Assembly: GCA_037130755.1 (NCBI GenBank) | Contig: JBAXSI010000018.1 | Location: 918-64,917 of the forward strand | DNA from: Actinomycetes bacterium | GTDB lineage: Bacteria; Actinomycetota; Actinomycetes; S36-B12 | DNA: 64,000 nt | Reading direction: 5' to 3' | Shown: positions 1 to 64,000 of the stretch, in pieces | Layout: each line of letters starts with the position of its first letter | How positions within the stretch are numbered: position 1 is the first letter of the stretch | Notes under the pieces: model-generated | What the model was told of the DNA's origin: nothing | Databases searched by the model: none | The model's input: only the letters and a program-made list of their open reading frames with translations | Made by a program: the position numbers and the translations under genes

Positions 1-76
1 GGACGACGTAGTCGATCTCGCGGAGCCGGGTCACCGAACGGGTCGTGAGGATCTCCTGAACGTCTGCTTCGTCCAC
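1..76 (-). CDS. partial CDS (5' end only), unidentified protein
   Basis: GTG at 76..74 opens VDEADVQEILTTRSVTRLREIDYVV... and runs off the left edge. About 21 of 25 third codon positions are G/C, unlike the other frames. Co-oriented downstream of glnA, after a hairpin. Confidence 0.35.
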   Translation of the reverse strand, partial: MDEADVQEILTTRSVTRLREIDYVV

Positions 77-132
77 GCATGCAGTCTATGGGCCGACCCT
101 GCCCGGTGCGGCCACTCGAATGCGCGAAAGCG

Positions 133-164
133 GAAGGGCGACCACCTTGCGGTGGCCGCCCTTC
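133..164 (-). terminator. stem-loop downstream of glnA (candidate intrinsic terminator)
   Basis: gaagggcgaccacc-ttgc-ggtggccgcccttc gives a 14-bp stem with one mismatch and a 4-nt loop, about 50 nt past the glnA stop. The trailing sequence on the minus strand (cgctttcgcg) is only weakly U-rich. Confidence 0.5.
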
Positions 165-212
165 GTTCCCTTGCGCGCGAGGCGAATCGACGCGGAGGGA
201 GCCCTGCTCGTG

Positions 213-1637
213 CTAGATCCCGTAGTACAGCTCGAACTCGTGGGGATGCGGACGCAGGCGGATCGGGTCGATCTCGTTGGTCCGCTTGTAGTCGATCCAC
301 GTCTCGATCAGGTCGGCGGGGAACACGTTGCCGGCCTGCAGGTACTCGTTGTCCTTCTCGAGGGCGTCGAGGACCTCGCCGAGCGAGCCCGGCACCTGCG
401 GAATCGCAGCGTGCTCGTCCGGCGGCAGCTCGTAGAGGTCCTTGTCGACCGGAGCGAGCGGCTCGATCTTGTTCTTGATGCCGTCGAGGCCAGCCATGAG
501 CTGAGCCGCGAACGCGAGGTACGGGTTGCTCGACGGATCCGGAACCCGGAACTCGATGCGCTTCGCCTTCGGCGAGCTGCCCGTGACCGGGATGCGGATG
601 CAGGCAGAGCGGTTGCGGGCGGAGTACACGAGGTTCACGGGCGCCTCGTAGCCGGGCACCAGACGGTGGTAGCTGTTGACCGTCGGGTTCGTGAACGCCA
701 GCAGCGACGGCGCGTGGTGCAGCAGGCCGCCGATGTACCAGCGGGCGAGGTCGGACAGGCCGCCGTAGCCGCGCTCGTCGTAGAACAGCGGCTCGCCGTC
801 CTTCCACAACGACTGGTGGCAGTGCATGCCCGAGCCGTTGTCGCCGAAGAGCGGCTTCGGCATGAACGTCGCGCTCTTGCCGTTCTCCCACGCGACGTTC
901 TTGATGACGTACTTGAAGAGCATGACCTCGTCGGCCGCGTGCTGCAGGGTGTTGAACTTGTAGTTGATCTCGCCCTGGCCAGCCGTGCCCACCTCGTGGT
1001 GCGACCGCTCGACCTGGAGGCCGACGTCCTGAAGCACCCGCACCATGTCGTCGCGGATGTCAGCGAAGTGGTCGACCGGCGGCACCGGGAAGTACCCACC
1101 CTTGTAGGGGGTCTTGTAGCCGAGGTTGCCGCCCTCCTCGACACGGCCGGTGTTCCAGGCCGCCTCGATGGAGTCGATGTAGTAGAACGACGAGTTCTGG
1201 CTCGTCTGAAAGCGCACGTCGTCGAACACGTAGAACTCGGCCTCGGGGCCGAAGTAGACCGTGTCGGCGATGCCCGTGGACTTCAGGTAGGCCTCGGCGT
1301 TGGCGGCGACGTTGCGGGGGTCGCGGCTGTAAGGCTCGTTGGTGAAGGGATCGCGGATCGAGAAGTTCATGACCAGTGTCTTGGCGTTCCGGAACGGATC
1401 GAGGAAGGCGGTGGCCGGGTCCGGGATCAGCTTCATGTCCGACTCGTGGATCGCCTGGAAGCCGCGGATCGAGGAGCCGTCGAACATCAGGCCCTCCTCG
1501 AAGACGGCCTCGTCGAACGAGCCCACGGGGACGTTGAAGTGCTGCATCACGCCGGGCAGGTCCATGAACCGGACGTCGACGAATTCGACGTCGTTCTCCT
1601 TGATGAACTTCAGCACTTCCTTGGCGTTGCTGAACAT
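213..1637 (-). CDS. glnA: glutamine synthetase type I
   Basis: ORF 213..1700 trimmed to the ATG at 1637 ([29 protein letters not shown]...), giving 474 aa. GSI-like throughout, including the adenylylation-loop motif KDLYELPP near the C-terminus. Confidence 0.95.
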
Positions 1638-1761
1638 GACACCTCCTGCTCGTTCGCACGAGCGTTCGTCGTGCACCCCTCGGGTGCGTTCGCCTCGCAC
1701 GGGGGAACCCCGCCGGGTCGGGGGCGGGCGCCTCCGACGCCCCTGACTCTAGGAAGAGGGG

Positions 1762-1800
1762 GTATCTGGCCGGTGTCCCGACTGTTTCGTCCGTGTTAAC
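1762..1800 (-). promoter_or_regulatory. candidate GlnR operator upstream of glnA
   Basis: The minus strand reads GTTAAC-ACGGAC-GAAAC-AGTCGG-GACAC-CGGCCA-GATAC. That is four xxxAC pentamers at 11-nt spacing, matching the actinobacterial GlnR box pattern gTnAc-n6-GaAAc-n6-GtnAC-n6-GAAAc, 125-163 nt upstream of the glnA ATG. Confidence 0.45.
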
Positions 1801-1887
1801 GGTCCGGGCGGCTAGGGATCGGGGAGTCATGAGCCGCTTCGTCGCCACCGGCGCCCTGCCCGCCGTACCACCGGCTACGGTTGCGGA

Positions 1888-2274
1888 GTGTCTGATCTCG
1901 CCGCGCTCCCGGGCGTGGTGGCAGGGTTCGGGCGAAGGGTCGGCGCCATCTTCATCGACTGGGCGCTCGCGCTCGGCATGACGCTGCTGCTGTTCCAGTC
2001 CGTGCCCTACGGGTCGGCCGAGTCGCAGGTGGCAACGCTGTCGTTGTTCGCCCTCGAGGTAATCGTCCTGACGTGGCTGTCCTCGGCGTCGTTCGGTCAG
2101 CGGGTTCTCGGGATGACCGTGCTGCGCACCGGCGGAAGCCGGCTCAGCCTGTGGCGGGTGATCCTCCGCACGTTTCTCATCTGCCTGGTGATTCCGGCGG
2201 TGGTGATCGATTCGGACGGTCGCGGACTGCACGACCGTGCCGTGGACTCGGTGGTGATCAGAGGGTTTCGGTGA
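1888..2274 (+). CDS. RDD family membrane protein
   Basis: GTG start, 128 aa, hydrophobic segments. RDD-like features (GRRVGAIFIDW ... GLHDRAVDSVV). Same position next to glnA as in other actinobacteria. Confidence 0.7.
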   Translation: MSDLAALPGVVAGFGRRVGAIFIDWALALGMTLLLFQSVPYGSAESQVATLSLFALEVIVLTWLSSASFGQRVLGMTVLRTGGSRLSLWRVILRTFLICLVIPAVVIDSDGRGLHDRAVDSVVIRGFR

Positions 2275-3304
2275 CCTTGCGCAGTCCGCGCGGGGCATCA
2301 GGGTCGTAGCCGCGTGCGACGGCCATCGCGGCCGCCAACTGCTGCAGCGGGATGATCTGCAGCATCGGCGCCACGTTCTCGTCGACGTCACCCGGCAGCC
2401 AGATGGTGTCGGCTGGGTTGGTCGCCAGTGACGAATCACCCACGACGAGCACGTCGGCACCGCGCTCCCCGAGCCGTTCGAGCACCGGCACCATGGCCGC
2501 TCCACCGAGCCCATGCGGCACCACGGCGATCACCGGCCGGTCCTCATCGATCATCGCCAGCGGGCCGTGCATGAGGTCTGCGCTGGAGAACGCGTGCGCG
2601 CTGAGGTACGAGGTTTCCATCAACTTGAGCGCGGCCTCGCGCGCCGTGGGATAGGCGAAGCCGCGGCCGGTCAGGACAAGTCTGTCGACGAAGCGGTAGC
2701 GAGGAGCCACGCGGGTCGCCTCGGAGCGATCGACGACCTGTTGCGCCTGCTGCGGGATCGCGCGCACCGCCTGTGCATCGCCGCCTGCCCATGCATCGAC
2801 CAACAGATACAGCGCCATGAGCTCGCTGGTGTAGCTCTTGGTGGCGGCGACGGCCTTCTCCGGGCCCGCGAGCACGTCGATGGACAGTTCCGAGGCCTGG
2901 TTGAGCGGGGAGCCCGCGACGTTGGTGACGGCCACGGTCAAGGCACCGCACTGGCGCGCCCGCGTTGTCGACTCGACGAGGTCGGGTGACCCGCCCGACT
3001 GGCTCACCGAGATCCACAGGACATCGCGGAAGTCGGGCGTGGCGCCGAACACCGTCAGCGTCGAGGGGGAGACCAGCCCGACGGGCAGGCCGAGGCGGGT
3101 CTCCAGCAGGTACTTCGCATAGAGCGCGGCGTGGTCGCTGGTGCCGCGGGCGGCCAGCAGCACGAAACGCGGGGCGGCCGCCGCGACGGTGCGGGCGACG
3201 GCGCGGATGTCCGCCAGCCCATCCGCCAGCAGCCGATCCATGGATGCCGGCTGCTCGCCGATCTCGGCGAGCATGATCGCGCCGCGCGTGCCAGTGCTGG
3301 TCAT
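2258..3304 (-). CDS. SIS-domain sugar isomerase/deaminase (GlmS C-terminal-like; probable glucosamine-6-phosphate deaminase NagB-II)
   Basis: 348 aa with MLAEIGEQP..., LLAARGTSDHAALYAKY and SVSQSGGSPD, typical of tandem SIS domains. Its ATG overlaps the ROK gene stop (ATGA). Confidence 0.8.
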   Translation of the reverse strand: MTSTGTRGAIMLAEIGEQPASMDRLLADGLADIRAVARTVAAAAPRFVLLAARGTSDHAALYAKYLLETRLGLPVGLVSPSTLTVFGATPDFRDVLWISVSQSGGSPDLVESTTRARQCGALTVAVTNVAGSPLNQASELSIDVLAGPEKAVAATKSYTSELMALYLLVDAWAGGDAQAVRAIPQQAQQVVDRSEATRVAPRYRFVDRLVLTGRGFAYPTAREAALKLMETSYLSAHAFSSADLMHGPLAMIDEDRPVIAVVPHGLGGAAMVPVLERLGERGADVLVVGDSSLATNPADTIWLPGDVDENVAPMLQIIPLQQLAAAMAVARGYDPDAPRGLRKVTETL

Positions 3305-4266
3305 CGTGACTCCTCCTGTGCTGCAAGGGCGGCGCCCAGGGCGCCGGCGAGCTCGCCGAGTTTGGCGAGACGGACGGTCAGGGGATTCTCGGGGAAGACC
3401 AGGTGCTCGTCCATCGACGCCCGGACACGATCGACGTAGTGGTCGCCGAGGGCCAGTCCCATTCCGCCCCCGATGACGACTGCGTCGACCTCAAGCAGGT
3501 TCACCGCGCTGGCCAGCACGACGCCCATCGCCTCCACATTGGCAGCCACGAGCTCCGCGGCCAGCAGGTCGTCCTGCTCGAGGGCAGCGGCCCAAACCTC
3601 GCCCGTGAGGGAGGTGCGATCCATCTGCTCCATGAGGTCGAAGAGGAGCGTCGGTGTGCCTTCGGTCGCCCTGTGGCGCGCCTCCTGCTCCATCGGCGCC
3701 CGTCCGGCATACGCCTCAAGACAGCCGAATCGGCCGCACGGGCAGGCCCGTCCGCCGTTGCTGGCCACCATGTGGCCGACCTCGCCGGCGGCTCCGTGGC
3801 TGCGCCAGAGGTCGCCGTCGAGGATGATCCCGCCGCCCACGCCCGTGCCGGCGAAGACACCGAGCATGGAGGCGAAGCCCCGCCCCGCCCCGAGTCGCCA
3901 CTCCGCCACGACTCCGGACTGCACGTCGCCGCGGAGCGCGACCGGGCAGCCGAGGGCCGCAGCCACCTCGGGTACGACCGGCACGGTTCCCGACCATTCG
4001 GGCAGGTTCCCCGCGTGGCCCACCGTGCCCGCAACGGTGTCGATCCGCCCCGGGGACCCGATGCCCACCGATCGCAAGCCACCAGCCGACAGGCCGGCCT
4101 GTGCAAGGGCCTCGCGCACGGCGTCGATGATCGCCTCGATCACGCCGGCGGGACCACGGTCTCGGGGGGTCAGCATGAAGCAACTGCCGAGGACCCGCAG
4201 CCCTTCATCGACGACTACGGACTGGACCTTGGTTCCGCCCAGGTCGACTCCCGCGTAGGCGCTCAC
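3301..4266 (-). CDS. ROK family sugar kinase (probable N-acetylglucosamine kinase)
   Basis: 321 aa with the N-terminal GVDLGGTK ATP motif and a CPCGRFGCLEAY zinc motif. No N-terminal HTH extension, so a kinase rather than a repressor. GTGA overlap with the nagA stop. Confidence 0.85.
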   Translation of the reverse strand: MSAYAGVDLGGTKVQSVVVDEGLRVLGSCFMLTPRDRGPAGVIEAIIDAVREALAQAGLSAGGLRSVGIGSPGRIDTVAGTVGHAGNLPEWSGTVPVVPEVAAALGCPVALRGDVQSGVVAEWRLGAGRGFASMLGVFAGTGVGGGIILDGDLWRSHGAAGEVGHMVASNGGRACPCGRFGCLEAYAGRAPMEQEARHRATEGTPTLLFDLMEQMDRTSLTGEVWAAALEQDDLLAAELVAANVEAMGVVLASAVNLLEVDAVVIGGGMGLALGDHYVDRVRASMDEHLVFPENPLTVRLAKLGELAGALGAALAAQEESR

Positions 4267-5462
4267 CTGCCTCCCTCGTCTGCTTGAAGGATCGCGTTCC
4301 CCTCTCGATCGGCCCCCGGGCGCTGGTTCGGTTCAGCAACCCAGTCACCGTGACGCATGACTCCGCGGACGTGGAGGTCGTCGTCGAGAAGGACGACGTC
4401 AGCCCGACGGCCCGGCACGATGACGCCGCGATCGGACAGGCCGAGGGTGCGTGCCGGATTGGCCGTGGCCGCGCGGATGGCGTCCTCCAGCGGCCACCCT
4501 GCTCGAAGGACGGCGCCGCGGACTGCGCGATCCAGCGTCAGCGTGCTGCCGGCGAGGTTGCCCTTGTCGGCCACGCGGGCGATGCCGTCGATCACAGTGA
4601 TGTCGAGGGATCCGAGTCGGTAGTCACCGTCGCCCGCGCCGGCCGCGGCCATGGCATCAGTGACGAGCGCGACCCGGTCCGGGCCGGCCGCCGTGCGGAT
4701 CACTCGCACGACGTCCGGATGCAGGTGCTCCATGTCGGCGATCACCTCGACGGTCACCCGCGCGTCGGCGAGCAGGGCAGCCACCGGCCCTGGGTCGCGG
4801 TGATGCATTCCCGGCATGGCGTTGAACAGGTGCGTGGCCACGGTCGCTCCGGCATCGATTGCTTCGTGCGTGAGGGCGTCTGACGCCGCTGTGTGACCGA
4901 CGGCCACGATGATTCCGGCCGCCACCAGTTGCCGCACCGCAGACATCGCCCCCGGCAGTTCGGGGGCGAGCGTCACCATGACGATCGAGCCGAGGTCCGC
5001 GAGTCTGGTCACCTGCGACGAGTCCGGCGTGGTGAGCATGTGCTTGTCGTGTGCGCCGTGATGGTGCGGGCTGATCCACGGACCCTCGAGGTGGATGCCA
5101 GCAAGGGTTCCGTCGGCGACCAATGGCTGCAGCGCTCGAGATTGCTCGGCGAGATCGGACTCCGAGGCGGACACCAGGCTGGCGACTGTCGTCGTCGTGC
5201 CGCGCGCCAGGTGCATCGCGGCGGCGATCCGCGCCGGTTCGGCGCCCTCCGCGTAGTGATGTCCGGCGCCGCCGTGCGAGTGCATGTCGACAAAGCCAGG
5301 AACGGCAGTCAGCGATGGAAACGACAGGGCGTCGCCGCTCGGTGCGGCCCCGGTTCCGATGGCGACGATCAAGTCGTCCTCGACGGCGATCCAGCCCGGG
5401 CCTTCAACGGGTTCGGCAGCCCCCAGTACGCGACCCACGTGCAGGACGCGCGTTCGGCTCAT
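4263..5462 (-). CDS. nagA: N-acetylglucosamine-6-phosphate deacetylase
   Basis: 399 aa with the amidohydrolase motif PGFVDMHSHGGAG and NagA-like sequence throughout. First gene of a three-gene overlapping operon. Confidence 0.9.
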   Translation of the reverse strand: MSRTRVLHVGRVLGAAEPVEGPGWIAVEDDLIVAIGTGAAPSGDALSFPSLTAVPGFVDMHSHGGAGHHYAEGAEPARIAAAMHLARGTTTTVASLVSASESDLAEQSRALQPLVADGTLAGIHLEGPWISPHHHGAHDKHMLTTPDSSQVTRLADLGSIVMVTLAPELPGAMSAVRQLVAAGIIVAVGHTAASDALTHEAIDAGATVATHLFNAMPGMHHRDPGPVAALLADARVTVEVIADMEHLHPDVVRVIRTAAGPDRVALVTDAMAAAGAGDGDYRLGSLDITVIDGIARVADKGNLAGSTLTLDRAVRGAVLRAGWPLEDAIRAATANPARTLGLSDRGVIVPGRRADVVLLDDDLHVRGVMRHGDWVAEPNQRPGADREGNAILQADEGGR

Positions 5463-5541
5463 GCGGTCAATCTAGGTGAGCGCGCACCTGCATGGAGTGC
5501 GGATGACCGCCATCTCACGTTTTCTACAGAACGTCCTTGCG

Positions 5542-6213
5542 CTAGCGCTGGCGGCGCACCTGTCGTGCGCTCGTCGGCATAGGTCCCTTGGGGATGGGCA
5601 TCGCGTTCTGGGCGTTTCCGAGGGCATCGAGGCGCCGACGGATGTCGGTGATCTCCCCGCCGCGCAGGTTGCGCGGGAGCTTGTTCAGTGCGGACTGCAC
5701 CTTCATCAACGGGACCTGGCCCTCGTCGTTGCCGACCTGGATCTCGTAGATCGGCACGTCCGGCAGCCAGCGCGCGGTCTTCTTGCGCTCGTTGGCGAGC
5801 ATCGGGCTCACGCGGTTTGACGGGCCCTCCGAAACGAGGACGACGCCGGGCTTGCCGACCACTCGCGTGATGATGTCCTGGCTCTTGTTGACGGCGACCG
5901 CAGGCGTGACGGCCCAGTTGCCACCGCGGATCGACTGGATGACAGCGGCGGCCGCACCGGCTTGACCGTCGATCTGCTTGTATGCGGCGCGCATGGCGCG
6001 ACGACTGAACCAGAACGTCGCCGCCAGCAGCCCCGCGGGGATCGCCAACAGGATCGCGGTCACCCAGTTGAGGAGGAGGCCGATCGGAATCGCCACGAGG
6101 AGGAAGGCGGCGATGAAGAACCCCGCGACCTCGAAGGGCAACGCCGGGTAGGACTTGCGCGTCATCGACCAGTTCTGGGCGAGTGACGACATCGTGGAGC
6201 GGATACGGCCCAT
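5542..6213 (-). CDS. DUF4191-like membrane protein (Rv2219-type)
   Basis: Long ORF 5542..6963 trimmed to the ATG at 6213 (MGRIRSTMSSLAQNW...), 223 aa. Two TM segments, then a conserved soluble domain. Sits between lipA and glnA as in mycobacteria. The upstream part of the long ORF is out-of-frame lipA sequence. Confidence 0.8.
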   Translation of the reverse strand: MGRIRSTMSSLAQNWSMTRKSYPALPFEVAGFFIAAFLLVAIPIGLLLNWVTAILLAIPAGLLAATFWFSRRAMRAAYKQIDGQAGAAAAVIQSIRGGNWAVTPAVAVNKSQDIITRVVGKPGVVLVSEGPSNRVSPMLANERKKTARWLPDVPIYEIQVGNDEGQVPLMKVQSALNKLPRNLRGGEITDIRRRLDALGNAQNAMPIPKGPMPTSARQVRRQR

Positions 6214-6224
6214 GACGAGACAGC

Positions 6225-7199
6225 CTAGATGAGTCGGGCTGGGCTGCCCCCGGCGGTGGTGATGCTCGCGCCGAGCCCGGATCCGCGGGCGGCAAGCGCC
6301 TGCTCGTACAGCCGGCCGGCCCGGTAACTGGAGCGCACCAGCGGACCGCTCATCACGCCGGCGAACCCGATGGACGTGGCCACGTTGGCGAGTTCCACGA
6401 ACTCCTCGGGGCGGACCCAGCGGACCACCGGGTGGTGGCGGCTGGTGGGCCGCAGGTACTGCGTGATGGTCACGAGGTCGCAGCCGGCATCGTGGAGGTC
6501 GCGGAGCGCCTGGTGCACCTCGTCGATCTCCTCGCCCATGCCGAGGATGAGGTTGCTCTTGGTCACCAGGCCGAAGTCGCGCGCCTGGGTGATGACATCC
6601 AGGCTGCGCTCGTACGTGAACGCCGGCCGGATGCGCTTGAACAGCCGCGGCACGGTCTCGACGTTGTGCGCGAGGACGGCGGGGTCGGCCTGGAACACCT
6701 CGCGGAGGAGGGTCGGGTTGCCGGAAAAGTCGGGGATCAGCACCTCGACGCCCGTGTCGGGGTTGAGCGAGCGGATCTCGCGGACAGTCTCGGCATACAG
6801 CCAGGCGCCCTCGTCCTCGAGGTCGTCGCGTGCCACCCCCGTGACCGTCGCGTATCGAAGGCCCATCGTGCGCACTGACTCGGCCACCCTGCGTGGCTCG
6901 TCGCGATCCAGGGGGGCGGGCTTCCCGGTGTCGATCTGGCAGAAGTCGCATCGGCGCGTGCACTGCTCACCGCCGATGAGGAAGGTCGCCTCCCGGTCCT
7001 CCCAGCACTCGTAGATGTTGGGGCAGCCCGCCTCCTGGCACACGGTGTGAAGGGACTCGGACGCCACGAGGTTGTGGATCTCGGTGTACTGCGGGCCGGT
7101 CTTGAGTCGCGTGCGGATCCACTCGGGCTTCCGCTCGATCGGCACCTCGGCGTTGCGCACCTCGATGCGCAGCAACTTGCGCCCGGCCGGGTCTACCAC
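6225..7199 (-). CDS. lipA: lipoyl synthase (radical SAM)
   Basis: In-frame GTG at 7199 ([27 protein letters not shown]...), 324 aa. Motifs [12 protein letters not shown] and CTRRCDFC. Overlaps the lipB stop by 7 nt. Confidence 0.93.
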
Positions 7200-7870
7200 G
7201 CCACGATCCTTCCGAGGTGTCGCTCGACGATCGGCAGTGCCTCGGCGACGGTGACGATGCGCCCGAGCTCCTGCGAGAGGCTGGTCACCTCGGCGTCCTT
7301 GATGCCGCACGGCACGATGCGGTCGAACCAGGTCAGGTCGCAGTCGCAGTTGAGTGCGAAGCCGTGCATCGTCACGCCCTCGGTCACGCGGATGCCGATC
7401 GCCGCGACCTTGCGGTCCGGGCGCCTGTCGTCGGCGGGGACCCAGACGCCGCTGCGTCCTTCGACTTGGGTCGTGATGACGCCGAGTTCGGCGCACACCT
7501 CGATGAGCATCGCCTCGATGCGCCGCACGTGCGCCACGACGTCCATCGGGCTGGGGAGCCGGACGATCGGGTAGCCGACCAGTTGTCCGGGGCCGTGCCA
7601 CGTGATCTTGCCGCCGCGGTCGACGTCGATGACGGGCGTGCCGTCGATGGGCCGCTCGAACGGCTCCGTGCGGCGACCGGCCGTGTAGACGGGCGGATGC
7701 TCGAGCAGCAGAACGGTGTCGGAGCGCGTACCCGCAACGACCTCGGCATGCACGGCGCGCTGGAGATCCCATGCCGCCTGGTACTCGACCGCGTCGGCAC
7801 CCATGCCGAGCTCGCAGACGTCGATCACGGAGGCGACCATGCCGTCATCGTAGGTCGCCGCCACGATCAC
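7193..7870 (-). CDS. lipB: lipoyl(octanoyl) transferase
   Basis: 225 aa with [17 protein letters not shown] and IVPCGI motifs. The GTG at 7870 overlaps the cupin stop (GTGA). An ATG 10 codons downstream is an alternative start. Confidence 0.9.
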
Positions 7871-8349
7871 GCTGGTGGCGGTCCGAGGATCTCCATGTCG
7901 TAGCGCGGCGCGATCTCCATCAGCGCGCCGATCTGCGCTGCCGTTGGGGGCTGCGTGGGCAGGCTCAGTGCGCCGGCCGGCTCGCCGGCCTCACGGGCGA
8001 AGTCCTCGAAGCCCGCAGGCGTGGTGATCTGAAGGACGCGCAGAGGCGCGGTGTCGTCAACGATGAAGGTGTGCGGCAGTCCGGCCGGCAGGTGGACGAG
8101 GTCGCCCGGGACGGCGGCGATCTCCTGACCGTCGCACAGGAACGTCGCGGCTCCCTCAAGCACGTAGAAGACCTCCTCCTCGTGCGCGTGGCGGTGCAGC
8201 GGAGGAGCGAAGCCAGGGGGATTGACGAAGTCGATGACGGTCAACTGGCCGCGCGACTCGGCGCCGCCGACCTTGACCGTGAGGAAGTTGCCCAGGAACC
8301 ACAGGGGGTCCCCTTCGCCATCGCGCCAGAGCCTCGGAGCAGCAGTCAT
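7867..8349 (-). CDS. cupin domain protein
   Basis: 160 aa with a cupin metal motif region ([18 protein letters not shown] ... [12 protein letters not shown]). Confidence 0.75.
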
Positions 8350-8429
8350 GGTCGTGGGAATCCTTCCCGGTTTGGGCGCGGTCGGCCATATTCGTCATAC
8401 CGCTGTCTAATGAATATGACGCTAGACTG

Positions 8430-9128
8430 GTGGACACCATGGTGACTGTCAAGAGCGAGGTGCAGAAGCGGCGCTACGCCTCGGCGCGTCGCGACGAGTC
8501 AGCGCTGCAGACCCGTCGTGCGATCGCGGCGGCGGCCGCCGTTCGCTTCGTCCGCGACGGCTACGCGGCGACCTCGCTCGCCGACGTCGCCCGCGACGCC
8601 GGGTGTGCTCGCCCCACCGTGTTCGCCGTCTTCGGTTCGAAGTCGGCGTTGATGAAGCAGGTTCTCGACGAGGCACTCGCCGGGGATGACGAACCCGGCC
8701 TGGTATCGGAACGGTCGTGGTTCCAGCCGGTGTGGACTGCCCGCACGCCAGAGGAGGTCTGCGCCGCGTACGCGGACGTCTGCCTTGTGATCGGGAGCCG
8801 CGCGGCACCGGCGTTCGAGGCGGTGCGCCGGGCGGTCGATGCCGATCCCGAGGTTCGCGCGCTCTGGGACAGCTTGCTGGCGAACCGACGAGCCGGTGCA
8901 CAGATGATCGTCGACCGCGTTGCCACAATCTCGGGACGACGTCGGGGGCGCCAGTTCGACAGGGCCGTGGACCGGGTGTGGTTCCTCAACGATCCAGCCC
9001 ACTACACCGCATTCGTCGACGTGTGCGGCTGGACCGACGGGGCCTTCCGGGATTGGCTGGAGCAGGGACTGCTGGCGGCCACGGCCGCCATCGCGAGCAG
9101 GCCGTCAGGCCGCGATCGGTATTCCTAG
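8430..9128 (+). CDS. TetR/AcrR family transcriptional regulator
   Basis: 232 aa with an N-terminal HTH (RFVRDGYAATSLADVARDAGCARPTVFAVFGSK). Divergent from the cupin gene. GTG start at 8430, or ATG at 8439. Confidence 0.85.
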   Translation: MDTMVTVKSEVQKRRYASARRDESALQTRRAIAAAAAVRFVRDGYAATSLADVARDAGCARPTVFAVFGSKSALMKQVLDEALAGDDEPGLVSERSWFQPVWTARTPEEVCAAYADVCLVIGSRAAPAFEAVRRAVDADPEVRALWDSLLANRRAGAQMIVDRVATISGRRRGRQFDRAVDRVWFLNDPAHYTAFVDVCGWTDGAFRDWLEQGLLAATAAIASRPSGRDRYS

Positions 9129-10364
9129 GTGCCGAAGCACCGCATTGGCGGCGCGCCTGCCACTGACCATCGCGCCCTGGATCGAGGCGGTGTCGCGGTG
9201 GTCGCCGGCGAGGTACAGCCACTCGCCGAGGGCCACGGGCTGCCTTACGGCGAGCGGTACGTTCATCGCGGGAAGGGCGTAGGGGATCGCATACGTCCGG
9301 ACGTGCTCCCAGTGGCTCGTGTCGACGCCGTAGAGGGTCGCCAGGTGCGTTCGGACCGCTGACTGCGTCTGCGCGTCGTCGTGCGACCCGAGGGCTGATG
9401 CGGAGACCAGCACGCGGCTGCCCGTCGCGTAGGAGCCCGCGGCGTGCGTGAGCACCACGGTGTTGATGACCGGACCGCGACGCTCGCCGTCAACCACGAG
9501 CACCGGCTGCCCGTCCGTGAGCTGCCCAGGGTCGCCGTCGGCGAGGTAGTACCAGGTCGTGACAGCACGGCCCTCCGGGATCGCTATGCCCGGAGCCAAT
9601 CGGGCTGCGGTCGGCGGATCGGTCGCGACGATGACGGTGCGCCCGGCGATGGTGCCGTCGTCGGTGGCTACCTGGCCACCGTCGACCGAGTGCGCGGAGA
9701 TCCCGAGTCGCACCGTGCCCGCGGGCAGCGCATCGTGGATCTGCTGCGGGATCGCCTGCATCCCCTGAGCAGGGACCGACGGAGCCCCCTTGACGAAGCT
9801 CGTCAGCACGAGGTCCATGAACCGGCGCGAGGTCTGGAGGCCGTCCTCGAGGAAGACGCCCGCGAGGAACGGGCGCAGCACTGTCTCGAGGAACGCGTCA
9901 TCCACCCCTGCCGAACGCAGTGCGACCTCGGCGGGGAAGTCCGTGGACGTCTCCAGCACCTTGGGCCCCGTTCGCGAGACCTGCCACGCGTACCTGGCGA
10001 ACCGCAGCTTGCCGGCCACGGTGCCCGATCGTCGGCTGAGGGCGTCCGGTGCCCACGCCGGCTGGCGGCGCGGATCGCCGAGCCGGACCGGGCCGCGAGC
10101 GGTCGCGGCGATCACGCCGGACGTGAAGGCGCGCAGCATCAGGGCGTCGTGGTCGAGGACCCGCGAGGGCTCCGGGTAGGCCGGGTTGTAGAGCTGGAAC
10201 CCGCGATCCAGCAGCAGCCCGTCGGCGCGGTCCGTTCGCACCCGCCCGCCCACGGCGTCAGAGGATTCGAGAACGACCACGTCGGCCCCGTGGATGGCCA
10301 GTTGCCGGGCCGCCGCCAGGCCGGCGAGTCCGGCGCCGATGACGACGACGTCGTGCATGGTCAT
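9105..10364 (-). CDS. FAD-dependent oxidoreductase (amine-oxidase / phytoene-desaturase-like fold)
   Basis: 419 aa with an N-terminal dinucleotide fold (VVVIGAGLAGLAAARQL...VVVLESSDAVGGR). Confidence 0.8.
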   Translation of the reverse strand: MTMHDVVVIGAGLAGLAAARQLAIHGADVVVLESSDAVGGRVRTDRADGLLLDRGFQLYNPAYPEPSRVLDHDALMLRAFTSGVIAATARGPVRLGDPRRQPAWAPDALSRRSGTVAGKLRFARYAWQVSRTGPKVLETSTDFPAEVALRSAGVDDAFLETVLRPFLAGVFLEDGLQTSRRFMDLVLTSFVKGAPSVPAQGMQAIPQQIHDALPAGTVRLGISAHSVDGGQVATDDGTIAGRTVIVATDPPTAARLAPGIAIPEGRAVTTWYYLADGDPGQLTDGQPVLVVDGERRGPVINTVVLTHAAGSYATGSRVLVSASALGSHDDAQTQSAVRTHLATLYGVDTSHWEHVRTYAIPYALPAMNVPLAVRQPVALGEWLYLAGDHRDTASIQGAMVSGRRAANAVLRHLGIPIAA

Positions 10365-11257
10365 TGATCCGCTAGGGCGGTCCGCACCGCGGACTCGATC
10401 GTCGGGTCCTGGAAGCCGAACTGCGCCTCGTCCAGGACCGCCGGCACGACACGGCTGCTGCCGAGCACCTCGCTGGAGAACTCGCCGAGGGCGGCCTTGA
10501 GTGCGAACGCGGGCGCGGGCAGGAGCGTGGGGCGGCCGAGGACCTTGCCCATGACCGAGGTGACCTCGGCGTTAGTGACGGGGTTGGGTGCGGTCAGGTT
10601 GACCGCACCTGCGAGGTGTTCCTGCTCGAGCAGGAACTGAAGCGCGCAGACCTCGTCGCGCATCGAGATGAACGACCAGTACTGGCGTCCGGAGCCGAGC
10701 TTGCCGCCCAGGCCCAGCTTGAACAGCGGGAACAGGCGCGCCCAGGCGCCGCCCTTGCCCGAGACGACCAGGCCCGTGCGGGCGTGCACCACACGGATAC
10801 CCGCTTCAGAAGCGGGGGCTGTGGCCGCCTCCCAGTCGCGGACGACGTCGGCCAGGAAGCCGGTGCCGGACGGCGTGGTCTCGTCGACGACGCGATCACC
10901 GGTGTCGCCGTACCAGCCGATGGCCGAGCCGGACACGAGCACGCGCGGCCGGGGGTCGAGGGCGGCCATCGCGGTCGCGATCGTCCGGGTGCTGTCGATG
11001 CGGCTGTCGTGGATCTGGCGCTTGTAGTCGTCGCTCCACCGGTGGTCGCCGACGCCGGCTCCGGCGAGGTTGATGACCCCGTCGATGCCCTGCAGTGCGC
11101 CAAGATCGACGGTGCCGGTCGAGGGGTCCCAGGTGATCTCGTCCGGTGCGCCGGCGGGTCGGCGCACGAGCCGGACGACGTCGTGGCCCACCGAGCGCAA
11201 GTGCGGGACCAGGGCCGTGCCGATGAGCCCGGACGAACCGGTGATGGCGACCTTCAT
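10361..11257 (-). CDS. TIGR01777/YfcH-like NAD-dependent epimerase family protein (Rv2216-type)
   Basis: Trimmed to the ATG at 11257 (MKVAITGSSGLIGTAL...), 298 aa. SDR Rossmann motif plus a DUF1731-like C-terminus. Confidence 0.8.
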   Translation of the reverse strand: MKVAITGSSGLIGTALVPHLRSVGHDVVRLVRRPAGAPDEITWDPSTGTVDLGALQGIDGVINLAGAGVGDHRWSDDYKRQIHDSRIDSTRTIATAMAALDPRPRVLVSGSAIGWYGDTGDRVVDETTPSGTGFLADVVRDWEAATAPASEAGIRVVHARTGLVVSGKGGAWARLFPLFKLGLGGKLGSGRQYWSFISMRDEVCALQFLLEQEHLAGAVNLTAPNPVTNAEVTSVMGKVLGRPTLLPAPAFALKAALGEFSSEVLGSSRVVPAVLDEAQFGFQDPTIESAVRTALADQ

Positions 11258-11385
11258 GCCCCAAGCCTCTCGTGGTTGTGCACGTCCCGCATCACGACCC
11301 ACTTCCCCCCGAGAAGCAGGGCGTGGTCGTCAAGCAGCGTTCCCAACGGCCGTTTCACGACGTTGGCCTGCTTCTCGGCGGAGGG

Positions 11386-13236
11386 TTAGAGGCCGAGCTC
11401 GGCTTCGAACGCCGCCTCTTCGAGCCGTGACTTGATCACGCCCAGGAAGCGGGCGGCGTCGGCGCCATCGACGAGTCGGTGGTCGTACGTCAGCGCGAGG
11501 TAGACCATCGACCGCACCGCGATGACGTCCTGGCCATTGTCGTCGGTGGCCACGATGGGTCGCTTGACGACCGCGCCGGTGCCCAGGATCGCGACCTGCG
11601 GCTGGTTGATGATCGGGGTGTCGAAGAGCGCGCCCCGGCTGCCGGTGTTCGTGACCGTGAAGGTGCCGCCGCTCAGCTCGTCGGGCGACAGCTTGTTGGT
11701 GCGCGTGCGATCGGCGAGGTCGGCGATCCGTCGGGCGAGCCCGGCGATGTTCAGGTCGCCGGAGTCGCGGATGACCGGTACGAGGAGGCCACGCTCGCTG
11801 TCGACGGCGATGCCGAGGTGCTCGGCGTCGTGGTAGGTGACAGCCCCCTCGGCCATGTCGAGGGTCGCGTTGACCTGCGGGAACTGCTTGAGCGCCTCGA
11901 CGGACGCCTTGCAGAAGAACGGCAGGAAGGACAGCTTGACGCCCTCGCGGGCCTCGAAGTCGGCCTTGACCCGCTTGCGCAGCGCGGCGATGCGCGAGAC
12001 GTCGACCTCGACGACGGTCGTGAGCTGCGCTGATACCTGCAGCGACTCGACCATGCGCTCGGCGATGACCCTGCGCAGGCGGCTGAGCTTGACGGTTGTG
12101 CCTCGAAGGGCCGACGCTGCCTCGGTCGCAGCGGGGCGACTGGGTGCTGCTGCGGGAGCGGCTTCGACGGGCGCCGGCGCAGCCGCCACCGGAGCGCTGG
12201 CGGCGGCCTTCGCGTCGACCGCGGCGATGACGTCCTGCTTACGGATGCGGCCGCCGACGCCGGTGCCAGTCAGGGTCGACAGGTCGATGCCGTTCTGCGC
12301 GGCCAGGCGACGGACCAGCGGGGTCACATAGGTGTCCGCGCTCGCGGACGGCCCGCCCGCGGGAGGTGCAGCAGATGCAGCAGCGGGCGCCGCGGCGGGT
12401 GCTGCAGGAGTCGGAGTAGACGCGGCAACGGCGGCAGCCACCTCGACGGCGGGCGCGTACGTCGGCTCGGGAGCGGGCGGGGGAGTGTGGACCGGTGCTG
12501 GAGCATCAGCGACCACCGGAGCCGGCGCGGGCGCCGCGGCTGCCGAGCCGACGATGCCGAGCTCACTGCCGACGGCGACGGTCTGGTCCTCGCCGACGCT
12601 GATGGCGATGAGCACGCCGGCCACGGGCGACGGGATTTCCGTGTCGACCTTGTCGGTGGACACCTCCAGAAGTGGCTCGTCGACGGCGACGGTGTCGCCC
12701 ACGGCCTTCAGCCAGCGGGTGACAGTGCCCTCCGCCACGCTCTCGCCCAGAGCGGGCATGCGAATGGGGGTCCCGCTGGACACGGTGGCGGCCGCCTCGG
12801 CAGCGGGCGCGTACGTCGGCTCGGGGGCCGGTGGCGGCGTCACCGCGGGGGCGGGCACGTCCTGCGTGACCGGTTCGGGCGCGACGTAAGCGGCGGGCTC
12901 GGGGGCCGCTGCCTGTGCGACAGCAGGCTCAGGCTCCGGTGCCGCGACCGGCCCGGGTGCGGCGCGGTTCGCGATGGCGGCCGCGGTGGCCGCCTCCTCC
13001 GGGGTCACGATCACGGCGAGCTCGGTCCCGACGGAGACCGTCTGGTCCTCGCCGACGCTGATGGCCAGGAGTACTCCTGACGCAGGCGCGGGGATCTCGG
13101 TGTCGACCTTGTCGGTCGAGACCTCGAGCAGGGGCTCATCGGCGGTGATCGTGTCGCCGACGTTCTTGAGCCAGCGGGTGACCGTGCCCTCGGTGACGCT
13201 CTCGCCCAGGGCGGGCATCGTGACGGAGACCGACAT
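11386..13236 (-). CDS. sucB: dihydrolipoamide acyl(succinyl)transferase E2 with two lipoyl domains
   Basis: 616 aa with two [17 protein letters not shown]...[10 protein letters not shown] lipoyl domains, Ala/Pro linkers, a subunit-binding domain, and the catalytic YDHRLVDG motif. Confidence 0.95.
12553..13218 (-). repeat. internal tandem duplication (lipoyl domain plus linker, period about 459 nt) inside sucB
   Basis: [23 protein letters not shown]... at residue 7 and [23 protein letters not shown]... at residue 160. The linker motif [12 protein letters not shown] is also duplicated. Confidence 0.85.
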
Positions 13237-13260
13237 GTTCTCTGCGCTCCTTCGGTGCTG

Positions 13261-14628
13261 TCAGGCGTGTGCGTGCAGGGGCTTGCCGGCAAGGGCGAGG
13301 TGCGCCTCGCCCAGGGCTTCGTTCTGCGTGGGGTGGGCGTGGATGAGAGTGGCGACGTCCTCCGGATGCGCCTCCCAGTTGACGATGAGCTGGGCCTCGC
13401 CGATCTGCTCGCCGATGCGCGAGCCGACCATGTGGATCCCGACGACCGGTCCGTCCTTCTGCTGCACGAGCTTGATGAAGCCCGCCGTGGCCAGGATCTG
13501 GCTCTTGCCGTTGCCGCCGAGGTTGTACTCGTAGGTCGCGACGTTGTCGCCGTACTTCTCGCGAGCCTGCACCTCGGTGAGGCCTACGCTCGCCACCTCA
13601 GGCTCGCAGTAGGTCACGCGCGGGATGTTGATGTCGGCGATGATCGCGGGGCTGAGGCCGGCGATCTCCTCGGCGACGAAGATGCCGTGCTGGAATCCGC
13701 GGTGCGCCAACTGCAGACCCGGAGTGATGTCGCCGACCGCGAAGACTCCGGGCACGTTCGTGCGCAGGCGCTCGTCGACGAGCACCCAGCCACGTTCCAT
13801 CGCGACGCCCTGATCCTCGAAGCCCATGCCCGTGGCGTTTGGACCGCGACCCACGGCCACCAGCAGGATCTCGGCGTCGAATGTCTTGCCGTCCTCGAGT
13901 GCAATGTGCACGCCGTGATCGGCCTGCGTTGCCGAGGCGAACCGGATGCCGAGGCTGAAGTTGATGCCGCGCTTGCGGAACGCGCGCTCGAGGGCCTTCG
14001 AGCAGGCCTCGTCCTCGTTCGGGACGAGGTGGGGCAGTGCCTCGACGATCGTGACCTCGGCCCCGAAGGACTTCCAGACGCTCGCGAACTCGACGCCGAT
14101 GACGCCGCCGCCCAGGACCACAACGCTCTTGGGCACGTAGTCGAGGTTCAGCGCCTGGTCGGAGGTCATGATGCGGCCGCCGATGTCGAGCCCGGGCAGG
14201 CTCTTGGCGTATGAGCCGGTCGCGAGGACGACGTTCTTGCCGGTGTAGCGCTCGCCGTTGACCTCGACGGTGTCGGGAGCGACGAGACGGCCGGCGCCCT
14301 CGACGAAGGTCACGTTGCGGCTCTTCACCAGGCCCTGCAGGCCCTTGTAGAGCCGGCCGACGACGCCGTCGCGGTACTCGTTGACCTTGGGCATGTCGAT
14401 GCCTTCGAAGGTCGCGCGGACGCCGAAAGCTTCGCTTTCCTTCGCGGAGTCGGCGATCTCCGCCGCATGCAGCAGCGCCTTGGTGGGGATGCAGCCTCGG
14501 TGCAGGCAGGTGCCGCCGAGCTTGTCCTTGTCGATCAGCACGACGGACATGCCCAGCTCCGCCGCGCGAAGGGCGCAGGCGTAGCCGCCGCTGCCACCAC
14601 CGAGGATCACGAGGTCTGCGTTGGCCAC
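13261..14628 (-). CDS. lpd: dihydrolipoyl dehydrogenase (E3)
   Basis: 455 aa with LVILGGGSGGY FAD fold and the redox-active GGTCLHRGCIPTK motif. Confidence 0.95.
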   Translation of the reverse strand: MANADLVILGGGSGGYACALRAAELGMSVVLIDKDKLGGTCLHRGCIPTKALLHAAEIADSAKESEAFGVRATFEGIDMPKVNEYRDGVVGRLYKGLQGLVKSRNVTFVEGAGRLVAPDTVEVNGERYTGKNVVLATGSYAKSLPGLDIGGRIMTSDQALNLDYVPKSVVVLGGGVIGVEFASVWKSFGAEVTIVEALPHLVPNEDEACSKALERAFRKRGINFSLGIRFASATQADHGVHIALEDGKTFDAEILLVAVGRGPNATGMGFEDQGVAMERGWVLVDERLRTNVPGVFAVGDITPGLQLAHRGFQHGIFVAEEIAGLSPAIIADINIPRVTYCEPEVASVGLTEVQAREKYGDNVATYEYNLGGNGKSQILATAGFIKLVQQKDGPVVGIHMVGSRIGEQIGEAQLIVNWEAHPEDVATLIHAHPTQNEALGEAHLALAGKPLHAHA

Positions 14629-14720
14629 TGTGGCGTACTCCTGTCCTGGGCGGTCGAGCTGGTTAGCGCGTGCGGGCTCATCCTTCCACCGACGGCGGTC
14701 GAAGGCACACGGCCCCCGAG

Positions 14721-16235
14721 CTACGCCTGGCCGGCGGCCATCTCCGCGGCCACCTGGACGAAGGTGCGGACCGCCGAACCCGTGGCGCCCTTGGGCGTGT
14801 AGCCGTAGGGCACCTTGGCATTGAAGGACGGACCGGCGATGTCGATGTGCACCCAGGCCTGGCCGGCGGGGATGAACTCCCGCAGGAAGACGCCGGCGCT
14901 GAGCATCCCGCCCTTGCCGTCGCCGATGTTGGCGATGTCCGCGGTCCCCGAGTCAAGCGTCGCGCGCAGGTCGTCTGGGAGGGGCATGGGCCACATCTCC
15001 TCGCCCGCTGCGTCCGCTGCGGCGCATACGGCCGCGCGGGCGTTGTCGTCATTGGCCATCACGCCCGCGGTTCGTAAGCCGAGCGCGATCACGGCCGCGC
15101 CGGTCAGGGTCGCGACGTCGATGATCAGGTCGGGCTTCTCCTCGGCGGCGAGCACCAGGGCGTCGGCGAGGATGAGGCGGCCCTCGGCGTCGGTGTTGAG
15201 CACCTCGACCGTGGTCCCGCCGCGGATCGTGATCACGTCGCCGGGGCGCTGTGCCTTCCCGCTGGGCATGTTCTCCGCCGAGGGCAGCCACCCAGTGACC
15301 TTGACCGACAGGCCCAGTTCGGCGATGGCCTTGACCGCCCCGAGGACGGCGGCCGCGCCGGCCATGTCGGACTTCATCTCGTCCATGCCTGCGGCGGGCT
15401 TGATCGAGATGCCGCCGGTGTCGAATGTGATGCCCTTGCCGACGAGGGCGAGGTGCGCGGTTGCGCCCTTGGGTGAGTACGACAGTCGGGTGAGGCGCGG
15501 TGGGTGGGCCGAGCCCTGGCCGACCGCGAGGATGCCACCGCACTCGTTGGCGGCGAGGTCCTTCTCGTCCCAGATGGTCACCTTCACCGGCAGGCCGGCG
15601 ACGCTGTCGCGTGCTGCCTCGGCGAGGGCGGCCGGGGGAAGAGCGTTCGGCGGGGTGTTCACCAGATCGCGCGTCAGGTTGACGGCGCCGGCCACGGCGG
15701 CGATGTCCTTGGCGGCCTGCTTCTGCTGACCGGTGGGTGCATCCGGCAGCAGCAACGTGATCGACGACACCGGTGCCTTGCGGTCCTTCTTCGACGTGTT
15801 GCGGAACTCCACGTGGTCGTATGCGGCGAGAAGTGCTGCGACGGACGCGGTCAGCAGGTCGTCGTCGCCCTCCAGCGGCAGGCAAAGGGCGATGCGTCGC
15901 GTGCCCGCCAGGGAGCGGACGGCCTCGCCGATCGAGCGCCGGACCGACTCCGGATCGGCCTGCTTCGCGGCATCGCCGAGCCCGACGCCCACCACGAGCG
16001 GCGCCTTGATCCCGTCGCCCCCGGGAACCCGAACGACGTTGCCGGGCTTGCCGGTTGCCCCGACCGCGCCGAACGCCTCGACCAGTCGCTTGCCGACGGC
16101 CGACGGCAGGCCAGGGCTGATCACGTCGACCTTCTTGCCTCGGCCTGGGGCGAGGGCTACGACGAGTGCGTCTGTCGCCGTGGCGGCGGGCTTGGTGTCG
16201 GTGAGGGCCAGCTTGGCGGTGGAAGTCGATGTCAT
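14721..16235 (-). CDS. pepA: leucyl aminopeptidase (M17)
   Basis: 504 aa with the NTDAEGRLILADAL signature and VGKGITFDTGG. Confidence 0.93.
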   Translation of the reverse strand: MTSTSTAKLALTDTKPAATATDALVVALAPGRGKKVDVISPGLPSAVGKRLVEAFGAVGATGKPGNVVRVPGGDGIKAPLVVGVGLGDAAKQADPESVRRSIGEAVRSLAGTRRIALCLPLEGDDDLLTASVAALLAAYDHVEFRNTSKKDRKAPVSSITLLLPDAPTGQQKQAAKDIAAVAGAVNLTRDLVNTPPNALPPAALAEAARDSVAGLPVKVTIWDEKDLAANECGGILAVGQGSAHPPRLTRLSYSPKGATAHLALVGKGITFDTGGISIKPAAGMDEMKSDMAGAAAVLGAVKAIAELGLSVKVTGWLPSAENMPSGKAQRPGDVITIRGGTTVEVLNTDAEGRLILADALVLAAEEKPDLIIDVATLTGAAVIALGLRTAGVMANDDNARAAVCAAADAAGEEMWPMPLPDDLRATLDSGTADIANIGDGKGGMLSAGVFLREFIPAGQAWVHIDIAGPSFNAKVPYGYTPKGATGSAVRTFVQVAAEMAAGQA

Positions 16236-16295
16236 GACGGCACCCTAATCGGCCGGTGCGTCCGCAGGGCACGCTCGACCGACTACGGTCGTCAC

Positions 16296-17414
16296 GTGAC
16301 TGAATCACCGTTGAAGCGCACCCCGCTGTACGACCGGCATGTGGAGGCGGGTGCCAAGACCGCGGACTTCGGCGGGTGGGACATGCCGATCGAGTACGAG
16401 GGCGTTGTCGCCGAGCACATCGCCGTCCGGACGGCCGTTGGCATGTTCGACGTGTCGCACATGGGCAAGGTGCGCGTGCATGGCCCGAGGGCGCTCGACT
16501 TCCTCAACGGAGTGCTCGCCAACGACCTTGAACGCATCGGCGACGGGCACGCCCAGTACTCCATGCTGTGCAATGCCGACGGCGGGGTCATCGACGACCT
16601 GATCGTCTATCGCTGGTCGCCCGACGAGATCTTCATCATCCCGAATGCCTCGAACGCCGCGACCGTGGTGGCGGCCCTTGTGGCAGCCGCTCCCGACGGC
16701 GTCATCGTCGAGGACCACCACGCCGACCACGGCATCATCGCGGTGCAGGGACCTCGAAGCGCCGAACTCATTCAGGCGATGGGACTGCCCTGGGAGCACG
16801 ACTACATGTCGATGGCTTCCGCCGAATTCGAGGGACAGCCGCTCATCGTCTGTCGCACCGGGTACACCGGGGAACACGGGTACGAACTCGTCGCACCAGT
16901 GTCGGTCTTGGTCGACCTGTGGGATGCGCTGCTCGCGACCGGTGCGGATCTCGGGGTGATGCGTGCGGGCCTGGGTGCTCGCGACACGCTCCGGACCGAG
17001 ATGGGCTATCCCTTGCACGGCCAGGACATCAGCCCGACGACCTCGCCGGTCGAAGCACTCATCGGCTGGGCGGTCGGCTGGGACAAGCCGCAGTTCGCCG
17101 GCCATGACGCGCTCGTCGCTCAACGTGCTGCGGCTCCGGTGCGACGCCTGCGCGGCCTGCTCGCGCTCGACCGCGGGATCCCGCGTCCGCACATGACCGT
17201 CCGCCGAGTCGTCGACGACGGCGATGCGCTGTCCGGCGACGTGGTCGGAGAGGTCACTAGCGGCACGTTCTCGCCGACGCTGAAGCAGGGCATCGGCCTT
17301 GCGCTGCTGGACGCGTCGATCGCGGTGGACGACGAGGTCGTCGTCGACGTGCGCGGCCGGGCGTCGCGCTTCCGGGTCGTCAAGCCGCCGTTCGTGACGC
17401 CTGGCACCCGCTGA
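16296..17414 (+). CDS. gcvT: glycine cleavage system aminomethyltransferase T
   Basis: Long ORF 15504..17414 trimmed to the in-frame GTG at 16296 (VTESPLKRTPLYDRHVEAGAKTADFGGWDMPIEY...), 372 aa. The upstream part is antisense to pepA. Confidence 0.92.
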   Translation: MTESPLKRTPLYDRHVEAGAKTADFGGWDMPIEYEGVVAEHIAVRTAVGMFDVSHMGKVRVHGPRALDFLNGVLANDLERIGDGHAQYSMLCNADGGVIDDLIVYRWSPDEIFIIPNASNAATVVAALVAAAPDGVIVEDHHADHGIIAVQGPRSAELIQAMGLPWEHDYMSMASAEFEGQPLIVCRTGYTGEHGYELVAPVSVLVDLWDALLATGADLGVMRAGLGARDTLRTEMGYPLHGQDISPTTSPVEALIGWAVGWDKPQFAGHDALVAQRAAAPVRRLRGLLALDRGIPRPHMTVRRVVDDGDALSGDVVGEVTSGTFSPTLKQGIGLALLDASIAVDDEVVVDVRGRASRFRVVKPPFVTPGTR

Positions 17415-17430
17415 CCGCCGCGGCGGTCCC

Positions 17431-17808
17431 TCAGTCCAGCGTTATCGTGATTCCGACGTGCTTTCCGCCGCCGCCGCGCAGCTCCGTCAGCCACCCGAAG
17501 ACCTTCCCCATCAACCCGTAGCGGTGCTGGACCAAGTTGGCGGTCAGGTGCGTCGTTGTCTCGTCCTGCACGCGTGCCGTTGCCGGTAGTTGTTCGCCCG
17601 TGATCCGCCCGCGCGCGTCGCATCGGGCCACCAGGACCGACGCGTTGTTGCGGATGCGCTTCGCCTTGCCGGATTCGGCCTGGGTCAGCACGAGCAGTTC
17701 GTCGTTGCGGCGAACCAGCCATACCGGCGTCGCGACGGGCGTGCCATCTCGTCGGAACGAGGTGATGGAGACGTACTTGCCCGCGCTGAGCTCATCGATC
17801 GCGCTCAT
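17431..17808 (-). CDS. PPOX-class (pyridoxamine 5'-phosphate oxidase-like) probable F420-dependent protein
   Basis: 125 aa with KYVSITSFRRDGTPVATPVW...GKAKRIRNN, typical of the split-barrel family. Confidence 0.7.
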   Translation of the reverse strand: MSAIDELSAGKYVSITSFRRDGTPVATPVWLVRRNDELLVLTQAESGKAKRIRNNASVLVARCDARGRITGEQLPATARVQDETTTHLTANLVQHRYGLMGKVFGWLTELRGGGGKHVGITITLD

Positions 17809-17861
17809 GGAGCCTCCTGTGTCGTCCCTGACGACCTGTCCGGATGCTACCCGCGAAGTGG

Positions 17862-18617
17862 CTACCGGGTGAGTAGTCGGAGCAGCGCGAGAGTGGCCTC
17901 CGAGCCGAGTCCATCATCGTCGGTGAGCGCCAGGGGCAAGCCCCGGGCCAGGTCGGTCCGCTCGACGGCCGCTCGGCGCGCGGGATCGTCCGACTGGGAG
18001 CCGCATCGCCACCACGACTTCGCGCTCAGGGTGATCCGATCCGCCACGACTGCTGCTGCGAGCTCGTCGGTCCCATCGATCAGGCATGGGGTGCGGCGCG
18101 CGGCCGCACACATGAGCACCCCCACAACGAAGGCGATCGGCAGGGCCTTCGCGCTGTCCAGGAGGGCCACCAGCTCGCCACGATGTGACGTGACGCGATT
18201 GGCGTCGTCGCGGATGCTGGTGACCTTCGCGATCCAGTCGGCATCGGTCATGCCCTCGGGCTGTGGAACCAGGGCCTGCGCATCCGAGCGGGTGAGTACG
18301 GCGATGATGGTCCGCGCGGCAATGTCATCGCGTGCGGTGACGCGTGGCACGAGGAGGTTGGCGCCGGAGTCGACCGCACTGTCGGCTGCTTGCAGGCCCG
18401 CGACCATGGCATCGCCCGCATCGAGCCAGGGTCCGCCGGCCGCGTCGACGATCGCCACGTGCGGCTCGGAGCCGCCCGCCATCGAATGCCACCAGGCCAG
18501 CAGGATCCGCAGTTCTCCTGTGACGTCGGCGGGCATCGCCTCGGTCGCCGCGGCCGGCGCCTCCATGCGCTCGGCGGCCGCGGCGATCTCGGGAGGCAGG
18601 TCGTTGGTCACGTGCAC
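17862..18617 (-). CDS. CobT-like (nicotinate-nucleotide:DMB phosphoribosyltransferase family) protein, short and apparently degenerate
   Basis: 251 aa. The C-terminal two thirds resemble CobT (LPIAFVVGVLMCAAARRTPCLIDGTDELAAAVVA ... GLGSEATLALLRLL). I cannot find the N-terminal GEMGIGNT-type motif. GTG start. Confidence 0.55.
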   Translation of the reverse strand: MHVTNDLPPEIAAAAERMEAPAAATEAMPADVTGELRILLAWWHSMAGGSEPHVAIVDAAGGPWLDAGDAMVAGLQAADSAVDSGANLLVPRVTARDDIAARTIIAVLTRSDAQALVPQPEGMTDADWIAKVTSIRDDANRVTSHRGELVALLDSAKALPIAFVVGVLMCAAARRTPCLIDGTDELAAAVVADRITLSAKSWWRCGSQSDDPARRAAVERTDLARGLPLALTDDDGLGSEATLALLRLLTR

Positions 18618-18705
18618 CCTTCGGACGATGGGGAAAGTGCGCCAAGTATGACGATTCCCGGGGGCCTTGCGATCTTCCGGAGTATGGCGACCTGCGGAGC
18701 CGGTG

Positions 18706-19515
18706 TCAGGACTGGGGGGCGAAGGCGACCGGCGCCTCGAAGGCCGCCTTGCGAGCCATGCGGCGAAGTGCCAGCAGTACTGGGCGACCGGCCACGAGGA
18801 TCAGTACGACGGCGAGCACCGCGCGCGGCACGTCGTAGCCCAGCGATGTCACGAGGCAGAACCGGAACCATGCCGCGAGATTCTCGGCGAACGGAGCACC
18901 GGCGACGAAGGAGAGCTGCGCAGGCAGGCCGGCCGAGAACGGCCAGAACCACAGGTTCATCAGGAAGCCGTAGGCCAGGCATGCGACGGCGGCATACCCG
19001 GCGAGCATCACCAGTTCGCGCCGGCCCTCGGCTCGCGGAAGGAGCCCCGCGCCGAGCCCGACCCAGGCGGCCGCGACCATCTGGAACGGCAGCCAGGGGC
19101 CGACGCCACCGGTGAGCAGCGCGGACGCGAACAGCGAGATCGACCCGAGGCAGAAGCCGAAGCCTGGACCTAGGGCCCGACCGCCGAGGATCAGGATCGC
19201 CCAGATCGGCTCGACGCCGACCGCGCCGCCGCCGAGCGGGCGCAGCGCGCAGATGACGGCGGACAGGACACCCAGCATCGCGATCGATTTGGCGTCCATG
19301 CCGCCGTCGTTGACCTGCGCGAGCACGACCAGGAGCAGCAGCGGCATCACCAAGGCGAACAGGACGGGGGCATCGGAGGAGTGGGCCGCGGCGGTCGATC
19401 CCGGCGCGGCCAGCAGTGGCCACGTGAATGCGATGATCCCGACGACCGTCACCAGGCCGATGGCCGCCTTGGACGGCAGCCCCAGCCGGACCGCGCGTCT
19501 CGTCGTGGCCGTCAT
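18706..19515 (-). CDS. ECF transporter S (substrate-capture) component
   Basis: 269 aa, polytopic and highly hydrophobic. Its ATG overlaps the ATPase stop (ATGA). Confidence 0.75.
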   Translation of the reverse strand: MTATTRRAVRLGLPSKAAIGLVTVVGIIAFTWPLLAAPGSTAAAHSSDAPVLFALVMPLLLLVVLAQVNDGGMDAKSIAMLGVLSAVICALRPLGGGAVGVEPIWAILILGGRALGPGFGFCLGSISLFASALLTGGVGPWLPFQMVAAAWVGLGAGLLPRAEGRRELVMLAGYAAVACLAYGFLMNLWFWPFSAGLPAQLSFVAGAPFAENLAAWFRFCLVTSLGYDVPRAVLAVVLILVAGRPVLLALRRMARKAAFEAPVAFAPQS

Positions 19516-21149
19516 CCGGCGGCCTCGTCAGGCTCGTCGCTCGAGTCGGCCAGTGCGGCCGACACCTGGTCGACGGTCAGCCAGGTGGCGGGGGAGAGGA
19601 TCTTCGCGACCTGCGGGGCGAACATCGGCGACGACGTCACGACGTCCAGCGTCGGGCCGTCCGCGACGATCTCGCCGTCGGCCAGGATCACCACCCGATC
19701 GGCGGCCTCCGCCACAAGTTCCACGTCGTGCGTCGCAAGAACGATCGCGTGCCCGGCCTCGGCGAGGTCGACGAGCAGGCGGGCGAACTTCGCCTTCGTC
19801 GGGTAGTCAAGGCCGCGCGTGGGCTCGTCCAGGAGCAGCAGGGGCGGGCGCGCGGCGAGGATCACGCACAGCGCGAGCAGCAGACGCTGTCCCTCCGACA
19901 GGTCGCGCGGATGCGTGCCGTCCTCGATCGCCGGTGCCATCAGCGCGAGCAGGGCGCGGGCGGTCCCGGGCTCGCAACCGGCGTCGCGGTCGGCGGCGCG
20001 GCATTCGTCGGCGACCGTGGTCGCCTCCAGCAGGTCCCCGGGCTCCTGGGGCACCAGTCCCACGGCGTGGATGAGGTCCGGGCCGGTCAGGCCGCGGGGG
20101 TCGCGGCCGCCGACGCGGACCGATCCGCCCACTCGCGGGCCCAGCCCGACGATGGCGTTGAGGAGCGTGGACTTGCCGGCGCCGTTGCGGCCCATCAGCG
20201 CGACGATCTCCCCTTCACCCACCTCGGTGGAGATCGATCGAAGGGCGGGCGTCGCGCCGTAGCGAACCGAGAGCGCGTCGGTCTGCACCAGGGCGCGTCG
20301 CTTCGTCGGCACGGGACGCAGGTGCGGGGTTCGGCCCACCAGCAGGTCGCGCAACGGCCCTGCCGCCCGGCGTGCGTCGCGGACGGAGAGCGGAAGCGGC
20401 TGCCAGCCAGCGAGCCGGCCCAGCTCGACGACCGGCGGCGCGATCGGCGCGCTGTTCATGATGTCTCTGGGCACGCCGGCCCGAAGGGGCTGACCGTCGC
20501 CGGGCACGACGATGACCTGGTCGGCGTACTGCACGACGCGCTCGAGTCGGTGCTCAGACATCACGACGGTGACGCCGAGGTCGTGGACGAGTCGCTGAAG
20601 GGCGGCGAGCACCTCTTCGGCCGCTCCTGGATCAAGGGCCGACGTGGGCTCGTCGAGGACGAGGACGCGCGGGTGCGACGTCAGGACGGCACCGATGGCC
20701 ACGCGTTGGCGCTGCCCGCCTGACAACGTCGCGAGCGGCCGACTGCGCAGATCGGCCAGGCTCAGCAGGTCGAGGGTCTCCTCGACGCGTCGGCGCATCA
20801 CGTCGGGAGCAAGTCCCAGGCACTCCATCCCGTAGGCGAGCTCGTCCTCGACCGTATCCGTGACGAAGCCGCTCATCGGATCCTGCGGCACCACGCCGAC
20901 GAGGTCCGCGAGCTCGCGCGGCGGGTGCGTCGCCGTGTCGCGGCCATCGACGATGACGCGCCCGGCGAGCGTCCCGCCGGTGAAGTGCGGCACGAGGCCG
21001 TTGATCGCTCGAAGGAGTGTCGTCTTGCCGCTGCCGGTTCGTCCCACGACGAGGACGAGTTCGCCCTCGGGTATCCGCAGGTCGACGTCGACCAGCACTG
21101 GCCTGGTCTGGCCGGGATACGTGATCGTCACGTGCTCGAAGCGGATCAT
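19512..21149 (-). CDS. ECF transporter fused ATPase (EcfA-EcfA')
   Basis: Trimmed to the ATG at 21149 (MIRFEHVTITYPG...), 545 aa. Two ABC cassettes: GRTGSGKTTLL / LSGGQRQRV and GRNGAGKSTLL / LSEGQRLLL. ATGA overlap with ecfT. Confidence 0.9.
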   Translation of the reverse strand: MIRFEHVTITYPGQTRPVLVDVDLRIPEGELVLVVGRTGSGKTTLLRAINGLVPHFTGGTLAGRVIVDGRDTATHPPRELADLVGVVPQDPMSGFVTDTVEDELAYGMECLGLAPDVMRRRVEETLDLLSLADLRSRPLATLSGGQRQRVAIGAVLTSHPRVLVLDEPTSALDPGAAEEVLAALQRLVHDLGVTVVMSEHRLERVVQYADQVIVVPGDGQPLRAGVPRDIMNSAPIAPPVVELGRLAGWQPLPLSVRDARRAAGPLRDLLVGRTPHLRPVPTKRRALVQTDALSVRYGATPALRSISTEVGEGEIVALMGRNGAGKSTLLNAIVGLGPRVGGSVRVGGRDPRGLTGPDLIHAVGLVPQEPGDLLEATTVADECRAADRDAGCEPGTARALLALMAPAIEDGTHPRDLSEGQRLLLALCVILAARPPLLLLDEPTRGLDYPTKAKFARLLVDLAEAGHAIVLATHDVELVAEAADRVVILADGEIVADGPTLDVVTSSPMFAPQVAKILSPATWLTVDQVSAALADSSDEPDEAAG

Positions 21150-22264
21150 GCGGCGGCCTGCAGGGGAGTGCGGCGCTCGACGCGTGCGGCGGTGGCGCCC
21201 GCGGGCAGGGCTGGTGCGGTGAGGGCGGGCGTCGCGGCGACGATGGCGGCGACGATCGCGACAACCGGCAGGCTCGGCCAGCCCGGCGGGCTCACGGGCG
21301 CTTGCAGGCCACTCACGTCGGACCAGGCGGCGGCCGCGAGCGACGTCGCCACGAACGCGCCGGCGAGGGCGACGAGCCATTCGGGTGCGCGCCAGGGATC
21401 GGGCCGGTAGCGCGTACGGACCGAACCGCGACCCGCCAGCACGGTGCCTGCCGTGGCCGCGAGCACGCCGACGGCGAGCATCGGCAGGCCGAGCAGTGCG
21501 GGGGAGTCGGCCGAGACCAGCCCGTAGGCCCCGATCGCAGCGGCGACGAGGCCGCCGAGGAGCAGGCCGGCACTCATGCGTCGACGCGCCGTCGGTGTGT
21601 CACCGCGCCGGCCGTAGCCGCGCGAGTCCATCGCCGCCGCCAGCGTGACGCTTCGCTCGAGGGCTCCTTCGAGCACGGGCACTGCGGCGCCCGCGATTGC
21701 CGTGAGGCCGGACGTCGCCCGGCCGCGCAGGCGTCGGGTCGCGCGCAGTCGGTCGACGTCGGCGACCAGTTGCGGGGTGAAGGTGAGGGCGACGACGACG
21801 CTGACGCCCAGTTCGTACAGCGCTGCCGGCACGCTCTTGAGCAGTCGCGTCGGAGAGGCAAGCGAGTTGGCGGCGCCGATGCAGATGAGGATCGTCGCCA
21901 GTCGAAGGCCGTCGTACACCGCCGGGAGCAGCGACTCCGCGGTCACGTCGCCGCCGAGTCGCAATCCGGCGAGCCAGGTCGGCAGCGTGAGACCGGGCAG
22001 GTGCACGAGCACGGTCGGTCCGAGCGAGGTGCCGAGGACGATCTGGACGAGCACCCGCACGACCACCACGACGATGCCGAGTCGGACGAACATCGCGAAC
22101 GAGCGGGCCCATGGTGCGTCCGGTCGTCGGGCCTGCACCACCACGGCTGCTGCGCCGATGAGCAGCAGGAGGATGAGCGGGTTCGTGGTGCGACTGGCGC
22201 CGGCGGCAAGCCCGAGTGCCCAGGCCCACCACGCACCCGGATGCAGCCAGCGGGGATCACCCAT
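21146..22264 (-). CDS. ECF transporter transmembrane component (EcfT/CbiQ family)
   Basis: Trimmed to the ATG at 22264 (MGDPRWLHPGAWWAWALGL...), 372 aa and polytopic. Overlaps the upstream gene by 8 nt. Confidence 0.8.
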   Translation of the reverse strand: MGDPRWLHPGAWWAWALGLAAGASRTTNPLILLLLIGAAAVVVQARRPDAPWARSFAMFVRLGIVVVVVRVLVQIVLGTSLGPTVLVHLPGLTLPTWLAGLRLGGDVTAESLLPAVYDGLRLATILICIGAANSLASPTRLLKSVPAALYELGVSVVVALTFTPQLVADVDRLRATRRLRGRATSGLTAIAGAAVPVLEGALERSVTLAAAMDSRGYGRRGDTPTARRRMSAGLLLGGLVAAAIGAYGLVSADSPALLGLPMLAVGVLAATAGTVLAGRGSVRTRYRPDPWRAPEWLVALAGAFVATSLAAAAWSDVSGLQAPVSPPGWPSLPVVAIVAAIVAATPALTAPALPAGATAARVERRTPLQAAA

Positions 22265-22976
22265 GGTGGTCCTCCGTGGCCCGACGTCGATAGGCGATCG
22301 AGCCCAGTGCTGCCCCCACGAGCAGGACGACGGCGACGGCGATCGTCGCCCACGGGGACCCGGAGTCGACGGGAGCTGCGGGTGCCGCGGCGGTCGTTGC
22401 GTCGGCGGAGGCGACCGCCGCGGGTGACGCGGCAGTCGCCTGCGCGACCCGCTGCGCCTCAGCATCGCCGAGGATCGGCGCACACTCGCCCTTCGGGAAG
22501 CCCGCGAGGGAGCAAATGAGCCCGCCCTCGGCGTGCACCGGCGCGATCGTCTGGAGAACCGTGGCCCCGGTCGCGTCCTTGGCGACGACGACGCACTCAG
22601 TGACGAGCGCCGGAGGGATCTGTCCCTCGGGAGCGATCGTCGTCGGACCGGAGTCGATCACCAGGCCCACACGCTTCATCCCGTCGGCGGCTGCGGTGGC
22701 GCCGCAGATCGCGGCGAAGTCCGGCGCCACGCGCGGTGTGTCCTGCCCGGTACCGGCCTGCGTGGTCACGGCGAAGCGCCAACCCTCGACGGTGCCATCG
22801 GCCGGGATCGTTGTCGCAGGTCCCTGCGTGGCGAACGCCCACGAACTCCCGCTGCCCTGCCAGTACGTCCAGTAGCGGAAAGCCGCGGCGTTCGCCGAGG
22901 GCGCTACGAACAGGCCGACCGCCAGCGTGACCAGCGCCATGGCACTGGCCCGCACAACGGTCGACCTGATTCGCAC
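22257..22976 (-). CDS. secreted, C-terminally membrane-anchored protein of unknown function (I recall this family being labelled SCO2322 family)
   Basis: 239 aa with signal peptide MRIRSTVVRASAMALVTLAVGLFVAPSANA. The mature part starts AFRYWTYWQGSGSSWAF...VEGWRF. Ala-rich linker, C-terminal TM helix WATIAVAVVLLVGAALGSIAY, then RRR. Confidence 0.7.
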   Translation of the reverse strand: MRIRSTVVRASAMALVTLAVGLFVAPSANAAAFRYWTYWQGSGSSWAFATQGPATTIPADGTVEGWRFAVTTQAGTGQDTPRVAPDFAAICGATAAADGMKRVGLVIDSGPTTIAPEGQIPPALVTECVVVAKDATGATVLQTIAPVHAEGGLICSLAGFPKGECAPILGDAEAQRVAQATAASPAAVASADATTAAAPAAPVDSGSPWATIAVAVVLLVGAALGSIAYRRRATEDHHG

Positions 22977-22978
22977 TG

Positions 22979-24070
22979 CTACTTCCTGATGCTTGCGTTG
23001 AGCGACGACACGAGGTTGACGCCGCCGAAGCTGCCCGCCTTGCTGCCGGTCGCATCAGCGACGAGCAGCAATAGCCCCAGTGCGCCGGGATCGGGCCCGC
23101 CGGAGTGCGTCGTGAAGGCCGGGGCGCTCGCCTTCAGCGCCGCCGTTGCGCGGCCGACTGCAGCGCGTCCCTTGTTCGCTCCGACGAGTGCGAGCACAGC
23201 TGCCGCGGTGTTGGCGTAGTCGGGATCGCTCCCGAACGGGGATGCCAGAGTGCCCGTCGTGGCGAGGGCCTTGGCCAGGTAGGCGGACGCCTTCGCCTTC
23301 GCGGTGTTCGCGCACGGCGCCGCGACGGCGAGCTTCCTCGGACCGCTCACAGGCAGTGTCCCGTTGATGCCGACCAGGCCCTGTGCGGTAGCGGATGCGT
23401 TGACGGCTCCGCCGCTCTGGAAGGCGAAACCGCCGCTGGACGAACAGGGCGCGGACAGTGAGCCCAGGTATCTGGTGGCCTTCTTATAGGCAGCGAAGTC
23501 GAAGCTCGGGGCCATCGACAGCATCGCGGCCAGGGACAGTCCCGTCGAGTTCGCATCGGAGGCCCCGCCTGACGTCCAGGGGAAGCCGCCGTCGGAGCCC
23601 TGCTGCTTCGTCAGCCAGTCGCCGGCCTTCACGGCGGCGTCGATCGCGCGCCCGACAAGGGTCGGGCTGGCGGAGTCATGGTCCTGCAGGGCCATCAGGG
23701 CCATCAGCGCCATAGCGGTGGAGTTGGTGTCCGGGCCGGTGAAGTTCTTCGGGTCTGGGGCCTCGCACGGCTTGCTGAGGTCGGCTCGGTAGGCCTGGAA
23801 GGAGCCGCTCGCGCACTGCTGGTCGAGCAGCCACGTGATCGCCGCTGGTGCCGGCTTGGCACCGACGGCCCCAAGGCCCAGCAGCGCGAGGGACTGGCGG
23901 TACACCCCGTCGTAGGTCGGGTCGGCGGCACCGTAGAGGCCGACGGTGGCGCTGGGAGCCGCGCTGGCGGCCGGGGCGAGGGCTGTCGATGCGAATGCCG
24001 CGCTGGCGACGACGCCGATGACGGCGATGGAACTGCTGAGCCTTCGGCGAAGGCTGGACTGCTGGGTCAT
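22979..24070 (-). CDS. secreted prenyltransferase/squalene-cyclase-repeat (alpha/alpha toroid) protein
   Basis: 363 aa with signal peptide ...AFASTALAPAASAAP. Repeated Q-x-x-x-G-x-F/W type motifs (LLDQQCASGSFQ, LTKQQGSDGGFPW, SSSGGFAFQ). First gene after the riboswitch; SD aaggaag precedes the ATG. Confidence 0.75.
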   Translation of the reverse strand: MTQQSSLRRRLSSSIAVIGVVASAAFASTALAPAASAAPSATVGLYGAADPTYDGVYRQSLALLGLGAVGAKPAPAAITWLLDQQCASGSFQAYRADLSKPCEAPDPKNFTGPDTNSTAMALMALMALQDHDSASPTLVGRAIDAAVKAGDWLTKQQGSDGGFPWTSGGASDANSTGLSLAAMLSMAPSFDFAAYKKATRYLGSLSAPCSSSGGFAFQSGGAVNASATAQGLVGINGTLPVSGPRKLAVAAPCANTAKAKASAYLAKALATTGTLASPFGSDPDYANTAAAVLALVGANKGRAAVGRATAALKASAPAFTTHSGGPDPGALGLLLLVADATGSKAGSFGGVNLVSSLNASIRK

Positions 24071-24119
24071 GGACTTCCTTGGGTGAGCGGGGCCGGACCG
24101 GTGACGCCGCGCCCCCTTC

Positions 24120-24305
24120 GACCAAAACCCCTATTGCTGAACGCAACAGGGGACGGTCGGGTGGTGACCCGAGCTCCCGTCCCGTTACCTCGACGGATGG
24201 AGCCGCTCGCGTTCGCCAGGTGCTCCGACTCACCCCACACGGGGGAACACGGTTGCGGGACAGCGCCGGGATCGCACCGGACTTCCCCTGGACGTCGAAC
24301 GAGTG
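24120..24305 (-). promoter_or_regulatory. cobalamin (B12) riboswitch
   Basis: The minus strand contains the conserved core GGGGAAGUCCGGUGCGAUCCCGGCGCUGUCCCGCAACCGUG (plus coordinates 24247..24287) and the B12 box GAGUCGGAGCACCUGG (24215..24230). It is closed by cguucg/cgaacg and ccagg/ccugg helices (24209..24300). Confidence 0.85.
24123..24151 (-). terminator. weak candidate attenuator hairpin in the riboswitch expression platform
   Basis: The minus strand reads cccct-gttgcgttcagcaat-agggg-tttt. Its 5' arm overlaps the 3' arm of a stronger 7-bp hairpin (gggacgg...ccgtccc, 24149..24182), giving mutually exclusive folds. The stem is only 5 bp. Confidence 0.3.
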
Positions 24306-24409
24306 GATTCAGTTGTGGTGCGATCCGACCATGCAGCGACCCCCGGTGTCAAAGAATGCGAGCCCGCCTTTCCCCAACGCAGGCCAGGTGACACGGAGAT
24401 ACTCCGAGG

Positions 24410-25789
24410 ATGAGCTTTCGCCCTGAGGCATACGACGGCCCGCTGGATCGCGCCAGCATCCACGCCCGCTCCTGGCTGGCGGGCCTTCCGGACCGCCGCA
24501 TCCCACCGGTCGGCGACGTCGATTCGATCGCCGCGGAACTGGGTGGGCCACTGCCGGAGGGCTCCACCGATCCCGCGGCGGTGGTCGACCTGCTTGCCCG
24601 GCATGTCGAGCCGGGGCTCATGTCCATGGGTTCGGGACGATTCTTCGGCTGGGTGATCGGTGGTGCGCTCCCGGCGGCTCTAGGGGCCGACTGGCTGGTC
24701 AGCGCCTGGGACCAGAACGCTGCGATCCGCTTCGCGACGCCGGGCGTCATCGGGGCCGAGCAGGCAGCGGCCGCCTGGCTCCTGGACCTCATGTCCCTGC
24801 CGTCCGGCGCGCAGGTGTCCTTCGTGACGGGCGGAACGACCGCCAACTTCGCCGGCTTGGCCGCCGGCCGACAGCGGGTGCTCGAGTCCGCTGGCTGGGA
24901 TCTCGACAGCGATGGGCTGGCCGGCTCCCCGCGCGTCACCGTGATCGTGGGCGCTGATCGGCACAGCTCCGTCGACATCGCGCTGCGCTACCTCGGACTC
25001 GGCGCTCCCACGCCGGTCGACGCCGACGACCAAGGGCGGATCCGACCTGAGGCCCTCGTCGCCGCACTGGAGCGCATCGACGGTCCGCTCATCGTCGCGC
25101 TGCAGGCGGGCAACCTGCACTCGGGTGCCTTTGACGCCGTCGGTGAGTGCGCCGACCTGGTGCACGATCGCGGGGGATGGGTGCACGTCGACGGCGCGTT
25201 CGGGCTCTGGGCGGCGGCCTCGCCGCGGCTGCGCGAACTCGTGCCCGGACTTGAGCGAGCCGACTCGTGGGCTACCGATGCCCACAAGTCCCTGAACACC
25301 CCCTACGACTGCGGGATCGCCATCGTTCGCGATCCCGCGGCGCTGCGGTCGGCCTTCGGGTTCAGGGCTGCCTACCTCGTCCAGTCCGAGGGTCCGGCCG
25401 ACCCCTTCGAGACGGTCCCTGAGTTCTCGCGCCGCGCCCGGGGCGTGCCCGTCTGGGCCGCCCTGCGATCGCTCGGGCGGGCCGGCGTCGCCGACCTCAT
25501 CGAAGGGTTCGTCGCCAACGCCCAGGCGATCGCGGCCGGCATCGCCGAGATCCCCGGCGCGCGGATCCTCAACGATGTCGTCTTCTCGCAGGTGTCGGTC
25601 GCTTTCGAAAGCGACGAGCGGACCCGCCTCGTCACCCAACGACTGCTGGCCGATGGCGTGACGTGGATGTCAGGGTCGAGGTGGCGGGGTCACGACGTCA
25701 TGAGGGTGTCGGTGAGCAACTGGTCGACCGATGCTCGCGACGTCCAGATGAGCATCGAGGCCGTCCGGCGTGCGGCGGGCACGGCCTAG
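24410..25789 (+). CDS. PLP-dependent decarboxylase (group II, aspartate aminotransferase fold)
   Basis: 459 aa with the PLP-lysine motif SWATDAHKSLNTPYDCG and FVTGGTTANF. Confidence 0.8.
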   Translation: MSFRPEAYDGPLDRASIHARSWLAGLPDRRIPPVGDVDSIAAELGGPLPEGSTDPAAVVDLLARHVEPGLMSMGSGRFFGWVIGGALPAALGADWLVSAWDQNAAIRFATPGVIGAEQAAAAWLLDLMSLPSGAQVSFVTGGTTANFAGLAAGRQRVLESAGWDLDSDGLAGSPRVTVIVGADRHSSVDIALRYLGLGAPTPVDADDQGRIRPEALVAALERIDGPLIVALQAGNLHSGAFDAVGECADLVHDRGGWVHVDGAFGLWAAASPRLRELVPGLERADSWATDAHKSLNTPYDCGIAIVRDPAALRSAFGFRAAYLVQSEGPADPFETVPEFSRRARGVPVWAALRSLGRAGVADLIEGFVANAQAIAAGIAEIPGARILNDVVFSQVSVAFESDERTRLVTQRLLADGVTWMSGSRWRGHDVMRVSVSNWSTDARDVQMSIEAVRRAAGTA

Positions 25790-25799
25790 CGGAAGCCGT

Positions 25800-26009
25800 C
25801 TACTCGATCGGTCGAAGGCTCATCGGGCCGTAGACGACATGGTCGTCCTCGAAGAGCACGACGCCTTCGATCCCGGAGTCGAGCAGCTCCTGCCACGTCT
25901 CGCCGATCCACGTCTCGGCATCGGACTGAGTGGGGAACTCCTGCGAATGGGGCGGCTGCTGGTCGACCGGCTGGCCTTCGCTGTCGGTGTAGTGCCAGGT
26001 CCAGGGCAT
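25800..26009 (-). CDS. small conserved acidic actinobacterial protein, unknown function
   Basis: 69 aa (MPWTWHYTDSEGQPV...FPTQSDAETWIGETWQELL...VYGPMSLRPIE). G/C-rich third positions; 14 nt downstream of the AKR gene. Confidence 0.6.
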   Translation of the reverse strand: MPWTWHYTDSEGQPVDQQPPHSQEFPTQSDAETWIGETWQELLDSGIEGVVLFEDDHVVYGPMSLRPIE

Positions 26010-26023
26010 CGGGACTCCTCAGG

Positions 26024-27025
26024 TCAGGGACGGGTGCTCGGGGAGACGGTCAGGGCGGGATCGGCCGTCACGACATCGCCCAGGGCCAAGTCGATCGCAC
26101 TGAGCACATCCGCGTCGAGTGTCACGCCCGATGCCTTCGCATTGTCGACGATCTGCGCGGGGCGGGAGGCTCCGACGATGGCCGACGAGACATTGGGGTT
26201 GGCGAGCACCCACGCGATGGCGAGCTGGGCCGGCGTGAGGCCAAGGTCCGCGGCGATCGGCAGGAGGCGTTGGACGGCGGTGAGGACGTCGTCGCGGAGC
26301 CAGCGCGACACCATGTTCGCGCCCTCCTCGGACGCGTTGGCCCGTGAGTCCGCCGGCGGCTGCTCGCCCGGCAGGTACTTCCCCGTCAGGACCCCCTGCG
26401 CAATGGGCGACCACACGATCTGGCCGACACCGAGCTCCTCGCTGGTGGGCACGACCTCGGGCTCGATGACGCGCCACAGCATCGAGTACTGCGGCTGGTT
26501 GGAGACGATGCGGTCGAAGCCCATCTCCTCGGCCAGGCGCACCGCCTCGCGGATCTCCGCGGCCGTCCACTCCGACACCCCGACGTAGAGGACCTTGCCC
26601 TGGCGGACGAGGTCGTCGAATGCCCGAAGTGTCTCCTCGAGCGGGGTCTCGTAGTCGAAGCGGTGCGCCTGGTACAGGTCGACGTAGTCGGTGTGCAGTC
26701 GACGCAGCGAGTTGTGGCAGGACTCCATGATGTGCTTGCGCGACAGCCCACGGTCGTTCACGCCGGGGCCGGTCGGCCAGTACACCTTGGTGAAGATCTC
26801 GATGCCCTCGCGGCGTTGCCCCTTGAGCGCCTCGCCCATCACGGCCTCGGCCTTGGTGCCCGCGTAGACGTCGGCCGTGTCGAAGGTCGTGATGCCGGCA
26901 TCGAGTGCTGCATGGATCGTGGCATGCGCGGTGGGATCGTCGACGTGGCCGCCATGCGTCACCCAGTTGCCGAACGTGATCTCGCTGACCTTCAGGCCGC
27001 TGCGGCCGAGGTGGCGGAACTTCAT
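26024..27025 (-). CDS. aldo/keto reductase
   Basis: 333 aa with MKFRHLGRSGLKVSEITFGNW...TFDTADVYA... Confidence 0.9.
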   Translation of the reverse strand: MKFRHLGRSGLKVSEITFGNWVTHGGHVDDPTAHATIHAALDAGITTFDTADVYAGTKAEAVMGEALKGQRREGIEIFTKVYWPTGPGVNDRGLSRKHIMESCHNSLRRLHTDYVDLYQAHRFDYETPLEETLRAFDDLVRQGKVLYVGVSEWTAAEIREAVRLAEEMGFDRIVSNQPQYSMLWRVIEPEVVPTSEELGVGQIVWSPIAQGVLTGKYLPGEQPPADSRANASEEGANMVSRWLRDDVLTAVQRLLPIAADLGLTPAQLAIAWVLANPNVSSAIVGASRPAQIVDNAKASGVTLDADVLSAIDLALGDVVTADPALTVSPSTRP

Positions 27026-27058
27026 GGTCTCTCCCGGACGTGCGATCGGCGTTGGGTA

Positions 27059-27679
27059 CTAGGCCTTCGGGGTCTTGGGTGCCTTCGGCGGGACCGGCGC
27101 ACCGCCGCGCCTGACGCGGGGCGGTGGCAGTCGAAGGCGGCGCAACTGCAGCGATCGCATCACCGCGTAAAGCGTGATGCCCTTGCGGTCGGCGGCCTCG
27201 GGGAACACCGTCTTGGCACGCAGGTTGAGCTGGACCAGCAGGACGACCGTGTCGACGATGATCAGCGCGGTGAGGGCGAAGAACGCGATGGTGACGAACG
27301 ACTGGACGGTCGCGTTGCGCAGGAACCCCAGCAGCAGGACGGCGATCGCGAAGAAGATGAAGTACTCGGCCAGGGTGAACCTGGAGTCGACGAAGTCGCG
27401 GGTGAACGCCTTGGCGGGGCCCTTGTCCCGTGCGGGCAGGTAGCGCTCGTCGCCGGCCATCATGGCCGCGCGCGACTTGGCTCGCTCGTCGCGGTCGCGC
27501 TCCCGGGCGGCCTTCTTGGCCTCCTTGGGGTCCGATGGGATCTTCATCTGGCTCTTGCGCGCGGCCTCGGCCTCGCGGCGGGACGGCGTGGGCCGGCCCT
27601 TGCCGCTGGTGGGGGACGACTCTTCCGAGGCCGGCACGGAGGCCTGGTCGTCGGCGGGGGTCGACTTACGTCCGAACAT
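27059..27679 (-). CDS. DUF3043-like membrane protein
   Basis: Trimmed to the ATG at 27679 (MFGRKSTPADDQ...), 206 aa. Basic N-terminal region, then two TM helices. Confidence 0.75.
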   Translation of the reverse strand: MFGRKSTPADDQASVPASEESSPTSGKGRPTPSRREAEAARKSQMKIPSDPKEAKKAARERDRDERAKSRAAMMAGDERYLPARDKGPAKAFTRDFVDSRFTLAEYFIFFAIAVLLLGFLRNATVQSFVTIAFFALTALIIVDTVVLLVQLNLRAKTVFPEAADRKGITLYAVMRSLQLRRLRLPPPRVRRGGAPVPPKAPKTPKA

Positions 27680-27761
27680 GATCCGTGAGCCTATCCGGTG
27701 CGCGCCCAGGCGCCGACGCATAGGCTGGTGGGGACGTTCCCGTCTAGAAGGGTTTGCGAAC

Positions 27762-28490
27762 ATGGGCCTGTGGCAGCGCTTTAAGCTGATCTTCTCGTCG
27801 AAGGCGAACAAGGCCCTCGACAAGGCCGAAGACCCCCGCGAGGTGCTCGACTACTCGTACGAGAAGCAGCTCGAGCTGCTCCAGAAGGTGCGCCGTGGCG
27901 TCGCCGACGTGGCAACCAGCCGCAAGCGCCTCGAGCTCCAGATCCAGGGCCTGTCGCAGCAGACGGCCAAGCTCGACGACCAGGCGCGCGCGGCACTCGC
28001 CGGCGGTCGTGAGGACCTGGCCCGCGAGGCGCTCACCCGCAAGAGCGGGCTGACGCAGCAGATCGCCGACCTGCAGGTGCAGCTGGCACAGTTGCAGGAG
28101 CAGGAGGAGAAGCTCACGGTCGCGTCGCAGCAACTGCAGGCGAAGGTCGAGGCGTTCCGCACCAAGAAGGAGACCATCAAGGCGACCTACTCGGCGGCCG
28201 AGGCGCAGACCAAGATCAGCGAGGCCGTCTCCGGCATCTCCTCCGAGCTTGGTGACGTAGGCATGGCGGTGCAGCGCGCCGAAGACAAGACCGCGCAGAT
28301 GCAGGCGCGCGCTGGCGCGATCGACGAACTGCTTGCATCGGGCGCCCTGACCGACGCCACCGGCACCGGCAAGGACAGCCTCACTCTCGAGCTCGAGCGC
28401 ATGGCCAGCGAGCAGGACGTCAACTCGCAGCTGGATGCACTCAAGGCCGAGATCTCGGCCCCGGCGCCGAAGCCGGAGATCGAGGGCTAG
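27762..28490 (+). CDS. pspA: PspA/IM30 family protein
   Basis: Trimmed to the ATG at 27762 (MGLWQRFKLIFSSKANKALDKAEDPREVLDYSYEKQLE...), 242 aa, coiled-coil throughout. Confidence 0.9.
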   Translation: MGLWQRFKLIFSSKANKALDKAEDPREVLDYSYEKQLELLQKVRRGVADVATSRKRLELQIQGLSQQTAKLDDQARAALAGGREDLAREALTRKSGLTQQIADLQVQLAQLQEQEEKLTVASQQLQAKVEAFRTKKETIKATYSAAEAQTKISEAVSGISSELGDVGMAVQRAEDKTAQMQARAGAIDELLASGALTDATGTGKDSLTLELERMASEQDVNSQLDALKAEISAPAPKPEIEG

Positions 28491-28497
28491 GAGTCGC

Positions 28498-29400
28498 ATG
28501 GCGCGCACCCGGTACGGCACCGACCGGGGGCTCTCGGCTCGCATGGTCGGGACCCTGTTTGGGATTGGGCTGCTCTACGTCATCATCGCTGGCGTACTGA
28601 TCGCCGTTGGTGTCAACGCAGTCTTCGTTATCGCGATCAGTGCGGCCATGCTGTTCGGCCAATGGTGGTTCTCCGACTCCATGGCCATGGCGGCGATGAA
28701 GGCGGTCGTGGTCACGCCCGAGCAGGCACCCCAGCTGCATGCCGTCATCGACCGCATCTGCGCCATGGCGGACATGAAGAAACCGCGGGTGGGCGTCGCG
28801 AACTCCGACATCCCCAATGCTTTCGCGACCGGCCGGTCGCCGAACCGCTCCGTCATCGTCGTGACGACGGGGATCCTGAAGCGACTCGATGCAGAGGAGC
28901 TGGAGGGCGTCCTCGCCCACGAGCTCTCGCATGTCGCCCACCGCGACGTCACGGTGATGACGCTCGCATCGTTCACCGCCATCGTTGCCGGCTTCCTTAT
29001 GCGCAGCGCGATGTGGGGGCAGATGGGCCGCAACCGCGACCAGAACACCGCACTCGTCGTCCTCGGCGTCACCGTGGTGAGCGTCGTTGTGTACTTCCTG
29101 TCGTTCATCCTTATGCGCGCGTTGTCCCGCTACCGCGAGCTCGGCGCCGATCGCGGTGCAGCGCTCCTCACCGGAAAGCCGACGGCCCTGGCCCGGGCGC
29201 TGCAGAAGGTGTCTGGCGAGATCGCGGCGATCCCCACCAGGGACCTGCGCCAGATGGAGCCGGTCAGCGCGTTCGCGTTCGCGCCCGCCCTGAGCAGCGG
29301 CAAGGGTCTCAACCTCGGCCAGTTGTTCTCGACGCATCCCAGTCTGGAGAAGAGGCTCGAGCAGCTGGCGAGGATCTCCGCCGAGCTCGGCGAGCGGTAG
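28498..29400 (+). CDS. htpX: zinc metalloprotease HtpX (M48)
   Basis: Trimmed to the ATG at 28498, 300 aa. Contains the HELSHVAHRD zinc motif and four TM segments. Confidence 0.9.
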   Translation: MARTRYGTDRGLSARMVGTLFGIGLLYVIIAGVLIAVGVNAVFVIAISAAMLFGQWWFSDSMAMAAMKAVVVTPEQAPQLHAVIDRICAMADMKKPRVGVANSDIPNAFATGRSPNRSVIVVTTGILKRLDAEELEGVLAHELSHVAHRDVTVMTLASFTAIVAGFLMRSAMWGQMGRNRDQNTALVVLGVTVVSVVVYFLSFILMRALSRYRELGADRGAALLTGKPTALARALQKVSGEIAAIPTRDLRQMEPVSAFAFAPALSSGKGLNLGQLFSTHPSLEKRLEQLARISAELGER

Positions 29401-29404
29401 CCCG

Positions 29405-29986
29405 GTGGGCTTCTGGGACTCCGTGCTGGGCCGCACCAAGCCGACTGCCCCGAACCTGGATGCGCTGTTCGCGCTGCCGTCCGCTGCCATCACCTTGCAG
29501 GTCAGTCTCGACATGCTGCCGACAGGGCGCGGCTCGGTCGCCTTCCGCGCGCCGGAGGGCCGTGCGTTCGCCGACGTCGAGGCCGACGTGCGGAGCCTGC
29601 TGGACGCCGGCGGGGGAGTGCCCGTCGAGATCAAGCCGGACGCGTTCGGGTTCACCTGGCTCGTGACGTCGACCGATCCTGCCGACGTCGGGCAGGCGGT
29701 CACCGACGTCCACGCGGTCAACACGTCGCTGGTCGAGGCGGGGTTCGGCCCGCAACTGCTGTGCTCGCTGGTCTCGTTCGGCGACCCGAGCGGCCAGGCA
29801 CTGGCGATGGTCTACCTGTTCAAGCGCGGCACGTTCTACCCATTCGCGCCCGTCGGCGATGCAGCCACGAGCGAGCAGCGCGACAACGTGCTCGAGTTGC
29901 GCGTGCGCGACCTGCTCCGGCTCGAGCTGCCACTCGAGGAGGACCTCACCCGCTGGTTCCCTGTGTGGGGCGCGCCCGGCCTGTAG
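29405..29986 (+). CDS. PspA-associated protein (PspAB-like)
   Basis: 193 aa, GTG start (GFWDSVLGRTKPTAPNLDALFALPSAAITL...). Follows pspA-htpX after a 4-nt gap. Confidence 0.65.
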   Translation: MGFWDSVLGRTKPTAPNLDALFALPSAAITLQVSLDMLPTGRGSVAFRAPEGRAFADVEADVRSLLDAGGGVPVEIKPDAFGFTWLVTSTDPADVGQAVTDVHAVNTSLVEAGFGPQLLCSLVSFGDPSGQALAMVYLFKRGTFYPFAPVGDAATSEQRDNVLELRVRDLLRLELPLEEDLTRWFPVWGAPGL

Positions 29987-30007
29987 TGCTCAGCCCCTCG
30001 GAGGGGG

Positions 30008-31198
30008 TCAGTCGCGGGCAGCCGTCGTGCCGGGCAGCGACAGCATGCGATCGAGGGCGACGCGTGCCCAGTGCGCGGTGTCGGGATCCACGTCGATCCG
30101 GTTGACCACCGTTCCGGCGACGAGTGACTCCAGTGCCCACACCAGGTGCGGAAGGTCGATCCGGTTCATTGTCGAGCAGTAGCAGACGGTGCGGTCGAGG
30201 TAGACGATCTCCTTGTCGGGGTTCGCCAGGGCGAGCCGCTTCACCAGATTGAGCTCGGTGCCCACGGCCCAGGCAGTGCCCGGCTCGGCTGCGTTGACGG
30301 TCGCGATGATCTTCTCCGTCGACCCGACGTAGTCGGCCTTCTGCACGACCTCGTACTGGCACTCCGGGTGGACGATGACATTGATGCCAGGAACCCGCTC
30401 GCGGACCTCATCGACGCAGTCGGGGGTGAAGCGGCCGTGCACCGAGCAGTGGCCCTTCCACAGGATCATCTTCGCGTCGCGCAGTTGCTCGGCGGTCAGG
30501 CCGCCGTCAGGCCGGTTCGGGTTGTAGACGACGCAGTCGTCGAGCGACAATCCCATGTCGCGCACTGCGGTGTTGCGGCCCAGGTGCTGGTCGGGGAGAA
30601 AGAGCACCTTCTCGCCCCGCTCGAACGCCCACTCCAGGCTGCGCTCGGCATTGCTCGACGTGCAGACCGCGCCGCCGTGCCGGCCGGTGAACGCCTTGAT
30701 CGCCGCCGACGAGTTCATGTACGTGACCGGCACCGTCACGTCCGCGACCCCAGCGCGCTCAAGCGCCGCCCAGCACTCCTCGACCTGGCCGATCACGGCC
30801 ATGTCGGCCATCGAGCAGCCGGCCGCGAGGTCCGGGAGGATCACCTGCTGGTCGGGGGACGTGAGGATGTCCGCGCTCTCGGCCATGAAGTGCACGCCCT
30901 CGAAGACGATGAACTGCGCCTCGGGGTGGGCGGCGGCCTGCTGGGCCAGCTTGAACGAGTCGCCCGTCACGTCGGCGAACTCGATCACCTCGTCGCGCTG
31001 GTAGTGGTGCCCCAGCACGAACACGCGGTCACCCAGAGTGGCCTTGGCCGCGGCGGCGCGCTCGCGCAGGGCGGGATCGGAGGCCGGCGGAAGGACTCCG
31101 GGGCACTCGACGCCGCGTTCGCTCTGCGGGTCAGAGCCGTGGCCGAGCAGGAGCAGGGCGAGCGGGGTCGGCTGGGGATCGGTGAACGTATTGCCCAT
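30008..31198 (-). CDS. nadA: quinolinate synthase
   Basis: Trimmed to the ATG at 31198 (MGNTFTDPQPTPL...), 396 aa. NadA-like blocks include VFVLGHHYQRDEV, FMAESADIL, CSMADMA and HPECQ. Confidence 0.92.
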   Translation of the reverse strand: MGNTFTDPQPTPLALLLLGHGSDPQSERGVECPGVLPPASDPALRERAAAAKATLGDRVFVLGHHYQRDEVIEFADVTGDSFKLAQQAAAHPEAQFIVFEGVHFMAESADILTSPDQQVILPDLAAGCSMADMAVIGQVEECWAALERAGVADVTVPVTYMNSSAAIKAFTGRHGGAVCTSSNAERSLEWAFERGEKVLFLPDQHLGRNTAVRDMGLSLDDCVVYNPNRPDGGLTAEQLRDAKMILWKGHCSVHGRFTPDCVDEVRERVPGINVIVHPECQYEVVQKADYVGSTEKIIATVNAAEPGTAWAVGTELNLVKRLALANPDKEIVYLDRTVCYCSTMNRIDLPHLVWALESLVAGTVVNRIDVDPDTAHWARVALDRMLSLPGTTAARD

Positions 31199-31370
31199 CT
31201 GCACAGTCTGGCATGGGCGCGAAACCCGCATCGGGGGGACTTTCGCGCAATCGCGGTACATGTGAGACTGTAGGGAATACAGCGGGTCCCGCTCGGGTTC
31301 CCGACACCAAAGCGAATCCTCCAGCCGCGCGGCGCACGTGCCCGCGGTGACGTTCCGAAAGGGCAGCAGC

Positions 31371-31733
31371 ATGACGGCAGACACCACCACGACCGAGGCT
31401 CCGGTCACCGACGGCGTCCTCCTCACCGAGACCGCCGCCGCGAAGGTCAAGGCACTGCTCGAGTCCGAGGGTCGCGATGACCTCGCACTGCGCGTGGCTG
31501 TCCAGCCAGGCGGTTGCTCGGGCCTGCGCTACCAGCTCTTCTTCGACGACCGCAGCCTCGACGGCGACGTCGTCAAGGACTTCAGCGGCGTCGGTGTCGT
31601 CACCGACCGCATGAGCGCGCCGTACCTGAGCGGCGCGACCATCGACTTCGTCGACACGATCGAGAAGCAGGGCTTCACGATCGACAACCCCAACGCCACG
31701 GGCTCGTGCGCGTGTGGAGACTCCTTCCACTAA
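31371..31733 (+). CDS. erpA: A-type iron-sulfur cluster carrier (HesB/IscA/ErpA family)
   Basis: ATG at 31371, 120 aa. Contains GGCSGLRYQLFFD and the C-terminal GSCACGDSFH cysteine motif. Confidence 0.9.
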   Translation: MTADTTTTEAPVTDGVLLTETAAAKVKALLESEGRDDLALRVAVQPGGCSGLRYQLFFDDRSLDGDVVKDFSGVGVVTDRMSAPYLSGATIDFVDTIEKQGFTIDNPNATGSCACGDSFH

Positions 31734-31739
31734 GCGCAC

Positions 31740-31837
31740 CACCCCCGTCACCATTTCGCCGAGTGGCGAGTCGTGGCCGCTTTGATCCCCGGATCGACGG
31801 CCACGACTCGCCACTCGGCGAAATGGTGACGGGGGTG
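31740..31837. repeat. perfect 40-bp inverted repeat with 18-nt spacer
   Basis: The left arm cacccccgtcaccatttcgccgagtggcgagtcgtggccg (31740..31779) is exactly complementary to the right arm cggccacgactcgccactcggcgaaatggtgacgggggtg (31798..31837). The loop holds a small gatcc/ggatc sub-stem. Starts 6 nt after the erpA stop. Confidence 0.95.
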
Positions 31838-31915
31838 ACCGCGACGGCGCCGCGCATCGGCGGTGCGCCCAGCCATTCGGAGTGGCGGGGATGCCGAGGG
31901 GTAGGGTCGCCCACC

Positions 31916-32902
31916 GTGGCTGTCCTCATCACCGGGTCCATCGCGACCGATCACCTCATGACCTTCCCGGGCAAGTTCTCGGACTCGCTCGTGGCCGACA
32001 AGCTCGACAAGGTCTCACTGTCGTTCCTCGTCGACGAGCTCGAGGTGCGTCGGGGTGGGGTCGCCCCGAACATCGCCTTCGGAATGGGCTGCCTCGGGCT
32101 TCGCCCGATCCTCGTCGGAGCGGTCGGTCCGGACTTCGCTGACTACGAGTCGTGGCTGCAGCGGCACAACGTCGACACCAGCGGCGTCCGCGTCTCGGAC
32201 TCCCGGCACACCGCGCGCTTCGTCTGCACGACCGACAGCGAGCAGAACCAGATCGCCTCGTTCTACCCGGGAGCGATGTCCGAGGCACGCAACATCGAGC
32301 TGCGCCCGGTCGTCGACCGGATCGGCAAGACCGAACTCGTGCTGATCGGTGCCAACGACCCCGAGGCGATGCTGCGCCACACCGAGGAGTGCCGGTTCCG
32401 CGGGTACCCCTTCGCCGCGGACCCGTCGCAGCAGCTGGCCCGCATGGATGGTCCGGAGATCAAGCCGTTGATCGAGGGCGCCGCGTACTTGTTCACCAAC
32501 GAGTACGAGGCCGCGCTCATCGAGCAGAAGACGGGCTGGTCGAACACCGACATCGGGGCGATCGTCGAGACGCGCGTGACCACGCTGGGCCCGGACGGCG
32601 CCAAGGTGGAGCGCCGCGGGGAGTCGACGGTGCGCGTCACGGTTCCCGAGGAGGATCGTCGCGCTGACCCCACAGGGGTCGGCGATGCGTTCCGGGCCGG
32701 TTTCATCTCGGGCCAGGCCTGGGGGCTCTCCGACGAGCGATCCGCGCAGCTCGGTTCGCTGCTGGCCACCTACGTCATCGAGACGGTGGGCACCCAGGAG
32801 TACGAGCTCGCACAGCGGCACTTCCTCGAGCGCATGGCCCGGACGTACGGGGACGACGCGGCGGCCGAGGTCGAGCCGCACATCGCCTGCCCGCGGCCCT
32901 GA
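31916..32902 (+). CDS. adoK: adenosine kinase (PfkB family, Rv2202c-type)
   Basis: In-frame GTG at 31916 (VAVLITGSIATDHLMTFPGKFSDSLVADKLDKVSLSFLVDEL...), 328 aa. Near-colinear with my recollection of M. tuberculosis AdoK. PfkB motif DPTGVGDAFRAGF. Confidence 0.85.
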   Translation: MAVLITGSIATDHLMTFPGKFSDSLVADKLDKVSLSFLVDELEVRRGGVAPNIAFGMGCLGLRPILVGAVGPDFADYESWLQRHNVDTSGVRVSDSRHTARFVCTTDSEQNQIASFYPGAMSEARNIELRPVVDRIGKTELVLIGANDPEAMLRHTEECRFRGYPFAADPSQQLARMDGPEIKPLIEGAAYLFTNEYEAALIEQKTGWSNTDIGAIVETRVTTLGPDGAKVERRGESTVRVTVPEEDRRADPTGVGDAFRAGFISGQAWGLSDERSAQLGSLLATYVIETVGTQEYELAQRHFLERMARTYGDDAAAEVEPHIACPRP

Positions 32903-32920
32903 TACCGGTCCCAGGACCGA

Positions 32921-33580
32921 ATGCCCACTGCACCCTCACCGTGCCGGTGGAACCTGCCTGACCCCGCCGACGGCGAGCCGGGCCAGGACGTCCTGGCGAT
33001 CGGTGCTGACCTCGAACCGGGCACGGTGTTCGCCGCCTACTGCCGCGGGCTGTTCCCGATGCACCTGGACACTGGCGAGCTGGCGTGGTGGTCACCGGAT
33101 CCGCGCGGCGTGATTCCACTCGACGGGCTCCGCATGACCAAGTCCCTTCGCGCGTCATGCCGGCGTTATGAGGTGACGGTCGACGCCGCGTTCACGGACG
33201 TCATGACAGCGTGCGGCGACGAGCGCCGACCGCAGGGCTGGATCACGCCGGACTTCGTGGCTGCCTACACCGAACTGCACCGGCTCGGCTGGGCCCATTC
33301 CGTCGAGACGTGGGACGACGCCGGTGAGCTGGTCGGCGGCCTGTACGGCGTCAGCATCGGCGGCCTGTTCGCAGGCGAGTCGATGTTCCACACCGCGCGC
33401 GACGCGTCGAAGGTCGCGCTCGTCGCGCTGGTTGAACTGCTGTCGAGCGACGGGGCGGACCGGCTGCTCGACGTGCAGTGGCGCACCGATCACCTGGCGA
33501 CGCTCGGCGCCGTCGAGATCCCGCGGATGCAGTACCTGAAGCGTCTGCAGTCCGCACTGACGCTGCCCTCGCCGTTCTGA
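32921..33580 (+). CDS. aat: leucyl/phenylalanyl-tRNA--protein transferase
   Basis: 219 aa with YCRGLFPM, WWSPDPRGV and GGLYGVSIGGLFAGESMF. Confidence 0.88.
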   Translation: MPTAPSPCRWNLPDPADGEPGQDVLAIGADLEPGTVFAAYCRGLFPMHLDTGELAWWSPDPRGVIPLDGLRMTKSLRASCRRYEVTVDAAFTDVMTACGDERRPQGWITPDFVAAYTELHRLGWAHSVETWDDAGELVGGLYGVSIGGLFAGESMFHTARDASKVALVALVELLSSDGADRLLDVQWRTDHLATLGAVEIPRMQYLKRLQSALTLPSPF

Positions 33581-33593
33581 CCGCGTGCTGGCG

Positions 33594-34067
33594 TCAGGAG
33601 AGGACGTGGCTCATCTGTTCCAGCATTCCGGCCATCTCCTCGTGATGGACGGGCTTGACGACTGAGCGGCCGTCGGGCTCCTGCTTGATCGTGACCTTCA
33701 TGCCCTGGAGCAGGTCCATGCCGATCCCGTACCAGAACCCCACCACTGTCTGAGGGTCTGCCGGGTCGGGACGCTGCATCGGGGTGCAGATCATGAAGCC
33801 GAGGGGCACGCCCTCGGGCTTGGCGGCCTCGAGCTCCTCCACGGCGTCGTACGCCGCGTTGCACCAGGGCTCGTTGCCGAACTCGTCGGTGCCCGGCGCG
33901 TAGTCCAGGCCGAAAATGCCCATGCCCTCATCGTCCGGTCCCTCGTACAGGTACAGGAGCTGGCAGGACTGCCCCTCGACGCCGACGATGACCGGCTTGG
34001 CGTCGATCAGGTGGGTGAGGCCGTAGCCCAGGCCTTTGAGGATGTTCTGCGGCGAGTGGTCGTCCAT
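33594..34067 (-). CDS. hypothetical acidic protein
   Basis: 157 aa with no family recognised. G/C-rich third positions. 12 nt downstream of, and co-oriented with, the class-V aminotransferase-like gene. Confidence 0.55.
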   Translation of the reverse strand: MDDHSPQNILKGLGYGLTHLIDAKPVIVGVEGQSCQLLYLYEGPDDEGMGIFGLDYAPGTDEFGNEPWCNAAYDAVEELEAAKPEGVPLGFMICTPMQRPDPADPQTVVGFWYGIGMDLLQGMKVTIKQEPDGRSVVKPVHHEEMAGMLEQMSHVLS

Positions 34068-34079
34068 AGCGCAGCGAGC

Positions 34080-35240
34080 CTAGTCTGCTGCGCCGCGTGC
34101 CGCCCTGACGGCGGCCGGGAGGGCGTCGAGGAATCCGCGGACGGTCGCCTCGGTGCAGTTGAACGGGAGGGAGACGCGGATGCTTGCGGCCGCCGTCAGT
34201 CCCATCGCCTCCAGCACCTGGCTCGGCATCCTGGCGTCCGATGTGCAGGCGGATCCGCTCGCGACGCTGAAGCCGCGGCGGTCGAGCTCGATCACCAGCG
34301 CCTCACCGATGACGTCCTCGCAGGCGAACGTGACGATGTGCGGGAGTCGGTCTAGGTCGTCGCCGGCGACGAGCAGCCCAGGGACCTGCGCGGGCAGCGT
34401 CTCGCGCAGCAGGCCCACGATGGCAGTCAGACGCGCGGACTCAGCCGCGCGGTGCGGCGCGAGGTACTCCAGTGCGGCCGCAGCCGCTGCGGCGCCCGCG
34501 ATATCGGGAAATCCGCCCACCCAACCACGGTCGGGACTCGCATCGGGGGTCCAGCGCGCCGATGACCGGACGGCCAGCACGCCGACCCCGGCCGGGCCGC
34601 CCCAGTCCCGGGCGGAGGCGGCCAGCACGTCCCAGCGAAGGGGGACGGGGTCGCGTCCGATCACCTGCACGGCATGCACGAGCAGCGGCACGTTCGCCTC
34701 GGCCGCCAGGGCCGCGGCCTCAAGCAGCGGCTGACGGGTACCCACCTCGGCGTTGGCCGCCTGCACGCACGCGAACGCGGTGGGTTGCGAGAGTGAGTCC
34801 TCGAAGGCGGCGAGGTCCATTCGACCGGTCGTGGTCACCGGAACGAGGTCGACGATGTCCGCCCACCGGCGGGCCGGCTCGAGCACCGCCATGCTCTCCA
34901 CAGCCGACGCGATCACGCGGCCGCAGACGGCGGACCTTGTCGCGGCCAGTCCGGCGACTGCGGTGGCGACGGCCGTCGGGCCGGACGAGGTGAAGAACAC
35001 CTCCTCGGGGCGGATCCCGAGGCTCGCCGCAACGCTGGCGCGGGCCGCGTCCAGCAGCATTCCGGCTCGGCGGCCGAGGTGGTGGAGGCGGGCCGGATCG
35101 GCCCAGGCCTGCTCCGAAGCGGCCGTCCACGCCTGCCGGGCGGCGGGCAGCAGTGGCTGTCCGCCGACGGCGTCCAAGTAGCCTTCCGGGGGCTGCGGGG
35201 CCGGCTCGGGAAGGGCTGACCGCGGGTCCGGTGAGTGCAC
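34080..35240 (-). CDS. cysteine desulfurase-like (aminotransferase class V fold) protein lacking any lysine; probable pseudoenzyme
   Basis: Start set at the in-frame GTG at 35240 (VHSPDPRSALPEP...), 386 aa. IscS/NifS-like blocks FTSSGPT, QAANAEVGTRQP and the cysteine loop SGSACTS are present. SGHK is replaced by SARDW, and there are no K residues in the whole protein. The start is uncertain. Confidence 0.7.
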   Translation of the reverse strand: MHSPDPRSALPEPAPQPPEGYLDAVGGQPLLPAARQAWTAASEQAWADPARLHHLGRRAGMLLDAARASVAASLGIRPEEVFFTSSGPTAVATAVAGLAATRSAVCGRVIASAVESMAVLEPARRWADIVDLVPVTTTGRMDLAAFEDSLSQPTAFACVQAANAEVGTRQPLLEAAALAAEANVPLLVHAVQVIGRDPVPLRWDVLAASARDWGGPAGVGVLAVRSSARWTPDASPDRGWVGGFPDIAGAAAAAAALEYLAPHRAAESARLTAIVGLLRETLPAQVPGLLVAGDDLDRLPHIVTFACEDVIGEALVIELDRRGFSVASGSACTSDARMPSQVLEAMGLTAAASIRVSLPFNCTEATVRGFLDALPAAVRAARGAAD

Positions 35241-35358
35241 GGGGGCCACGCTAGTCCGGACCCCCAAGAAAGATGGGTTTCCCCTCGTGGGGCCGCCTAC
35301 ATCGGGGGGTCCCGGTGCGCTAGTCTGCCCAGCGTCCCACCGACGAGAGAGGCGATCC

Positions 35359-36219
35359 GTGCGGCATTCGACCGAGGTGCTGTCGGCACCCCGCACCCCT
35401 TCGCGTCCGCGGCGCGGGCGCATTCGCGCTGCAGCGTTCGCCGTCGGCGCCTTGGCCATCACCCTGACCGCTTCCGGCTGCACGGCCAACGAGGCGTTCT
35501 TCATGGACATGCCGGACCCGGCGACCAAGGAAGGCGCCATCACCCAGAGCCTGTGGCAGGGCGCCTGGATCGCCGCGTGGGGCGTCGGGATCGTCACGTG
35601 GGGCCTGATGCTGTGGGCGGCATTCGCCTACCGTCGCCGGCACAAGGACGACGTGCCCGAGCAGACGAAGTACAACATCCCGATCGAGATCCTCTACACG
35701 ATCGTGCCGCTGATCATGATCCTCGGACTGTTCTGGTTCACCGCCAAGGACCAGAGCGAGATCCTGGCCGTGAGCAACGACCAGCAACACACCGTCAACG
35801 TCGTGGCCTATCGCTGGAACTGGGGCTTCAACTACCTCGACGAGGACGCCTACACCGTCGGCACACCCAACCTGCCGGCCACGCTGGTCCTGCCGGTCAA
35901 CGAGAAGGTGCGCTTCGAGCTCACCTCGCCGGACGTCATCCACTCCTTCTGGGTCCCGGCCTTCTTGTTCAAGATGGACGTCATCCCCGGCAAGACCAAC
36001 GTCTTCGAGCTGACCCCCAACAAGATCGGCACCTACGCGGGCAAGTGCGCCGAGCTCTGCGGCGTCGATCACTCCCGCATGCTCTTCAACGTCAAGGTCG
36101 TCGAGAAGGCCGAGTACGACAAGTACATCGCCGGTCTCAAGGCCAATGGGCAGACCGGCCTGCTCGTCACCGGCCGCAGCAATGACCACGGCACGATGCC
36201 AGGGGAGAAGACGACATGA
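35359..36219 (+). CDS. ctaC: cytochrome c oxidase subunit II
   Basis: GTG at 35359 preceded by gagagagg, 286 aa. Lipobox-like LTASGC. CuA motif [13 protein letters not shown]...[12 protein letters not shown]. Confidence 0.9.
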
Positions 36220-37931
36220 CGATCCTCAGCGACCCCGTCGCACCGTCCGATCCGAGCCCGGCGCTCGCGCCGGCGCCGCGCAAGCCCAACCTCGGCAGGA
36301 TCATCGTCAGCTGGGTGACGTCTACCGACCACAAGGTCATCGGCTACATGTACCTGTTCCTGTCGACGTTCTGGTTCATCGGCGCGGGTGTCATGGCGCT
36401 GGTCATCCGCGCCGAGCTGGCTGCTCCGGGCCTGCAGTTCGTGACGCTCGAGCAGTACAACCAGCTCTTCACGATGCACGGCACCGTGATGCTCTTCCTG
36501 TTCGCGACGCCGTTGTTCATCGCCTTCGGCAACATCATCATGCCGCTGCAGATCGGTGCTCCTGACGTCGCGTTCCCGCGTCTGAACATGCTGGGCTTCT
36601 GGCTGTTTCTGTTCGGCGGCATGACGGCCGCCTTCGGCTTCCTGACTCCCGGCGGCGCTGCGGCCTTCGGCTGGTTCGCATACGCGCCCCTCAGCAACGC
36701 CATCTACTCGCCCGAGGTGGGCGGCGACCTGTGGCTGCTCGGTCTGGCGATGGGCGGCCTGGGCACGATCCTCGGCTCGGTCAACTTCATCACGACGATC
36801 TTCTGCATGCGTGCGCCCGGCATGACCATGTTCCGGATGCCGATCTTCACGTGGACGATCTTCGTGACCAGCGTGCTGGTCATCTTGTGCTTCCCGGTCC
36901 TGGCGGCCGCGCTCGCGCTCGCGTTCATCGACCGCAACTTCGGCACCGTGGTCTTCGCCCCCGAGAACGGCGGGCCGATGCTGTGGCAGCACCTGTTCTG
37001 GTTCTTCGGGCATCCCGAGGTGTACATCCTCGCCCTGCCGTTCTTCGGCATCGCCAGCGAGATCATCCCGGTGTTCTCGCGCAAGCCGATCTTCGGCTAC
37101 AAGGGACTGGTGTTCGCGACCCTGGCCATCGGCGCCCTGTCGATGGCGGTGTGGGCGCACCACCTGTACGTGACCGGCTCGGTCTACCTGCCCTACTTCG
37201 CCATCATGACGATGCTCATCGCTGTGCCTACGGGCGTGAAGTTCTTCAACTGGATCGGCACGATGTGGAAGGGCTCGGTGCAGTTCGACACGCCGATGCT
37301 CTTCACCCTCGGCTTCATGATCACGTTCCTGTTCGGCGGCCTGACCGGCATCATCTTGTCGTCGCCGCCGCTGGACTTCCACGTGTCCGACAGTTATTTC
37401 GTGGTGGCGCACTTCCACTACACGGTCTTCGGCACCATCGTCTTCCTGTTCTTCGCCGGCCTGTACTTCTGGTGGCCGAAGATGACCGGCAAGATGCTCA
37501 ACGAGAAGCTCGGCAAGACGCACTTCTGGCTGCTGTTCATCGGGTTCCAGACCACCTTCTTGATCCAGCACTGGCTCGGCGTTCAGGGCATGCCGCGCCG
37601 GTACGGCGACTACCTGCCGGCCGACAACTTCGAGCTGTTCAACCAGATCTCAACCGCAGGCTCGGCCGTCCTGGGCATATCCACCATCGTGTTCCTCTGG
37701 AACGTCTTCAAGACCTGGCGCACTGCGCCGATGGTCGGCGTCGACGATCCTTGGGGCTGGGGCGGATCGCTGGAGTGGGCCACCTCCTGCCCGCCGCCGC
37801 GCCACAACTTCACCTCTCTCCCGCGCATCCGGTCCGAGCGCCCGGCGTTCGACCTGCACCACCCCGAGCTCGCTGCGGCCGGGGCGCATGTCGCACCTGC
37901 CGTCACCAGCGGTGAGGGGAGCGCCCAGTGA
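36216..37931 (+). CDS. ctaD: cytochrome c oxidase subunit I
   Basis: 571 aa with [11 protein letters not shown] and the other haem-copper oxidase blocks. ATGA overlap with ctaC. Confidence 0.96.
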
Positions 37932-38323
37932 AGATCGAGGGTCGCATCTTCGCGCTGGGCACGGTCTTCTTCCTCCTGCTCGCGCCGATCTACTGGTTCT
38001 TGTCGCGTGACCCGATCGGCACGACTGCCCTCGCCCTGTGTGGCGGCCTGACGTTCCTGGTGGGCTTCTACCTCCTCTACACGGCCAAGAGGGTCTATCC
38101 ACGACCCGAGGACCGCGAGGACGCCGAGATCGACGAGGCCGATCCGGAGTACGGCTTCTACAGCCCGCACTCGTGGTGGCCTCTGGTCATGGGCTTCGCC
38201 ACCTTCCTGGTCGTGATCGGCCTGATCTTCGCCGTGTGGATCGTGGTGTTCGGCGTCGTCGTCCTCGCGCTCGCGCTCGTGGGCTGGCTGTTCGAGTACT
38301 ACCGGGGCGATTTCGCCGTCTGA
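37928..38323 (+). CDS. ctaF: cytochrome c oxidase subunit IV (actinobacterial CtaF)
   Basis: 131 aa with four TM segments. GTGA overlap with the ctaD stop. Confidence 0.85.
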
Positions 38324-38409
38324 CCGCTCTCCGAGCGTGGTTTCGGGGTTTTAGGGGTTGTCGTCGTACCCTGTGTTCTGACGGTTTCCCCTCCCTCTGG
38401 AGTTCTGAC

Positions 38410-39795
38410 GTGGTATTCCCCGCCGGCAGGCTGGTCGTTGGCTTGGGCGTCATCGCCCTCGCCTTGACCGCGTGCGGCCCCGCGGTGACCGCGAACGTCG
38501 ACTTCCAGACCGTCACCCCGTCAGCCCAGTCCCGCGCGAGCGTGGTCGCCGAACCGGCCAGTGCCAAGCGGGTCGACCCCGATCAGCGGATCGTCGTCAA
38601 GGCCAGCGAGGGCCAGCTCTCGTCGGTGACGGTGGTCGGTCCCAAGGGGCCGATGAAGGGGATCATCTCCTCTGACGGCACCATCTGGACGGCGAACAAG
38701 TCATTCCTCGACTACGGCGCGACCTACACCGTCCAGGCCACGGCCGTCGATGCCCGCGGCGTCCCGATCACGCAGACCGGCCAGATCCGCACCAAGAAGC
38801 CCAAGGACTTCTTCAGCGGCTCCGTGCTTCCCGATGCCGGCACGACCGTCGGCTCGGGCACCCCGATCACAGTGACGTTCGACCACCCGATCAAGAACAA
38901 GGCCGACGTCGAACGCGCCCTCGTGGTCCACACGCCCACGCCGATGCTTGGCGCATGGTCCTGGAACAGCGACAGGAGTGCGGAGTTCCGGCCCCGGAAG
39001 TACTGGCCCGGAAACGCCGACATCACCGTTGACCTCAACCTCAAGGGCATCCAGGCCGACAAGGGTGTCTTCGGCAAGGAGAACCGCTCCACGACGTTCC
39101 ACACCGGCCAGCAACTTGTCGTGAAGGTCGATGCGATCAAGCACGCCGCTCGCGTGTACATCGACGGCAAGAAGGTCCGCACGATGCCCATCACCACGGG
39201 CAAGGCCGGCTTCGAGACGAGGTCGGGCACGGTCCTGATCGTGAGCAAGGAGCGGACCCGCATCATGGATGCCGCCACCGGCGGGACGTCGAAGAACGAT
39301 CCCGAGTACTACCGCCTCGAGGTCGAGTACGCCATGCGCATCACGTACTCGGGTGAGTTCCTGCACGCGGCTCCGTGGTCGGTGGGCTCGCAGGGGTTCG
39401 CAAACGTCAGTCACGGCTGCATCGGCATGAGCACCGCGAACGCCGCGTGGCTGTACAGCCAGGTCATCCCGGGCGATCCGGTCGAGATCACGGGCACCCC
39501 GATCCCGCAGAACCTCGGCAACGGCATCACTGCCTGGACGGAGACGTGGGACGAGTGGCTGGCGGGGTCCAAGGCCGGTCCGGTCAAGACGGTCCCGCCT
39601 GTCGGAACGCCGGTAGTGACCGACCCGTGGGCGACCAGCCCGACGGTCCCCGGCACCACGCCCAGCGTTCCCGGCACCACGCCGACCGACCCCAGCACGA
39701 CGCCGGCCTCGCCCGGACTGCCCGCGGACACTGCCCCGAGCGCACCCGCGTCCTCCGCGCCGGTGGTCACCCAGCAGACGAGCTTCGGCCGCTGA
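38410..39795 (+). CDS. L,D-transpeptidase lipoprotein (YkuD domain, LdtMt2-like)
   Basis: In-frame GTG at 38410, 461 aa. Lipobox LALTAC, Ig-like N-terminal domains, catalytic motif FANVSHGCIGMS. Pro/Thr-rich C-terminal tail. Confidence 0.85.
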   Translation: MVFPAGRLVVGLGVIALALTACGPAVTANVDFQTVTPSAQSRASVVAEPASAKRVDPDQRIVVKASEGQLSSVTVVGPKGPMKGIISSDGTIWTANKSFLDYGATYTVQATAVDARGVPITQTGQIRTKKPKDFFSGSVLPDAGTTVGSGTPITVTFDHPIKNKADVERALVVHTPTPMLGAWSWNSDRSAEFRPRKYWPGNADITVDLNLKGIQADKGVFGKENRSTTFHTGQQLVVKVDAIKHAARVYIDGKKVRTMPITTGKAGFETRSGTVLIVSKERTRIMDAATGGTSKNDPEYYRLEVEYAMRITYSGEFLHAAPWSVGSQGFANVSHGCIGMSTANAAWLYSQVIPGDPVEITGTPIPQNLGNGITAWTETWDEWLAGSKAGPVKTVPPVGTPVVTDPWATSPTVPGTTPSVPGTTPTDPSTTPASPGLPADTAPSAPASSAPVVTQQTSFGR

Positions 39796-39805
39796 TCGCG
39801 CGCCA

Positions 39806-40435
39806 GTGAACGCCGCTGCCGCAGCGGGAGTCGGTGAGCTGCCGGCCGGATCGCTGTCGGTATGGCTCGGGGAGATCGGGCGTGCGCTGGCGTCGGGGGA
39901 GGCGTCCGAGGTCCCCTGCGGCACGTGCACCGCCTGCTGCTCGGCTGCCCAGTTCGTCCATGTCGGGCCGGACGAGGTGGAGGCCCGTGCGAGCATCCCC
40001 GACGAGCTGCTCTTCCCCGCTCCGGGGCTGCCGGACGGGCATCAGCTGCTCGGCTACGACGAGCAGGGGCGGTGCCCGCTGCTGGGGGACGCGGGCTGCA
40101 CCATCTACCCGACCCGGCCGCGAGCCTGCCGGGTCTATGACTGCCGGGTATTCGCGGCCACCGGGGTGCTGCCCGACGAGCCGGCCAAGGCCCCGATCGC
40201 CCAGCGCGCGCGGTCGTGGCGGTTCGCGGTGAACACCCCGGCTGAGCAGGCCCAGTGGGAGGCCTTGCACGCTGCCGCTGACTTCGTCTCCGCGCTGCCG
40301 GAAGCCGCGGCCGCCGGACCCACGGCGCAAGCGCTGGCCGCGCTCAGGGTGCATGGGCTGTTCATGGGGGGCGAGGGCCCGCGCGTACCCGATCCGGCCG
40401 AGGTACGGGCAGCCCTGGCCGACCCTGGCTCCTGA
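39806..40435 (+). CDS. YkgJ-family (UPF0153) cysteine-cluster protein
   Basis: 209 aa with CGTCTACC and a second cluster CPLLGDAGCTIYPTRPRACRVYDC. Confidence 0.75.
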   Translation: MNAAAAAGVGELPAGSLSVWLGEIGRALASGEASEVPCGTCTACCSAAQFVHVGPDEVEARASIPDELLFPAPGLPDGHQLLGYDEQGRCPLLGDAGCTIYPTRPRACRVYDCRVFAATGVLPDEPAKAPIAQRARSWRFAVNTPAEQAQWEALHAAADFVSALPEAAAAGPTAQALAALRVHGLFMGGEGPRVPDPAEVRAALADPGS

Positions 40436-40547
40436 CCCCGCCGTCGCAGGGCGCCGCTACCGAAATCACGGGATGGCTTTGAACTTAGGCTGCCCTTAGT
40501 CTTAGACGCTGGCCGGGACCTCGGCTGGCTACTACGGGGAGGCCAGC

Positions 40548-41216
40548 ATGACCGCACATCACCCAGACAATGGACGTACCGCCCGCAGGTGGCTCGTGCC
40601 GCTCTTCGCCGGAGCCGTCGCGGTGGCCGCCACGGCGTCCGTCGCTATCGGCGCCACGGCGTCGGCCGGGGTCAGCGCATCGCACCAGCAGGCCGTCGTG
40701 GCGAAGAAGGATGTCCTGGAGACAGAGTCGTCCCAGGTGGGCAAGATCTTGGTCGATAAGTTGGGCCGCACGGTCTACCTGTTCATGGCCGACAAGCCAG
40801 GCGTCTCCAACTGCACCGGCCAGTGCCTGGTCTACTGGCCCGCCGTGGTGGCGCCCAAGACACTGCCGAAGTCCCTACCGGGGATCACCGGAAAGCTCGG
40901 CGTGATCAAGCGCACCGACAACGGTGTCCGGCAGTTGACCATCAACGGGTGGCCGCTGTACCTGTACGCCGGCGACACCGCCCCCGGGCAGATCAACGGC
41001 CAGGGTTCCAACGGCGGCGGTGCCCTGTGGTGGGTGGTCAAGCCGAACGGCAAGAAGATCACGACGATCGTCGTGAAGCCGTCCGCGACGCCAACGCCTT
41101 CCGCGTCAGCGTCATCGTCAGCATCAGCGTCATCGTCAGCATCTGCGTCGTCCTCGTCCTCGTCCTCGCCCGAGGCCGAGCACCCGTCGGCGTCACCCTC
41201 CGCGTCGCACACCTAG
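40548..41216 (+). CDS. secreted COG4315-type repeat protein with Ser/Ala-rich tail
   Basis: 222 aa with an RRWLV signal region. Two repeats of the G..LVD..GRTVYLF / GWPLYLYAGD type, with a CTGQC pair. Low-complexity C-terminus. Confidence 0.7.
   Translation: MTAHHPDNGRTARRWLVPLFAGAVAVAATASVAIGATASAGVSASHQQAVVAKKDVLETESSQVGKILVDKLGRTVYLFMADKPGVSNCTGQCLVYWPAVVAPKTLPKSLPGITGKLGVIKRTDNGVRQLTINGWPLYLYAGDTAPGQINGQGSNGGGALWWVVKPNGKKITTIVVKPSATPTPSASASSSASASSSASASSSSSSSPEAEHPSASPSASHT
41108..41167 (+). repeat. coding micro/minisatellite (18-nt unit x2 perfect, then gtcctc x3)
   Basis: agcgtcatcgtcagcatc occurs at 41108..41125 and again at 41126..41143. It is followed by tcctcgtcctcgtcctcg and encodes SASSSASASSSASASSSSSSS. 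Confidence 0.85.
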
Positions 41217-41241
41217 ACCCGGCAGCACGCCTGTTCGGTCA

Positions 41242-41272
41242 GGGGGGTCCGCCAGGTCGTTGGCGGCCCCCC
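41242..41272. terminator. GC-rich hairpin between convergent genes (candidate bidirectional terminator)
   Basis: ggggggtccgcc-aggtcgtt-ggcggcccccc gives an 11-bp stem with one bulged t. Lies between the stop at 41216 (+) and the stop at 41273 (-). Confidence 0.5.
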
Positions 41273-42109
41273 TCACCGATGCAGGGTGAACCGATCCACC
41301 ACCCGTCCTGACGCGGTCCGGAACTCCCCGCGCAGGGTGGTCCGGCTCGGCCGCAGCACCAGTGCTCCGTAGTGGACGTCGTCCCGGGCCGTCGAGCCGG
41401 GCAGCGGGCTGCCAAGCCGGTAGAGGTCCTTGCCCCCGGCCCCGTCGACCACGTAGGTCAGCCCGGCCTCGACGAGCCGCTCGTAGTTGTGCTCATGCCC
41501 GGCGAGCACCAGGTCCGCCCCCCAGCTCCCATACGGCCACTGGAACGCTCGTGTGGAGCCGTGAACGGTCCCGGAGGAATAGGGCGGGTGATGCAGGACG
41601 ACGACGCGCCAGCGGGCTCCAGAGGTCTTCAGGGCGGATTTGAGCCAGGTGCGCTGGCGGGCGAGCTCGGTGGGGGAGTCGAGGGCGGCCTGGCTGTCGA
41701 GGACGAAGAACGTGATGTCCCCGACCGTTGTGGCGTAGGTGCGACGCCCTTTCAGCCAGGTGAAGTACGTGTCGAAGTTCGAGATCCCCTCGGCATAGTC
41801 ATGGTTGCCGGTGGCCGGAAACAGCCGCTGGGCAGTGACCCACGGCCGGTAGTAGGCGCCCACGAGGGTGGCGTAACCGGCGCTGGCGTACACGTTGTCG
41901 CCGGTGGTGACGACGGTTCCTGGCCGAAGGCGGGCGATCATGCGGGCCACCTCGCCCTCCGCTGGCGCCCCGGAACCGAAGTCCCCGATCACCGCGATCA
42001 CGCCGGGCTGGCCCGTGGCAGCGGCGGCCGGTCCGGGGGCGGCGAATGTCGCCGCAGCGATGATCGCCGCCGCCAGGGCGAGGGGACGAAGGCGCGTGGC
42101 CGGGCTCAT
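41273..42109 (-). CDS. secreted metallophosphoesterase
   Basis: Trimmed to the ATG at 42109 (MSPATRLRPLALAAAIIAAATFAAPGPAAA...), 278 aa. Motifs GDFG, TGDNVY, GNHD, GHEHNYER. Confidence 0.85.
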   Translation of the reverse strand: MSPATRLRPLALAAAIIAAATFAAPGPAAAATGQPGVIAVIGDFGSGAPAEGEVARMIARLRPGTVVTTGDNVYASAGYATLVGAYYRPWVTAQRLFPATGNHDYAEGISNFDTYFTWLKGRRTYATTVGDITFFVLDSQAALDSPTELARQRTWLKSALKTSGARWRVVVLHHPPYSSGTVHGSTRAFQWPYGSWGADLVLAGHEHNYERLVEAGLTYVVDGAGGKDLYRLGSPLPGSTARDDVHYGALVLRPSRTTLRGEFRTASGRVVDRFTLHR

Positions 42110-42168
42110 GCCCTGATCCTCCAACGACGAGGGCCCGGCGCTGTGCGCCGGGCCCTCGTCCACGATCG

Positions 42169-43911
42169 TCAGTGCTCGCGGTTCTCCGCGAGCTGCTCGG
42201 CGTTCGTCTCGGCCATGCCCGGGTGGTGGAGGACCCCACCATGCAGCCTGCGGAGCTCGTCGGCGTCCTCGTACTCGTGCAGGGGTGCCTCGAGAGCCGC
42301 GTCGTGGGCCGCATGGTGCTGCCCCGCCTCAATCTCCTCAGCGGAGGGCATCGTGACGTTGTCGGCGTAGAAGAAGGTGCTGAGCTTGTGCCGCCACGAC
42401 TGCGAGCGGAACTTCGGGTTGCGAACGCCGTCGGCGTCCGTGGCCTGCGGTTCGGGCAGCGGCACGTGGTCGGTCTTCGAGGTGATGACCGCGAGGTCCT
42501 TGACCGGCAGTGGCTCGTGCACCTCGATGAACTCGCCGTGCGGCAGGCGCAGGACGCGGCCGGACTCGTAGCCGTGCAGCAGTTTGTCGCGGTCCTTGCG
42601 CTGGAGCCCGAGGCAGATGCGCTTGGTGACGATGAAGACGATCGGCGGGAACACGAAGAGTGCCACGCGCAGGAACCAGGTGATCGCGTTGATCGACAGG
42701 TCGAACGCCTGCGCGATGATGTCGTTCGCGCCACCGATCCACAGCAGGCAGTAGAACGTGATCGCCATCATGCCGATGCCGGTGCGAACGGGTGCGTTGC
42801 GCGGCCGATCGAGCAGGTTGTGCTCGCGGGTGTCGCCGGTGACCCAGGACTCGATGAACGGGTAGAGCGCCAGCACCGTGAAGATGATGCCCGGCAGGAT
42901 CATCGCCGGGATCATGATGTTCCAGGAGATGGTGATGCCCCAGAACGACGATTCCCAGTTGGGCATTACGCGCAGGGCTCCGTCGAGGAACCCGATGTAC
43001 CAGTCGGGCTGCGAGCCCGCCGACACTTGGTCGGGCGTGAACGGTCCGAACAGCCAGATCGGGTTGATCGTGACGAGGCCACCGACCAGGCCGATGACGC
43101 CGAAGACGATGAAGAAGAAGCCGCCGGCCTTGGCCATGTAGATCGGCATCAACGGGTAGCCCACGACGTTGTCGTTGGTGCGGCCGGGTCCGGGGAACTG
43201 AGTGTGCTTCTGCGTCCACACGAGCATGAGGTGTGCGGTGACCAGCGCCAGGATCAGGCCGGGGATGAGCAGGATGTGGACCGAGTACAGCCGGGAGATG
43301 AAGTCGGTGCCCGGGAACTCGCCGCCGAACAGCAGGAACGCCATCCACGTGCCGATGATCGGCGCGGCCTGCATGATGCCGCGGGCGATCTGCAGGCCCG
43401 TGCCGGAAAGCAGGTCGTCGGGGAGGGAGTAGCCGGAGAAGCCGGCCAGCAGGGCCAGGCCGGTGAGGGCCACGCCGATGAGCCAGTTGAACTCGCGCGG
43501 CTTGCGGAAGGCGCCGGTGAAGAACACCCGGAACATGTGCACGGCCATCGCCGCCACGAAGATCAGGGCCGCCCAGTGGTGCATCTGGCGCAGGAGCATG
43601 CCGCCGCGAATGTCGAACGAGATGTTCATGGCCGATGCATAGGCCTCGGACATCTTGATGCCCTTGAGGGGCACGTACGAGCCGTCGTAGACGACCTCGA
43701 CCATGGACGGCTTGAACCACAGGGTCAAGAAGACGCCGGTCAGGAGCACCACGATGAAGCTGTACAGCGCGATCTCGCCGAGCATGAACGACCAGTGGTC
43801 AGGGAAGACCTTGCCGAGGTTGCGGGCAAGGAACTTGTTGCTTCCCATTCGCTTGTCGACGTACGTCGCCGTGGCCCCGCCGGCCCGCTCGACATGACTA
43901 GGGGTGCTCAT
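42169..43911 (-). CDS. qcrB: cytochrome bc1 complex cytochrome b subunit
   Basis: 580 aa with cytochrome b N- and C-terminal blocks (MHHWAALIFVAAMAVHMFRVFFTGAFRKPRE). ATGA overlap with qcrA. Confidence 0.95.
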   Translation of the reverse strand: MSTPSHVERAGGATATYVDKRMGSNKFLARNLGKVFPDHWSFMLGEIALYSFIVVLLTGVFLTLWFKPSMVEVVYDGSYVPLKGIKMSEAYASAMNISFDIRGGMLLRQMHHWAALIFVAAMAVHMFRVFFTGAFRKPREFNWLIGVALTGLALLAGFSGYSLPDDLLSGTGLQIARGIMQAAPIIGTWMAFLLFGGEFPGTDFISRLYSVHILLIPGLILALVTAHLMLVWTQKHTQFPGPGRTNDNVVGYPLMPIYMAKAGGFFFIVFGVIGLVGGLVTINPIWLFGPFTPDQVSAGSQPDWYIGFLDGALRVMPNWESSFWGITISWNIMIPAMILPGIIFTVLALYPFIESWVTGDTREHNLLDRPRNAPVRTGIGMMAITFYCLLWIGGANDIIAQAFDLSINAITWFLRVALFVFPPIVFIVTKRICLGLQRKDRDKLLHGYESGRVLRLPHGEFIEVHEPLPVKDLAVITSKTDHVPLPEPQATDADGVRNPKFRSQSWRHKLSTFFYADNVTMPSAEEIEAGQHHAAHDAALEAPLHEYEDADELRRLHGGVLHHPGMAETNAEQLAENREH

Positions 43912-44954
43912 CCGCGCTCCCAGAAACTCGGTCCGACAGGTTCAGCGAAGTCCGACGTCGCGACAAGGTAGCCCTCGGCGTCGACACCGATCGGCAACTG
44001 GGGCATGCGCCGGGCGGCCGGTCCGAAGACCACGTTGCCGGCATCGGCCAGGTCGAACGTTGACTGGTGGCACGGGCACAGCAGGTGGTGCGTGCGCTGC
44101 TCATACAACGAGATCGGGCAGCCCACGTGGGTGCAGATCTTCGAGTAGGCCAAGATCCCCTGGTAGTCCCAGCCGTCGCCTTGCTGCGCGCGGATCTCGT
44201 CGGGCTGCATGCGCACGAGGATGATCGCGGCCTTGCCGCGGGCGTTGAGGTTGCCCTGTGCCTCCTGCACCTCCGGCAGGTCCGCGGGGACAGCGTTGAT
44301 CAGGCCGCCGACGGGAAGGTCCTCGGGCTTGATCGGCTTGTAGGTGCCGTCGGACACGATGCGGCTGCCCTTGGTCCACAGGGTCGTGGACAGGATTTCG
44401 GCGGGGGACTTGCCCTCCTCAGCGGGCGTGGGCACCCAGAGGTCCTTCAGCAGCACGATCAACGGGATCGGGAAGAGGACCATCGCGGCGATCATCGTGC
44501 GGCGGATCATCTTGAACCGCGCGAAGCCGGACTCCTCCTTGCCGCGTTCGTAGTTCGCCTCGGCCTCGGCAGTGTCGTCAGCGGGGGACACCTGATCGTG
44601 CCGGTACTGGACGACCTCGACGTCGGGCATGAGCTTCTTGGCCCACTGGATCGCGCCGGCGCCGATGAGGAACACCGAGGCGCCGAAGGTGATGCCGAGC
44701 GCGATGTTGATCGCACTGGTCTCGCCGATGACCGGGATGTAGATCGTCAGGCTCGGGTCGATCGCCACGTAGGCGGCCACGAACAGGACGACGAAGAGCA
44801 CCGACAGCAAGAACATCGAGGCGACCTGGCGCTCGGCGCGCTTGGCCATCTTCGGGTCCGTGTCGGTCGCCCGCAGCTTGTGCGGCACGTCCGCCACCGG
44901 GGAGTGTCCGAGGGCGACCTGCTGGTCGTGGTCGGGTGAGGAGATTTCGGTCAT
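43908..44954 (-). CDS. qcrA: cytochrome bc1 complex Rieske iron-sulfur subunit
   Basis: 348 aa with three N-terminal TM helices and Rieske motifs CTHVGCP ... CPCHQS. Confidence 0.95.
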   Translation of the reverse strand: MTEISSPDHDQQVALGHSPVADVPHKLRATDTDPKMAKRAERQVASMFLLSVLFVVLFVAAYVAIDPSLTIYIPVIGETSAINIALGITFGASVFLIGAGAIQWAKKLMPDVEVVQYRHDQVSPADDTAEAEANYERGKEESGFARFKMIRRTMIAAMVLFPIPLIVLLKDLWVPTPAEEGKSPAEILSTTLWTKGSRIVSDGTYKPIKPEDLPVGGLINAVPADLPEVQEAQGNLNARGKAAIILVRMQPDEIRAQQGDGWDYQGILAYSKICTHVGCPISLYEQRTHHLLCPCHQSTFDLADAGNVVFGPAARRMPQLPIGVDAEGYLVATSDFAEPVGPSFWERG

Positions 44955-45745
44955 CGCGACTTGATTCCGATCCAGACGGCCGCCGCCAGGAGGACAGCGA
45001 ACACTGCGGTGACGAGGAAGACACCCTCAGTGACCGGGCCGATGCGGCCCAGGCTCAGGCCGCCGGGGTTCGGCAGTGTCTGGAGGGTCGTTATGTACTT
45101 GATGATGTGCTGCTTGTCCTCGGAGTTCAGTGTGGCGTCACCGAAGACCGGCATGTTCTGCGGGCCGGTCAGCATCGCCATGTAGATGGTCTTGGGTCGG
45201 GACTGCATGAGGTTGGGTGCGTACTTGCCCTGGGTCAGTGCCCCGCCCTGGCCGGCGGCCTGATGGCACTGCGAGCAGTTGATCCGGAACAGCTCGCCGC
45301 CCAGTGCCGCGTCAGCGTTGGTCGGGTCGTACTGCTCGGCGGTGGGGATGGCCGGACCGGGAGCCAGCGAGGCGATGTACGCCGCCATCTGGCTGGTCTC
45401 CTCGTCGGTGTACAGCGCCCGATCGCGCGCCGGCGCCTGCGCTCCGGGTGCGGCCAACGGCATGCGGCCGGTGGAGACCTGGAACGCCACTCCCGCGGCA
45501 CCGACGCCGATGAGTGACGGGCCGGTCTCGGTGCCCTGTGCGGCAAGGCCGTGGCAGGAGGAGCAGCCCTCGAGGTACAGCTTCTTGCCCGCCTCAACCT
45601 GGGTCTCACTGCCGACGGTGATCGCCGCGTTGGCGGGCTGGATGCTCGCGATGGCGGCGTAGCCGCCGCCGACGACCGTCAGCGCGCCGATCAACAACAG
45701 GGTTGCCACGATCGGGTTTCGCCGTCGGGCGGCCAGGAACTTCAC
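44951..45745 (-). CDS. qcrC: cytochrome bc1 complex dihaem cytochrome c subunit
   Basis: 264 aa with two CxxCH motifs (CSSCH, CSQCH) and a C-terminal TM anchor. Confidence 0.93.
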   Translation of the reverse strand: MKFLAARRRNPIVATLLLIGALTVVGGGYAAIASIQPANAAITVGSETQVEAGKKLYLEGCSSCHGLAAQGTETGPSLIGVGAAGVAFQVSTGRMPLAAPGAQAPARDRALYTDEETSQMAAYIASLAPGPAIPTAEQYDPTNADAALGGELFRINCSQCHQAAGQGGALTQGKYAPNLMQSRPKTIYMAMLTGPQNMPVFGDATLNSEDKQHIIKYITTLQTLPNPGGLSLGRIGPVTEGVFLVTAVFAVLLAAAVWIGIKSR

Positions 45746-45802
45746 TGTCGCTGAACCTCTCTGGTCGTGAGATGGAACCGGTCGGGCTTTTGCGGGGAAG
45801 CG

Positions 45803-46408
45803 CTACTTGAGGATGTAGATCATGAAGAACAGGGCGATCCACACGACGTCGACGAAGTGCCAGTAATACGACGTGACGATGGCGCGCGTCGCCTGGTCGT
45901 GCGTGAAGCGCTTGGTCACGTACGTGGTGGCGAGAACGAACAGGAAGGCGATCAGGCCGCCACTGACGTGAAGTCCGTGGAAGCCGGTCGTCAGGTAGAA
46001 CGCCGAGCCGTAGGCGTTCGAGTCCAGCCGCAGGCCCTCGTTGACGAGGCTGGCGTACTCGGTGACCTGGCCGGCGATGAAGATCGCGCCCATGAAGAAG
46101 GTGATGATGAACCAGCGACGCAGACCCTTGACGTCGCCACGCTCCGCGGCGAACACGCCCAGCTGGCAGGTCACCGAGGACAGGACCAGGACGGTGGTGT
46201 TGACGGCCGCGAAGGGAATGTTGAGCTTGGCCGTCTCCTCGGCCCACATCTCCGGGTTCACCGCCCGGAGCGTGAAGTACATCGCGAACAGCGCCGCGAA
46301 GAACATGAGCTCGCTCGACAGCCACACGATGGTGCCGATGGCAACCATGTTCGGACGGTTTGCCGGGGCGTGCGTGTAGGCCTGGGGGACGGTAGTTGCG
46401 TTCGCCAC
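45803..46408 (-). CDS. ctaE: cytochrome c oxidase subunit III
   Basis: 201 aa with five TM segments and YWHFVDVVW near the C-terminus. Confidence 0.93.
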
Positions 46409-46510
46409 GGGGGGAGTCTGGCAGATCAGGCGGCAGGATTCAGCGTGACCCCCCGACCTTTTCCACAGTTTGTCGCGGACGGAATCCGGGGGGTTCGATC
46501 AGGGGAGGCC

Positions 46511-46966
46511 ATGATGGCTAGAGTTTGGCCCGTGGCACACGACAACACCTCCGCCTCAGCGCCTGATCCCGTCCTGAATGTCCTCATCTACAGCGACGAC
46601 CGGACGGTCCGCCAGCAGGTCCGCCAGGCTCTCGGCAGTCGGCCGGCTCCCGAGCTGCCGGCAGCCCACTATGTAGAGGTAGCCACCGAGCCCTACGTGC
46701 TCGCCGAGGTCAACCACGCGGCATTCGACCTGCTCATCCTGGACGGCGAGGCCGTCCCGGCGGGCGGGATGGGCATCTGCCGGCAGTTGAAGGACGAGGT
46801 GTACAACTGCCCGCCCGTCCTCCTGCTCGTCGGCCGGCCGCAGGATGCCTGGCTGGCGACCTGGTCGCGCGCGGACGCCGTGGTCGCCCACCCGCTCGAC
46901 GCGATCGCCGTGGCCAACGCCGCGGCAGGGCTGCTGCGTCGTCGGGTCGCTGTCGCCCCGGCCTAG
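46511..46966 (+). CDS. stand-alone CheY-like receiver-fold protein (atypical)
   Basis: ATG at 46511 after aggggagg, 151 aa. Contains VLIYSDD, DLLILDGEA, PVLLLVGR and AHPLD (the canonical T and K positions appear substituted). Confidence 0.6.
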   Translation: MMARVWPVAHDNTSASAPDPVLNVLIYSDDRTVRQQVRQALGSRPAPELPAAHYVEVATEPYVLAEVNHAAFDLLILDGEAVPAGGMGICRQLKDEVYNCPPVLLLVGRPQDAWLATWSRADAVVAHPLDAIAVANAAAGLLRRRVAVAPA

Positions 46967-46973
46967 GCCGAAG

Positions 46974-48086
46974 ATGAGCCAACCAACACCGTCGGCGTTG
47001 CCCTCATGGCCGTCGATCCTGAACCGACTGCTGGACCACCAGGACCTTGACGGACCCACCGCCTCCTGGGCCATGAACCAGATTCTCAGCGGCGAGGCCA
47101 CGCCGGCGCAGGTCGCCGGCTTCGTCACGGCTCTGCGATCCAAGGGCGAGACTCCCGTCGAAGTGGACGCGCTCGTCGCGGTCATGCTCGACCATGCCCG
47201 ACTCCTGGACCTTGGTCCGAACCGACCGCCCGTGGTGCTCGACGTCGTCGGCACGGGTGGTGACCAGTCCCACACCGTCAACATCTCGACGATGACGGCT
47301 CTGGTGTGCGCGGCCGCGGGTGCGCCGATCGTGAAGCACGGCAACCGGGCCGCGTCGTCGTCGACGGGCACCGCCGACGTGCTCGAGGAGCTCGGGGTCG
47401 CGATCGACCTCGACCCGGCCGGGGTCGGCCAGAGCGTGATCCGCGCGGGGATCGGCTTCTGCTTCGCGCAGGTGCACCACCCGGCGATGCGCCATGCCGG
47501 CCCCACGCGTCGCGAACTGGGCGTGCCGACCGTCTTCAACATTCTCGGCCCGCTGACCAACCCGGGCCTGGCCAACGCCGCCCTGGTCGGCTGCGCGAGC
47601 GCCGCGATGGCTCCGGTGATGGCCGACGTCCTGTGCCGTCGCGGGGTCCGCGCACTGGTCGTCAGGGGAGATGACGGCCTCGACGAGATCTCCACGATCG
47701 CCACGACGCATGTGTGGGACGCCACCGGTGACACGGTGGTGGAGTCGACGATCGATCCGGTGCTCCTTGCCATCCCGCTCGTGGAGCCTTCGGCCCTTCG
47801 CGGGGGCGAGCCTGCGCGCAACGCTCTTCTGCTTCGCAAGACGCTCGGCGGGGTGCCGGCGGACGACATCGACGCAGGTCAGGTCACCGCGATCCGCGAT
47901 GCCGTCGCGCTGAACGCGGCGGCCGCACTCGTGGCTTTCGACGCCGCCTCCGGCGAGCCGTCCGAAGGCGACCTGATGGATCGCATCGGGGCGCGGCTCC
48001 CGGCCGCGCGCGCGGTGCTGGACACGGGCTCGGCCCTTGCTCTGCTCGACCGGTGGATCGTTGTGACGCAGCAGTTGCGACCCTGA
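46974..48086 (+). CDS. trpD: anthranilate phosphoribosyltransferase
   Basis: ATG at 46974, 370 aa. Contains VVGTGGDQSHTVNIST, KHGNRAASS and FNILGPLTNP. Confidence 0.95.
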   Translation: MSQPTPSALPSWPSILNRLLDHQDLDGPTASWAMNQILSGEATPAQVAGFVTALRSKGETPVEVDALVAVMLDHARLLDLGPNRPPVVLDVVGTGGDQSHTVNISTMTALVCAAAGAPIVKHGNRAASSSTGTADVLEELGVAIDLDPAGVGQSVIRAGIGFCFAQVHHPAMRHAGPTRRELGVPTVFNILGPLTNPGLANAALVGCASAAMAPVMADVLCRRGVRALVVRGDDGLDEISTIATTHVWDATGDTVVESTIDPVLLAIPLVEPSALRGGEPARNALLLRKTLGGVPADDIDAGQVTAIRDAVALNAAAALVAFDAASGEPSEGDLMDRIGARLPAARAVLDTGSALALLDRWIVVTQQLRP

Positions 48087-48115
48087 CCGACCGCCGGTCG
48101 AACCCGCAGCACCCG

Positions 48116-49957
48116 TCAGGCGCTGAGCATCCGGGTGCGTGGTCGGGCATCGACCGGGCCAAGCGGCCGCGCGTACGCCCCTACCTCACGGTCCTCGTCG
48201 ACGCCGAATCGACGGCTCTGGGTGGACTCGCGGACCCCTGCGAGGAGCTGCTCCACATCGCCCCCGCAATGCAGCGGTAGGGCGAGCGGGTGCGGCGCCA
48301 CCACCAGACGCACGCCCTCGGTGTCGAGCCAGCGCAGGATCTCCAAGGCCTCCTCGGTGAGTCCTGCGGGAGCCGGGTGCTGGCCCGGCTCGACATGGTC
48401 GGCGGACTGCAGGAGCGCCTCGACGATGGGCCGGGGGTCGGCCCCCGGTGCTGCAGTACCGGCCCCGGCGAGGCGCCCGTGCTTGATGACGTGGATGTCC
48501 CAGCCGAGGTCCGGTGTCGGCGCTGCTGCCACGACGACATCTGCCCCGGACAGCGCCGCCAGGCGATGGGTGCGCAGGCTCGCTGTCGCGAGCGCACTGA
48601 GCCGATCGCGCCAGCCGGCTGCGTCCTCGAAGCGCTCCTCCACAGCCAGTCGCGCGATGCGCGTCATGACGGTTGCCGTGACGGCGCGAAGGTCCCCGGA
48701 CATGGCCGCGTCGACGCCGGAGACCAGCGCGGCATACGCCTCGCGATCGACGTCGGACGTGCACGGCGCGAGGCAGGTGCCCAGCTCGGCGCGGACGCAG
48801 CCGGGGATGCGGGTCTTCGGGGAGCGGGCGATGGCAGTGGTGCAACTGCGCAGCGGGAAGGCCAGGAGCAGCGCCTCCGCCGCGAGCCCCGCCGTCACCC
48901 GCGAATTGAACGGGCCCAGGTAGCGCGCGCCCTTGTCGGCGTCCTCGCTGACGGTGCGCACCACTGAGAGCCGGGGAGCGGCCTCGGCGGTCAGCTTGAG
49001 CCATGTCTGGGCCTGCGGGCGCTTGGACCGGATGTTGTAGCGCGGCTTCTCTGCCGCGATGAGACGAAGCTCGCGCACGCGCGCCTCCAGCGTGGTCGCG
49101 CACACAATCGGGACTACGCGCGTGGCGATCTGCACCATCTCCGCCATGCGACGACGTTGCTCGGCGGCCGTGAAGTAGCTGCGCACCCGCGTGCGGATGT
49201 TGCGAGACGTGCCGACGTAGAGCGCCGTGCCCTGCGCGTCCTGGAAGACGTAGACGCCGGGTCGGTCGGGGAGCCCGTCGGCGAGGTGGCGCTTGGTGCG
49301 CTGTGCCGAACTGACCCGGGAGGAGAACTCCTGGAGATCCTCCAGAGTGGCCACGCCGAGGTCGCCGACGCGTTCGATGAGTCGGTGCAGGACGTCTGCC
49401 GTGGCGCGGGCGTCGTCGAAGGCGCGATGCGTGGGCGTGACGGTGGTGCGGAAGTGCGCGGCCAGCGTCGACAGCTTGCAGTTGCGGACCTCGTCGCGAT
49501 GGAGCGCGACCCTGGCCAGACGGGCCGTGTCGACGACGGGCGGATTGGGCCACTGGTAGCCGAACTTGGCGCAGGCGCCCTTGAGGAAACCCACGTCATA
49601 GGGCGCGTTGTGCGCGACGATCACGGCGCCCGCCGCGAACTCGAGGAAGTCCGGAAGGACCCGTCGCACTTCCGGGGCCGTCGCGACGAGGGCGTCAGTG
49701 ATGCCGGTGAGCGCCGCCACGAACGGGGGGATGGGGATACCGGGGTTCGTGAGTGTTGCGAACTCGCCCACGACTTCGCCGCCGCGGACCTTGACGGCGC
49801 CGAACTCCGTGATGCCCGCCTCGACAGGTGCACCACCTGTCGTCTCCAGGTCGACCACGACGAATGTGACGTCCGAGAGCGGCGTGCCGAGGTCGCTGAA
49901 CGAGGACTGGACGCCGACGGGGCCCGATGCGGATCGGGATGACGGCGATGTGGGCAC
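48116..49957 (-). CDS. DEDD (DnaQ-like) 3'-5' exonuclease fused to a GIY-YIG / UvrC-like region (Rv2191-type)
   Basis: Exonuclease motifs VVVDLETTG, AHNAPYDVGFL and HRAFDDARATA. GIY-YIG block GVYVFQDAQGTALYVGTSRNIRTRVRSY. Start set at the in-frame GTG at 49957 (613 aa). The ATG at 50131 would overlap the divergent gene by 110 nt. Confidence 0.8.
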   Translation of the reverse strand: MPTSPSSRSASGPVGVQSSFSDLGTPLSDVTFVVVDLETTGGAPVEAGITEFGAVKVRGGEVVGEFATLTNPGIPIPPFVAALTGITDALVATAPEVRRVLPDFLEFAAGAVIVAHNAPYDVGFLKGACAKFGYQWPNPPVVDTARLARVALHRDEVRNCKLSTLAAHFRTTVTPTHRAFDDARATADVLHRLIERVGDLGVATLEDLQEFSSRVSSAQRTKRHLADGLPDRPGVYVFQDAQGTALYVGTSRNIRTRVRSYFTAAEQRRRMAEMVQIATRVVPIVCATTLEARVRELRLIAAEKPRYNIRSKRPQAQTWLKLTAEAAPRLSVVRTVSEDADKGARYLGPFNSRVTAGLAAEALLLAFPLRSCTTAIARSPKTRIPGCVRAELGTCLAPCTSDVDREAYAALVSGVDAAMSGDLRAVTATVMTRIARLAVEERFEDAAGWRDRLSALATASLRTHRLAALSGADVVVAAAPTPDLGWDIHVIKHGRLAGAGTAAPGADPRPIVEALLQSADHVEPGQHPAPAGLTEEALEILRWLDTEGVRLVVAPHPLALPLHCGGDVEQLLAGVRESTQSRRFGVDEDREVGAYARPLGPVDARPRTRMLSA

Positions 49958-50020
49958 GGTTCGACCGTAGGGGACCTGACTGACACGAGGGGGGTAGCGA
50001 CACGTCGGTAGGCTCGTCGC

Positions 50021-50296
50021 GTGGCTGAACTCCAGATCCCTGACGAGCGCTCGCGGTGGCGCTGCGCCCACTGCGGCAACCTCACTCGATTCGACGTCCT
50101 CCGCAGTGCTCGCACGCGGGAGTTCTGGCATCTGGCCATGAGCGGCGAGCCGGTGATCGACGAGCGCGAGGTGCTCTCCGAGACCGTCGAGCAGGTCATC
50201 TGCCGGTGGTGCGGTGCAGGTGACCGCGTCGAGATCGTCGCGCGGCCGCAGTTCGGTGGTCCAGGCGACGAAGGCCCGGGCGACGGCGGTCCGTGA
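50021..50296 (+). CDS. small zinc-ribbon-like protein
   Basis: 91 aa, GTG start, with CAHC ... CRWC cysteine pairs. G/C-rich third positions. Confidence 0.55.
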   Translation: MAELQIPDERSRWRCAHCGNLTRFDVLRSARTREFWHLAMSGEPVIDEREVLSETVEQVICRWCGAGDRVEIVARPQFGGPGDEGPGDGGP

Positions 50297-50342
50297 TCGG
50301 TTGCTCGGCTGCGGTGTCAGAGGGTCGTTCTACCGTTCCCGC

Positions 50343-50558
50343 ATGATCATCGACTGTGATTCGTGCGCTCATTCCCCAAGCCGCACGGGCGACCGCCTCG
50401 CGTGCGACGACTGCGTTGTCTCGGTCCTCCTCGGGCCGATCGACGCCAGCGGGCCGGTGACCCAGATCGCTGACGAGCACGCGCGGGCGGTCAGCGTCCT
50501 GGCCGACTCTGGCCTCGTTCCGCCCCTGCGGCTGGTTCGGCCCTCACGGGCCAGCTGA
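50343..50558 (+). CDS. small cysteine-rich protein
   Basis: ATG at 50343 within ORF 50214..50558, 71 aa (MIIDCDSCAHSPSRTGDRLACDDCVVSVLLGP...). G/C-rich third positions. Confidence 0.45.
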   Translation: MIIDCDSCAHSPSRTGDRLACDDCVVSVLLGPIDASGPVTQIADEHARAVSVLADSGLVPPLRLVRPSRAS

Positions 50559-50761
50559 CCTCAGGGTGGCGTTCGTCACGCCCCATGAGGCTCACAGGAA
50601 ATGCAGGCGTTTTGTCCCAGTTAGTATGCACAGCTGGGGGAACGGCCGACCCGCGTCCGGCGTCGGACGGATAGCATGGGTCACCCCAGTCCGGGCCTGA
50701 CCCTGATTCCGTTGCCGCCAGCAGCGTCGTCATCGAGGCCGCAAAACGAAGGGATGACCGC

Positions 50762-51904
50762 GTGCTCCAGGGAACTGCGCGCCGTTGGCGCGTCAGCTCA
50801 CCGACGAGCGGTCCTCGCACCCTCGGATTCCGGCCCTCCCGAAGCGTCGTGGGCGCCGCGCTGGCCCTCGTCGTCCTGTTCGCAGGTTTCGTCGTCGCCC
50901 CGGATTCGTCGGCTGCACCCACCCCGAGCCGCGACATCAATCAGGTGGCCAGCCAGGTTCGTGACCTCGAGATGCAGGCTGAGTCCGCGACGGAGCGGTA
51001 TAACAACGCCCGAAACGAGCTGGCCGACGTCCAGGCGCAGCTTGACGCCCTGAAGCAGCGCAGCAAGCGCGAGAGCCGTCACTTGCAGCAGGTCCTGGCC
51101 TCGGTCGACGACCTCGCCCGATCGGCCTATACCAGCGGCGGCATGGACACGTCCCTTCAGGTGCTGCTCGCCGAGAACCCCTCGGAGTTCCTCGCGCAGG
51201 CCGCGGCACTCGATCAGGTGGCGCAGTCGCAGTCGGCCGCGATCCGCCGCACCCAGACGGCGCGCGTCCGCCTTGCCCAGAGCCAGGCCGCCATCAAGGA
51301 CAAGGAGGCCCTGGCGCAGAGCAAGCGCACCGACATGGCCTCTGCCAAGGCCGATGCCGACAAGCGGCTCGCCGATGCCCAGGCGCTGCTCGCCAGTCTC
51401 AAGGCCGCCGAGCGGCAGCGCCTCGCGCAGTTGGCTGCCCAGCAGCGACGCTCCTCGTTCTCAGCGGCGCGCAGCGCAGCGCTTCAGCTGCCGTCCGGCA
51501 GCTCCGCCAGCGCGGCCGGCGGCGGGTTCGCCGGCGGCGGGCGGGGTGCCCTTGCGGTCCGCTACGCGCTATCGCACGTGGGGCAGTCCTACGTGGCCGC
51601 TGCCGCGGGGCCCAGCGCGTTCGACTGCTCGGGTCTGACCCTCGCCGCCTGGCGACAGGCCGGCGTCTCACTCCCGCATTACAGCTTCTCGCAGTACAGC
51701 ACCACGCGGCACATCCCGCTGAGCATGGCCCAGCCCGGTGACCTGCTGTTCTTCTTCGGTGGCGGCACTCACCACGTGGCGATGTACATCGGCGGCGGCA
51801 AAATGGTGCACGCCGCGAACCCCAGCAGCGGCGTGATCGTCAGCAGCGTCAACGAGGGCTGGTACCAGCAGCGTTTCAGCGGCGTGGGCCGCGTCGTCGG
51901 CTGA
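50762..51904 (+). CDS. secreted coiled-coil NlpC/P60 peptidoglycan endopeptidase (RipA/RipC-like)
   Basis: 380 aa with a signal/TM segment and a long coiled-coil. C-terminal NlpC/P60 domain with the catalytic FDCSGL cysteine and HHVAMYIGGGKMVHA. Confidence 0.88.
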   Translation: MLQGTARRWRVSSPTSGPRTLGFRPSRSVVGAALALVVLFAGFVVAPDSSAAPTPSRDINQVASQVRDLEMQAESATERYNNARNELADVQAQLDALKQRSKRESRHLQQVLASVDDLARSAYTSGGMDTSLQVLLAENPSEFLAQAAALDQVAQSQSAAIRRTQTARVRLAQSQAAIKDKEALAQSKRTDMASAKADADKRLADAQALLASLKAAERQRLAQLAAQQRRSSFSAARSAALQLPSGSSASAAGGGFAGGGRGALAVRYALSHVGQSYVAAAAGPSAFDCSGLTLAAWRQAGVSLPHYSFSQYSTTRHIPLSMAQPGDLLFFFGGGTHHVAMYIGGGKMVHAANPSSGVIVSSVNEGWYQQRFSGVGRVVG

Positions 51905-51969
51905 TCGTCCACTGCAGCACGCCGCGTCAATCCCGACGTTTCTTGCGACGCAGGACGCTGCAGTCGGCG

Positions 51970-53766
51970 TCAGGAGTAGAGGGACTCGACGTCGGCTGCG
52001 AACTCGTTCATCACCACGTTCCGCTTGAGCTTCAGCGACGGCGTGATCTGGCCGCCTTCCTCCGTCCAGTCGACGGTGAGGATCTTGAACTTCTTGATCG
52101 CCTCCGCATGCGACACGGCCTTGTTGGCGTCATCGACGGCGAGCTGAATCGCCGCGTTCAGGCCAGGGTCGTCCACCATGTCCGCGACCGTCGAGTTCGC
52201 CGGCTTGTTGTTCTGCTTGACCCAGGCAGGGAAGGACTCGGGGTCGATGGTGACCAGGGCGGCGATGAAGGGCTTGTTGTCGCCGACGACCATGCACTGG
52301 CTGACCAGCCAGTTGCCGCGCAGCCGGTCCTCGAGGACGGCCGGCGCGACGTTCTTGCCCGCAGCCGTGACGAGCAGTTCCTTCTTGCGGCCGGTGATCT
52401 TGACGAATCCGTCGTCGTCGATCTCGCCGATGTCGCCGGAGTGGAACCAGCCGTCGGCCTCGATCGCCTCGCGCGTGGCCGCGTCGTTGTTCCAGTAGCC
52501 GACGAAGATCTGGTCGCCGCCAAGGAGCAGTTCGCCATCCGCGGCGACCTTGACCTTGGCACCCGGAAGCGGCTGTCCGACCGAGCCGATGCGGATCGCG
52601 CTCGGGCGGTTGACGGTGGTGGCCGCCGATGTCTCGGTCAGGCCGTAGCCCTCGAGGATCGTGACGTTGATGCCGCGGAAGAAGTGGCCGAGGCGGGCGC
52701 CGAGGGGGCCGCCGCCGGAGACCGCCCAGCGCATGTTGCCGCCCATCGCCTGGCGCAGCTTGCCGTAGACCAGCCGATCGAAGACCGCATGCTTGATCTT
52801 CAGCATCAGGCCGGGGCCGCCGTTGTCCATCGCCTCGCTGTACTCGATTGCCGTCGCGGCGGCGGTGTCGAAGATGCCGCCCTTGCCGTCGGCCACTGCC
52901 TTCTGCTGCGAGGCGTTGTAGATCTTCTCGAAGACGCGGGGAACGGCGAGCAGGAATGTCGGCTGGAACGACTGCATGCCGGGAAGGAGCGCCTTGATGT
53001 CGGCGCTGTGGCCCAGGCGCACGCCTGCGCGGATGCAGCCGAGCTGGATGGCCCGGCCGAAGACGTGGGCGATCGGCAGGAACAGCAGTGTCGACGAGCC
53101 CTCGACAAGGAACACATCGGGCAGTCCGTTGACGACGTTGTCGACCTCGAACATGAAGTTGCGGTGTGTCAGCGTGCAGCCCTTGGGGCGGCCCGTGGTG
53201 CCCGACGTGTAGATGATCGTGGCCACCGAGTCCGGGGTGAGCGTCGCGCGCCGCGCCTCGAGGTCGGCGTCCGAGACCACCGTGCCCTCCTTCTTGAGGT
53301 CGTCGATGATGCCGTCGTCGAACACCCACATGCGTGTGACGGTCGGGATGTCGACCGCGACCTCGTCGAAGGCCGCCTTGTTCCTCTCGCTCTCGAAGAA
53401 GACGGCAACCGCGCCGGAGTCGCTCAGCATCCACTGGATCTGCTCGGCGGACGACGTCTCGTAGACGGGCACGCTGACGGCGCCGGCGTACCAGATGGCG
53501 TAGTCGACCAGGGTCCACTCGTACCGCGTACGGCTCATGACGCCGATGCGCTCACCGGCCTGCACGCCATTCGCGACGATGCCCTTGGCCACCGCCTTCA
53601 CCTCGTCCAGGAACTGCTGGGAGGTGACCCCGACCCACGCTTCCCCCCGGGGCACAGACAGCGCCACGTGTGCAGGGCGGTTCTCGGCGTTGTCGACGAT
53701 GTGGTCGACCAGACTCCCGGTCGTGGGAGTGGGTACGACTGCGGGTACGGCGAATTCAGTCTTCAT
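51970..53766 (-). CDS. fadD: long-chain fatty-acid--CoA ligase (AMP-forming, FadD15-like)
   Basis: 1012-aa ORF trimmed to the ATG at 53766 (MKTEFAVPAVVPTP...), 598 aa. AMP motif IIYTSGTTGRPKG, plus GYGLTET and GWFHSGDIG. Confidence 0.9.
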   Translation of the reverse strand: MKTEFAVPAVVPTPTTGSLVDHIVDNAENRPAHVALSVPRGEAWVGVTSQQFLDEVKAVAKGIVANGVQAGERIGVMSRTRYEWTLVDYAIWYAGAVSVPVYETSSAEQIQWMLSDSGAVAVFFESERNKAAFDEVAVDIPTVTRMWVFDDGIIDDLKKEGTVVSDADLEARRATLTPDSVATIIYTSGTTGRPKGCTLTHRNFMFEVDNVVNGLPDVFLVEGSSTLLFLPIAHVFGRAIQLGCIRAGVRLGHSADIKALLPGMQSFQPTFLLAVPRVFEKIYNASQQKAVADGKGGIFDTAAATAIEYSEAMDNGGPGLMLKIKHAVFDRLVYGKLRQAMGGNMRWAVSGGGPLGARLGHFFRGINVTILEGYGLTETSAATTVNRPSAIRIGSVGQPLPGAKVKVAADGELLLGGDQIFVGYWNNDAATREAIEADGWFHSGDIGEIDDDGFVKITGRKKELLVTAAGKNVAPAVLEDRLRGNWLVSQCMVVGDNKPFIAALVTIDPESFPAWVKQNNKPANSTVADMVDDPGLNAAIQLAVDDANKAVSHAEAIKKFKILTVDWTEEGGQITPSLKLKRNVVMNEFAADVESLYS

Positions 53767-53874
53767 CCATTTAACGTAGAACAGATCGACAGGGTTAGCG
53801 ACCGGTTCGACCGGGAAGGCGCTGCTGGGCGATGATGGGCCTCGCGCAGTTTCTCCCTCCGAACAGGACCACTC

Positions 53875-54654
53875 ATGCGGGTTCACGTCGCCAGCGACGT
53901 CCACGGCGCCGCCGCCGCCCTTGCGCGGGCTGGTGCGGATTGCGACGTTTTCGTCTGTCTCGGCGACTTGATCTTGTTCCTCGACTATGACGATCCGCGG
54001 CAGGGGATCTTCGCTGACCTCTTCGGAGCCGACCATGCCCGCGACTACATCGAGGCCCGGACGGCCAACGACTTCGCCCGCGCCCACGAGCTCAGCTCGG
54101 CGGCCTGGGCCGCGATCGGAGTGACGGATCCCGCGGACCGCTGGCCGATGCTCGAGTCGATGGTGCGGGCGCAGTACGACGAACTGTTCGAGGCGATGCC
54201 CACCCCGGCCCTGTTGACCTACGGAAACGTGGACATCCCGTCCCTCTGGCCGGACTACACGCAGGCAGGTCACGATGTGGTCGACGGGGCGACCCGCGAG
54301 GTGGGTGGGCTCACCTGGGGGTTCGTAGGCGGCGGCCTGACCAGTCCGATGCGCACGCCGTACGAGATCGCGCCCGAGGCGTATGCCCAGAAGGTGGCGG
54401 CCCTCGGCCCCGTCGATGTCCTGTTCAGCCACATCCCGCCGGCCATCCCCGAACTGACGTACGACGTGGCGGCCCGGCGCTTCGAGCTCGGCAGCCGGGC
54501 ACTGCTGGAGTACGTGCTCGATGTGCAGCCGCGTTTCCACCTGTTCGGCCATGTCCACCAGCCGCTGACGGCGCGCACCCGGGTCGGGCGCACCGAGTGC
54601 ATCAACGTCGGCCACTTCCACGGTCGGCAGACACCCTTCGCCATCGATCTCTAG
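53875..54654 (+). CDS. metallophosphoesterase family protein (cytoplasmic)
   Basis: 259 aa with VASDVHG, CLGDL and FGHVHQP. Confidence 0.75.
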   Translation: MRVHVASDVHGAAAALARAGADCDVFVCLGDLILFLDYDDPRQGIFADLFGADHARDYIEARTANDFARAHELSSAAWAAIGVTDPADRWPMLESMVRAQYDELFEAMPTPALLTYGNVDIPSLWPDYTQAGHDVVDGATREVGGLTWGFVGGGLTSPMRTPYEIAPEAYAQKVAALGPVDVLFSHIPPAIPELTYDVAARRFELGSRALLEYVLDVQPRFHLFGHVHQPLTARTRVGRTECINVGHFHGRQTPFAIDL

Positions 54655-54684
54655 GGCCGCGGTCGAGGCGGTAGCCTTCGGACC

Positions 54685-55140
54685 ATGGCCGACCAGACCG
54701 AGTCCAGCATCGTCATCAACGCGGCACCGGCCGCGATCATGGACGTCATTGCCGACCTGCCCGCCTACCCGGAGTGGAGCGACGGCATCAAGGATGTCAA
54801 AGTCCTCGCCGTCTACGAGGAGGACAACCGGCCCGCCGATGCGCACTTCAACCTGGTCTCGGGCGCCATCAAGGACGACTACGAACTCGAGTACGACTGG
54901 AACGGCAACTCGAGCGTGTCGTGGACGCTCACTAAGGGCGACATGCTCACCGCGATGGACGGGATCTACGAACTCGTCGACAACGGCGACGGATCCACCA
55001 CGGTGCACTACCGGCTCAGCGTCGACGTCAAGATCCCGATGATCGGGATGATCAAGCGCAAGGCGGAGAAGGTCATCGTGGATACCGCGCTCAAGGGGCT
55101 GAAGAAGCGTGTCGAATCAGGCCCGGCTAATCCTTCTTAG
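54685..55140 (+). CDS. SRPBCC (START/polyketide-cyclase-like) protein, TB16.3/Rv2185c-type
   Basis: 151 aa (SSIVINAAPAAIMDVIADLPAYPEWSDGIK...). Confidence 0.8.
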   Translation: MADQTESSIVINAAPAAIMDVIADLPAYPEWSDGIKDVKVLAVYEEDNRPADAHFNLVSGAIKDDYELEYDWNGNSSVSWTLTKGDMLTAMDGIYELVDNGDGSTTVHYRLSVDVKIPMIGMIKRKAEKVIVDTALKGLKKRVESGPANPS

Positions 55141-56182
55141 CGGCACCGGAGGCAGCGGCACGACAACGCTGGTCGAGGCGTCCCGCGCGGCCGCACACGA
55201 CGAGGGCCTGCGTGCAGTCGTCGTCGACGCGGTCCATCCGGCTTTGGACGACGAATTCGCCCGGAACGTTCGGGATCTTGCGGGCGTCCTGGTGGGCTGG
55301 CTCGACGCAGATGACCTCCCGCTCGAGGCCTGGAGCTGCCTGCTGCCAGTGCGTCAGATGGCTGCCTGGGACCAGATCGCGACCGCACTCGATCAGCCGC
55401 AGGTCGACGTCGTGCTGGTCGACTGCGGGAGCCTTCGCGAGTCGCGCGCGCTCATGGAGTTCGCCGCCACGAGCCGACGCCTGCTCGATGCTGCGGTGAC
55501 CCCGAGCCTGGCGATGCGCAGCCAGGCCGCCCCCGTCGGGTCGAGCGAGGTTCACTTCGACGTCGTCAGCGACCTGCGCGACCGCCTCGCCGCAGTGGTG
55601 CGACTGGTGGAGAGCAGTCGTACGACGATGCGGCTGGTGACTGTCCCGGAGGAGGCGCAGGTGACGCGAACCCTGCGCGCCCAGGCGGCGTTCGCTCTGC
55701 TCGGCGTCCAGGTGGAGGCGATCATCCTGAACCGGTTCGCCCGCAAGTCCGAAGCAACCGGACGATCAGCGCTGACCGCGCAGGAGGCCCAGCTCGAGCG
55801 GGCCGAGCAGTCCTCGGCGGGCTCGTGGGTGTGGAAGTCCACGTCGACGCTGCGGCCGATCCCCAAGGACCGGTCGGTCGCCGGGCCACTCGGCGGCGTC
55901 GTCGTGCTCCGCATCGACGACCTTGAGGTCGTGGTCGAGGACGAGCAGTACTCGCTGGTCCTGCCGCTCGTCGGCGACGCCGCGCGCACCGCTTGCGTCG
56001 GTCGGGCCGGCGACGAGCTCGTGGTCGAGTTCGACGGCCTGCATCGCTGGCTGCCATTGCCGGCGGTGCTTCGTCGGTGCCATGCGGTGGACGCGACGCG
56101 GACGGGCACCAGCCTCGTCGTCTCGTTCGTGCCCGATGAGTCCCTCTGGCGGAAAGCGCCCGAGCCCGAGCAGGTCGCATGA
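55109..56182 (+). CDS. ArsA/Get3-like P-loop protein with degenerate Walker A and HSP20-like C-terminal domain (Rv2184c-type)
   Basis: 357 aa, GTG start. The P-loop position reads LSGTGGSGTTTL instead of GKGGVGKTT, so both lysines are absent. The C-terminus (VVVEDEQYSLVLPL...ELVVEFDGLHRWLPLP) resembles the ArsA-associated beta-sandwich. Confidence 0.65.
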   Translation: MSNQARLILLSGTGGSGTTTLVEASRAAAHDEGLRAVVVDAVHPALDDEFARNVRDLAGVLVGWLDADDLPLEAWSCLLPVRQMAAWDQIATALDQPQVDVVLVDCGSLRESRALMEFAATSRRLLDAAVTPSLAMRSQAAPVGSSEVHFDVVSDLRDRLAAVVRLVESSRTTMRLVTVPEEAQVTRTLRAQAAFALLGVQVEAIILNRFARKSEATGRSALTAQEAQLERAEQSSAGSWVWKSTSTLRPIPKDRSVAGPLGGVVVLRIDDLEVVVEDEQYSLVLPLVGDAARTACVGRAGDELVVEFDGLHRWLPLPAVLRRCHAVDATRTGTSLVVSFVPDESLWRKAPEPEQVA

Positions 56183-56613
56183 CCGCGCGCACGCCCTGGT
56201 GGTTCTCCGGGGACACGGAGGAACGGTCCGACGCCGGGCCAGGTGCCGACGAGACGGCATCGGCTCCAGAGTCGGAGGCCGACGCAACCGAGTCGGACGC
56301 TGCGGGCGCCCGCGACTGGGCAGGCCTGGTCTCGGGCGCGCAGCGAGTGGTCGACTGGGCGACCGAGCGCCTGCTTGCCCCGCACGCCGAGCACGAGGAT
56401 CCACGCGACCATCCGGACTGCGTCATCTGCCGCACGATGAGCGTGCTCGGCGACGTCGGGCTGAGAGCCCCCTCACCGGCCGACCAGGCCGATAGCGCCG
56501 ATGCCGCGTCGGAGCAACTGCCCGGCCAGGGCCCAACGGGCGGTGCCCCACGGCCGGCGGATCGGCCGGGCGTCCGGTGGATCCCGATTCGCGGTGAATC
56601 GACCGGGTCCTAG
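56179..56613 (+). CDS. acidic conserved protein (DUF5304-like, Rv2183c-type)
   Basis: 144 aa. ATGA overlap with the ArsA-like gene. Conserved HPDCVICR motif. Confidence 0.55.
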   Translation: MTARTPWWFSGDTEERSDAGPGADETASAPESEADATESDAAGARDWAGLVSGAQRVVDWATERLLAPHAEHEDPRDHPDCVICRTMSVLGDVGLRAPSPADQADSADAASEQLPGQGPTGGAPRPADRPGVRWIPIRGESTGS

Positions 56614-56622
56614 GCTGTCGAC

Positions 56623-57579
56623 GTGGGCCACAGCATCGGCGTCGACATCGGCGGCACCAAGATCCTCGCGGGCGTGGTCGATGACCACGGCAACGTCCTG
56701 GCCACCGCTCGTCGGGCCACTCCGCGCAACGACGCCAACGACGTGCTCGAACTCGTCGGCGATGTCGTCAACGAACTCAAGGCGGGTGCCACCGAGTCGC
56801 TGATGGGCGTCGGCCTCGGAGTCGCGGGTCTGGTCGATGCCGATCGCTCGAGGGTGTACTTCGCGCCCAACCTGCGCTGGTCGCAGGTGCCGGTGCGCGT
56901 GCTCCTCGAGGCGTCGACGGGTCTCCCGGTGGTCGTCGAGAACGACGGCAACGTGGCCGCTTGGGGCGAGGCCCGCTTCGGCGCCGGTCGTGGTGTAGCC
57001 GACCTGACCCTGGTCACGGTGGGCACCGGCATCGGCGGTGGCATCGTCGTCAATGGCTCGCTCTTCCGCGGAGCGCACGGTGCGGCCGGCGAGATCGGCC
57101 ACATCAATGCGGTTCCGGACGGCCGTCCCTGCGGGTGCGGGCGGAACGGGTGCCTGGAGCAGTACGCAAGCGGCAACGCGCTTGTGCGCGAGGCGCGCCT
57201 TCTTGCGGCCGAACGGCGCACCGAGGCCGGCGTGCTGCTCGAACTCGGCGACGGAACTCCCGAGGGAGTTCAGGGAGTGCACGTGACGGAGGCCGCCCTC
57301 GCGGGGGATCCGATCGCCATGGAGGCGTTCACCATCGTCGGCACGTGGCTGGGTCGCGGACTTGCGGACCTCGCAGCCGTGCTCGACCCCGAGGTCTTCG
57401 TCATCGGCGGCGGGGTGTCCGAGGCAGGCGACCTCCTGCTCGCCAGCGCCCGTCAGACGTTGGCCGACAAGCTCATCGGCCAGCAGAACCGCCCGGCACC
57501 GGTCGTCAAGACGGCCGAGCTCGGCAACACCGCTGGTCTCGTCGGCGCGGCCGACCTGGCCCGCATCCCGCGCATCTGA
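56623..57579 (+). CDS. glk: ROK family glucokinase
   Basis: 318 aa, GTG start. Contains GVDIGGTK, VENDGNVAAWGE and CGCGRNGCLEQY. Confidence 0.88.
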   Translation: MGHSIGVDIGGTKILAGVVDDHGNVLATARRATPRNDANDVLELVGDVVNELKAGATESLMGVGLGVAGLVDADRSRVYFAPNLRWSQVPVRVLLEASTGLPVVVENDGNVAAWGEARFGAGRGVADLTLVTVGTGIGGGIVVNGSLFRGAHGAAGEIGHINAVPDGRPCGCGRNGCLEQYASGNALVREARLLAAERRTEAGVLLELGDGTPEGVQGVHVTEAALAGDPIAMEAFTIVGTWLGRGLADLAAVLDPEVFVIGGGVSEAGDLLLASARQTLADKLIGQQNRPAPVVKTAELGNTAGLVGAADLARIPRI

Positions 57580-57583
57580 CGCG

Positions 57584-57994
57584 CTAGACGACGGCCCCGT
57601 CGTCGTCCTCGTCGCGATCGTTCATGCGCCAGATCAGCGACACGAAGCCACCGATGGACAAGATCACGCCGAGGTCGGCCATCCACCGATCCCATTCCAG
57701 CAGCGTGGTGACGAGGACCAGCAGGGGTCCGACGATCACCGCAGCCCAGGAGAATCTGCCGATGGCGTCGGACGGCTTGGGGATCGGCGGAGGCGTCGGG
57801 GGCACGTAGCCCTCGTCCTCGTCGACGTCCTCTGCCTCAGGCGGCGCCGGCTGAGCTGCTGTCTGGGCGGCTGGAGGTTTCGGGGAATCCCTGGGGAACT
57901 CCGGGCCGAGGTCGATCTGCCCGCTGAGGTCGGCCACGATCGCGTCCCAGGCAGCCTTCTCATGCTCGGGCAGGTCCGATCCGGTCCCGCTCAC
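57584..57994 (-). CDS. membrane protein, unknown function
   Basis: 136 aa, GTG start. Acidic/proline-rich N-terminal half, two TM segments, acidic tail. 7 nt downstream of the hydrolase gene. Confidence 0.55.
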   Translation of the reverse strand: MSGTGSDLPEHEKAAWDAIVADLSGQIDLGPEFPRDSPKPPAAQTAAQPAPPEAEDVDEDEGYVPPTPPPIPKPSDAIGRFSWAAVIVGPLLVLVTTLLEWDRWMADLGVILSIGGFVSLIWRMNDRDEDDDGAVV

Positions 57995-58001
57995 GGTCGA
58001 C

Positions 58002-58748
58002 TCATGCGGACAGTCGCCGGACGAAGGCGATGCTGTCGCGGTGGATCACTTCCGCGTCGTAGTCGAGCGTCGCAACGTGGTACGAGTCCGGGAGGAGGAC
58101 CTCCTCGATGTCGGCCGACGAGACGTTCGCGAGGATGAAGGCGGAGTTGCTCGGCTCGACGACGTGGTCCTCGAGGCTGCGGAACAGCAGCAACGGAACC
58201 TTGACCTTGCCGATGTCGGTCTTGATCAGCTTCCACATCTGCTGCATCGAGTGGGCCGCCTTCAGCGGGATCTTGTCGTACGCACCCTCGTCCTGGTCGG
58301 GCTTGTTGATGTCGTTGGAGATGCCAGGGAACCCGCCGACGAAGCGCTGGAGCACCGGCAGGGCGAAGCGGTCCAGGCGCTCGGTGTGCACCGCAGGATT
58401 GACCAGCACGATGCCGCTGATGTCGTCGCCGTGCTCCTCGGCCAGCTTCAGGGTCAGCGACCCGCCCATGGACAGGCCCATGACGAAGACGTGCTCGCAG
58501 GAGGCGCGCAGTTCCTGGAAGTTGCGCAGTGCCTCGGCGTACCAGTCCTCCCACGTGGTCAGGTTCATCTCCTGCCAGGTCGTGCCGTGGCCGGGAAGCC
58601 GCGGCACTCGGATGGTCCAGCCCTGACCGCTGAGTTCCATCGCCCACGGCGTCATCGACTTGGGCGAACCGGTGAAGCCGTGGAGGACGAGGATGCCGAT
58701 GTGATTGCCTTCGGCAGACCAGGGCTCGGCATGCGGCGCGACGGCCAT
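58002..58748 (-). CDS. alpha/beta hydrolase (carboxylesterase/monoacylglycerol-lipase-like)
   Basis: 248 aa with HGFTGSP and the nucleophile elbow GLSMGG. Confidence 0.85.
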   Translation of the reverse strand: MAVAPHAEPWSAEGNHIGILVLHGFTGSPKSMTPWAMELSGQGWTIRVPRLPGHGTTWQEMNLTTWEDWYAEALRNFQELRASCEHVFVMGLSMGGSLTLKLAEEHGDDISGIVLVNPAVHTERLDRFALPVLQRFVGGFPGISNDINKPDQDEGAYDKIPLKAAHSMQQMWKLIKTDIGKVKVPLLLFRSLEDHVVEPSNSAFILANVSSADIEEVLLPDSYHVATLDYDAEVIHRDSIAFVRRLSA

Positions 58749-58815
58749 GGGAATCCTTTCGAGGCGAGTCGTCGCCGACCGGCGACCCGCCCACTAGTCT
58801 GCCATCCGGAAGGAG

Positions 58816-59547
58816 ATGCCAACCGTGCTGTACTGGTTCTTGAAGTACATCCTCGTCGGGCCGTGGTTGCGCGTCCTCTTCCGCCCGTGGGTTGAGGGGC
58901 TGGGCCACATCCCCGATGACACGCCCGCGATCCTGGCCAGCAACCACCTGTCCTTCTCGGACTCCTTCTTCCTGCCGCTGGTCGTGCCGCGCCCGATCAC
59001 GTTCCTTGCGAAGAGTGACTACTTCACCGGCAAGGGGATCAAGGGCTTCTTCACCAAGGCGTTCTTCGCCGGCGTGGGGCAGGTCCCGGTCGACCGCTCC
59101 GGCGGCCGGGCCTCAGAGGCAGCGATCCGCACCGGACTGCGCATCCTGAGCGAGGGGAACCTGCTGGGGATCTATCCGGAGGGCACTCGCTCGCCGAACG
59201 GGACCCTCTACCGCGGGAAGACCGGCGTCGCGCGCATGGCGATGGAGGCCCAGGTCCCGATTGTCCCGGTCGCGATGATCAACACCTACGAGATCCAGCC
59301 CCCCGGGCAGGTGCGTCCCCACATCCGTCGCGTGGGCGTTCGCATCGGCAGGCCGTTGGACTTCAGCCGCTACGAGGGCCTGGAGAACGATCGCTTCGTC
59401 CTTCGGTCCATCACCGACGAGGTGATGTACGAGCTGATGTCCCTGTCGGGCCAGGAGTACGTCGACATGTACGCCACGCGCGCCAAGGAGCTCATCGCCC
59501 AGGGCTCGCCCGCCGACTCGCGGTCGATGGTGCCGCCGCCGAAGTAG
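58816..59547 (+). CDS. plsC: 1-acyl-sn-glycerol-3-phosphate acyltransferase
   Basis: 243 aa with acyltransferase motifs NHLSFSD (HxxxxD) and IYPEGTRS. Confidence 0.88.
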   Translation: MPTVLYWFLKYILVGPWLRVLFRPWVEGLGHIPDDTPAILASNHLSFSDSFFLPLVVPRPITFLAKSDYFTGKGIKGFFTKAFFAGVGQVPVDRSGGRASEAAIRTGLRILSEGNLLGIYPEGTRSPNGTLYRGKTGVARMAMEAQVPIVPVAMINTYEIQPPGQVRPHIRRVGVRIGRPLDFSRYEGLENDRFVLRSITDEVMYELMSLSGQEYVDMYATRAKELIAQGSPADSRSMVPPPK

Positions 59548-59556
59548 TCGCTGACC

Positions 59557-61038
59557 TCAGGTCGCCCAGTGCTTCGCGCGCTCCACTGCGCTGCGCCAGC
59601 GCGTGTGCGCTGCACCGTCTGCCGTTCCGGGCTGGAATACCCCTGACGAGTGACGCGTGGATGCGAGGGCGTCGAACGACGGCCAGATGCCCACGCCCAG
59701 GCCCGCGAGGAAGGCAGCGCCCAGGCCCGTGGTCTGCAGCTCGGCGGACCGATCGACTGGCAGCTGCACGGCGTCGGCCTGCAACTGGCACAGCAGGTCA
59801 TTTGCCGCGGCGCCGCCGTCGATCGCCAGGCGCGTGAGCGGGACGCCGCCATCGGCGCTCATCAGCGACACCACGTCGCTCACCTGGAACGCGATGGCGT
59901 CGAGCGCGGCTCGGGCGATGTGCGCGCGAGTGGTCCCGCGGGTGATGCCGATGATCATGCCGCGGGCCGTCGGGTCCCAGTCAGGCGCGCCGAGACCGGT
60001 GAGGGCTGGGACGAACACGACTCCGCCGGAGTCGCTGACGGTGCTGGCGAGGCTCTCCGACTCGGCCGCGCTGTCGATGATGCCCAGTCCGTCGCGCAGC
60101 CATTGGATGGCTGCCCCGGTCACGAAGACCGCACCCTCGAGAGCGAAGTCCCGGCGGCCGTCGGGGTGCGCGAGGGCCACCGTGGTGAGCAGGCCATGCG
60201 TCGATCTCGCAGGCTCGCTGCCCGTGTGCACCAGCAGGAAGGAACCGGTGCCGTAGGTGCACTTCGCTGCGCCGGTGGCGAAGCCGGCCTGACCGACGAG
60301 GGCCGCCTGCTGATCCCCGGCGATGCCGGCGATCGGCACATCGAGGCCGAGGAACACCGTGGGATCGGTGTGCGCGATGTGGCCGTACGACGCCTTGATC
60401 TCGGGAAGGGCATCCATCGGCACGTCGAGGAGCGAGCACAGTTCCGGACTCCACGCGCCGGTCGACAGGTCGTACAGCAGCGTGCGGGACGCATTGGTCC
60501 CGTCCGTGACGTGGTGAAGTCCTCGCGACATGCGCGCGATGAGGTACGAGTCGACCGTGCCAATCGCAACGCGGCCCGACACGACCTGCGCCCACGTTGC
60601 CGGATCGTTCTCGCGGACCCACGCGATTTTCGTGCCCGAGAAGTAGGGATCCAGCCGGAGCCCGGTGAGCTCCTGGACGCGGTCCGCGTGGCCCGCGGCG
60701 GCCAACTCCTCGCACATCGAGGCTGTGCGACGGTCCTGCCACACGATGGCGCGTCGCGGAGCCCCGAGCGTCTCGCGATCCCAGAAGCAGACCGTCTCCC
60801 GCTGGTTGGTGATCCCGACGGCGCGGATCGTGAGGTTCGTCTTCGACAGCGCCTCACCGGTCGCCGACAACGTGGCGGCCCACATCTCCCGCAGGTCGTG
60901 CTCGACCCAGCCGTCGGCGGGGAAGTGCTGCGGGAACTCGCGGTAGCCGCGCGAGACGACCACGGCGTTCGCGTCGACTACGAGGGCCGTGATGCCCGTG
61001 GTCCCGGCATCGATGGAGAGGACGGCGTTAGTGGTCAC
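59557..61038 (-). CDS. glpK: glycerol kinase (FGGY family)
   Basis: In-frame GTG at 61038 (VTTNAVLSIDAGTTG...), 493 aa. Contains GITNQRETVCFWD, IVWQDRRTA and GDQQAAL. Confidence 0.9.
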   Translation of the reverse strand: MTTNAVLSIDAGTTGITALVVDANAVVVSRGYREFPQHFPADGWVEHDLREMWAATLSATGEALSKTNLTIRAVGITNQRETVCFWDRETLGAPRRAIVWQDRRTASMCEELAAAGHADRVQELTGLRLDPYFSGTKIAWVRENDPATWAQVVSGRVAIGTVDSYLIARMSRGLHHVTDGTNASRTLLYDLSTGAWSPELCSLLDVPMDALPEIKASYGHIAHTDPTVFLGLDVPIAGIAGDQQAALVGQAGFATGAAKCTYGTGSFLLVHTGSEPARSTHGLLTTVALAHPDGRRDFALEGAVFVTGAAIQWLRDGLGIIDSAAESESLASTVSDSGGVVFVPALTGLGAPDWDPTARGMIIGITRGTTRAHIARAALDAIAFQVSDVVSLMSADGGVPLTRLAIDGGAAANDLLCQLQADAVQLPVDRSAELQTTGLGAAFLAGLGVGIWPSFDALASTRHSSGVFQPGTADGAAHTRWRSAVERAKHWAT

Positions 61039-61078
61039 CCTCGAACAATAGGAGTTCGCGTTGGCGTACGGTTCCGCG

Positions 61079-61951
61079 ATGACCTTCTCAATCGTCGCCC
61101 GTCTCGATGACGGCGTCCCCGGCGTCATCGGCCCCGCCTGGGGTGTCGCTGTCGCGAGCAAGTTCCTGGCGGCCGGCGCGGTCGTGCCCGGCGCACGAGC
61201 CGGGGTTGGGGCCATCGCCACGCAGGCCTTCGCGAACCTTCGCTATCTACCCGACGGGCTCGCTGCACTCGCCGCCGGAGCGGGTGCCGCCGAGGTCATG
61301 GCGTCCTTGACCGCGACTGACGATCTCGTGGGCCAGCGGCAGGTCGGCGTCGTGGACGCGGCGGGCGGATCGGCGTCCTTCACGGGCGGGGAGTGCTTCT
61401 CGTGGGCCGGCGGCCTGACGGGGGAGGGCTACGCGATCCAGGGCAACATCCTGGCCGGGCCCGAGGTGGTGGACGCCATGCGCGCCGCATGGCTGGCTGC
61501 TGAGGGCCCGCTGTCGGCGCGCCTGGTGGCGGTCCTGCTGGCCGGCGACCGGGCCGGGGGCGATCGGCGCGGGCGCCAGAGCGCCGCGGTGCTCGTCGTC
61601 GCCGAGGCGGCCGGGTACGGCGGCGGCAGTGACGTCGCGGTCGACCTGCGGGTCGACGACCATGCCGACCCTGTCCCCGAACTGCAGCGACTTCTCGGCG
61701 TCCACACGCTGCTGTTCGGTCGTCCCGAGCGCACGCTGCCACTGGCGGGTGACACCGCGCGCCGCGTGCGGGGCGCCCTCGACACGCTCGGCTTCGACGA
61801 CCCGGACCTCGACAAGGCCCTGAACGACCTCGCCGGCATCGAGAACCTCGAGGAGCGAATGGTGCCCGGAGCCGTCGACGTGGTGGTGCTGGAGCACATT
61901 GAGCGCCTCGCCGCCCGCACGCGTGATGACAGCGATTACATGGCTCGCTAG
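61079..61951 (+). CDS. DUF1028 (Ntn-hydrolase fold) protein with C-terminal peptidoglycan-binding-like domain
   Basis: ATG at 61079 gives the canonical MTFSIVA N-terminus, 290 aa. Confidence 0.75.
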   Translation: MTFSIVARLDDGVPGVIGPAWGVAVASKFLAAGAVVPGARAGVGAIATQAFANLRYLPDGLAALAAGAGAAEVMASLTATDDLVGQRQVGVVDAAGGSASFTGGECFSWAGGLTGEGYAIQGNILAGPEVVDAMRAAWLAAEGPLSARLVAVLLAGDRAGGDRRGRQSAAVLVVAEAAGYGGGSDVAVDLRVDDHADPVPELQRLLGVHTLLFGRPERTLPLAGDTARRVRGALDTLGFDDPDLDKALNDLAGIENLEERMVPGAVDVVVLEHIERLAARTRDDSDYMAR

Positions 61952-62028
61952 AGTGTGCGCGTGATCTGGGCCTTCGGCGCCCGGGCGGAACTGGGGCCAC
62001 AAGCCCGCAACGAAAGGGTGCATGACCG

Positions 62029-63054
62029 ATGCGCGTGGGTGTTCTTACTGGCGGCGGGGACTGCCCCGGCCTGAACGCGGTCATCCGCGCGGTCGTGCGG
62101 CGTGGCGTGACCGAGTACGGCTACGAGTTCGTCGGGTTCCGTGACGGCTGGAAGGGCCCGCTGGAGGGCCTGACGATGCCGCTGGACATCCCGACCGTCC
62201 GCGGCATCCTGCCCCGTGGCGGCACCATCCTCGGCTCGTCGCGCACGAATCTCGTCAAGATCGACGGCGGCATCGAGCGCACGGAGGAGAACCTCAAGAA
62301 GCTCGGCATCGATGCCCTCATCGCCATCGGCGGCGAGGACACGCTGGGTGTCGCCACGACGCTGACCGAGCACGGCTTCCACGTCATCGGCGTCCCGAAG
62401 ACCATCGACAACGACCTCAGCGCCACCGACTACACCTTCGGGTTCGACACTGCCGTCGGCATCGCGACGGAGGCGATCGATCGCCTGCACACGACGGCGG
62501 AGTCGCACCACCGCATCCTCATCTGCGAGGTCATGGGCCGACACGCGGGCTGGATCGCCCTCCATTCCGGCATGGCCGGCGGCGCGAACGTGATCCTCAT
62601 CCCCGAGGTGAACTTCGACATGGACGAGGTCATCGGCTGGGTCGAGTCCCGCTTCAAGGCCAGTTACGCGCCGATCATCGTCGTGGCTGAGGGCGCGATC
62701 CCGGCAGATGGCGACCTGATCACCAAGGACCAGACGCGCGACTCGTTCGGCCACGTCAAGCTGTCGGGCATCGGAGAGTGGCTGGCTCAGCACATCGAGG
62801 CGCGCACCGGCCACGAGGCCCGCACGACCGTGCTCGGCCACATCCAGCGTGGCGGCTCGCCCACGGCGTACGACCGCGTCCTGGCGACGCGGTTCGGGCT
62901 CAACGCCATCGCCGCCGTCAAGGACCAGGACTGGGGCAAGATGGTGGCCCTTCAGGGCACGGACATCGTCCGCGTCCCGTTGCAGGCGGCTACGGGCGTG
63001 CTCAAGACCGTCCCCATCGAGCGCTACGAGGAAGCGAAGTCCTTCTTCGGATAG
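62029..63054 (+). CDS. pfkA: 6-phosphofructokinase (residue signature suggests PPi-dependent)
   Basis: 341 aa with GGGDCPGLN, IGGEDT, PKTIDND and MGRHAGW. Confidence 0.92.
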   Translation: MRVGVLTGGGDCPGLNAVIRAVVRRGVTEYGYEFVGFRDGWKGPLEGLTMPLDIPTVRGILPRGGTILGSSRTNLVKIDGGIERTEENLKKLGIDALIAIGGEDTLGVATTLTEHGFHVIGVPKTIDNDLSATDYTFGFDTAVGIATEAIDRLHTTAESHHRILICEVMGRHAGWIALHSGMAGGANVILIPEVNFDMDEVIGWVESRFKASYAPIIVVAEGAIPADGDLITKDQTRDSFGHVKLSGIGEWLAQHIEARTGHEARTTVLGHIQRGGSPTAYDRVLATRFGLNAIAAVKDQDWGKMVALQGTDIVRVPLQAATGVLKTVPIERYEEAKSFFG

Positions 63055-63074
63055 GCGTGCCTTAGCCTTCTCCC

Positions 63075-64000
63075 ATGCCTACCCCTCTCGCGTGGCCAGA
63101 CCTGCCGGCTGCACAGCAGCCGCCGTGGCCCGACGTCGACGAGCTGCAGGCAGCGCTCGACGAGCTCTCTGCGCTGCCGCCGCTGGTCTTTGCGGGTGAG
63201 TGCGACCTGCTCGGCGCACGGCTCGCGGAGGCGGCGCACGGTCGCGCCTTCGTGCTGATGGGTGGGGACTGCGCCGAGACCTTCGCAGCCAACAACGCCG
63301 ACTCCATCCGTGCGCGCCTGAAGACGGTGCTGCAGATGTCCGTCGTCCTGACATACGCCGCCTCAATGCCCGTCATCAAGGTCGGGCGCTTGGCGGGCCA
63401 GTACTTCAAGCCGCGCAGCAAGGTGATCGAGTCCCGCGACGGCGTCGAGCTGACGTCGTACCTCGGCGATGCGGTCAACTCCCTTTCCTTCGACGCCGCT
63501 TCGCGCCGGCCTGACGCCCAGCGGCTGGTGCGCGCCTACAACGCGTCGAGCGCGGCTCTCAACCTCGTTCGCGCGTTCACGCAGGGCGGCTACGCGGACC
63601 TTCGCCAGGTCCACGCGTGGAACCAGGACTTCGTTCGGGATTCGATGGCCGGGCAGCGGTACGAGCAGATGGCGGCCGAGCTCGATCGCGCGCTGGCCTT
63701 CATGCGCGCCATCGGGGCAGATCCTGAGGAACTCCAGCGGGTGGAGTTCTACGCAGCGCACGAGGCACTCTCGATCGACTACGAGCGCGCCCTCACGCGG
63801 ATCGACTCGCGCACGGGCCTGCCCTACGACGTGTCCGGTCACTTCCTGTGGATCGGCGAGCGCACGCGTCAACTCGATGGGGCCCACGTGCACTTCGCCT
63901 CGACGATCCGCAACCCGATCGGCGTCAAGGTGGGTCCGACGGCGTCCCCTGACGACGTCGTCCAGCTGGCCGAGGTACTCAACCCCGATCGCGTGCCCGG
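63075..64000 (+). CDS. aroG: class II 3-deoxy-D-arabino-heptulosonate-7-phosphate synthase (partial, 3' end outside window)
   Basis: ATG at 63075. Not in the ORF track because it is open-ended. MPTPLAWPDLPAAQQPPWPD...GGDCAETF...KVGRLAGQYFKPRS...WIGERTRQLDGAH matches my recollection of M. tuberculosis AroG. Confidence 0.9.
   Translation, partial: MPTPLAWPDLPAAQQPPWPDVDELQAALDELSALPPLVFAGECDLLGARLAEAAHGRAFVLMGGDCAETFAANNADSIRARLKTVLQMSVVLTYAASMPVIKVGRLAGQYFKPRSKVIESRDGVELTSYLGDAVNSLSFDAASRRPDAQRLVRAYNASSAALNLVRAFTQGGYADLRQVHAWNQDFVRDSMAGQRYEQMAAELDRALAFMRAIGADPEELQRVEFYAAHEALSIDYERALTRIDSRTGLPYDVSGHFLWIGERTRQLDGAHVHFASTIRNPIGVKVGPTASPDDVVQLAEVLNPDRVP

Follow-up and report, generated by a model that had tools for sequence, protein, structure and literature searches.

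What does an importer take up if its operon is preceded by a cobalamin riboswitch, and why should the operon begin with genes for two exported proteins? Cobalamin (B12) and other cobamides are produced by few microbes but needed by many, and the routes by which they are acquired therefore shape microbial communities. Both the acI bacteria, which are the most abundant in freshwater, and the relatives of Streptomyces belong to the Actinomycetota, and among the papers retrieved, the mycobacterial BacA is the sole importer characterised in this phylum. The operon described here probably encodes an ECF-type ABC importer with a dedicated (group I) module, the substrates of which would be corrinoids, namely cobalamin, incomplete corrinoids (e.g. 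cobinamide) or both, and the widespread family to which it belongs is the obvious candidate importer for Actinomycetota.

The original prediction regarded the whole system as uncharacterised. This holds for the exported partners, while riboswitch-preceded ECF modules in actinobacteria and the predicted CbrUVT transporter have already been published (PMC5301498, PMC6593275). The link between riboswitch and ECF module is thus known. The presence of the exported partners suggests that B12-like compounds are captured extracellularly prior to their import, which is not known for vitamin ECF transporters.

Operon organisation and predicted riboswitch control

On the minus strand of the window, i.e. 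the whole 64-kb stretch of DNA that was analysed, the riboswitch is followed by six genes, encoding an α/α-toroid protein, an SCO2322-family protein, EcfT, a fused EcfA-A' ATPase, an S component and a CobT-like protein. All seven elements were found at the coordinates originally given, and the predicted junctions match the sequence exactly. The toroid and SCO2322 genes are separated by 2 nt (TAGcaGTG), the SCO2322 and ecfT genes overlap by 8 nt (ATGGGTGA), and ATGA overlaps flank the EcfA-A' gene on both sides, joining it to ecfT and to the S component gene. These five genes are tightly coupled, and the overlaps suggest translational coupling; a gap of 88 nt then separates the S component gene from the CobT-like gene. 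Genes called independently on a public metagenome contig with the same sequence are identical to these and encode proteins of 363, 239, 372, 545, 269 and 249 aa.

The riboswitch aptamer (24169..24314, minus strand) is a full-length match to the AdoCbl model RF01482 of Rfam clan CL00101, which scores 54.9 bits (gathering score 50) with an E-value of 2.5e-7 in a search of the whole window, in which it is the sole Rfam match above the gathering score. It contains the cobalamin core motif and the B12 box. This significant covariance-model match to the cobalamin clan bears out the B12 riboswitch proposed upstream of the operon. The stretch initially delimited for the operon ends at position 24305 and thus misses the 5'-terminal 9 nt of the aptamer.

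Downstream of the aptamer, ahead of the ribosome-binding site (AAGGAAG) and ATG of the first gene, lies a terminator-like hairpin with a U-tract (24118..24152, minus strand), which is a candidate expression platform by virtue of its position. The stem (24152-24128) has 10 bp, including six G-C pairs, and runs into a TTTTGG tail; folding of the leader to minimum free energy likewise yields this hairpin. One hairpin of this kind was found in the scan, against 1.5 expected by chance, so that only its position carries meaning. The hairpin may be a transcriptional OFF switch. High intracellular AdoCbl would then terminate transcription, while the operon would be expressed when B12 is scarce.

The ECF module

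The T component EcfT (21146..22264, minus strand; 372 aa) matches the Pfam family PF02361, named CbiQ, just above the threshold (25.4 bits, cut-off 25), and has a C-terminal extension of approx. 100 aa and extra hydrophobic segments at approx. residues 230-355. The fused EcfA-EcfA' ATPase (19512..21149, minus strand) contains two ABC_tran domains (PF00005), and its best NCBIfam matches, ECF_ATPase_1 and ECF_ATPase_2 (288 and 283 bits), stay under the equivalog cut-offs of 315 and 330. The S component (18706..19515, minus strand) matches PF12822 with 38.3 bits against a cut-off of 30.7. A T component of the EcfT/CbiQ family, two fused ABC ATPase domains and a co-encoded S component together identify the module as a group I ECF transporter.

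The S component matches the general family PF12822 only; neither it nor any of 20 orthologues matches the CbiM or NikM families, and no CbiN-like gene accompanies the ECF genes. Searches of the PDB sequences at E-values up to 10 returned no match, irrespective of whether the single sequence or a 20-sequence profile was used. Assignment as a homologue of CbrT was not supported, as these searches detected no sequence similarity to solved S components, presumably including CbrT (ECF-CbrT structure PDB 6FNP). The substrate is consequently inferred from the genomic context. CbrU is described in the SEED annotation as a "duplicated ATPase", which would match the fused EcfA-A' encoded here. CbrUVT itself is a dedicated B12 transporter that was predicted from genomes (PMC6593275, PMC8123684).

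The two exported proteins

The SCO2322-family protein (22257..22976, minus strand; 239 aa) belongs to the NCBIfam family SCO2322_fam (NF040672), which it matches with 158 bits against a cut-off of 85, and PF28005 is assigned to its public copies. The family comprises at least 423 clusters at 50% identity (E-values up to 1e-30). A signal peptide is followed by a Cys-rich and β-rich ectodomain of approx. 140 aa, a low-complexity linker and a C-terminal transmembrane helix. The homologues share four invariant Cys residues and conserved Trp, Arg, Lys and Asp residues; their alignment contains no invariant His, and a recognisable corrinoid-binding motif is missing from the ectodomain. Comparison of the AF2 model (pLDDT 86) with the PDB by Foldseek revealed no fold relative of the domain, and a sequence match to the PDB was not found either; the 26 Foldseek matches of the β domain include no cobalamin carrier.

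The first gene of the operon encodes a secreted, SCO2321-like α/α-toroid protein (22979..24070, minus strand; 363 aa) with an RRR-containing signal peptide and no membrane anchor. It matches the NCBIfam family SCO2321_fam (NF053823) with 222 bits, below the cut-off of 300, over profile positions 9-353 of 405, and lacks the C-terminal segment of this family. Judged from this alignment, it is a related, shorter and non-anchored form of the SCO2321 family of membrane proteins. The fold assignment rests on weak matches to the prenyltransferase and squalene-cyclase toroid families and on the AF2 model (pLDDT 88, 12 helices), for which Foldseek retrieved both class II terpene cyclases and the TED domains of complement proteins (E approx. 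1e-6, TM approx. 0.5); drimenyl-diphosphate synthase and squalene-hopene cyclase were found at E-values of 1e-6 to 1e-4, also with a TM of approx. 0.5. No cobalamin carrier is among the 50 best listed matches.

A function as class II terpene cyclase or prenyltransferase-type enzyme was rejected for the toroid protein, since the DxDD motif of the cyclases is lost and a signal peptide is also present. The motif is replaced by DTNS, and the PDvDDTA segment of squalene-hopene cyclase aligns with PDtNSTA. The Asn residue of this segment, N116, is invariant among 44 homologues, and the toroid homologues also share four invariant Cys residues.

Conservation across Actinomycetota

The SCO2322 profile was used to fetch 80 actinobacterial loci. 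The SCO2322 homologue is followed by EcfT in 78, by EcfA-A' in 77 and by the S component in 75 of the 80 loci, and this neighbourhood check (75-78 of 80) agrees with the predicted linkage between ECF genes and homologues of the exported proteins in other genomes. Of the 72 loci having upstream sequence, 67 possess a cobalamin riboswitch with the same core motif and B12 box, which is always single and immediately 5' of the first gene. The toroid gene precedes the SCO2322 homologue in 47 of the 80 loci and is absent from the other 33. The claim of two dedicated exported proteins was therefore correct for the SCO2322 family, a constant accessory component of the system, while the toroid protein is optional. 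In two loci, the riboswitch-toroid-SCO2322 pair stands alone without ECF genes, indicating that the pair is B12-linked in its own right.

A gene for MBL-CobU, CobU, CobT, CobS or the CobT-like protein starts on the same strand within 700 nt past the S component gene in 48 of 71 loci. In many of them, such as those of the Terrabacter and Kribbella types, cobU is the first gene past the S component gene and cobT is absent from the locus. In several lineages, a CobT-family gene follows the S component gene directly, in some cases without cobU or cobS nearby. Within the Nanopelagicales, the acI order, three loci carry the toroid-SCO2322-ECF operon. The operon architecture is thus conserved across Actinomycetota and often continued by cobU, cobT or cobS; a genome scan confirmed 274 matching stretches.

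Corrinoids as the likely substrate

Freshwater acI bacteria reportedly cannot synthesise B12, yet contain an ECF module that is preceded by a cobalamin riboswitch (PMC5301498). Together, the nucleotide-loop genes next to the operon, its linkage to the riboswitch and its occurrence in the acI order favour the import of corrinoids over that of cobalt. The preference for corrinoid over metal import in the original prediction is thus supported by an S component that is not of the CbiM/NikM type, by cobU, cobT and cobS past the S component gene in many relatives and by the acI context.

The importer might be specific for corrinoids, with the SCO2322-family and toroid proteins serving not as substrate binders but as structural, assembly or cell-envelope factors, which might e.g. 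stabilise the complex or locally remodel or penetrate the cell wall. The failure to detect a known corrinoid-binding fold or motif in either exported protein is compatible with such a role, as are the dispensability of the toroid protein in 33 of 80 loci and the nature of its fold, which is common to carbohydrate- and terpenoid-handling proteins and to thioester domains. We nevertheless consider it unlikely, because persistence of the riboswitch-toroid-SCO2322 pair without adjacent ECF genes is unexpected for a pure ECF assembly factor; loss of the cyclase catalytic motif from the toroid also argues against it.

Import of a lower-ligand precursor, i.e. α-ribazole, DMB or another base, as by the CblT S component, would explain the linkage to cobT, cobS and the CobT-like gene as lower-ligand salvage, in particular in the lineages with a CobT-family gene directly past the S component gene and no cobU or cobS nearby. 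CblT/CblS-dependent salvage of lower ligands is listed beside B12 transporters in comparative genomic reconstructions (PMC8123684). Such a substrate appears quite improbable, however, considering the many loci in which cobU, the product of which acts on cobinamide, comes first past the S component gene and cobT is missing. Two exported proteins of approx. 35 kDa and 15 kDa would also be more in keeping with a large ligand than with a small base, and an imported base is useless to a B12 auxotroph that lacks cobS, as described for acI (PMC5301498).

Finally, cobalt transporters are also controlled by B12 riboswitches, so that regulation alone cannot separate cobalt from corrinoid, and metal ECF systems are the known case with additional extracytoplasmic parts, namely CbiN (PMC7689651); but even with an EcfT that matches a family named CbiQ, a cobalt or nickel importer that supplies B12 synthesis, with the exported proteins in the role of CbiN or NikK/NikL, is very improbable in view of the S component family, the missing CbiN-like gene, neighbouring genes for late nucleotide-loop assembly and salvage instead of chelatase or ring-synthesis genes, the presence of the operon in Nanopelagicales, and an SCO2322 domain that conserves Trp, Arg, Lys, Asp and disulfide Cys residues but no invariant His.

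Comparison with known systems and proposed mechanism

The premise that ECF importers have no extracytoplasmic parts is not strictly true, as cobalt ECF systems need CbiN (PMC7689651). CbiMNQO and NikMNQO resemble the corrinoid importer proposed here in being group I ECF systems that are controlled by B12 or metals, and CbiN is an additional small, partly extracytoplasmic component that helps to load the S component. In contrast, the present operon encodes no CbiM/NikM or CbiN, its accessory proteins are unrelated and much larger, and its genomic context is corrinoid salvage and not metal insertion. ECF-CbrT of Lactobacillus delbrueckii is likewise an ECF-type ABC importer tied to B12 metabolism and imports both cobalamin and cobinamide (PMC5997447). 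It relies on a shared group II module and has no exported protein, whereas the module here is dedicated and riboswitch-controlled, and its operon starts with genes for one or two exported proteins. In Bacteroides, the riboswitch-controlled surface proteins BtuG, BtuH and BtuJ, which are encoded beside transporter genes, capture extracellular cobamides and hand them on to the transporter (PMC13616437). These accessory binders are outer-membrane lipoproteins of a diderm and cooperate with a TonB-dependent transporter and BtuFCD, while the proteins described here belong to a monoderm ECF system and have unrelated folds.

In the proposed corrinoid importer, the SCO2322-family protein would be tethered to the membrane by its C-terminal helix, with a disulfide-bonded ectodomain outside the cell, and would serve as the extracytoplasmic capture or hand-off part that feeds the corrinoid to the S component. 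The toroid protein, having lost the cyclase motif, could be an additional, optional partner in binding or relay. Toppling of the S component and import would be driven by the EcfT/EcfA-A' module, and CobU, CobT and CobS would finish imported incomplete corrinoids where their genes remain beside the operon.

In transcobalamin, intrinsic factor and haptocorrin, an α6-α6 barrel and a small β domain clamp cobalamin. An α/α-toroid and a small β-rich domain in a B12 context recall these carriers, but this is an analogy only: here both domains are separate polypeptides, sequence similarity to transcobalamin-type carriers was not detected, and neither exported protein matches the Pfam families DUF4430 or Cobalamin_bind. 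As a tentative proposal, which may well prove wrong, the SCO2322-family protein, together with the toroid where present, could constitute the first extracytoplasmic capture module of a vitamin ECF transporter, the monoderm counterpart of the BtuG/H/J relay; the two might act as a split transcobalamin, in which toroid and β domain clamp the corrinoid, while the degenerate CobT paralogues encoded past the S component gene in B12-auxotrophic freshwater actinobacteria might serve as cytoplasmic acceptors without catalytic activity, which recognise the imported cobamide by its nucleotide loop. If the exported partners bind corrinoids, they would represent an exception to the textbook rule that no extracytoplasmic binding protein takes part in vitamin ECF transport, and they would define two new corrinoid-binding folds. 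The operon also offers a testable function for a mis-annotated "CobT" and for two NCBI "SCO" families whose names derive solely from a locus tag.

The CobT-like protein

The last gene (17862..18617, minus strand) encodes a short, degenerate CobT paralogue. It matches PF02277 with 82.9 bits over profile positions 135-312 of 329, and the NCBIfam CobT models with 63.2 and 75.2 bits, far under their cut-offs of 319 and 306, over profile positions of approx. 135-315. In a comparison with CobT (NaMN:DMB phosphoribosyltransferase) and ArsAB, the protein shares the C-terminal large domain of CobT, including the ...RRTPxxxDG...AA... segment, but lacks the N-terminal third (approx. 100-130 residues). 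The phosphate loop GxMGIGNT of CobT is replaced by VPRVxxRD, and the position of the catalytic Glu in the LGEG(T/S)GA motif is occupied by D, A, R, S or E among 12 orthologues, whereas true CobT genes in the same loci retain both features. On these grounds, a CobT enzyme (TIGR03160/PF02277) is improbable, and the protein is probably a non-catalytic paralogue.

Homology to CobT and the position at the end of the operon were thus recognised correctly, while the gene is degenerate and, being restricted to one uncultured clade, not a general part of the system. The family comprises approx. 70 clusters of 220-294 aa, most of 235-270 aa, all from uncultured actinobacteria. In sister genomes, the gene is the last of a cobU-cobT-cobS cluster that is absent here, and it may have been left at the end of such a former cluster. 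Binding of a lower-ligand nucleotide or a cobamide, and not its synthesis, is the probable role of the protein. Upstream of the gene, the 88-nt gap contains a promoter-like site (18681..18709, minus strand), CTGACA-17-CATACT, assigned by consensus match only; it agrees with the consensus at 9 of 12 positions, and no second site of this kind occurs in 7.4 kb, for which 0.1 sites are expected.

Riboswitch and Operon Structure

The only Rfam match above gathering score in the 64-kb window is an AdoCbl riboswitch of the cobalamin clan (RF01482; 24169-24314, minus strand; 54.9 bits, E 2.5e-7). It bears out the B12 riboswitch that the original prediction had placed ahead of an ECF importer operon. 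The predicted span contains all the elements named, but its end coordinate, 24305, cuts 9 nt off the aptamer. Six minus-strand genes follow 3' of the riboswitch: a secreted alpha/alpha-toroid protein (the toroid, 22979-24070), an exported SCO2322-like protein (22257-22976), EcfT (21146-22264), a fused EcfA-EcfA' ATPase (19512-21149), the S component (18706-19515) and a CobT-like protein (17862-18617). Their order and junctions (TAGcaGTG, ATGGGTGA, ATGA, ATGA and an 88-nt gap) read back from the sequence exactly as claimed, and when genes were called independently on the public metagenome contig carrying this sequence, the same six emerged.

In the stretch separating the aptamer from the first gene's AAGGAAG/ATG is a hairpin (24152-24128, minus strand; 10-bp stem, U-tract). 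It is consistent with an OFF switch acting through termination, by which high AdoCbl would stop transcription of the operon. As such hairpins occur in the scan at about chance frequency, its position alone carries weight. The 88-nt gap before the CobT-like gene contains a minus-strand promoter-like site that matches the consensus, and because of this site the gene may also be expressed separately.

EcfT matches PF02361, and the fused ATPase contains two ABC_tran domains, with ECF ATPases as its top NCBIfam matches. The EcfT of the window is about 100 aa longer than typical EcfT proteins. Its residues ~230-355 form a C-terminal extension with several hydrophobic segments, which could be where the transmembrane anchor of the SCO2322-like protein docks.

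Conservation in Actinobacteria

In a scan with the SCO2322 profile that took a single genome from each species, 274 matching stretches were confirmed, and 80 loci (numbered with the prefix L below) were retained. All belong to Actinomycetota, save one contig that is probably mis-binned, and the hosts include Nanopelagicales (acI), Kitasatospora, Streptomyces, Streptacidiphilus, Terrabacter and other Intrasporangiaceae, Kribbella, Marmoricola, contigs binned as Bifidobacteriaceae and many uncultured lineages. At 50% identity, the SCO2322 family resolves into at least 423 clusters (E up to 1e-30). Two loci with an actinobacterial-type operon are labelled as uncultured Rubrivirga sp., a Bacteroidota genus (L019), and as a Bifidobacterium breve MAG (L030); these labels probably reflect mis-binning and not the true distribution.

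The SCO2322 homologue is followed by EcfT in 78 of the 80 loci, by EcfA-EcfA' in 77/80 and by the S component in 75/80; most loci missing an ECF gene are interrupted by a contig end. A toroid gene precedes the SCO2322 homologue in only 47/80 loci. The proposed tie of both secreted proteins to ECF genes is thus upheld for the SCO2322-like protein, but extends to the toroid in only part of the loci.

Among the 72 loci having upstream sequence, 67 contain a riboswitch upstream of the first gene, always as a single copy on the operon strand and directly 5' of that gene. For this count, a regular expression for the core motif and B12 box, backed by two more Rfam runs, replaced a purpose-built covariance model; it detected 59 riboswitches, and Rfam 8 further ones. 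In toroid-less loci, e.g., those of Terrabacter, Kribbella and Marmoricola, the riboswitch stands directly before the SCO2322 gene. In the Kitasatospora-type loci (L024, L027-L029, L044, L046, L067 and L072), it lies upstream of the toroid gene; these riboswitches were missed by the regular expression, and most of them match the RF00174 core alone (model positions 49-166, 33-34 bits).

In two loci (L021:6739-8939 and L035:5558-7764), riboswitch, toroid and SCO2322 genes form a stand-alone two-gene unit with no adjacent ECF genes, and the SCO2322 homologues are longer (~318 aa). L021 has cobU-cobT-cobS just upstream on the opposite strand. As its PspA, DUF3043, aldo-keto-reductase and M48 neighbours are shared with the window, the chromosomal site seems to be the same one, with its ECF genes since lost or relocated.

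Cobamide Genes and the Likely Substrate

In 48 of the 71 loci with downstream sequence, the S component is followed, within 700 nt and in the same orientation, by the start of a cobamide nucleotide-loop gene. Directly after S, the loci encode an MBL-fold domain adjoining or fused with CobU, or CobU, CobT, CobS or a CobT-like protein. The Terrabacter operon, with the order riboswitch-SCO2322-T-AA'-S-cobU-cobS-gcvT-pepA, occupies the same chromosomal position as the window operon, in which, by comparison, cobU and cobS are missing and the CobT-like gene alone stands between S and a PPOX-class oxidoreductase gene, followed by gcvT. Three Nanopelagicales loci contain the full toroid-SCO2322-ECF operon; for acI bacteria, which belong to this order, a lack of B12 biosynthesis and a riboswitch-preceded ECF module are reported (PMC5301498).

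The S component matches PF12822 as its only family, with no CbiM/NikM signal. Its assignment to CbrT or to any solved S component was rejected, as no match was obtained, profile search included. ECF-CbrT is a precedent for an ECF transporter able to carry both cobalamin and cobinamide (PMC5997447), and genomic predictions include a dedicated CbrUVT system (PMC6593275, PMC8123684). Together with the nucleotide-loop genes after S and the Nanopelagicales loci, this precedent and this prediction favour import of corrinoids over import of cobalt or of a lower ligand.

With a corrinoid as the substrate of the ECF importer, the SCO2322-like protein would serve as a membrane-tethered capture or loader component and the toroid, where encoded, as a further binder, while incomplete corrinoids, once imported, would be completed by CobU/T/S in genomes having those genes. 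Accessory parts have precedents: cobalt ECF systems include CbiN (PMC7689651), and Bacteroides has the BtuG/H/J relay (PMC13616437). Earlier publications already describe the riboswitch-ECF association in actinobacteria and predict a dedicated B12 ECF system; the present analysis establishes the riboswitch and the ECF parts, which are coupled, conserved and linked to nucleotide-loop genes. The case is one of genomic context and is relevant to the fields of ECF transporters and cobamide ecology.

In 15/80 loci, an MBL-fold domain (PF12706) is encoded directly upstream of CobU (e.g., L017:5517-6929, L003 12447-13776, L012, L014, L015, L020 and L025), and in L017 the MBL (residues 44-226) and CobU (282-459) domains share one 470-aa ORF. 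We are aware of no role described for an MBL-fold protein that partners cobinamide kinase/guanylyltransferase; in the nucleotide-loop pathway it could act as a phosphatase or a remodelling hydrolase.

The Two Exported Proteins

The second gene product exceeds the cut-off of the NCBIfam SCO2322 family (158 bits versus 85) and is also assigned to Pfam PF28005. It consists of a signal peptide, a ~140-aa ectodomain in which four cysteines are invariant and Trp, Arg, Lys and Asp residues conserved, a linker of low complexity and a C-terminal transmembrane helix followed by RRR. The AF2 model is confident (pLDDT 86); neither the fold (best E 0.9) nor the sequence of the protein has a relative in the PDB.

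The first gene product is a relative of the "SCO2321 family membrane protein", scoring below the cut-off and missing the C-terminal segment. Its signal peptide includes an RRR motif, four of its cysteines are invariant, and its confident AF2 model (12 helices, pLDDT 88) matches class II terpene cyclases, TED domains of complement/alpha2-macroglobulin and prenyltransferase beta subunits in Foldseek (E 1e-6 to 1e-3, TM ~0.5). The DxDD motif of the cyclases pairs with DTNS in the toroid, in which N116 is invariant; on this sequence difference, a cyclase is very unlikely and a binding scaffold is the better reading. A split transcobalamin was rejected after comparison of the AF2 models with the PDB: among the 50 best matches listed, the toroid resembles cyclases and TED domains and not cobalamin carriers, and the SCO2322 domain is unmatched below E 0.9. 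Profile and Pfam searches of the exported proteins detected no DUF4430 or Cobalamin_bind signal, and any likeness to transcobalamin would be one of analogy.

Both families are named but functionally blank, and their folds yield no assignment. The literature searched gave no function for SCO2321-SCO2325; the one paper that includes SCO2321 concerns a derived peptide for skin delivery. A 730-aa toroid-SCO2322 protein from the representative library (P0411) was discounted as a true fusion and is probably a read-through or frameshift gene call, because its second half retains its own signal peptide and its Arg-rich linker resembles out-of-frame translation. Kitasatospora-type loci have ~350 nt between the toroid and SCO2322 genes, a spacing that fits the longer, membrane-anchored form of SCO2321.

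The CobT-Like Protein

The last gene product is homologous to CobT, as predicted, but only to its C-terminal large domain (profile positions 135-312; 63-75 bits against CobT cut-offs >300). Alignment with ArsA and with true CobT proteins of the same loci shows VPRV--xRD in place of the GxMGIGNT phosphate loop and no conservation at the catalytic Glu position. Strong conservation is seen in the ...AARRTPCLIDGTDELAAA... segment and in two WW/SPDPAR motifs, and the family forms ~70 clusters of 220-294 aa (most 235-270), all from uncultured actinobacteria. In six sister loci the gene comes last, after MBL-cobU, cobT and cobS; these three are absent from the window and five close relatives, where it directly follows S.

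Nanopelagicales-type and related loci encode CobT paralogues right after S with graded loss of the CobT motifs. L075:5432-6571 and L079:12804-13892 have GxxGxGxTT and keep EEG, L042 and L038 have Asp in place of Glu, and in L031:12437-13408 the loop is gone and the N-terminus partly missing. Neither cobU nor cobS is found near these five paralogues. The stable family, its conserved motifs, the lost loop, the unconserved Glu position and the graded paralogues suggest that the CobT-like protein is under constraint, yet is unlikely to be a phosphoribosyltransferase; that it has a binding role is our guess.

Chromosomal Surroundings

The window represents core chromosomal sequence from an uncultured, high-GC actinobacterium (qcrCAB, ctaCDE, lipAB, glnA, sucB/lpd, pepA and gcvT), in which core respiratory and lipoate/2-oxoacid genes surround the operon. 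The public-contig annotation contains no other B12-related gene among the genes called in ~1-33 kb and 34-64 kb of the window. An F420-dependent PPOX-class oxidoreductase gene of the Rv2061 family (17431-17808, minus strand; TIGR03666, 137 bits) begins 53 nt beyond the CobT-like gene, in the same orientation, and is preceded by an AGGAGG ribosome-binding site. As none of the 80 loci has a homologue, it was rejected as a seventh operon member and is probably unrelated to the system. Divergent from the riboswitch leader, a PLP-dependent decarboxylase (PF00282; 24410-25789, plus strand) shows weak similarity to diaminobutyrate/aspartate decarboxylases; found in none of the other 78 loci, this neighbour recurs in L002 and L003 with 76-80% identity.

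Follow-up and report, generated by a model that had tools for sequence, protein, structure and literature searches.

Riboswitch-linked actinobacterial operon for a predicted ECF-type corrinoid importer with a toroid protein and a tethered SCO2322-family protein as putative surface components

To our knowledge, ECF transporters are usually described, or even defined, as lacking extracytoplasmic solute-binding proteins. That bacterial proteins joining a toroid to a beta domain scavenge B12 is a prediction that already dates from 2007, when proteins with a toroid and a transcobalamin-like beta domain (SLBB), encoded in bacterial CbiO/CbiQ operons, were predicted to be B12 scavengers (Burroughs et al. 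2007, PMC1796856). A characterised B12 transporter of the ECF type is ECF-CbrT of Lactobacillus delbrueckii, which carries cobalamin as well as cobinamide and is active without an accessory protein both in E. coli and in liposomes (PMC5997447). From this we conclude that accessory proteins are not intrinsically needed for ECF-type B12 transport. The cbrT gene is part of a nrdJ-cbrS-cbrT-pduO cluster (PMC5997447), the CbrS protein of which we infer to be a DUF4430 lipoprotein. In a Firmicute locus (L081), a Cobalamin riboswitch is followed by genes for DUF4430 proteins, CbiQ and a fused ABC-ABC-S protein.

The operon described here is located in a window of 64,000 nucleotides, i.e. the whole stretch of DNA that was analysed, and shares with L081 the order of riboswitch, exported accessory protein(s), EcfT, EcfA-A' and S component (Table 1). 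Since L081 carries DUF4430 proteins in the accessory positions, this analogy is positional and functional rather than homologous. A first-pass annotation of the same DNA had proposed that the first two proteins after a riboswitch form a two-chain analogue of the transcobalamins. Its description of the locus was accurate: both ORFs were recovered at the positions it had given, separated by 2 nt (TAG-CA-GTG), every motif quoted from them (LLDQQCASGSFQ, KQQGSDGGFPW, AFRYWTYWQGSGSSWAF and VEGWRF) was found in the sequence, and the riboswitch upstream of the toroid protein was identified with the Rfam model. The gene junctions from the toroid gene to ecfS amount to +2, -8, -4 and -4 nt, the start of ecfT overlapping the SCO2322 stop by 8 nt (ATGGGTGA) and the ecfT/ecfA and ecfA/ecfS junctions each being an ATGA overlap, from which we conclude that these genes form a single translationally coupled unit. 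The CobT-like ORF may be the last gene of this unit. The hairpin between aptamer and start codon is a probable transcriptional OFF expression platform, as judged from its position and its T-run.

Table 1 Features of the operon in the window, in the order of transcription.
Feature	Position	Strand	Evidence and remarks
AdoCbl (B12) riboswitch aptamer	24169..24314	-	Rfam RF01482, 54.9 bits (gathering 50), E 2.5e-07, full-length model match
Terminator-like hairpin, then TTTTGG	24128..24152	-	10-pair stem, 6 G-C pairs, T-run; between aptamer and start codon
Exported alpha/alpha-toroid protein (predicted), 363 aa, SCO2321-like, without C-terminal anchor	22979..24070	-	
SCO2322-family protein, 239 aa, signal peptide, beta-rich domain and C-terminal TM helix	22257..22976	-	
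EcfT (CbiQ-type) transmembrane component, 372 aa from ATG 22264	21146..22264	-	Pfam CbiQ
Fused EcfA-A' ATPase, 545 aa from ATG 21149	19512..21149	-	Two ABC_tran domains
Dedicated ECF S component, 269 aa	18706..19515	-	Pfam ECF_trnsprt PF12822
Truncated CobT-like ORF, 251 aa	17862..18617	-	88 nt 3' of ecfS; partial NCBIfam cobT match

Related loci were compared in 80 species genomes, the number of evaluable loci differing from count to count. SCO2322 followed by ecfT-A-S was found in 74 of the 77 evaluable loci, and a B12 riboswitch directly 5' of the first gene of the operon, detected with a custom model, in at least 73 of 75; the Rfam gathering score was reached in eight of ten related loci. 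The B12 context on which the first-pass annotation had relied is thus real and very strongly conserved. The toroid gene, which was searched for within 7 kb of SCO2322, was found in 46 of 79 loci and is missing from the other 33, and the pair of toroid and SCO2322 is therefore not obligatory. We also looked for a replacement accessory gene in the toroid-less loci; clustering of the neighbouring ORFs returned housekeeping synteny only (DUF3043, aldo/keto reductase, beta-lactamase-like and gcvT). Three or four loci harbor the riboswitch, the toroid and SCO2322 with no ECF genes nearby and resemble a stand-alone B12-regulated pair. A toroid-SCO2322 fusion was encountered once among the top 150 representatives (P0331, 730 aa); in view of the signal peptide retained inside the chain and of the Arg-rich junction, it was put down to a probable frameshift or an error in gene calling and rejected.

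The transporter genes conform to a group I (dedicated) ECF system, in which EcfT, two ATPase domains and the S component are encoded together. EcfT gave a borderline match to Pfam CbiQ (E 2e-05, 24.8 bits vs a cutoff of 25) and is conserved 3' of SCO2322 in the related loci, and EcfA-A' contains two ABC_tran domains (E 1.1e-53) and matched both ECF_ATPase_1 and ECF_ATPase_2. The S component exceeded the PF12822 cutoff with 38.3 bits (cutoff 30.7), and 11 of 16 family members match this model too, with PF12822 and ECF-ribofla_trS being the only matches of the family. The operon is like ECF-CbrT in encoding an ECF-type importer tied to B12 use, whereas ECF-CbrT belongs to group II with a shared ECF module and the operon in the window is dedicated and riboswitch-controlled. 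A further difference concerns the S component itself: PDB searches with the single sequence and with a 16-member profile returned nothing at E values up to 10, and a relationship to CbrT or to any other solved S component was rejected on these grounds, the solved structures presumably including CbrT (PDB 6FNP). S components diverge fast, so a missing similarity to CbrT is compatible with the same substrate; the substrate was therefore assigned from the context of the locus. Pfam scans of the S component and the accessory proteins yielded no CbiM/NikM-type S component and no CbiN/NikN partner, nor did the accessory proteins match other Pfam families in these scans. The CobT-like ORF covers positions 149-328 of 350 of the NCBIfam cobT model (75 bits vs a cutoff of 306) and is kept at the same position in the closest loci. 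In the wider comparison, 33 of the 80 loci have a cobT or cobT-like gene at a distance of up to 7 kb; at locus L036, cobU-cobT-cobS follow the toroid/SCO2322 pair, and cobS is found nearby at locus L068. These neighbours link the operon to the metabolism of corrinoids.

The 363-aa protein had been read as an alpha/alpha toroid in the first-pass annotation, and profile search, AlphaFold2 model and Foldseek all agree with this reading, well above chance. A profile of 35 toroid homologues matched squalene-hopene cyclase in the PDB profile search (E 1.8e-15), and the model (pLDDT 88.7) is built from helices throughout, 12 in number. Foldseek assigned it a probability of 1.0 to toroids of terpene cyclases and thioester domains, drimenyl-diphosphate synthase being the best of the 50 matches listed (E 4e-07). 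The protein hence has the alpha6/alpha6 toroid fold that also makes up the large domain of transcobalamin. As far as sequence profile and predicted model can tell, this fold is real yet generic, its nearest relatives being terpene cyclases and complement thioester domains. It shares QW-like repeats and the best profile and fold matches with squalene-hopene cyclase, drimenyl-diphosphate synthase and complement/alpha2-macroglobulin thioester domains; unlike them, it consists of just one exported domain, in which Cys pairs are conserved, and neither a DxDD motif nor a CGEQ-type thioester motif was found on reading the sequence. All Pfam matches to cyclases and prenyltransferases remained below the gathering scores. 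A class II terpene cyclase or prenyltransferase was rejected in view of the missing DxDD motif, the signal peptide and the four invariant cysteines, and a role as an extracellular cyclase enzyme is implausible.

An N-terminal signal-peptide-like segment had been predicted and was found in both the 363-aa and the 239-aa protein. In the toroid it is accompanied by four invariant cysteines, with no lipobox Cys; signal peptide and invariant cysteines point to export. In its family assignment, the toroid aligned to positions 9-353 of 405 of the NCBIfam model SCO2321_fam (NF053823) and scored 222 bits, below the curated cutoff of 300, which takes in a C-terminal membrane segment. The toroids of Streptomycetales carry a tail of 54-61 aa with a TM helix, whereas the window protein stops at the toroid. 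Such an anchor of its own occurs in the Streptomycetales toroids only; the other 39, including the window protein, are without. The 363-aa protein is thus a clear SCO2321 homologue of an anchor-less subtype.

No specific affinity of the toroid to the alpha domain of transcobalamin emerged from Pfam, profile comparison, hhalign or Foldseek, and this part of the first-pass annotation had to be given up. There was no match to Pfam Cobalamin_bind (PF01122) at E values up to 1, which human TCN2 as control matched at 3.7e-114. The toroid family profile (A2) matched cyclases and no transcobalamin chain in the PDB at E values up to 10, hhalign against the TCN2 alpha domain gave a probability of 1.4%, and transcobalamin was absent among the best 50 Foldseek matches listed.

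The 239-aa protein is a member of the uncharacterised SCO2322 family: it matched NCBIfam SCO2322_fam (NF040672) over the whole domain (positions 1-140 of 144) with 158 bits, above the curated cutoff of 85, and its homologues are annotated with the precomputed Pfam family PF28005. It consists of a signal peptide, a beta-rich domain of about 140 aa, an Ala/Pro-rich linker and a C-terminal TM helix followed by RRR, which agrees with the C-terminal membrane tether that had been postulated. The beta-rich nature suspected from the sequence was borne out by the AlphaFold2 model (pLDDT 85), in which residues 31-160 form seven strands and two short helices with a pLDDT mostly above 90 (lowest 10-residue block 81), and residues 209-236 are helical. 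In the family alignment (A1), four cysteines of the beta-rich domain are invariant, and conservation resides in the ectodomain and not in the TM helix. Both accessory proteins thus have an invariant Cys quartet and no conserved His in the alignments, which, together with the signal peptides, indicates that they act outside the cell.

The proposal that this protein corresponds to DUF4430 failed in HMM searches, profile-profile comparison and Foldseek, all with working positive controls. PF14478 was unmatched at E values up to 10 in 33 SCO2322 members; hhalign of A1 gave probabilities of 0.1% against a 30-member alignment of bacterial DUF4430 (A5) and 0.9% against the TCN2 beta domain. No DUF4430-type match appeared in the PDB profile search with the family. 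By these tests, the 239-aa protein is not of the DUF4430/SLBB (beta-grasp) type. The controls saw the link between DUF4430 and transcobalamin (TCN2 vs DUF4430 2.7e-05; A5 vs TCN2 beta domain E 3.7e-04). In Foldseek, the 239-aa model matched nothing in the PDB with E below 1, and transcobalamin chains were missing up to an E value of 10. A resemblance of PADGxVEGWRF to KDGDxIEWxY and of DATGYxVL to EGETVFDVL brought up the idea of a circular permutation of DUF4430. The permuted alignment gave an unchanged 22-column match with a probability of 0.15%, and this lack of a gain led us to reject the permutation. Altogether, neither accessory protein is specifically homologous to a known corrinoid binder by Pfam, PDB profiles, hhalign or Foldseek, and no paper on SCO2321-SCO2325 or on either protein family was found in the literature.

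Compared with transcobalamin, intrinsic factor and haptocorrin, the system has in common that it is exported, contains an alpha/alpha-toroid module and a small beta module, and stands in a B12 context. It differs in having no Cobalamin_bind or DUF4430 match, in a toroid that is more akin to terpene cyclases and to thioester domains, and in being made of two chains, of which the beta protein occurs without a toroid in 33 of 79 loci. The predicted scavenging of B12 or its precursors, with a toroid in the accessory set of some members, is shared with the Firmicute DUF4430/SLBB systems. Unlike there, the small protein is of the SCO2322/PF28005 type with no detectable relation in sequence or fold and is anchored by a C-terminal TM helix instead of a lipid or sortase anchor; unlike in the toroid and SLBB proteins, the toroid is a separate polypeptide that is often absent. 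The bacterial two-chain analogue of transcobalamin hence stands as regards B12 context, export and toroid, and does not stand as regards DUF4430, likeness to the transcobalamin alpha domain and obligatory pairing.

With the gene structure, its regulation, the folds, the export signals and the conserved layout taken as established, we regard it as reasonably probable on balance that the locus encodes a dedicated group I ECF importer in an operon repressed by B12, in which the genes for two extracytoplasmic accessory proteins come first. The transported substrates are most likely corrinoids, i.e. cobalamin and/or cobinamide, and the accessory proteins probably capture corrinoids outside the cell. 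When AdoCbl is plentiful, the aptamer would favour the downstream terminator and the operon would be off, and when B12 is scarce, the five translationally coupled genes would be made. SCO2322 would be the constant (core) partner of the transporter family; its disulfide-bonded, Trp-rich beta domain, held on the flexible Ala/Pro linker that extends from the C-terminal membrane helix, may capture a corrinoid near the membrane and hand it to the S component, or prime the S component. The toroid could be an optional second binder which widens or sharpens capture. The two proteins may be in contact: the toroid of window-type operons lacks a membrane anchor, and the tethered SCO2322 could therefore be what keeps it at the surface.

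Apart from corrinoids, the cargo under B12 control could be cobalt or a lower-ligand precursor (dimethylbenzimidazole or alpha-ribazole), with the accessory proteins acting as loaders of the CbiN/NikK/NikL type, which we consider unlikely. B12 riboswitches control cobalt transporters and lower-ligand salvage too, and cobalt ECF systems such as cbiMNQO in C. difficile are under B12 riboswitches. The CbiQ-type EcfT would fit, as would the CobT-like gene directly after ecfS, which is related to lower-ligand activation, the presence of the operon in Streptomycetales such as Kitasatospora, whose relatives include B12 producers, and the extra extracytoplasmic components that Rodionov et al. 2006 reportedly described for Ni/Co ECF systems. 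However, the S component falls into PF12822, a family of general vitamin type, and does not match CbiM/NikM, its N-terminal sequence lacks a histidine start like that of CbiM, and the accessory proteins contain no conserved His or Met suited to a metal; a toroid cavity of about 330 residues and a Trp-rich domain would also be more in keeping with a ligand that is large and planar than with an ion. We consider it still less probable that SCO2322 is a structural or gating ECF subunit which does not bind substrate and whose TM helix docks on the S or T component, stabilising or opening it, with the toroid being merely co-transcribed for an unrelated envelope role. A small ECF subunit that does not itself transport has a precedent in CbiN, and the 8-nt overlap with ecfT, the occurrence of SCO2322 in every operon of the transporter family and its single C-terminal TM helix are what such a subunit would lead one to expect. 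Against it speak the three or four B12-riboswitch loci that encode SCO2322 and toroid with no ECF genes nearby and the conservation of the ectodomain rather than the TM helix, and a linker of some 40 residues would suit a domain that moves and captures ligand rather than a fixed subunit.

Equally improbable in our view is a split homologue of transcobalamin, in which the toroid would supply an alpha6/alpha6 barrel and SCO2322 a DUF4430-type beta domain, with one cobalamin enclosed between the two. The toroid fold seen in the model and by Foldseek, the 2-nt spacing of the two genes, the three loci that retain just this pair behind the riboswitch and the tethered partner that anchor-less toroids would need all agree with a sandwich, and hhalign repeatedly picked the short resemblance of PADGxVEGWRF to KDGDxIEWxY or KDGETIELRL. 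In toroid-bearing loci, and only there, the SCO2322 positions W39, A54, A115 and P116 show 91-100% conservation, which is suggestive of an interface but confounded by phylogeny, and we did not accept them as interface evidence. These points are set against DUF4430 tests and a permutation test that were negative throughout with positive controls, a confident SCO2322 model with no transcobalamin or other beta-grasp match in Foldseek, a toroid nearer to terpene cyclases and thioester domains with transcobalamin outside its top 50, and the 33 of 79 loci from which the toroid is missing.

Returning to the corrinoid importer with two accessory proteins, a more far-reaching version of it, to which we give a small chance, is that the SCO2322 domain represents a fold for corrinoid binding that has so far gone unrecognised and that took the place of DUF4430 in actinobacterial ECF B12 importers. 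At loci with a toroid, the two chains would make up a two-polypeptide counterpart of transcobalamin that arose by convergence, with the SCO2322 anchor holding it at the cell surface. ECF transporters would then gain a dedicated extracytoplasmic capture module, and high-GC Gram-positive bacteria might have a new class of proteins for corrinoid capture. Throughout an entire actinobacterial ECF family, a tethered surface protein invariably accompanies the transporter, and in many cases so does a secreted toroid, all of it under B12 control. SCO2322 proteins are numerous, with 353 species genomes matching one peptide pattern and 1451 clusters at 50% identity, and the operon extends to Streptomycetales, Kitasatospora included. 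Members of the family occur in abundant freshwater lineages, among them the Nanopelagicales, and in soil genera like Terrabacter, Kribbella and Kitasatospora, i.e. in habitats where communities are shaped by the exchange of B12 and B12 precursors.

The five genes behind the adenosylcobalamin riboswitch, with junctions of +2, −8, −4 and −4 nt, form one coupled operon under B12-responsive regulation that encodes an ECF importer. The ORF coordinates, the 2-nt spacing of the first two genes and the motifs quoted in the first-pass annotation were all correct on re-reading the sequence, a segment of an actinobacterial chromosome (G+C of the window 69%). The ATG at 24070 is preceded at 7 nt by the ribosome-binding site AAGGAAG, and since a terminator-like hairpin is located between aptamer and start codon, transcriptional rather than translational control of the operon is suggested. 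The truncated CobT-like ORF downstream of ecfS, which matches only positions 149-328 of the 350 of the cobT model (C-terminal half; 75 bits, cutoff 306), recurs at this place in the nearest related loci (L001, L002, L004, L006, L009) and is therefore no one-off pseudogene. On the other side, a divergent PLP-dependent decarboxylase-like gene begins about 100 nt beyond the riboswitch; its product weakly matches diaminobutyrate and aspartate decarboxylase models, and a link to the B12 operon is not evident.

Features of the B12-regulated operon and its flanks in the window.
Feature	Coordinates	Strand	Remarks
PLP-dependent decarboxylase-like gene, 459 aa	24410-25789	+	divergent
AdoCbl riboswitch aptamer	24314..24169	-	RF01482, 54.9 bits, E 2.5e-07
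Terminator-like hairpin	24152..24128	-	10-pair stem and T-run TTTTGG
Toroid protein, 363 aa	24070..22979	-	
SCO2322-family protein, 239 aa	22976..22257	-	
EcfT, 372 aa	22264..21146	-	
EcfA-A' ATPase, fused, 545 aa	21149..19512	-	
ECF S component, 269 aa	19515..18706	-	
CobT-like ORF, truncated, 251 aa	18617..17862	-	88 nt past ecfS

A single peptide pattern picked out relatives in 353 species genomes. Of their loci, 80 were surveyed by ORF-level HMM searches and with a covariance model derived from nine aptamers, Rfam serving as a cross-check on ten. In 74 of the 77 loci that could be evaluated, SCO2322 is followed by ecfT-ecfA-ecfS, and in at least 73 of 75 the first gene has a B12 riboswitch immediately before it; SCO2322 is near-universally linked to both the riboswitch and the transporter. 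The toroid gene is located directly 5' of the SCO2322 gene in 46 loci, and none was found within 7 kb in 33 others, including those of Terrabacter, Pedococcus, Marmoricola, Kribbella and Actinoallomurus, where the SCO2322 gene itself adjoins the riboswitch and no substitute accessory gene was found. Three loci (L028, L036, L052), and probably L045, lack ECF genes nearby and keep riboswitch, toroid and SCO2322. A cobT or cobT-like gene occurs at a distance of up to 7 kb in 33 loci; asd and cobU-cobT-cobS come after the toroid-SCO2322 pair in L036, and cobS is in the neighbourhood in L068. The region around the operon (window about 11000-32000), in which genes for a DUF3043 protein, an aldo/keto reductase and PspA-like and HtpX-like proteins flank it at one end and gcvT, pepA, lpdA and sucB at the opposite end, is shared with distant actinobacteria (L022, L028, L036, L043, L045, L052, L062), which suggests vertical inheritance of the operon since long ago.

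Both accessory proteins are exported and have confidently predicted folds. The toroid starts with a signal-like N terminus (RRR motif and hydrophobic core, followed by ASA-AP); a lipobox cysteine is absent. Prenyltransferase and squalene-cyclase repeats matched below threshold in a single-sequence Pfam scan, and a family profile of 35 homologues matched squalene-hopene cyclase with E 1.8e-15. The AlphaFold2 model is a 12-helix toroid (pLDDT 88.7, pTM 0.86), which Foldseek groups with drimenyl-diphosphate synthase, squalene-hopene cyclase and complement/alpha2-macroglobulin thioester domains (best E 4e-07). With 222 bits against the SCO2321-family model (curated cutoff 300), the protein is, judged by sequence, a relative of that family; the C-terminal membrane segment of the model is missing from it. 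Among the sampled homologues, only Streptomycetales toroids (L031, L035, L038, L039, L053, L055, L079; Kitasatospora, Actinacidiphila) carry their own C-terminal anchor, a tail of 54-61 aa that contains a TM helix and is basic at its end; the remaining 39, the window's included, end where the domain ends. Neither a DxDD nor a thioester motif is present, four cysteines are invariant in the family, and extracellular binding would fit the protein better than catalysis.

The 239-aa protein clearly belongs to SCO2322 (158 bits, cutoff 85; homologues annotated PF28005), an uncharacterised family that comprises 1451 representatives at 50% identity. A domain of about 140 residues, with invariant R34, W36, W46 and four cysteines among others, follows the signal peptide and is itself followed by a low-complexity Ala/Pro linker, a C-terminal helix and RRR. 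The domain was modelled confidently (pLDDT mostly above 90) in the order strand, strand, strand, helix, strand, strand, helix, strand, strand. The top 150 of the family representatives yielded no convincing fusion of toroid and SCO2322; P0033, joining SCO2322 to the start of EcfT, and P0331, joining toroid to SCO2322 with the internal signal peptide retained, are apparent gene-call fusions that could wrongly pass for domain fusions.

The first-pass annotation had proposed the two proteins as a candidate split transcobalamin-like pair and suggested comparing the smaller one with DUF4430 (PF14478), the bacterial counterpart of the carriers' beta domain. An assignment to DUF4430 fails: the domain was detected in none of 33 SCO2322-family members (Pfam scan, E up to 10), hhalign gave probabilities of 0.1% against an alignment of 30 bacterial DUF4430 proteins (from a collection all annotated PF14478) and 0.9% against the beta domain of human transcobalamin (TCN2), the family profile had no meaningful match in the PDB, and Foldseek returned zero PDB matches under E 1 from a PDB set that includes isolated transcobalamin beta domains (5no0). 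The controls were positive, since TCN2 (identical to PDB 7qbf_A) gave Cobalamin_bind at 3.7e-114 and DUF4430 at 2.7e-05 with the same Pfam library, and the bacterial alignment matched its beta domain over 76 columns (E 3.7e-04). A short resemblance recurring in hhalign (PADGxVEGWRF versus KDGDxIEWxY) led us to test a circularly permuted DUF4430, with a negative result. The toroid shares the alpha/alpha toroid fold class with the eukaryotic carriers, but it lacks a Cobalamin_bind signal and transcobalamin was not seen among the 50 Foldseek matches listed. From these results we conclude that a specific kinship with the carriers is unsupported for either protein, and a split transcobalamin in the strict sense is improbable. 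The gene arrangement is confirmed and the pair interpretation partly supported, namely by the B12-regulated ECF context, by export, by the toroid fold of the first protein and by the DUF4430 precedents described below.

ECF importers that are regulated by B12 and have extracytoplasmic helpers are already known, and the system in the window is a variant thereof. The transcobalamin beta domain is a beta-grasp (SLBB) domain, bacterial versions of which, some toroid-fused, share operons with CbiO/CbiQ-like genes; the organisms concerned lack B12 synthesis, and B12 scavenging was proposed (Burroughs et al. 2007, PMC1796856). We could confirm one Firmicute locus of this type: behind a cobalamin riboswitch come, in this order, genes for three DUF4430 proteins (two large, one of 146 aa), for CbiQ and for an ABC-ABC-S fusion. 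Its architecture is that of the actinobacterial operon, except that DUF4430 occupies the small-protein position held there by SCO2322. New here is the constant partner of the importer, from an uncharacterised beta-domain family that is apparently unrelated to DUF4430; the generic toroid is an optional partner.

The transported substrate is probably a corrinoid, because the S component is of vitamin type, nucleotide-loop genes are nearby and the DUF4430 operons are analogous. The S component has no similarity to any solved S component, including that of ECF-CbrT, the sole characterised ECF B12 importer, which carries cobalamin and cobinamide and does so in vitro without an accessory protein (PMC5997447). 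Cobalt or a lower ligand is an unlikely substrate. We found no paper on the function of SCO2321-SCO2325. That the accessory proteins bind the substrate directly has about even chances. Speculatively, the anchor-less toroid might be retained via the SCO2322 protein, which is weakly supported by four SCO2322 positions whose conservation reaches 91-100% only where the operon includes a toroid gene. A purely structural role of SCO2322 is improbable.

A motif AHSxDAPW (residues about 40-52) is strongly conserved in the S-component family and follows the first hydrophobic helix, probably in extracytoplasmic loop 1; its His and Asp could be substrate contacts. In the 239-aa protein, a conserved [ST]-P-[WV]-A-T motif directly precedes the C-terminal helix and RRR (22257-22400, minus strand). 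Source annotations label a small number of homologues LPXTG or MYXO-CTERM, and five homologues match Gram_pos_anchor weakly (best E 0.16); this C terminus could be a sorting signal instead of a plain membrane anchor.

Follow-up and report, generated by a model that had tools for sequence, protein, structure and literature searches.

The locus lies in a respiratory island within a window of 64 kb (64,000 nucleotides, the whole stretch of DNA that was analysed), where the genes follow the order nadA-erpA-pfkB-aat / dsl / ctaCDF ... qcrCAB-ctaE. Its central gene, here called dsl, codes for a lysine-less protein resembling the IscS/NifS desulfurases. The features are as follows:

30008-31733: nadA (minus strand), quinolinate synthase, an Fe-S enzyme, together with erpA (plus strand, 31338-31733), an erpA/HesB-type A-type Fe-S carrier recognised by PF01521
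33594-34067, minus strand: p157, an orphan ORF of 157 aa located 12 bp downstream of dsl, in the slot that tusA holds in relatives
34080-35240, minus strand: dsl, coding sequence of the Lys-less IscS/NifS-like protein, 386 aa (translation, Pfam, AF2, dN/dS)
34176-34178, minus strand: Arg355 of the SIRVSLP block, with an aligned Arg in other representatives
34236-34262, minus strand: ASGSACTSD, mobile active-site loop with Cys332 at 34245-34247, invariant in alignment A1
34602-34616, minus strand: SARDW, the former S-x-H-K PLP motif, with Asp212 for the Schiff-base Lys and Arg211 for the preceding His (4isy/1ecx alignments)
34665-34676, minus strand: HAVQ at the DAxQ site, with His189 for the pyridine-N Asp and Gln192 kept (alignment)
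34893-34901, minus strand: VES, with Ser116 for the PLP-stacking His of the canonical VEH (alignment)
35248-35253, minus strand: TAGCGT, a -10-like hexamer with 7 nt between it and the downstream GTG at 35240 (comparative alignment)
35276-35294, minus strand: partly conserved element GGCCCCACGAGG(G/C)GAAACC, between the two divergent putative -10 elements (alignment)
35287-36219, plus strand: ctaC ORF, cytochrome oxidase subunit II, a lipoprotein with lipobox LTASGC, divergent from dsl
35321-35326, plus strand: TAGTCT, putative -10-like hexamer of the ctaC promoter, inside the conserved GTGCGCTAGTCTGCC
36216-38323, plus strand: ctaD and ctaF, oxidase subunits I and IV (ORFs, synteny)
43908-44954: qcrA (Rieske), in the same island as dsl

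The translation of dsl comprises 386 residues and a stop, with a Lys count of 0. Residues 21-367 match Aminotran_5 (PF00266, E=1.8e-33), and the AF2 model (pLDDT 89.7) reaches TM scores of 0.87-0.89 against M. tuberculosis IscS and 0.85-0.89 against A. fulgidus IscS, which places the protein in the fold-type-I class V aminotransferases. Its highest similarity in NCBIfam is to NifS (TIGR03402), yet the score of 189.1 bits is far under the cut-off of 530.75, as is the case for every NifS/IscS model, with IscS (TIGR02006) at 101.2 bits against 643.2. The IscS/NifS-like blocks pointed out in the initial annotation are present, namely VASGSACTSDARMPSQVLEAMG, which holds Cys332, and QAANAEVGTRQP. 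No signal peptide or membrane segment was seen in the translation, and no second desulfurase was found within the window.

In regard to the start of the gene, the gene-caller placed it at 35249, but the position proposed in the initial annotation, 35240, is favoured by the conserved hexamer 7 nt upstream of the GTG/ATG: the pattern CTA.CGTG-N7-(G/A)TG, with the hexamer TAGCGT or TACCGT, occurs in at least 80% of the 31 aligned intergenic regions. If the hexamer acts as a promoter, this arrangement implies a dsl transcript that would be leaderless from 35240. On the opposite strand, ctaC likely starts at the GTG at 35359, preceded by the ribosome-binding site GAGAGG, and GGCAGACTAGCGCAC is kept in at least 80% of the 31 loci. 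The CCCCACGAGG core of the element lying between the putative promoters appears in about 8 of the 12 printed alignment rows, with few columns reaching 80% consensus over the 31 sequences, and the element at 35276-35294 has neither a palindrome nor an Rfam match. A sigma-70 promoter scan of 33400-35600 returned nothing, and an Rfam scan of 30000-40000 returned nothing in the dsl-ctaC intergenic region. The long hairpin at 31741-31835 drew spurious matches to miRNA models of Rfam.

Residues of the PLP pocket were assigned from HMMER alignments to M. tuberculosis IscS (4isy) and the T. maritima NifS-like protein (1ecx). At the positions where the initial annotation had read SARDW for SGHK and HAVQ for DAxQ, both replacements are found, and Asp212 stands opposite the Schiff-base Lys of 4isy and 1ecx; R211 and D212 do not vary across the 30 sequences of alignment A1. 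The pyridine-N Asp and the stacking His are gone as well (HAVQ, VES), and since the protein contains not a single Lys, the earlier conclusion that an internal aldimine is impossible holds. The pyridine-N Asp is still found in 73 of the 77 Lys-less representatives, so its exchange for His is confined to the subclade of the window, while the PLP-stacking His is present in 24/77 Lys-less versus 49/50 Lys-retaining representatives. On the other hand, the loop cysteine was retained while the PLP residues were lost, as had been claimed: SGSAC is intact here, and 161/161 loci as well as 74/74 Lys-less representatives have the Cys. The ASGSACTSD loop has a pLDDT below 50 in the AF2 model, as expected of a flexible class-I loop. 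An Arg aligned to Arg355, presumably the counterpart of the IscS Arg that binds the cysteine carboxylate, occurs in 75/77 Lys-less and 50/50 Lys-retaining representatives, and the protein thus combines the flexible-loop catalytic Cys with the substrate Arg. Judged by these residues, the dsl protein is most likely a catalytically dead paralogue of the class-I (IscS/NifS-type) desulfurases, predicted to be PLP-free and inactive.

The absence of lysine from the whole protein had been presented as its most striking feature. The count (0/386) is correct, but as a feature it mainly reflects composition, and the loss at the PLP site is family-wide. With a mean Lys content of 2.1% in the proteins of the window, about 8 lysines would be expected; the Poisson probability of none is about 3e-4, but Lys use is overdispersed across the window, where another ORF, of 465 aa, holds just 1 Lys. 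Stronger evidence on Lys scarcity than this chance figure comes from homologues. Among 120 close ones, 89 have no Lys and 26 have one, and in 69/69 syntenic loci the Lys content is below that of the soluble neighbours (0.36% versus 2.25%). Lys is the most depleted residue of the dsl protein (ratio 0.15 relative to neighbours), Y, F and N are depleted too, and A and P are enriched; overall, dsl has a GC of 0.74, with 21% Ala and 7.5% FYMINK. In some Lys-retaining sisters the catalytic Lys is the sole Lys, and lower-GC members of the family have 3-28 Lys, none at the PLP site. Because Lys is just as scarce in the sisters and in M. tuberculosis IscS, and lower-GC members do have Lys, the whole-protein absence is mostly a matter of family-wide Lys poverty plus high GC, although some residual Lys-specific avoidance may exist in the family. 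Lys-freeness as a selected, defining trait, for example as evasion of pupylation, was rejected in view of the Y/F/N depletion, the GC of 0.74 and the 3-28 Lys of lower-GC members.

The initial annotation had also considered that orthologues might generally retain the SGHK lysine, making this copy a lineage-specific decay product. The opposite was found: the Schiff-base Lys is missing from 80/80 genome orthologues (44-77% identity, from Nanopelagicales-like MAGs to Janibacter) and from 77 of the 127 nearest 50%-identity cluster representatives, where 12 different residues take its place, which argues for loss of function at the position and not for a new catalytic residue. Hence dsl is not a one-off decay product, and the gene is one of a large actinobacterial family that seems not to have been described. 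Its dN/dS, 0.07-0.38 in nine orthologue pairs, is close to that of the neighbouring aat gene (values for L001 pfkB/nadA, L002/L003 ctaC and L024/L025 aat were discarded as frameshift or misalignment artefacts). Alignment A1 has more than 80 invariant columns, the Cys loop among them, and the ORF is unbroken in every covering locus from Janibacter to Nanopelagicales. At the same time, dsl is the fastest evolver of the block, with 44-77% identity versus 62-93% for pfkB. In the clade of the window, R211, D212, W213 and the P236-D246 block (PDRGWVGGFPD) are all invariant, and the substrate site still has Gln192, Asn163 and Arg355, the last of these invariant too. A rough NJ tree, calculated with archaeal sequences left out, nests two small Lys-retaining subclades within a largely Lys-less actinobacterial clade and fixes neither the count nor the direction of the Lys losses. 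The cluster members of 10 representatives were singletons only, nearly all nameless.

Lys-retaining orthologues occupy the same slot divergent from ctaC, and directly downstream of them comes a TusA gene (PF01206, with the CPxP Cys) whose start codon often overlaps the preceding stop codon. Such a gene comes directly after 58/65 Lys-retaining versus 16/84 Lys-less orthologues (58/7 versus 16/68), an odds ratio of about 35 that ignores kinship and compares two locus sets fished with different patterns. In the 16 Lys-less relatives tusA is intact and its CPxP Cys kept, which could mean that some sulfur chemistry is left in Lys-less proteins; Janibacter sp. GS2 carries tusA. Within the 64-kb window there is no TusA-like ORF, next to dsl or elsewhere, and the tusA slot is taken by p157. 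The initial annotation had joined dsl and p157 in a conserved two-gene unit, of which the adjacency, with its 12-bp gap, stands and the conservation does not: the two genes occur together only in the window and in one 76%-identical contig (L090), p157 is missing from all 80 genome loci, and its homologues number just 11, some of the others in unrelated contexts. These counts led us to reject p157 as a conserved partner. The protein has no match in Pfam or NCBIfam, its AF2 model is poor (pLDDT 58), and Foldseek gave no fold match below E=0.05; a disguised TusA was also rejected, with no BLAST similarity to TusA in addition to the missing Pfam and NCBIfam matches. Thus p157 is a lineage-restricted insertion, and the conserved partner in dsl relatives is TusA. 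Likewise, no IscU/SufU-like gene lies in the window; the neighbours of dsl, there and in 160 related loci, are p157 or tusA, aat, pfkB, erpA, nadA and ctaC, with no IscU/NifU-type gene among them.

The divergent ctaC-ctaD-ctaF layout beside dsl, described from the outset, was recovered in the window, and the position divergent from ctaC recurs in 82/86 Lys-less and 37/42 Lys-retaining loci with sufficient upstream DNA. COX2 (PF00116) was called for the ctaC orthologues in L082, L090 and L092, and COX1 and Cyt_c_ox_IV for the ctaD and ctaF orthologues in L092; NadA and Fe-S_biosyn were called in L090 and L091, and in about all loci of sufficient length nadA and erpA form part of this conserved block. 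Two loci deviate in their arrangement: in L092, dsl-tusA-ctaC-ctaD-ctaF all run in one direction, apart from the nadA/erpA block, and in L091 a Caa3_CtaG assembly gene comes after tusA. In Streptomyces, we assume that an aminotransferase gene adjoins ctaC. Literature searches found no papers on SCO2157 or on a cysteine desulfurase with ctaC in Actinobacteria, and for TusA, Streptomyces and cytochrome only general reviews.

Purifying selection, the invariant mobile Cys loop and the substrate Arg make it most likely that the dsl protein would work non-catalytically through Cys332. We therefore favour, with a probability of roughly 0.55, a PLP-free pseudo-desulfurase that stems from an IscS-like/TusA pair and has been maintained for a carrier or adaptor role dependent on the Cys loop, where mechanism and client are inferred. 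The ancestor could have been an active IscS-like enzyme whose gene, accompanied by one for the sulfur carrier TusA, lay divergent from ctaC in the respiratory island. The Schiff-base Lys would then have been lost in many lineages, after which the remaining PLP pocket may have relaxed and tusA was usually lost too, and in the narrow subclade of the window the unrelated 157-aa ORF would have taken its slot. Cys332 could serve as acceptor, carrier or adaptor for persulfide sulfur or, alternatively, act on an Fe-S cluster newly formed by another system, as its ligand or partner, which would resemble A. fulgidus IscS. A generic Fe-S or sulfur carrier role leaves the strict ctaC linkage unexplained. 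That linkage, and the survival of the protein through repeated independent Lys loss, would be accounted for if dsl (with TusA, where retained) formed a hitherto unrecognised IscS-like module of the respiratory island with an essential, PLP-independent job exerted via the mobile Cys loop, be it dedicated sulfur or Fe-S hand-over to bcc-aa3, e.g. to the Rieske protein QcrA, or persulfide/sulfide handling that protects the sulfide-sensitive oxidase; we consider this more specific proposal quite unlikely.

The same linkage could also point to a factor dedicated to assembling the aa3 oxidase or the bcc-aa3 supercomplex, which would relay copper or sulfur to CtaC or deliver [2Fe-2S] to QcrA. The near-universal divergence from ctaC, which outlasts the rearranged order of L092 and is joined by Caa3_CtaG in L091, the conserved elements between both divergent promoters and the presence of qcrA in the island are in line with it. 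However, the whole island is strongly syntenic, so that ctaC linkage by itself is weak evidence, and the protein, whose sole match is Aminotran_5, is homologous to none of Sco, PCuAC, CtaG, Surf1 and CtaA/B and has no metal motif except the single loop Cys. In addition, Mycobacterium and Corynebacterium, which we take to carry asnB/ltsA in this slot, presumably assemble the same supercomplex. A copper relay, one form of the sulfur or metal relay suggested in the initial annotation, has nothing but synteny in its favour. CtaC carries a lipobox and its CuA domain is exported, but neither a signal peptide nor a membrane segment was seen in the dsl protein; with the protein cytoplasmic, direct copper loading is topologically implausible, and a direct copper or CuA role is unlikely. 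Taken as a whole, the assembly factor appears doubtful to us. The other side of the island suggests an Fe-S or sulfur partner for NadA and/or ErpA, whose genes lie three to four genes from dsl, a degenerate analogue of the B. subtilis NifS-NadA pair, in which NifS builds the NadA cluster directly (PMC13066941): nadA and erpA share the conserved block with dsl in about all loci, and NifS gives the top NCBIfam similarity (189 bits). Against this, pfkB and aat intervene, dsl has its own putative leaderless promoter facing ctaC, the dsl-tusA pair of L092 remains with ctaCDF away from nadA/erpA, and a Lys-less protein could not obtain sulfur from cysteine, which makes such a partnership unlikely.

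The invariance of R211, D212, W213 and P236-D246 in the clade of the window, the kept Gln192, Asn163 and Arg355, and the intact TusA acceptor in 16 Lys-less relatives could be taken as signs of a protein that is still an enzyme, its pocket (Arg211, Asp212, His189, PDRGWVGGFPD) remodelled to hold PLP non-covalently or a different cofactor or ligand, and its substrate in a new reaction being cysteine or a related thiol. In the Lys-less family at large, however, the Lys column holds 12 different residues and the flanking and stacking His columns vary too, a pattern that fits relaxation and not a new catalytic centre. Fold-type-I PLP enzymes generally depend on this Lys, which forms the aldimine and also acts as the base. 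The Lys->Asp protein of A. fulgidus is inactive, and a retained enzymatic activity is very unlikely. A functionless relic, decaying slowly and so far spared deletion, would agree with the fastest evolution in the block, the strong compositional drift in GC, Ala and FYMINK described above, and the loss of tusA from most Lys-less lineages, but it is highly improbable given the ORF that is unbroken from Janibacter to Nanopelagicales, the dN/dS of 0.07-0.38 and the more than 80 invariant columns of A1, Cys loop included.

Members of the family are named 'cysteine desulfurase' or 'PLP-dependent enzyme' in the source data, a label that is almost certainly wrong for this family and leads to overestimates of how much sulfur the abundant freshwater Actinobacteria (Nanopelagicales-type MAGs) can mobilise. 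As a natural series, from Lys-retaining with TusA over Lys-less with TusA to Lys-less without TusA, the family would lend itself to study of what roles besides desulfuration the desulfurase scaffold has, a question previously approachable only via the single archaeal example of A. fulgidus. Furthermore, the ctaC linkage raises the question of a dedicated sulfur/Fe-S trafficking link to the actinobacterial respiratory supercomplex, and cultured carriers of the Lys-less family exist in Janibacter spp.

Among known systems, the top sequence and structure match is M. tuberculosis IscS (Rv3025c, PDB 4ISY; E=3e-38, 32% identity, TM 0.87-0.89), which shares the SGSAC...PSH loop and the C-terminal R-x-S-L block and is Lys-poor too, with 3 Lys in 384 aligned residues. 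Where canonical IscS/NifS proteins have GGTES, VEHH, DAxQ and SGHK, the dsl protein reads SGPTA, VES, HAVQ and SARDW. The likeness to the E. coli IscS-TusA relay (PDB 3LVJ) lies in the TusA gene that follows Lys-retaining orthologues and 16 Lys-less ones, but the window has no tusA in its 64 kb, and a Lys-less protein cannot make the persulfide that is handed to TusA. With the B. subtilis NifS-NadA system (PMC13066941), the locus has in common a NifS-like gene genomically tied to nadA, although that NifS is an active PLP enzyme adjoining the nad genes and dsl is four genes away from nadA and without the catalytic Lys. With the oxidase assembly factors Sco, PCuAC, CtaG, Surf1 and CtaA/B, it shares synteny, but neither homology nor location.

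The closest parallel to a dead desulfurase scaffold, which the initial annotation called unexplained, is a precedent overlooked there: A. fulgidus IscS is reportedly desulfurase-inactive through Lys->Asp, with its Cys a ligand to the [2Fe-2S] cluster on IscU (PMC7585200). The archaeal protein (AF0564; PDB 4EB5/4EB7/4HVK; phmmer E=7e-31 with the dsl protein) shares the class-I fold and keeps the mobile-loop Cys, and coordinate arithmetic puts Asp212 of the dsl protein at about residue 199 of 4eb5, with Lys->Asp in both; the entry 4R5F is titled as the 'D199K mutant' of A. fulgidus IscS. The essential Lys is likewise reported missing from M. acetivorans IscS1. On the other hand, identity to A. 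fulgidus IscS is only about 26%, the dsl protein lacks the pyridine-N Asp and the stacking His as well, and the archaeal protein is encoded with IscU, whereas among the neighbouring genes surveyed dsl has no adjacent IscU-like gene and is accompanied by TusA (in relatives) and ctaC. As the rough NJ tree, which holds no archaea, places Lys-less actinobacterial proteins among Lys-retaining ones that are actinobacterial too, the actinobacterial Lys loss was most likely independent of the archaeal one.

The lysine-free IscS/NifS-like gene dsl (34080-35240, minus strand) encodes 386 aa followed by a stop codon, with 0 lysines in the translation, and its product is a complete member of the aminotransferase class V family (PF00266, E=1.8e-33, residues 21-367). 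The closest solved structures are class-I cysteine desulfurases, and sequence searches matched IscS of M. tuberculosis (4isy, E=3e-38) and of A. fulgidus (4eb5, E=7e-31). An AlphaFold2 model, built from an alignment of 30 family members, was confident (pLDDT 89.7, pTM 0.90) and superposed on 4isy with TM 0.87-0.89 and on the A. fulgidus protein with TM 0.85-0.89; its sole internal low-confidence segment is the mobile cysteine loop (residues 333-337). Residue-by-residue alignments to 4isy and to the T. maritima NifS-like protein 1ecx, with coordinates checked, gave the following substitutions at the PLP site.

Substitutions at the PLP positions of dsl
Canonical S-G/A-H-K: S-A-R-D(212)-W in dsl; Schiff-base Lys to Asp, preceding His to Arg
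Canonical D-A-x-Q: H(189)-A-V-Q in dsl; pyridine-N Asp to His
Canonical V-E-H-H: V-E-S(116) in dsl; stacking His to Ser
Canonical GGTES: SGPTA in dsl; altered phosphate-loop region

The loop ASGSAC(332)TSD, Asn163, Gln192 and Arg355 are kept, and the protein scores far under every cut-off of the NifS/IscS equivalogs of NCBIfam. The cysteine loop, SARDW, HAVQ and zero lysines had all been described correctly in the initial annotation, as translation and alignments confirmed. According to established fold-type-I PLP chemistry, a protein with no Lys, pyridine-N Asp or stacking His can form no internal aldimine and has no general base, from which we infer that dsl would be incapable of PLP-dependent desulfuration.

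General retention of the lysine by orthologues had been named beforehand as grounds for abandoning the proposal. Instead, the PLP-column lysine is missing in 80/80 orthologous loci from species-representative genomes, spanning uncultured Actinomycetes and 'Ca. Nanopelagicales' MAGs to cultured Janibacter (44% identity), and in 77 of the 127 nearest full-length representatives from an exhaustive search of 50%-identity clusters (734 clusters at E<=1e-30). Twelve kinds of residue occupy the column in these 77 (S 22, D 16, T 10, A 9, G 7, others); the preceding His is kept in four and the stacking His in 24, while the loop Cys is universal (74/74) and the substrate Arg nearly so (75/77). The dN/dS values of nine orthologue pairs were 0.07-0.38, similar to those of the neighbouring aat gene. 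The dsl family is large, old and under purifying selection, with a PLP site that is dispensable and a cysteine loop that is not. A subclade of Nanopelagicales-type MAGs (L031, L034, L035, L038-L040, L042, L047, L052) carries the motif APAKDW, with a lysine one residue ahead of the Schiff-base position, at the old His site, and Asp still at the Lys column.

The complete absence of lysine, true of dsl itself, is less special than it looks. At the mean of 2.1% Lys in the window proteins about 8 would be expected, but lysine use is very uneven between them, one 465-aa ORF having a single Lys; comparison with homologues is the stronger evidence against chance. Of the 120 best database homologues (57-77% identity), 89 are lysine-free and 26 contain a single Lys, which never falls in the PLP column. 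Furthermore, dsl falls below its soluble neighbours in all 69 syntenic loci (0.36% vs 2.25%), and Lys is its most depleted residue relative to them (ratio 0.15), accompanied by poverty in Tyr, Phe and Asn (0.38-0.51) and richness in Ala (1.65) and Pro (1.42). Its GC is unusually high (0.74 vs 0.65-0.70 in neighbours), with Ala at 21% and FYMINK residues at 7.5%. Family members from 52-58% GC genomes have 1-6 Lys, mostly 3-6, and three distant representatives have 21-28, yet none at the PLP column. M. tuberculosis IscS has only 3 Lys across 384 aligned residues, and in sisters that retain the catalytic Lys it is frequently the sole lysine (P0141, P0162, P0180). The conserved trait is the loss of the catalytic Lys, and zero lysine is that loss combined with a Lys-poor, GC-driven composition. 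Other very Lys-poor ORFs of the window, 24392-25786 (+; 1 Lys/465 aa), 4266-5471 (-; 2/402) and 3304-4332 (-; 2/343), show that such a count is not unique to dsl in this genome.

The genes around dsl are arranged as follows.

Neighbourhood of dsl
One flank: nadA (-), erpA/HesB-type carrier (+, PF01521), pfkB kinase (+), aat (+, Leu/Phe-tRNA protein transferase)
Between aat and ctaC: p157 (33594-34067, -; 157-aa orphan ORF), dsl (-)
Divergent from dsl: ctaC-ctaD-ctaF (+), then L,D-transpeptidase
42169-48086, farther along: qcrB-qcrA(Rieske)-qcrC-ctaE (-), trpD (+)

The qcrB/qcrA/qcrC/ctaE and trpD order matches the known mycobacterial ctaE-qcrCAB/trpD region, so that the whole 30-48 kb stretch is the conserved respiratory island of the classical actinobacterial type. 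The order ldt-ctaF-ctaD-ctaC <> dsl > < aat-pfkB-erpA, nadA > was found in 80/80 genome loci. Among those of 165 loci with enough sequence, the gene lies divergently upstream of ctaC in 82/86 Lys-less (lacking the Schiff-base Lys) and 37/42 Lys-retaining cases, bearing out the conserved position proposed earlier. One locus (L091) is rearranged, with a Caa3_CtaG assembly-factor gene after tusA replacing aat, and another (L092; GCA_053484615.1, JBMNYC010000003.1) holds a Lys-retaining dsl-tusA-ctaC-ctaD-ctaF in a single direction, without the pfkB/erpA/nadA block. Between the erpA stop (31733) and pfkB, a near-perfect inverted repeat with 46-bp arms (31740-31837), folding into a hairpin of -99.3 kcal/mol (z = -16), was the source of spurious miRNA-model matches in Rfam; its arms have no other copy anywhere in the window, and it may act as a very strong terminator or else be some palindromic element.

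Alignment of the dsl-ctaC intergenic region from 31 loci (conservation threshold 80%) revealed three elements.

Intergenic elements
35321-35326 (TAGTCT), ctaC side: strongly conserved -10-like element, GTGCGC-TAGTCT-GCC
35248-35253, minus strand (dsl): strongly conserved -10-like element, C-TAGCGT-G, 7 nt before the GTG at 35240
35276-35294, minus strand, between both -10-like hexamers: CCCCACGAGG(G/C)GAA, longer form GGCCCCACGAGG(G/C)GAAACC

The TAGCGT-N7-start spacing is kept in at least 80% of the aligned loci, and the gene-caller's GTG (35249; P0001, 389 aa) falls within the promoter-like TAGCGTG. This spacing favours a leaderless dsl transcript and the start at 35240 adopted in the initial annotation. 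The third element is non-palindromic and partly conserved, the CCCCACGAGG core appearing in about 8 of 12 printed alignment rows, but few of its columns hold 80% consensus across the full set of 31 sequences. No known motif could be assigned to this element, which may bind a regulator shared by both genes.

With respect to partners, the proposed two-gene unit holds in so far as p157 begins 12 bp past the dsl stop codon, but the pair is not conserved, and we reject p157 as a conserved partner. It is missing from 80/80 genome loci, L001 at 77% identity among them, and only contig L090 also has it beside dsl; it has no Pfam or NCBIfam match and only 11 homologues among 5.8 billion proteins, the more distant of which adjoin a luciferase-like oxidoreductase and an adenylate/guanylate cyclase-TPR protein, or a response regulator. 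Its composition also differs from dsl and neighbours (GC 0.656, Lys 3.8%, Arg 1.3%, i.e., Lys-rich and Arg-poor), and its predicted structure was poor and matched no known fold. Within its family W68, C69 and C94 are invariant, C35 nearly so, and an FWYGIGM block is conserved.

Lys-retaining relatives (SAHKWGGP, 47-50% identical) fill the same ctaC-divergent slot, and directly downstream of them comes a gene for TusA (PF01206, CPxP cysteine), whose start codon often overlaps their stop codon. With 80 further loci from a metagenome scan, tusA lies downstream of 58/65 Lys-retaining vs 16/84 Lys-less genes (odds ratio about 35); this figure ignores kinship and compares sets collected with different search patterns. 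Among the 16 are Janibacter sp. GS2, one MAG of the Nocardioidaceae and several of the Nanopelagicales; TusA keeps its cysteine in all eight cases whose sequences were inspected. In Janibacter (L075, L077-L080), tusA follows the Lys-less gene in sp. GS2 alone and not in J. anophelis, J. corallicola, J. limosus or one MAG, which points to recent or ongoing loss. A rough NJ tree nests two small Lys-retaining subclades in a largely Lys-less actinobacterial clade. TusA, and not p157, is the presumptive ancestral partner of dsl. In the simplest history, an active IscS-like/TusA pair beside ctaC would have lost the Lys repeatedly, then usually tusA, with relaxation of the PLP pocket, and p157 would have been inserted into the vacated slot in the narrow lineage of the window.

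Selection across the actinobacterial family preserves the mobile Cys loop and the surrounding C-terminal domain, and dsl therefore most likely acts non-catalytically, as a carrier or adaptor. Cys332 could take up and hand on persulfide made by another system or, alternatively, ligate a nascent cluster from another system; context suggests TusA where present, ErpA/NadA and the respiratory complexes as candidate clients, the dedicated NifS-NadA pair of B. subtilis offering a comparison for ErpA/NadA (PMC13066941). An oxidase- or supercomplex-related role is kept alive, as a rival to this carrier or adaptor function, by the unbroken ctaC linkage, which survives even the L092 rearrangement. A sulfur or metal relay was suggested initially; direct copper loading of CtaC is unlikely, since dsl has no signal peptide, whereas CtaC carries a lipobox and its CuA domain is exported.

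In literature of incomplete coverage, we found no paper that describes the family in Actinobacteria or its linkage to ctaC and TusA; the family is a solid, testable lead of moderate rather than high surprise. Set against the active IscS/NifS family, dsl fails the defining tests (Lys, Asp, His, equivalog scores). The A. fulgidus IscS is a direct precedent: it has no desulfurase activity, and its loop Cys helps to coordinate the [2Fe-2S] cluster that IscU carries; M. acetivorans IscS1 is likewise without the Lys (PMC7585200). PDB 4R5F is the D199K revertant of the A. fulgidus protein. dsl shares the same Lys to Asp change and resembles this PLP-free way of working, but lacks the IscU partnership, there being no IscU/NifU-type gene among its neighbours in the window or in 160 related loci, and its loss of the Lys appears to have arisen within Actinobacteria, independently of the archaeal case.
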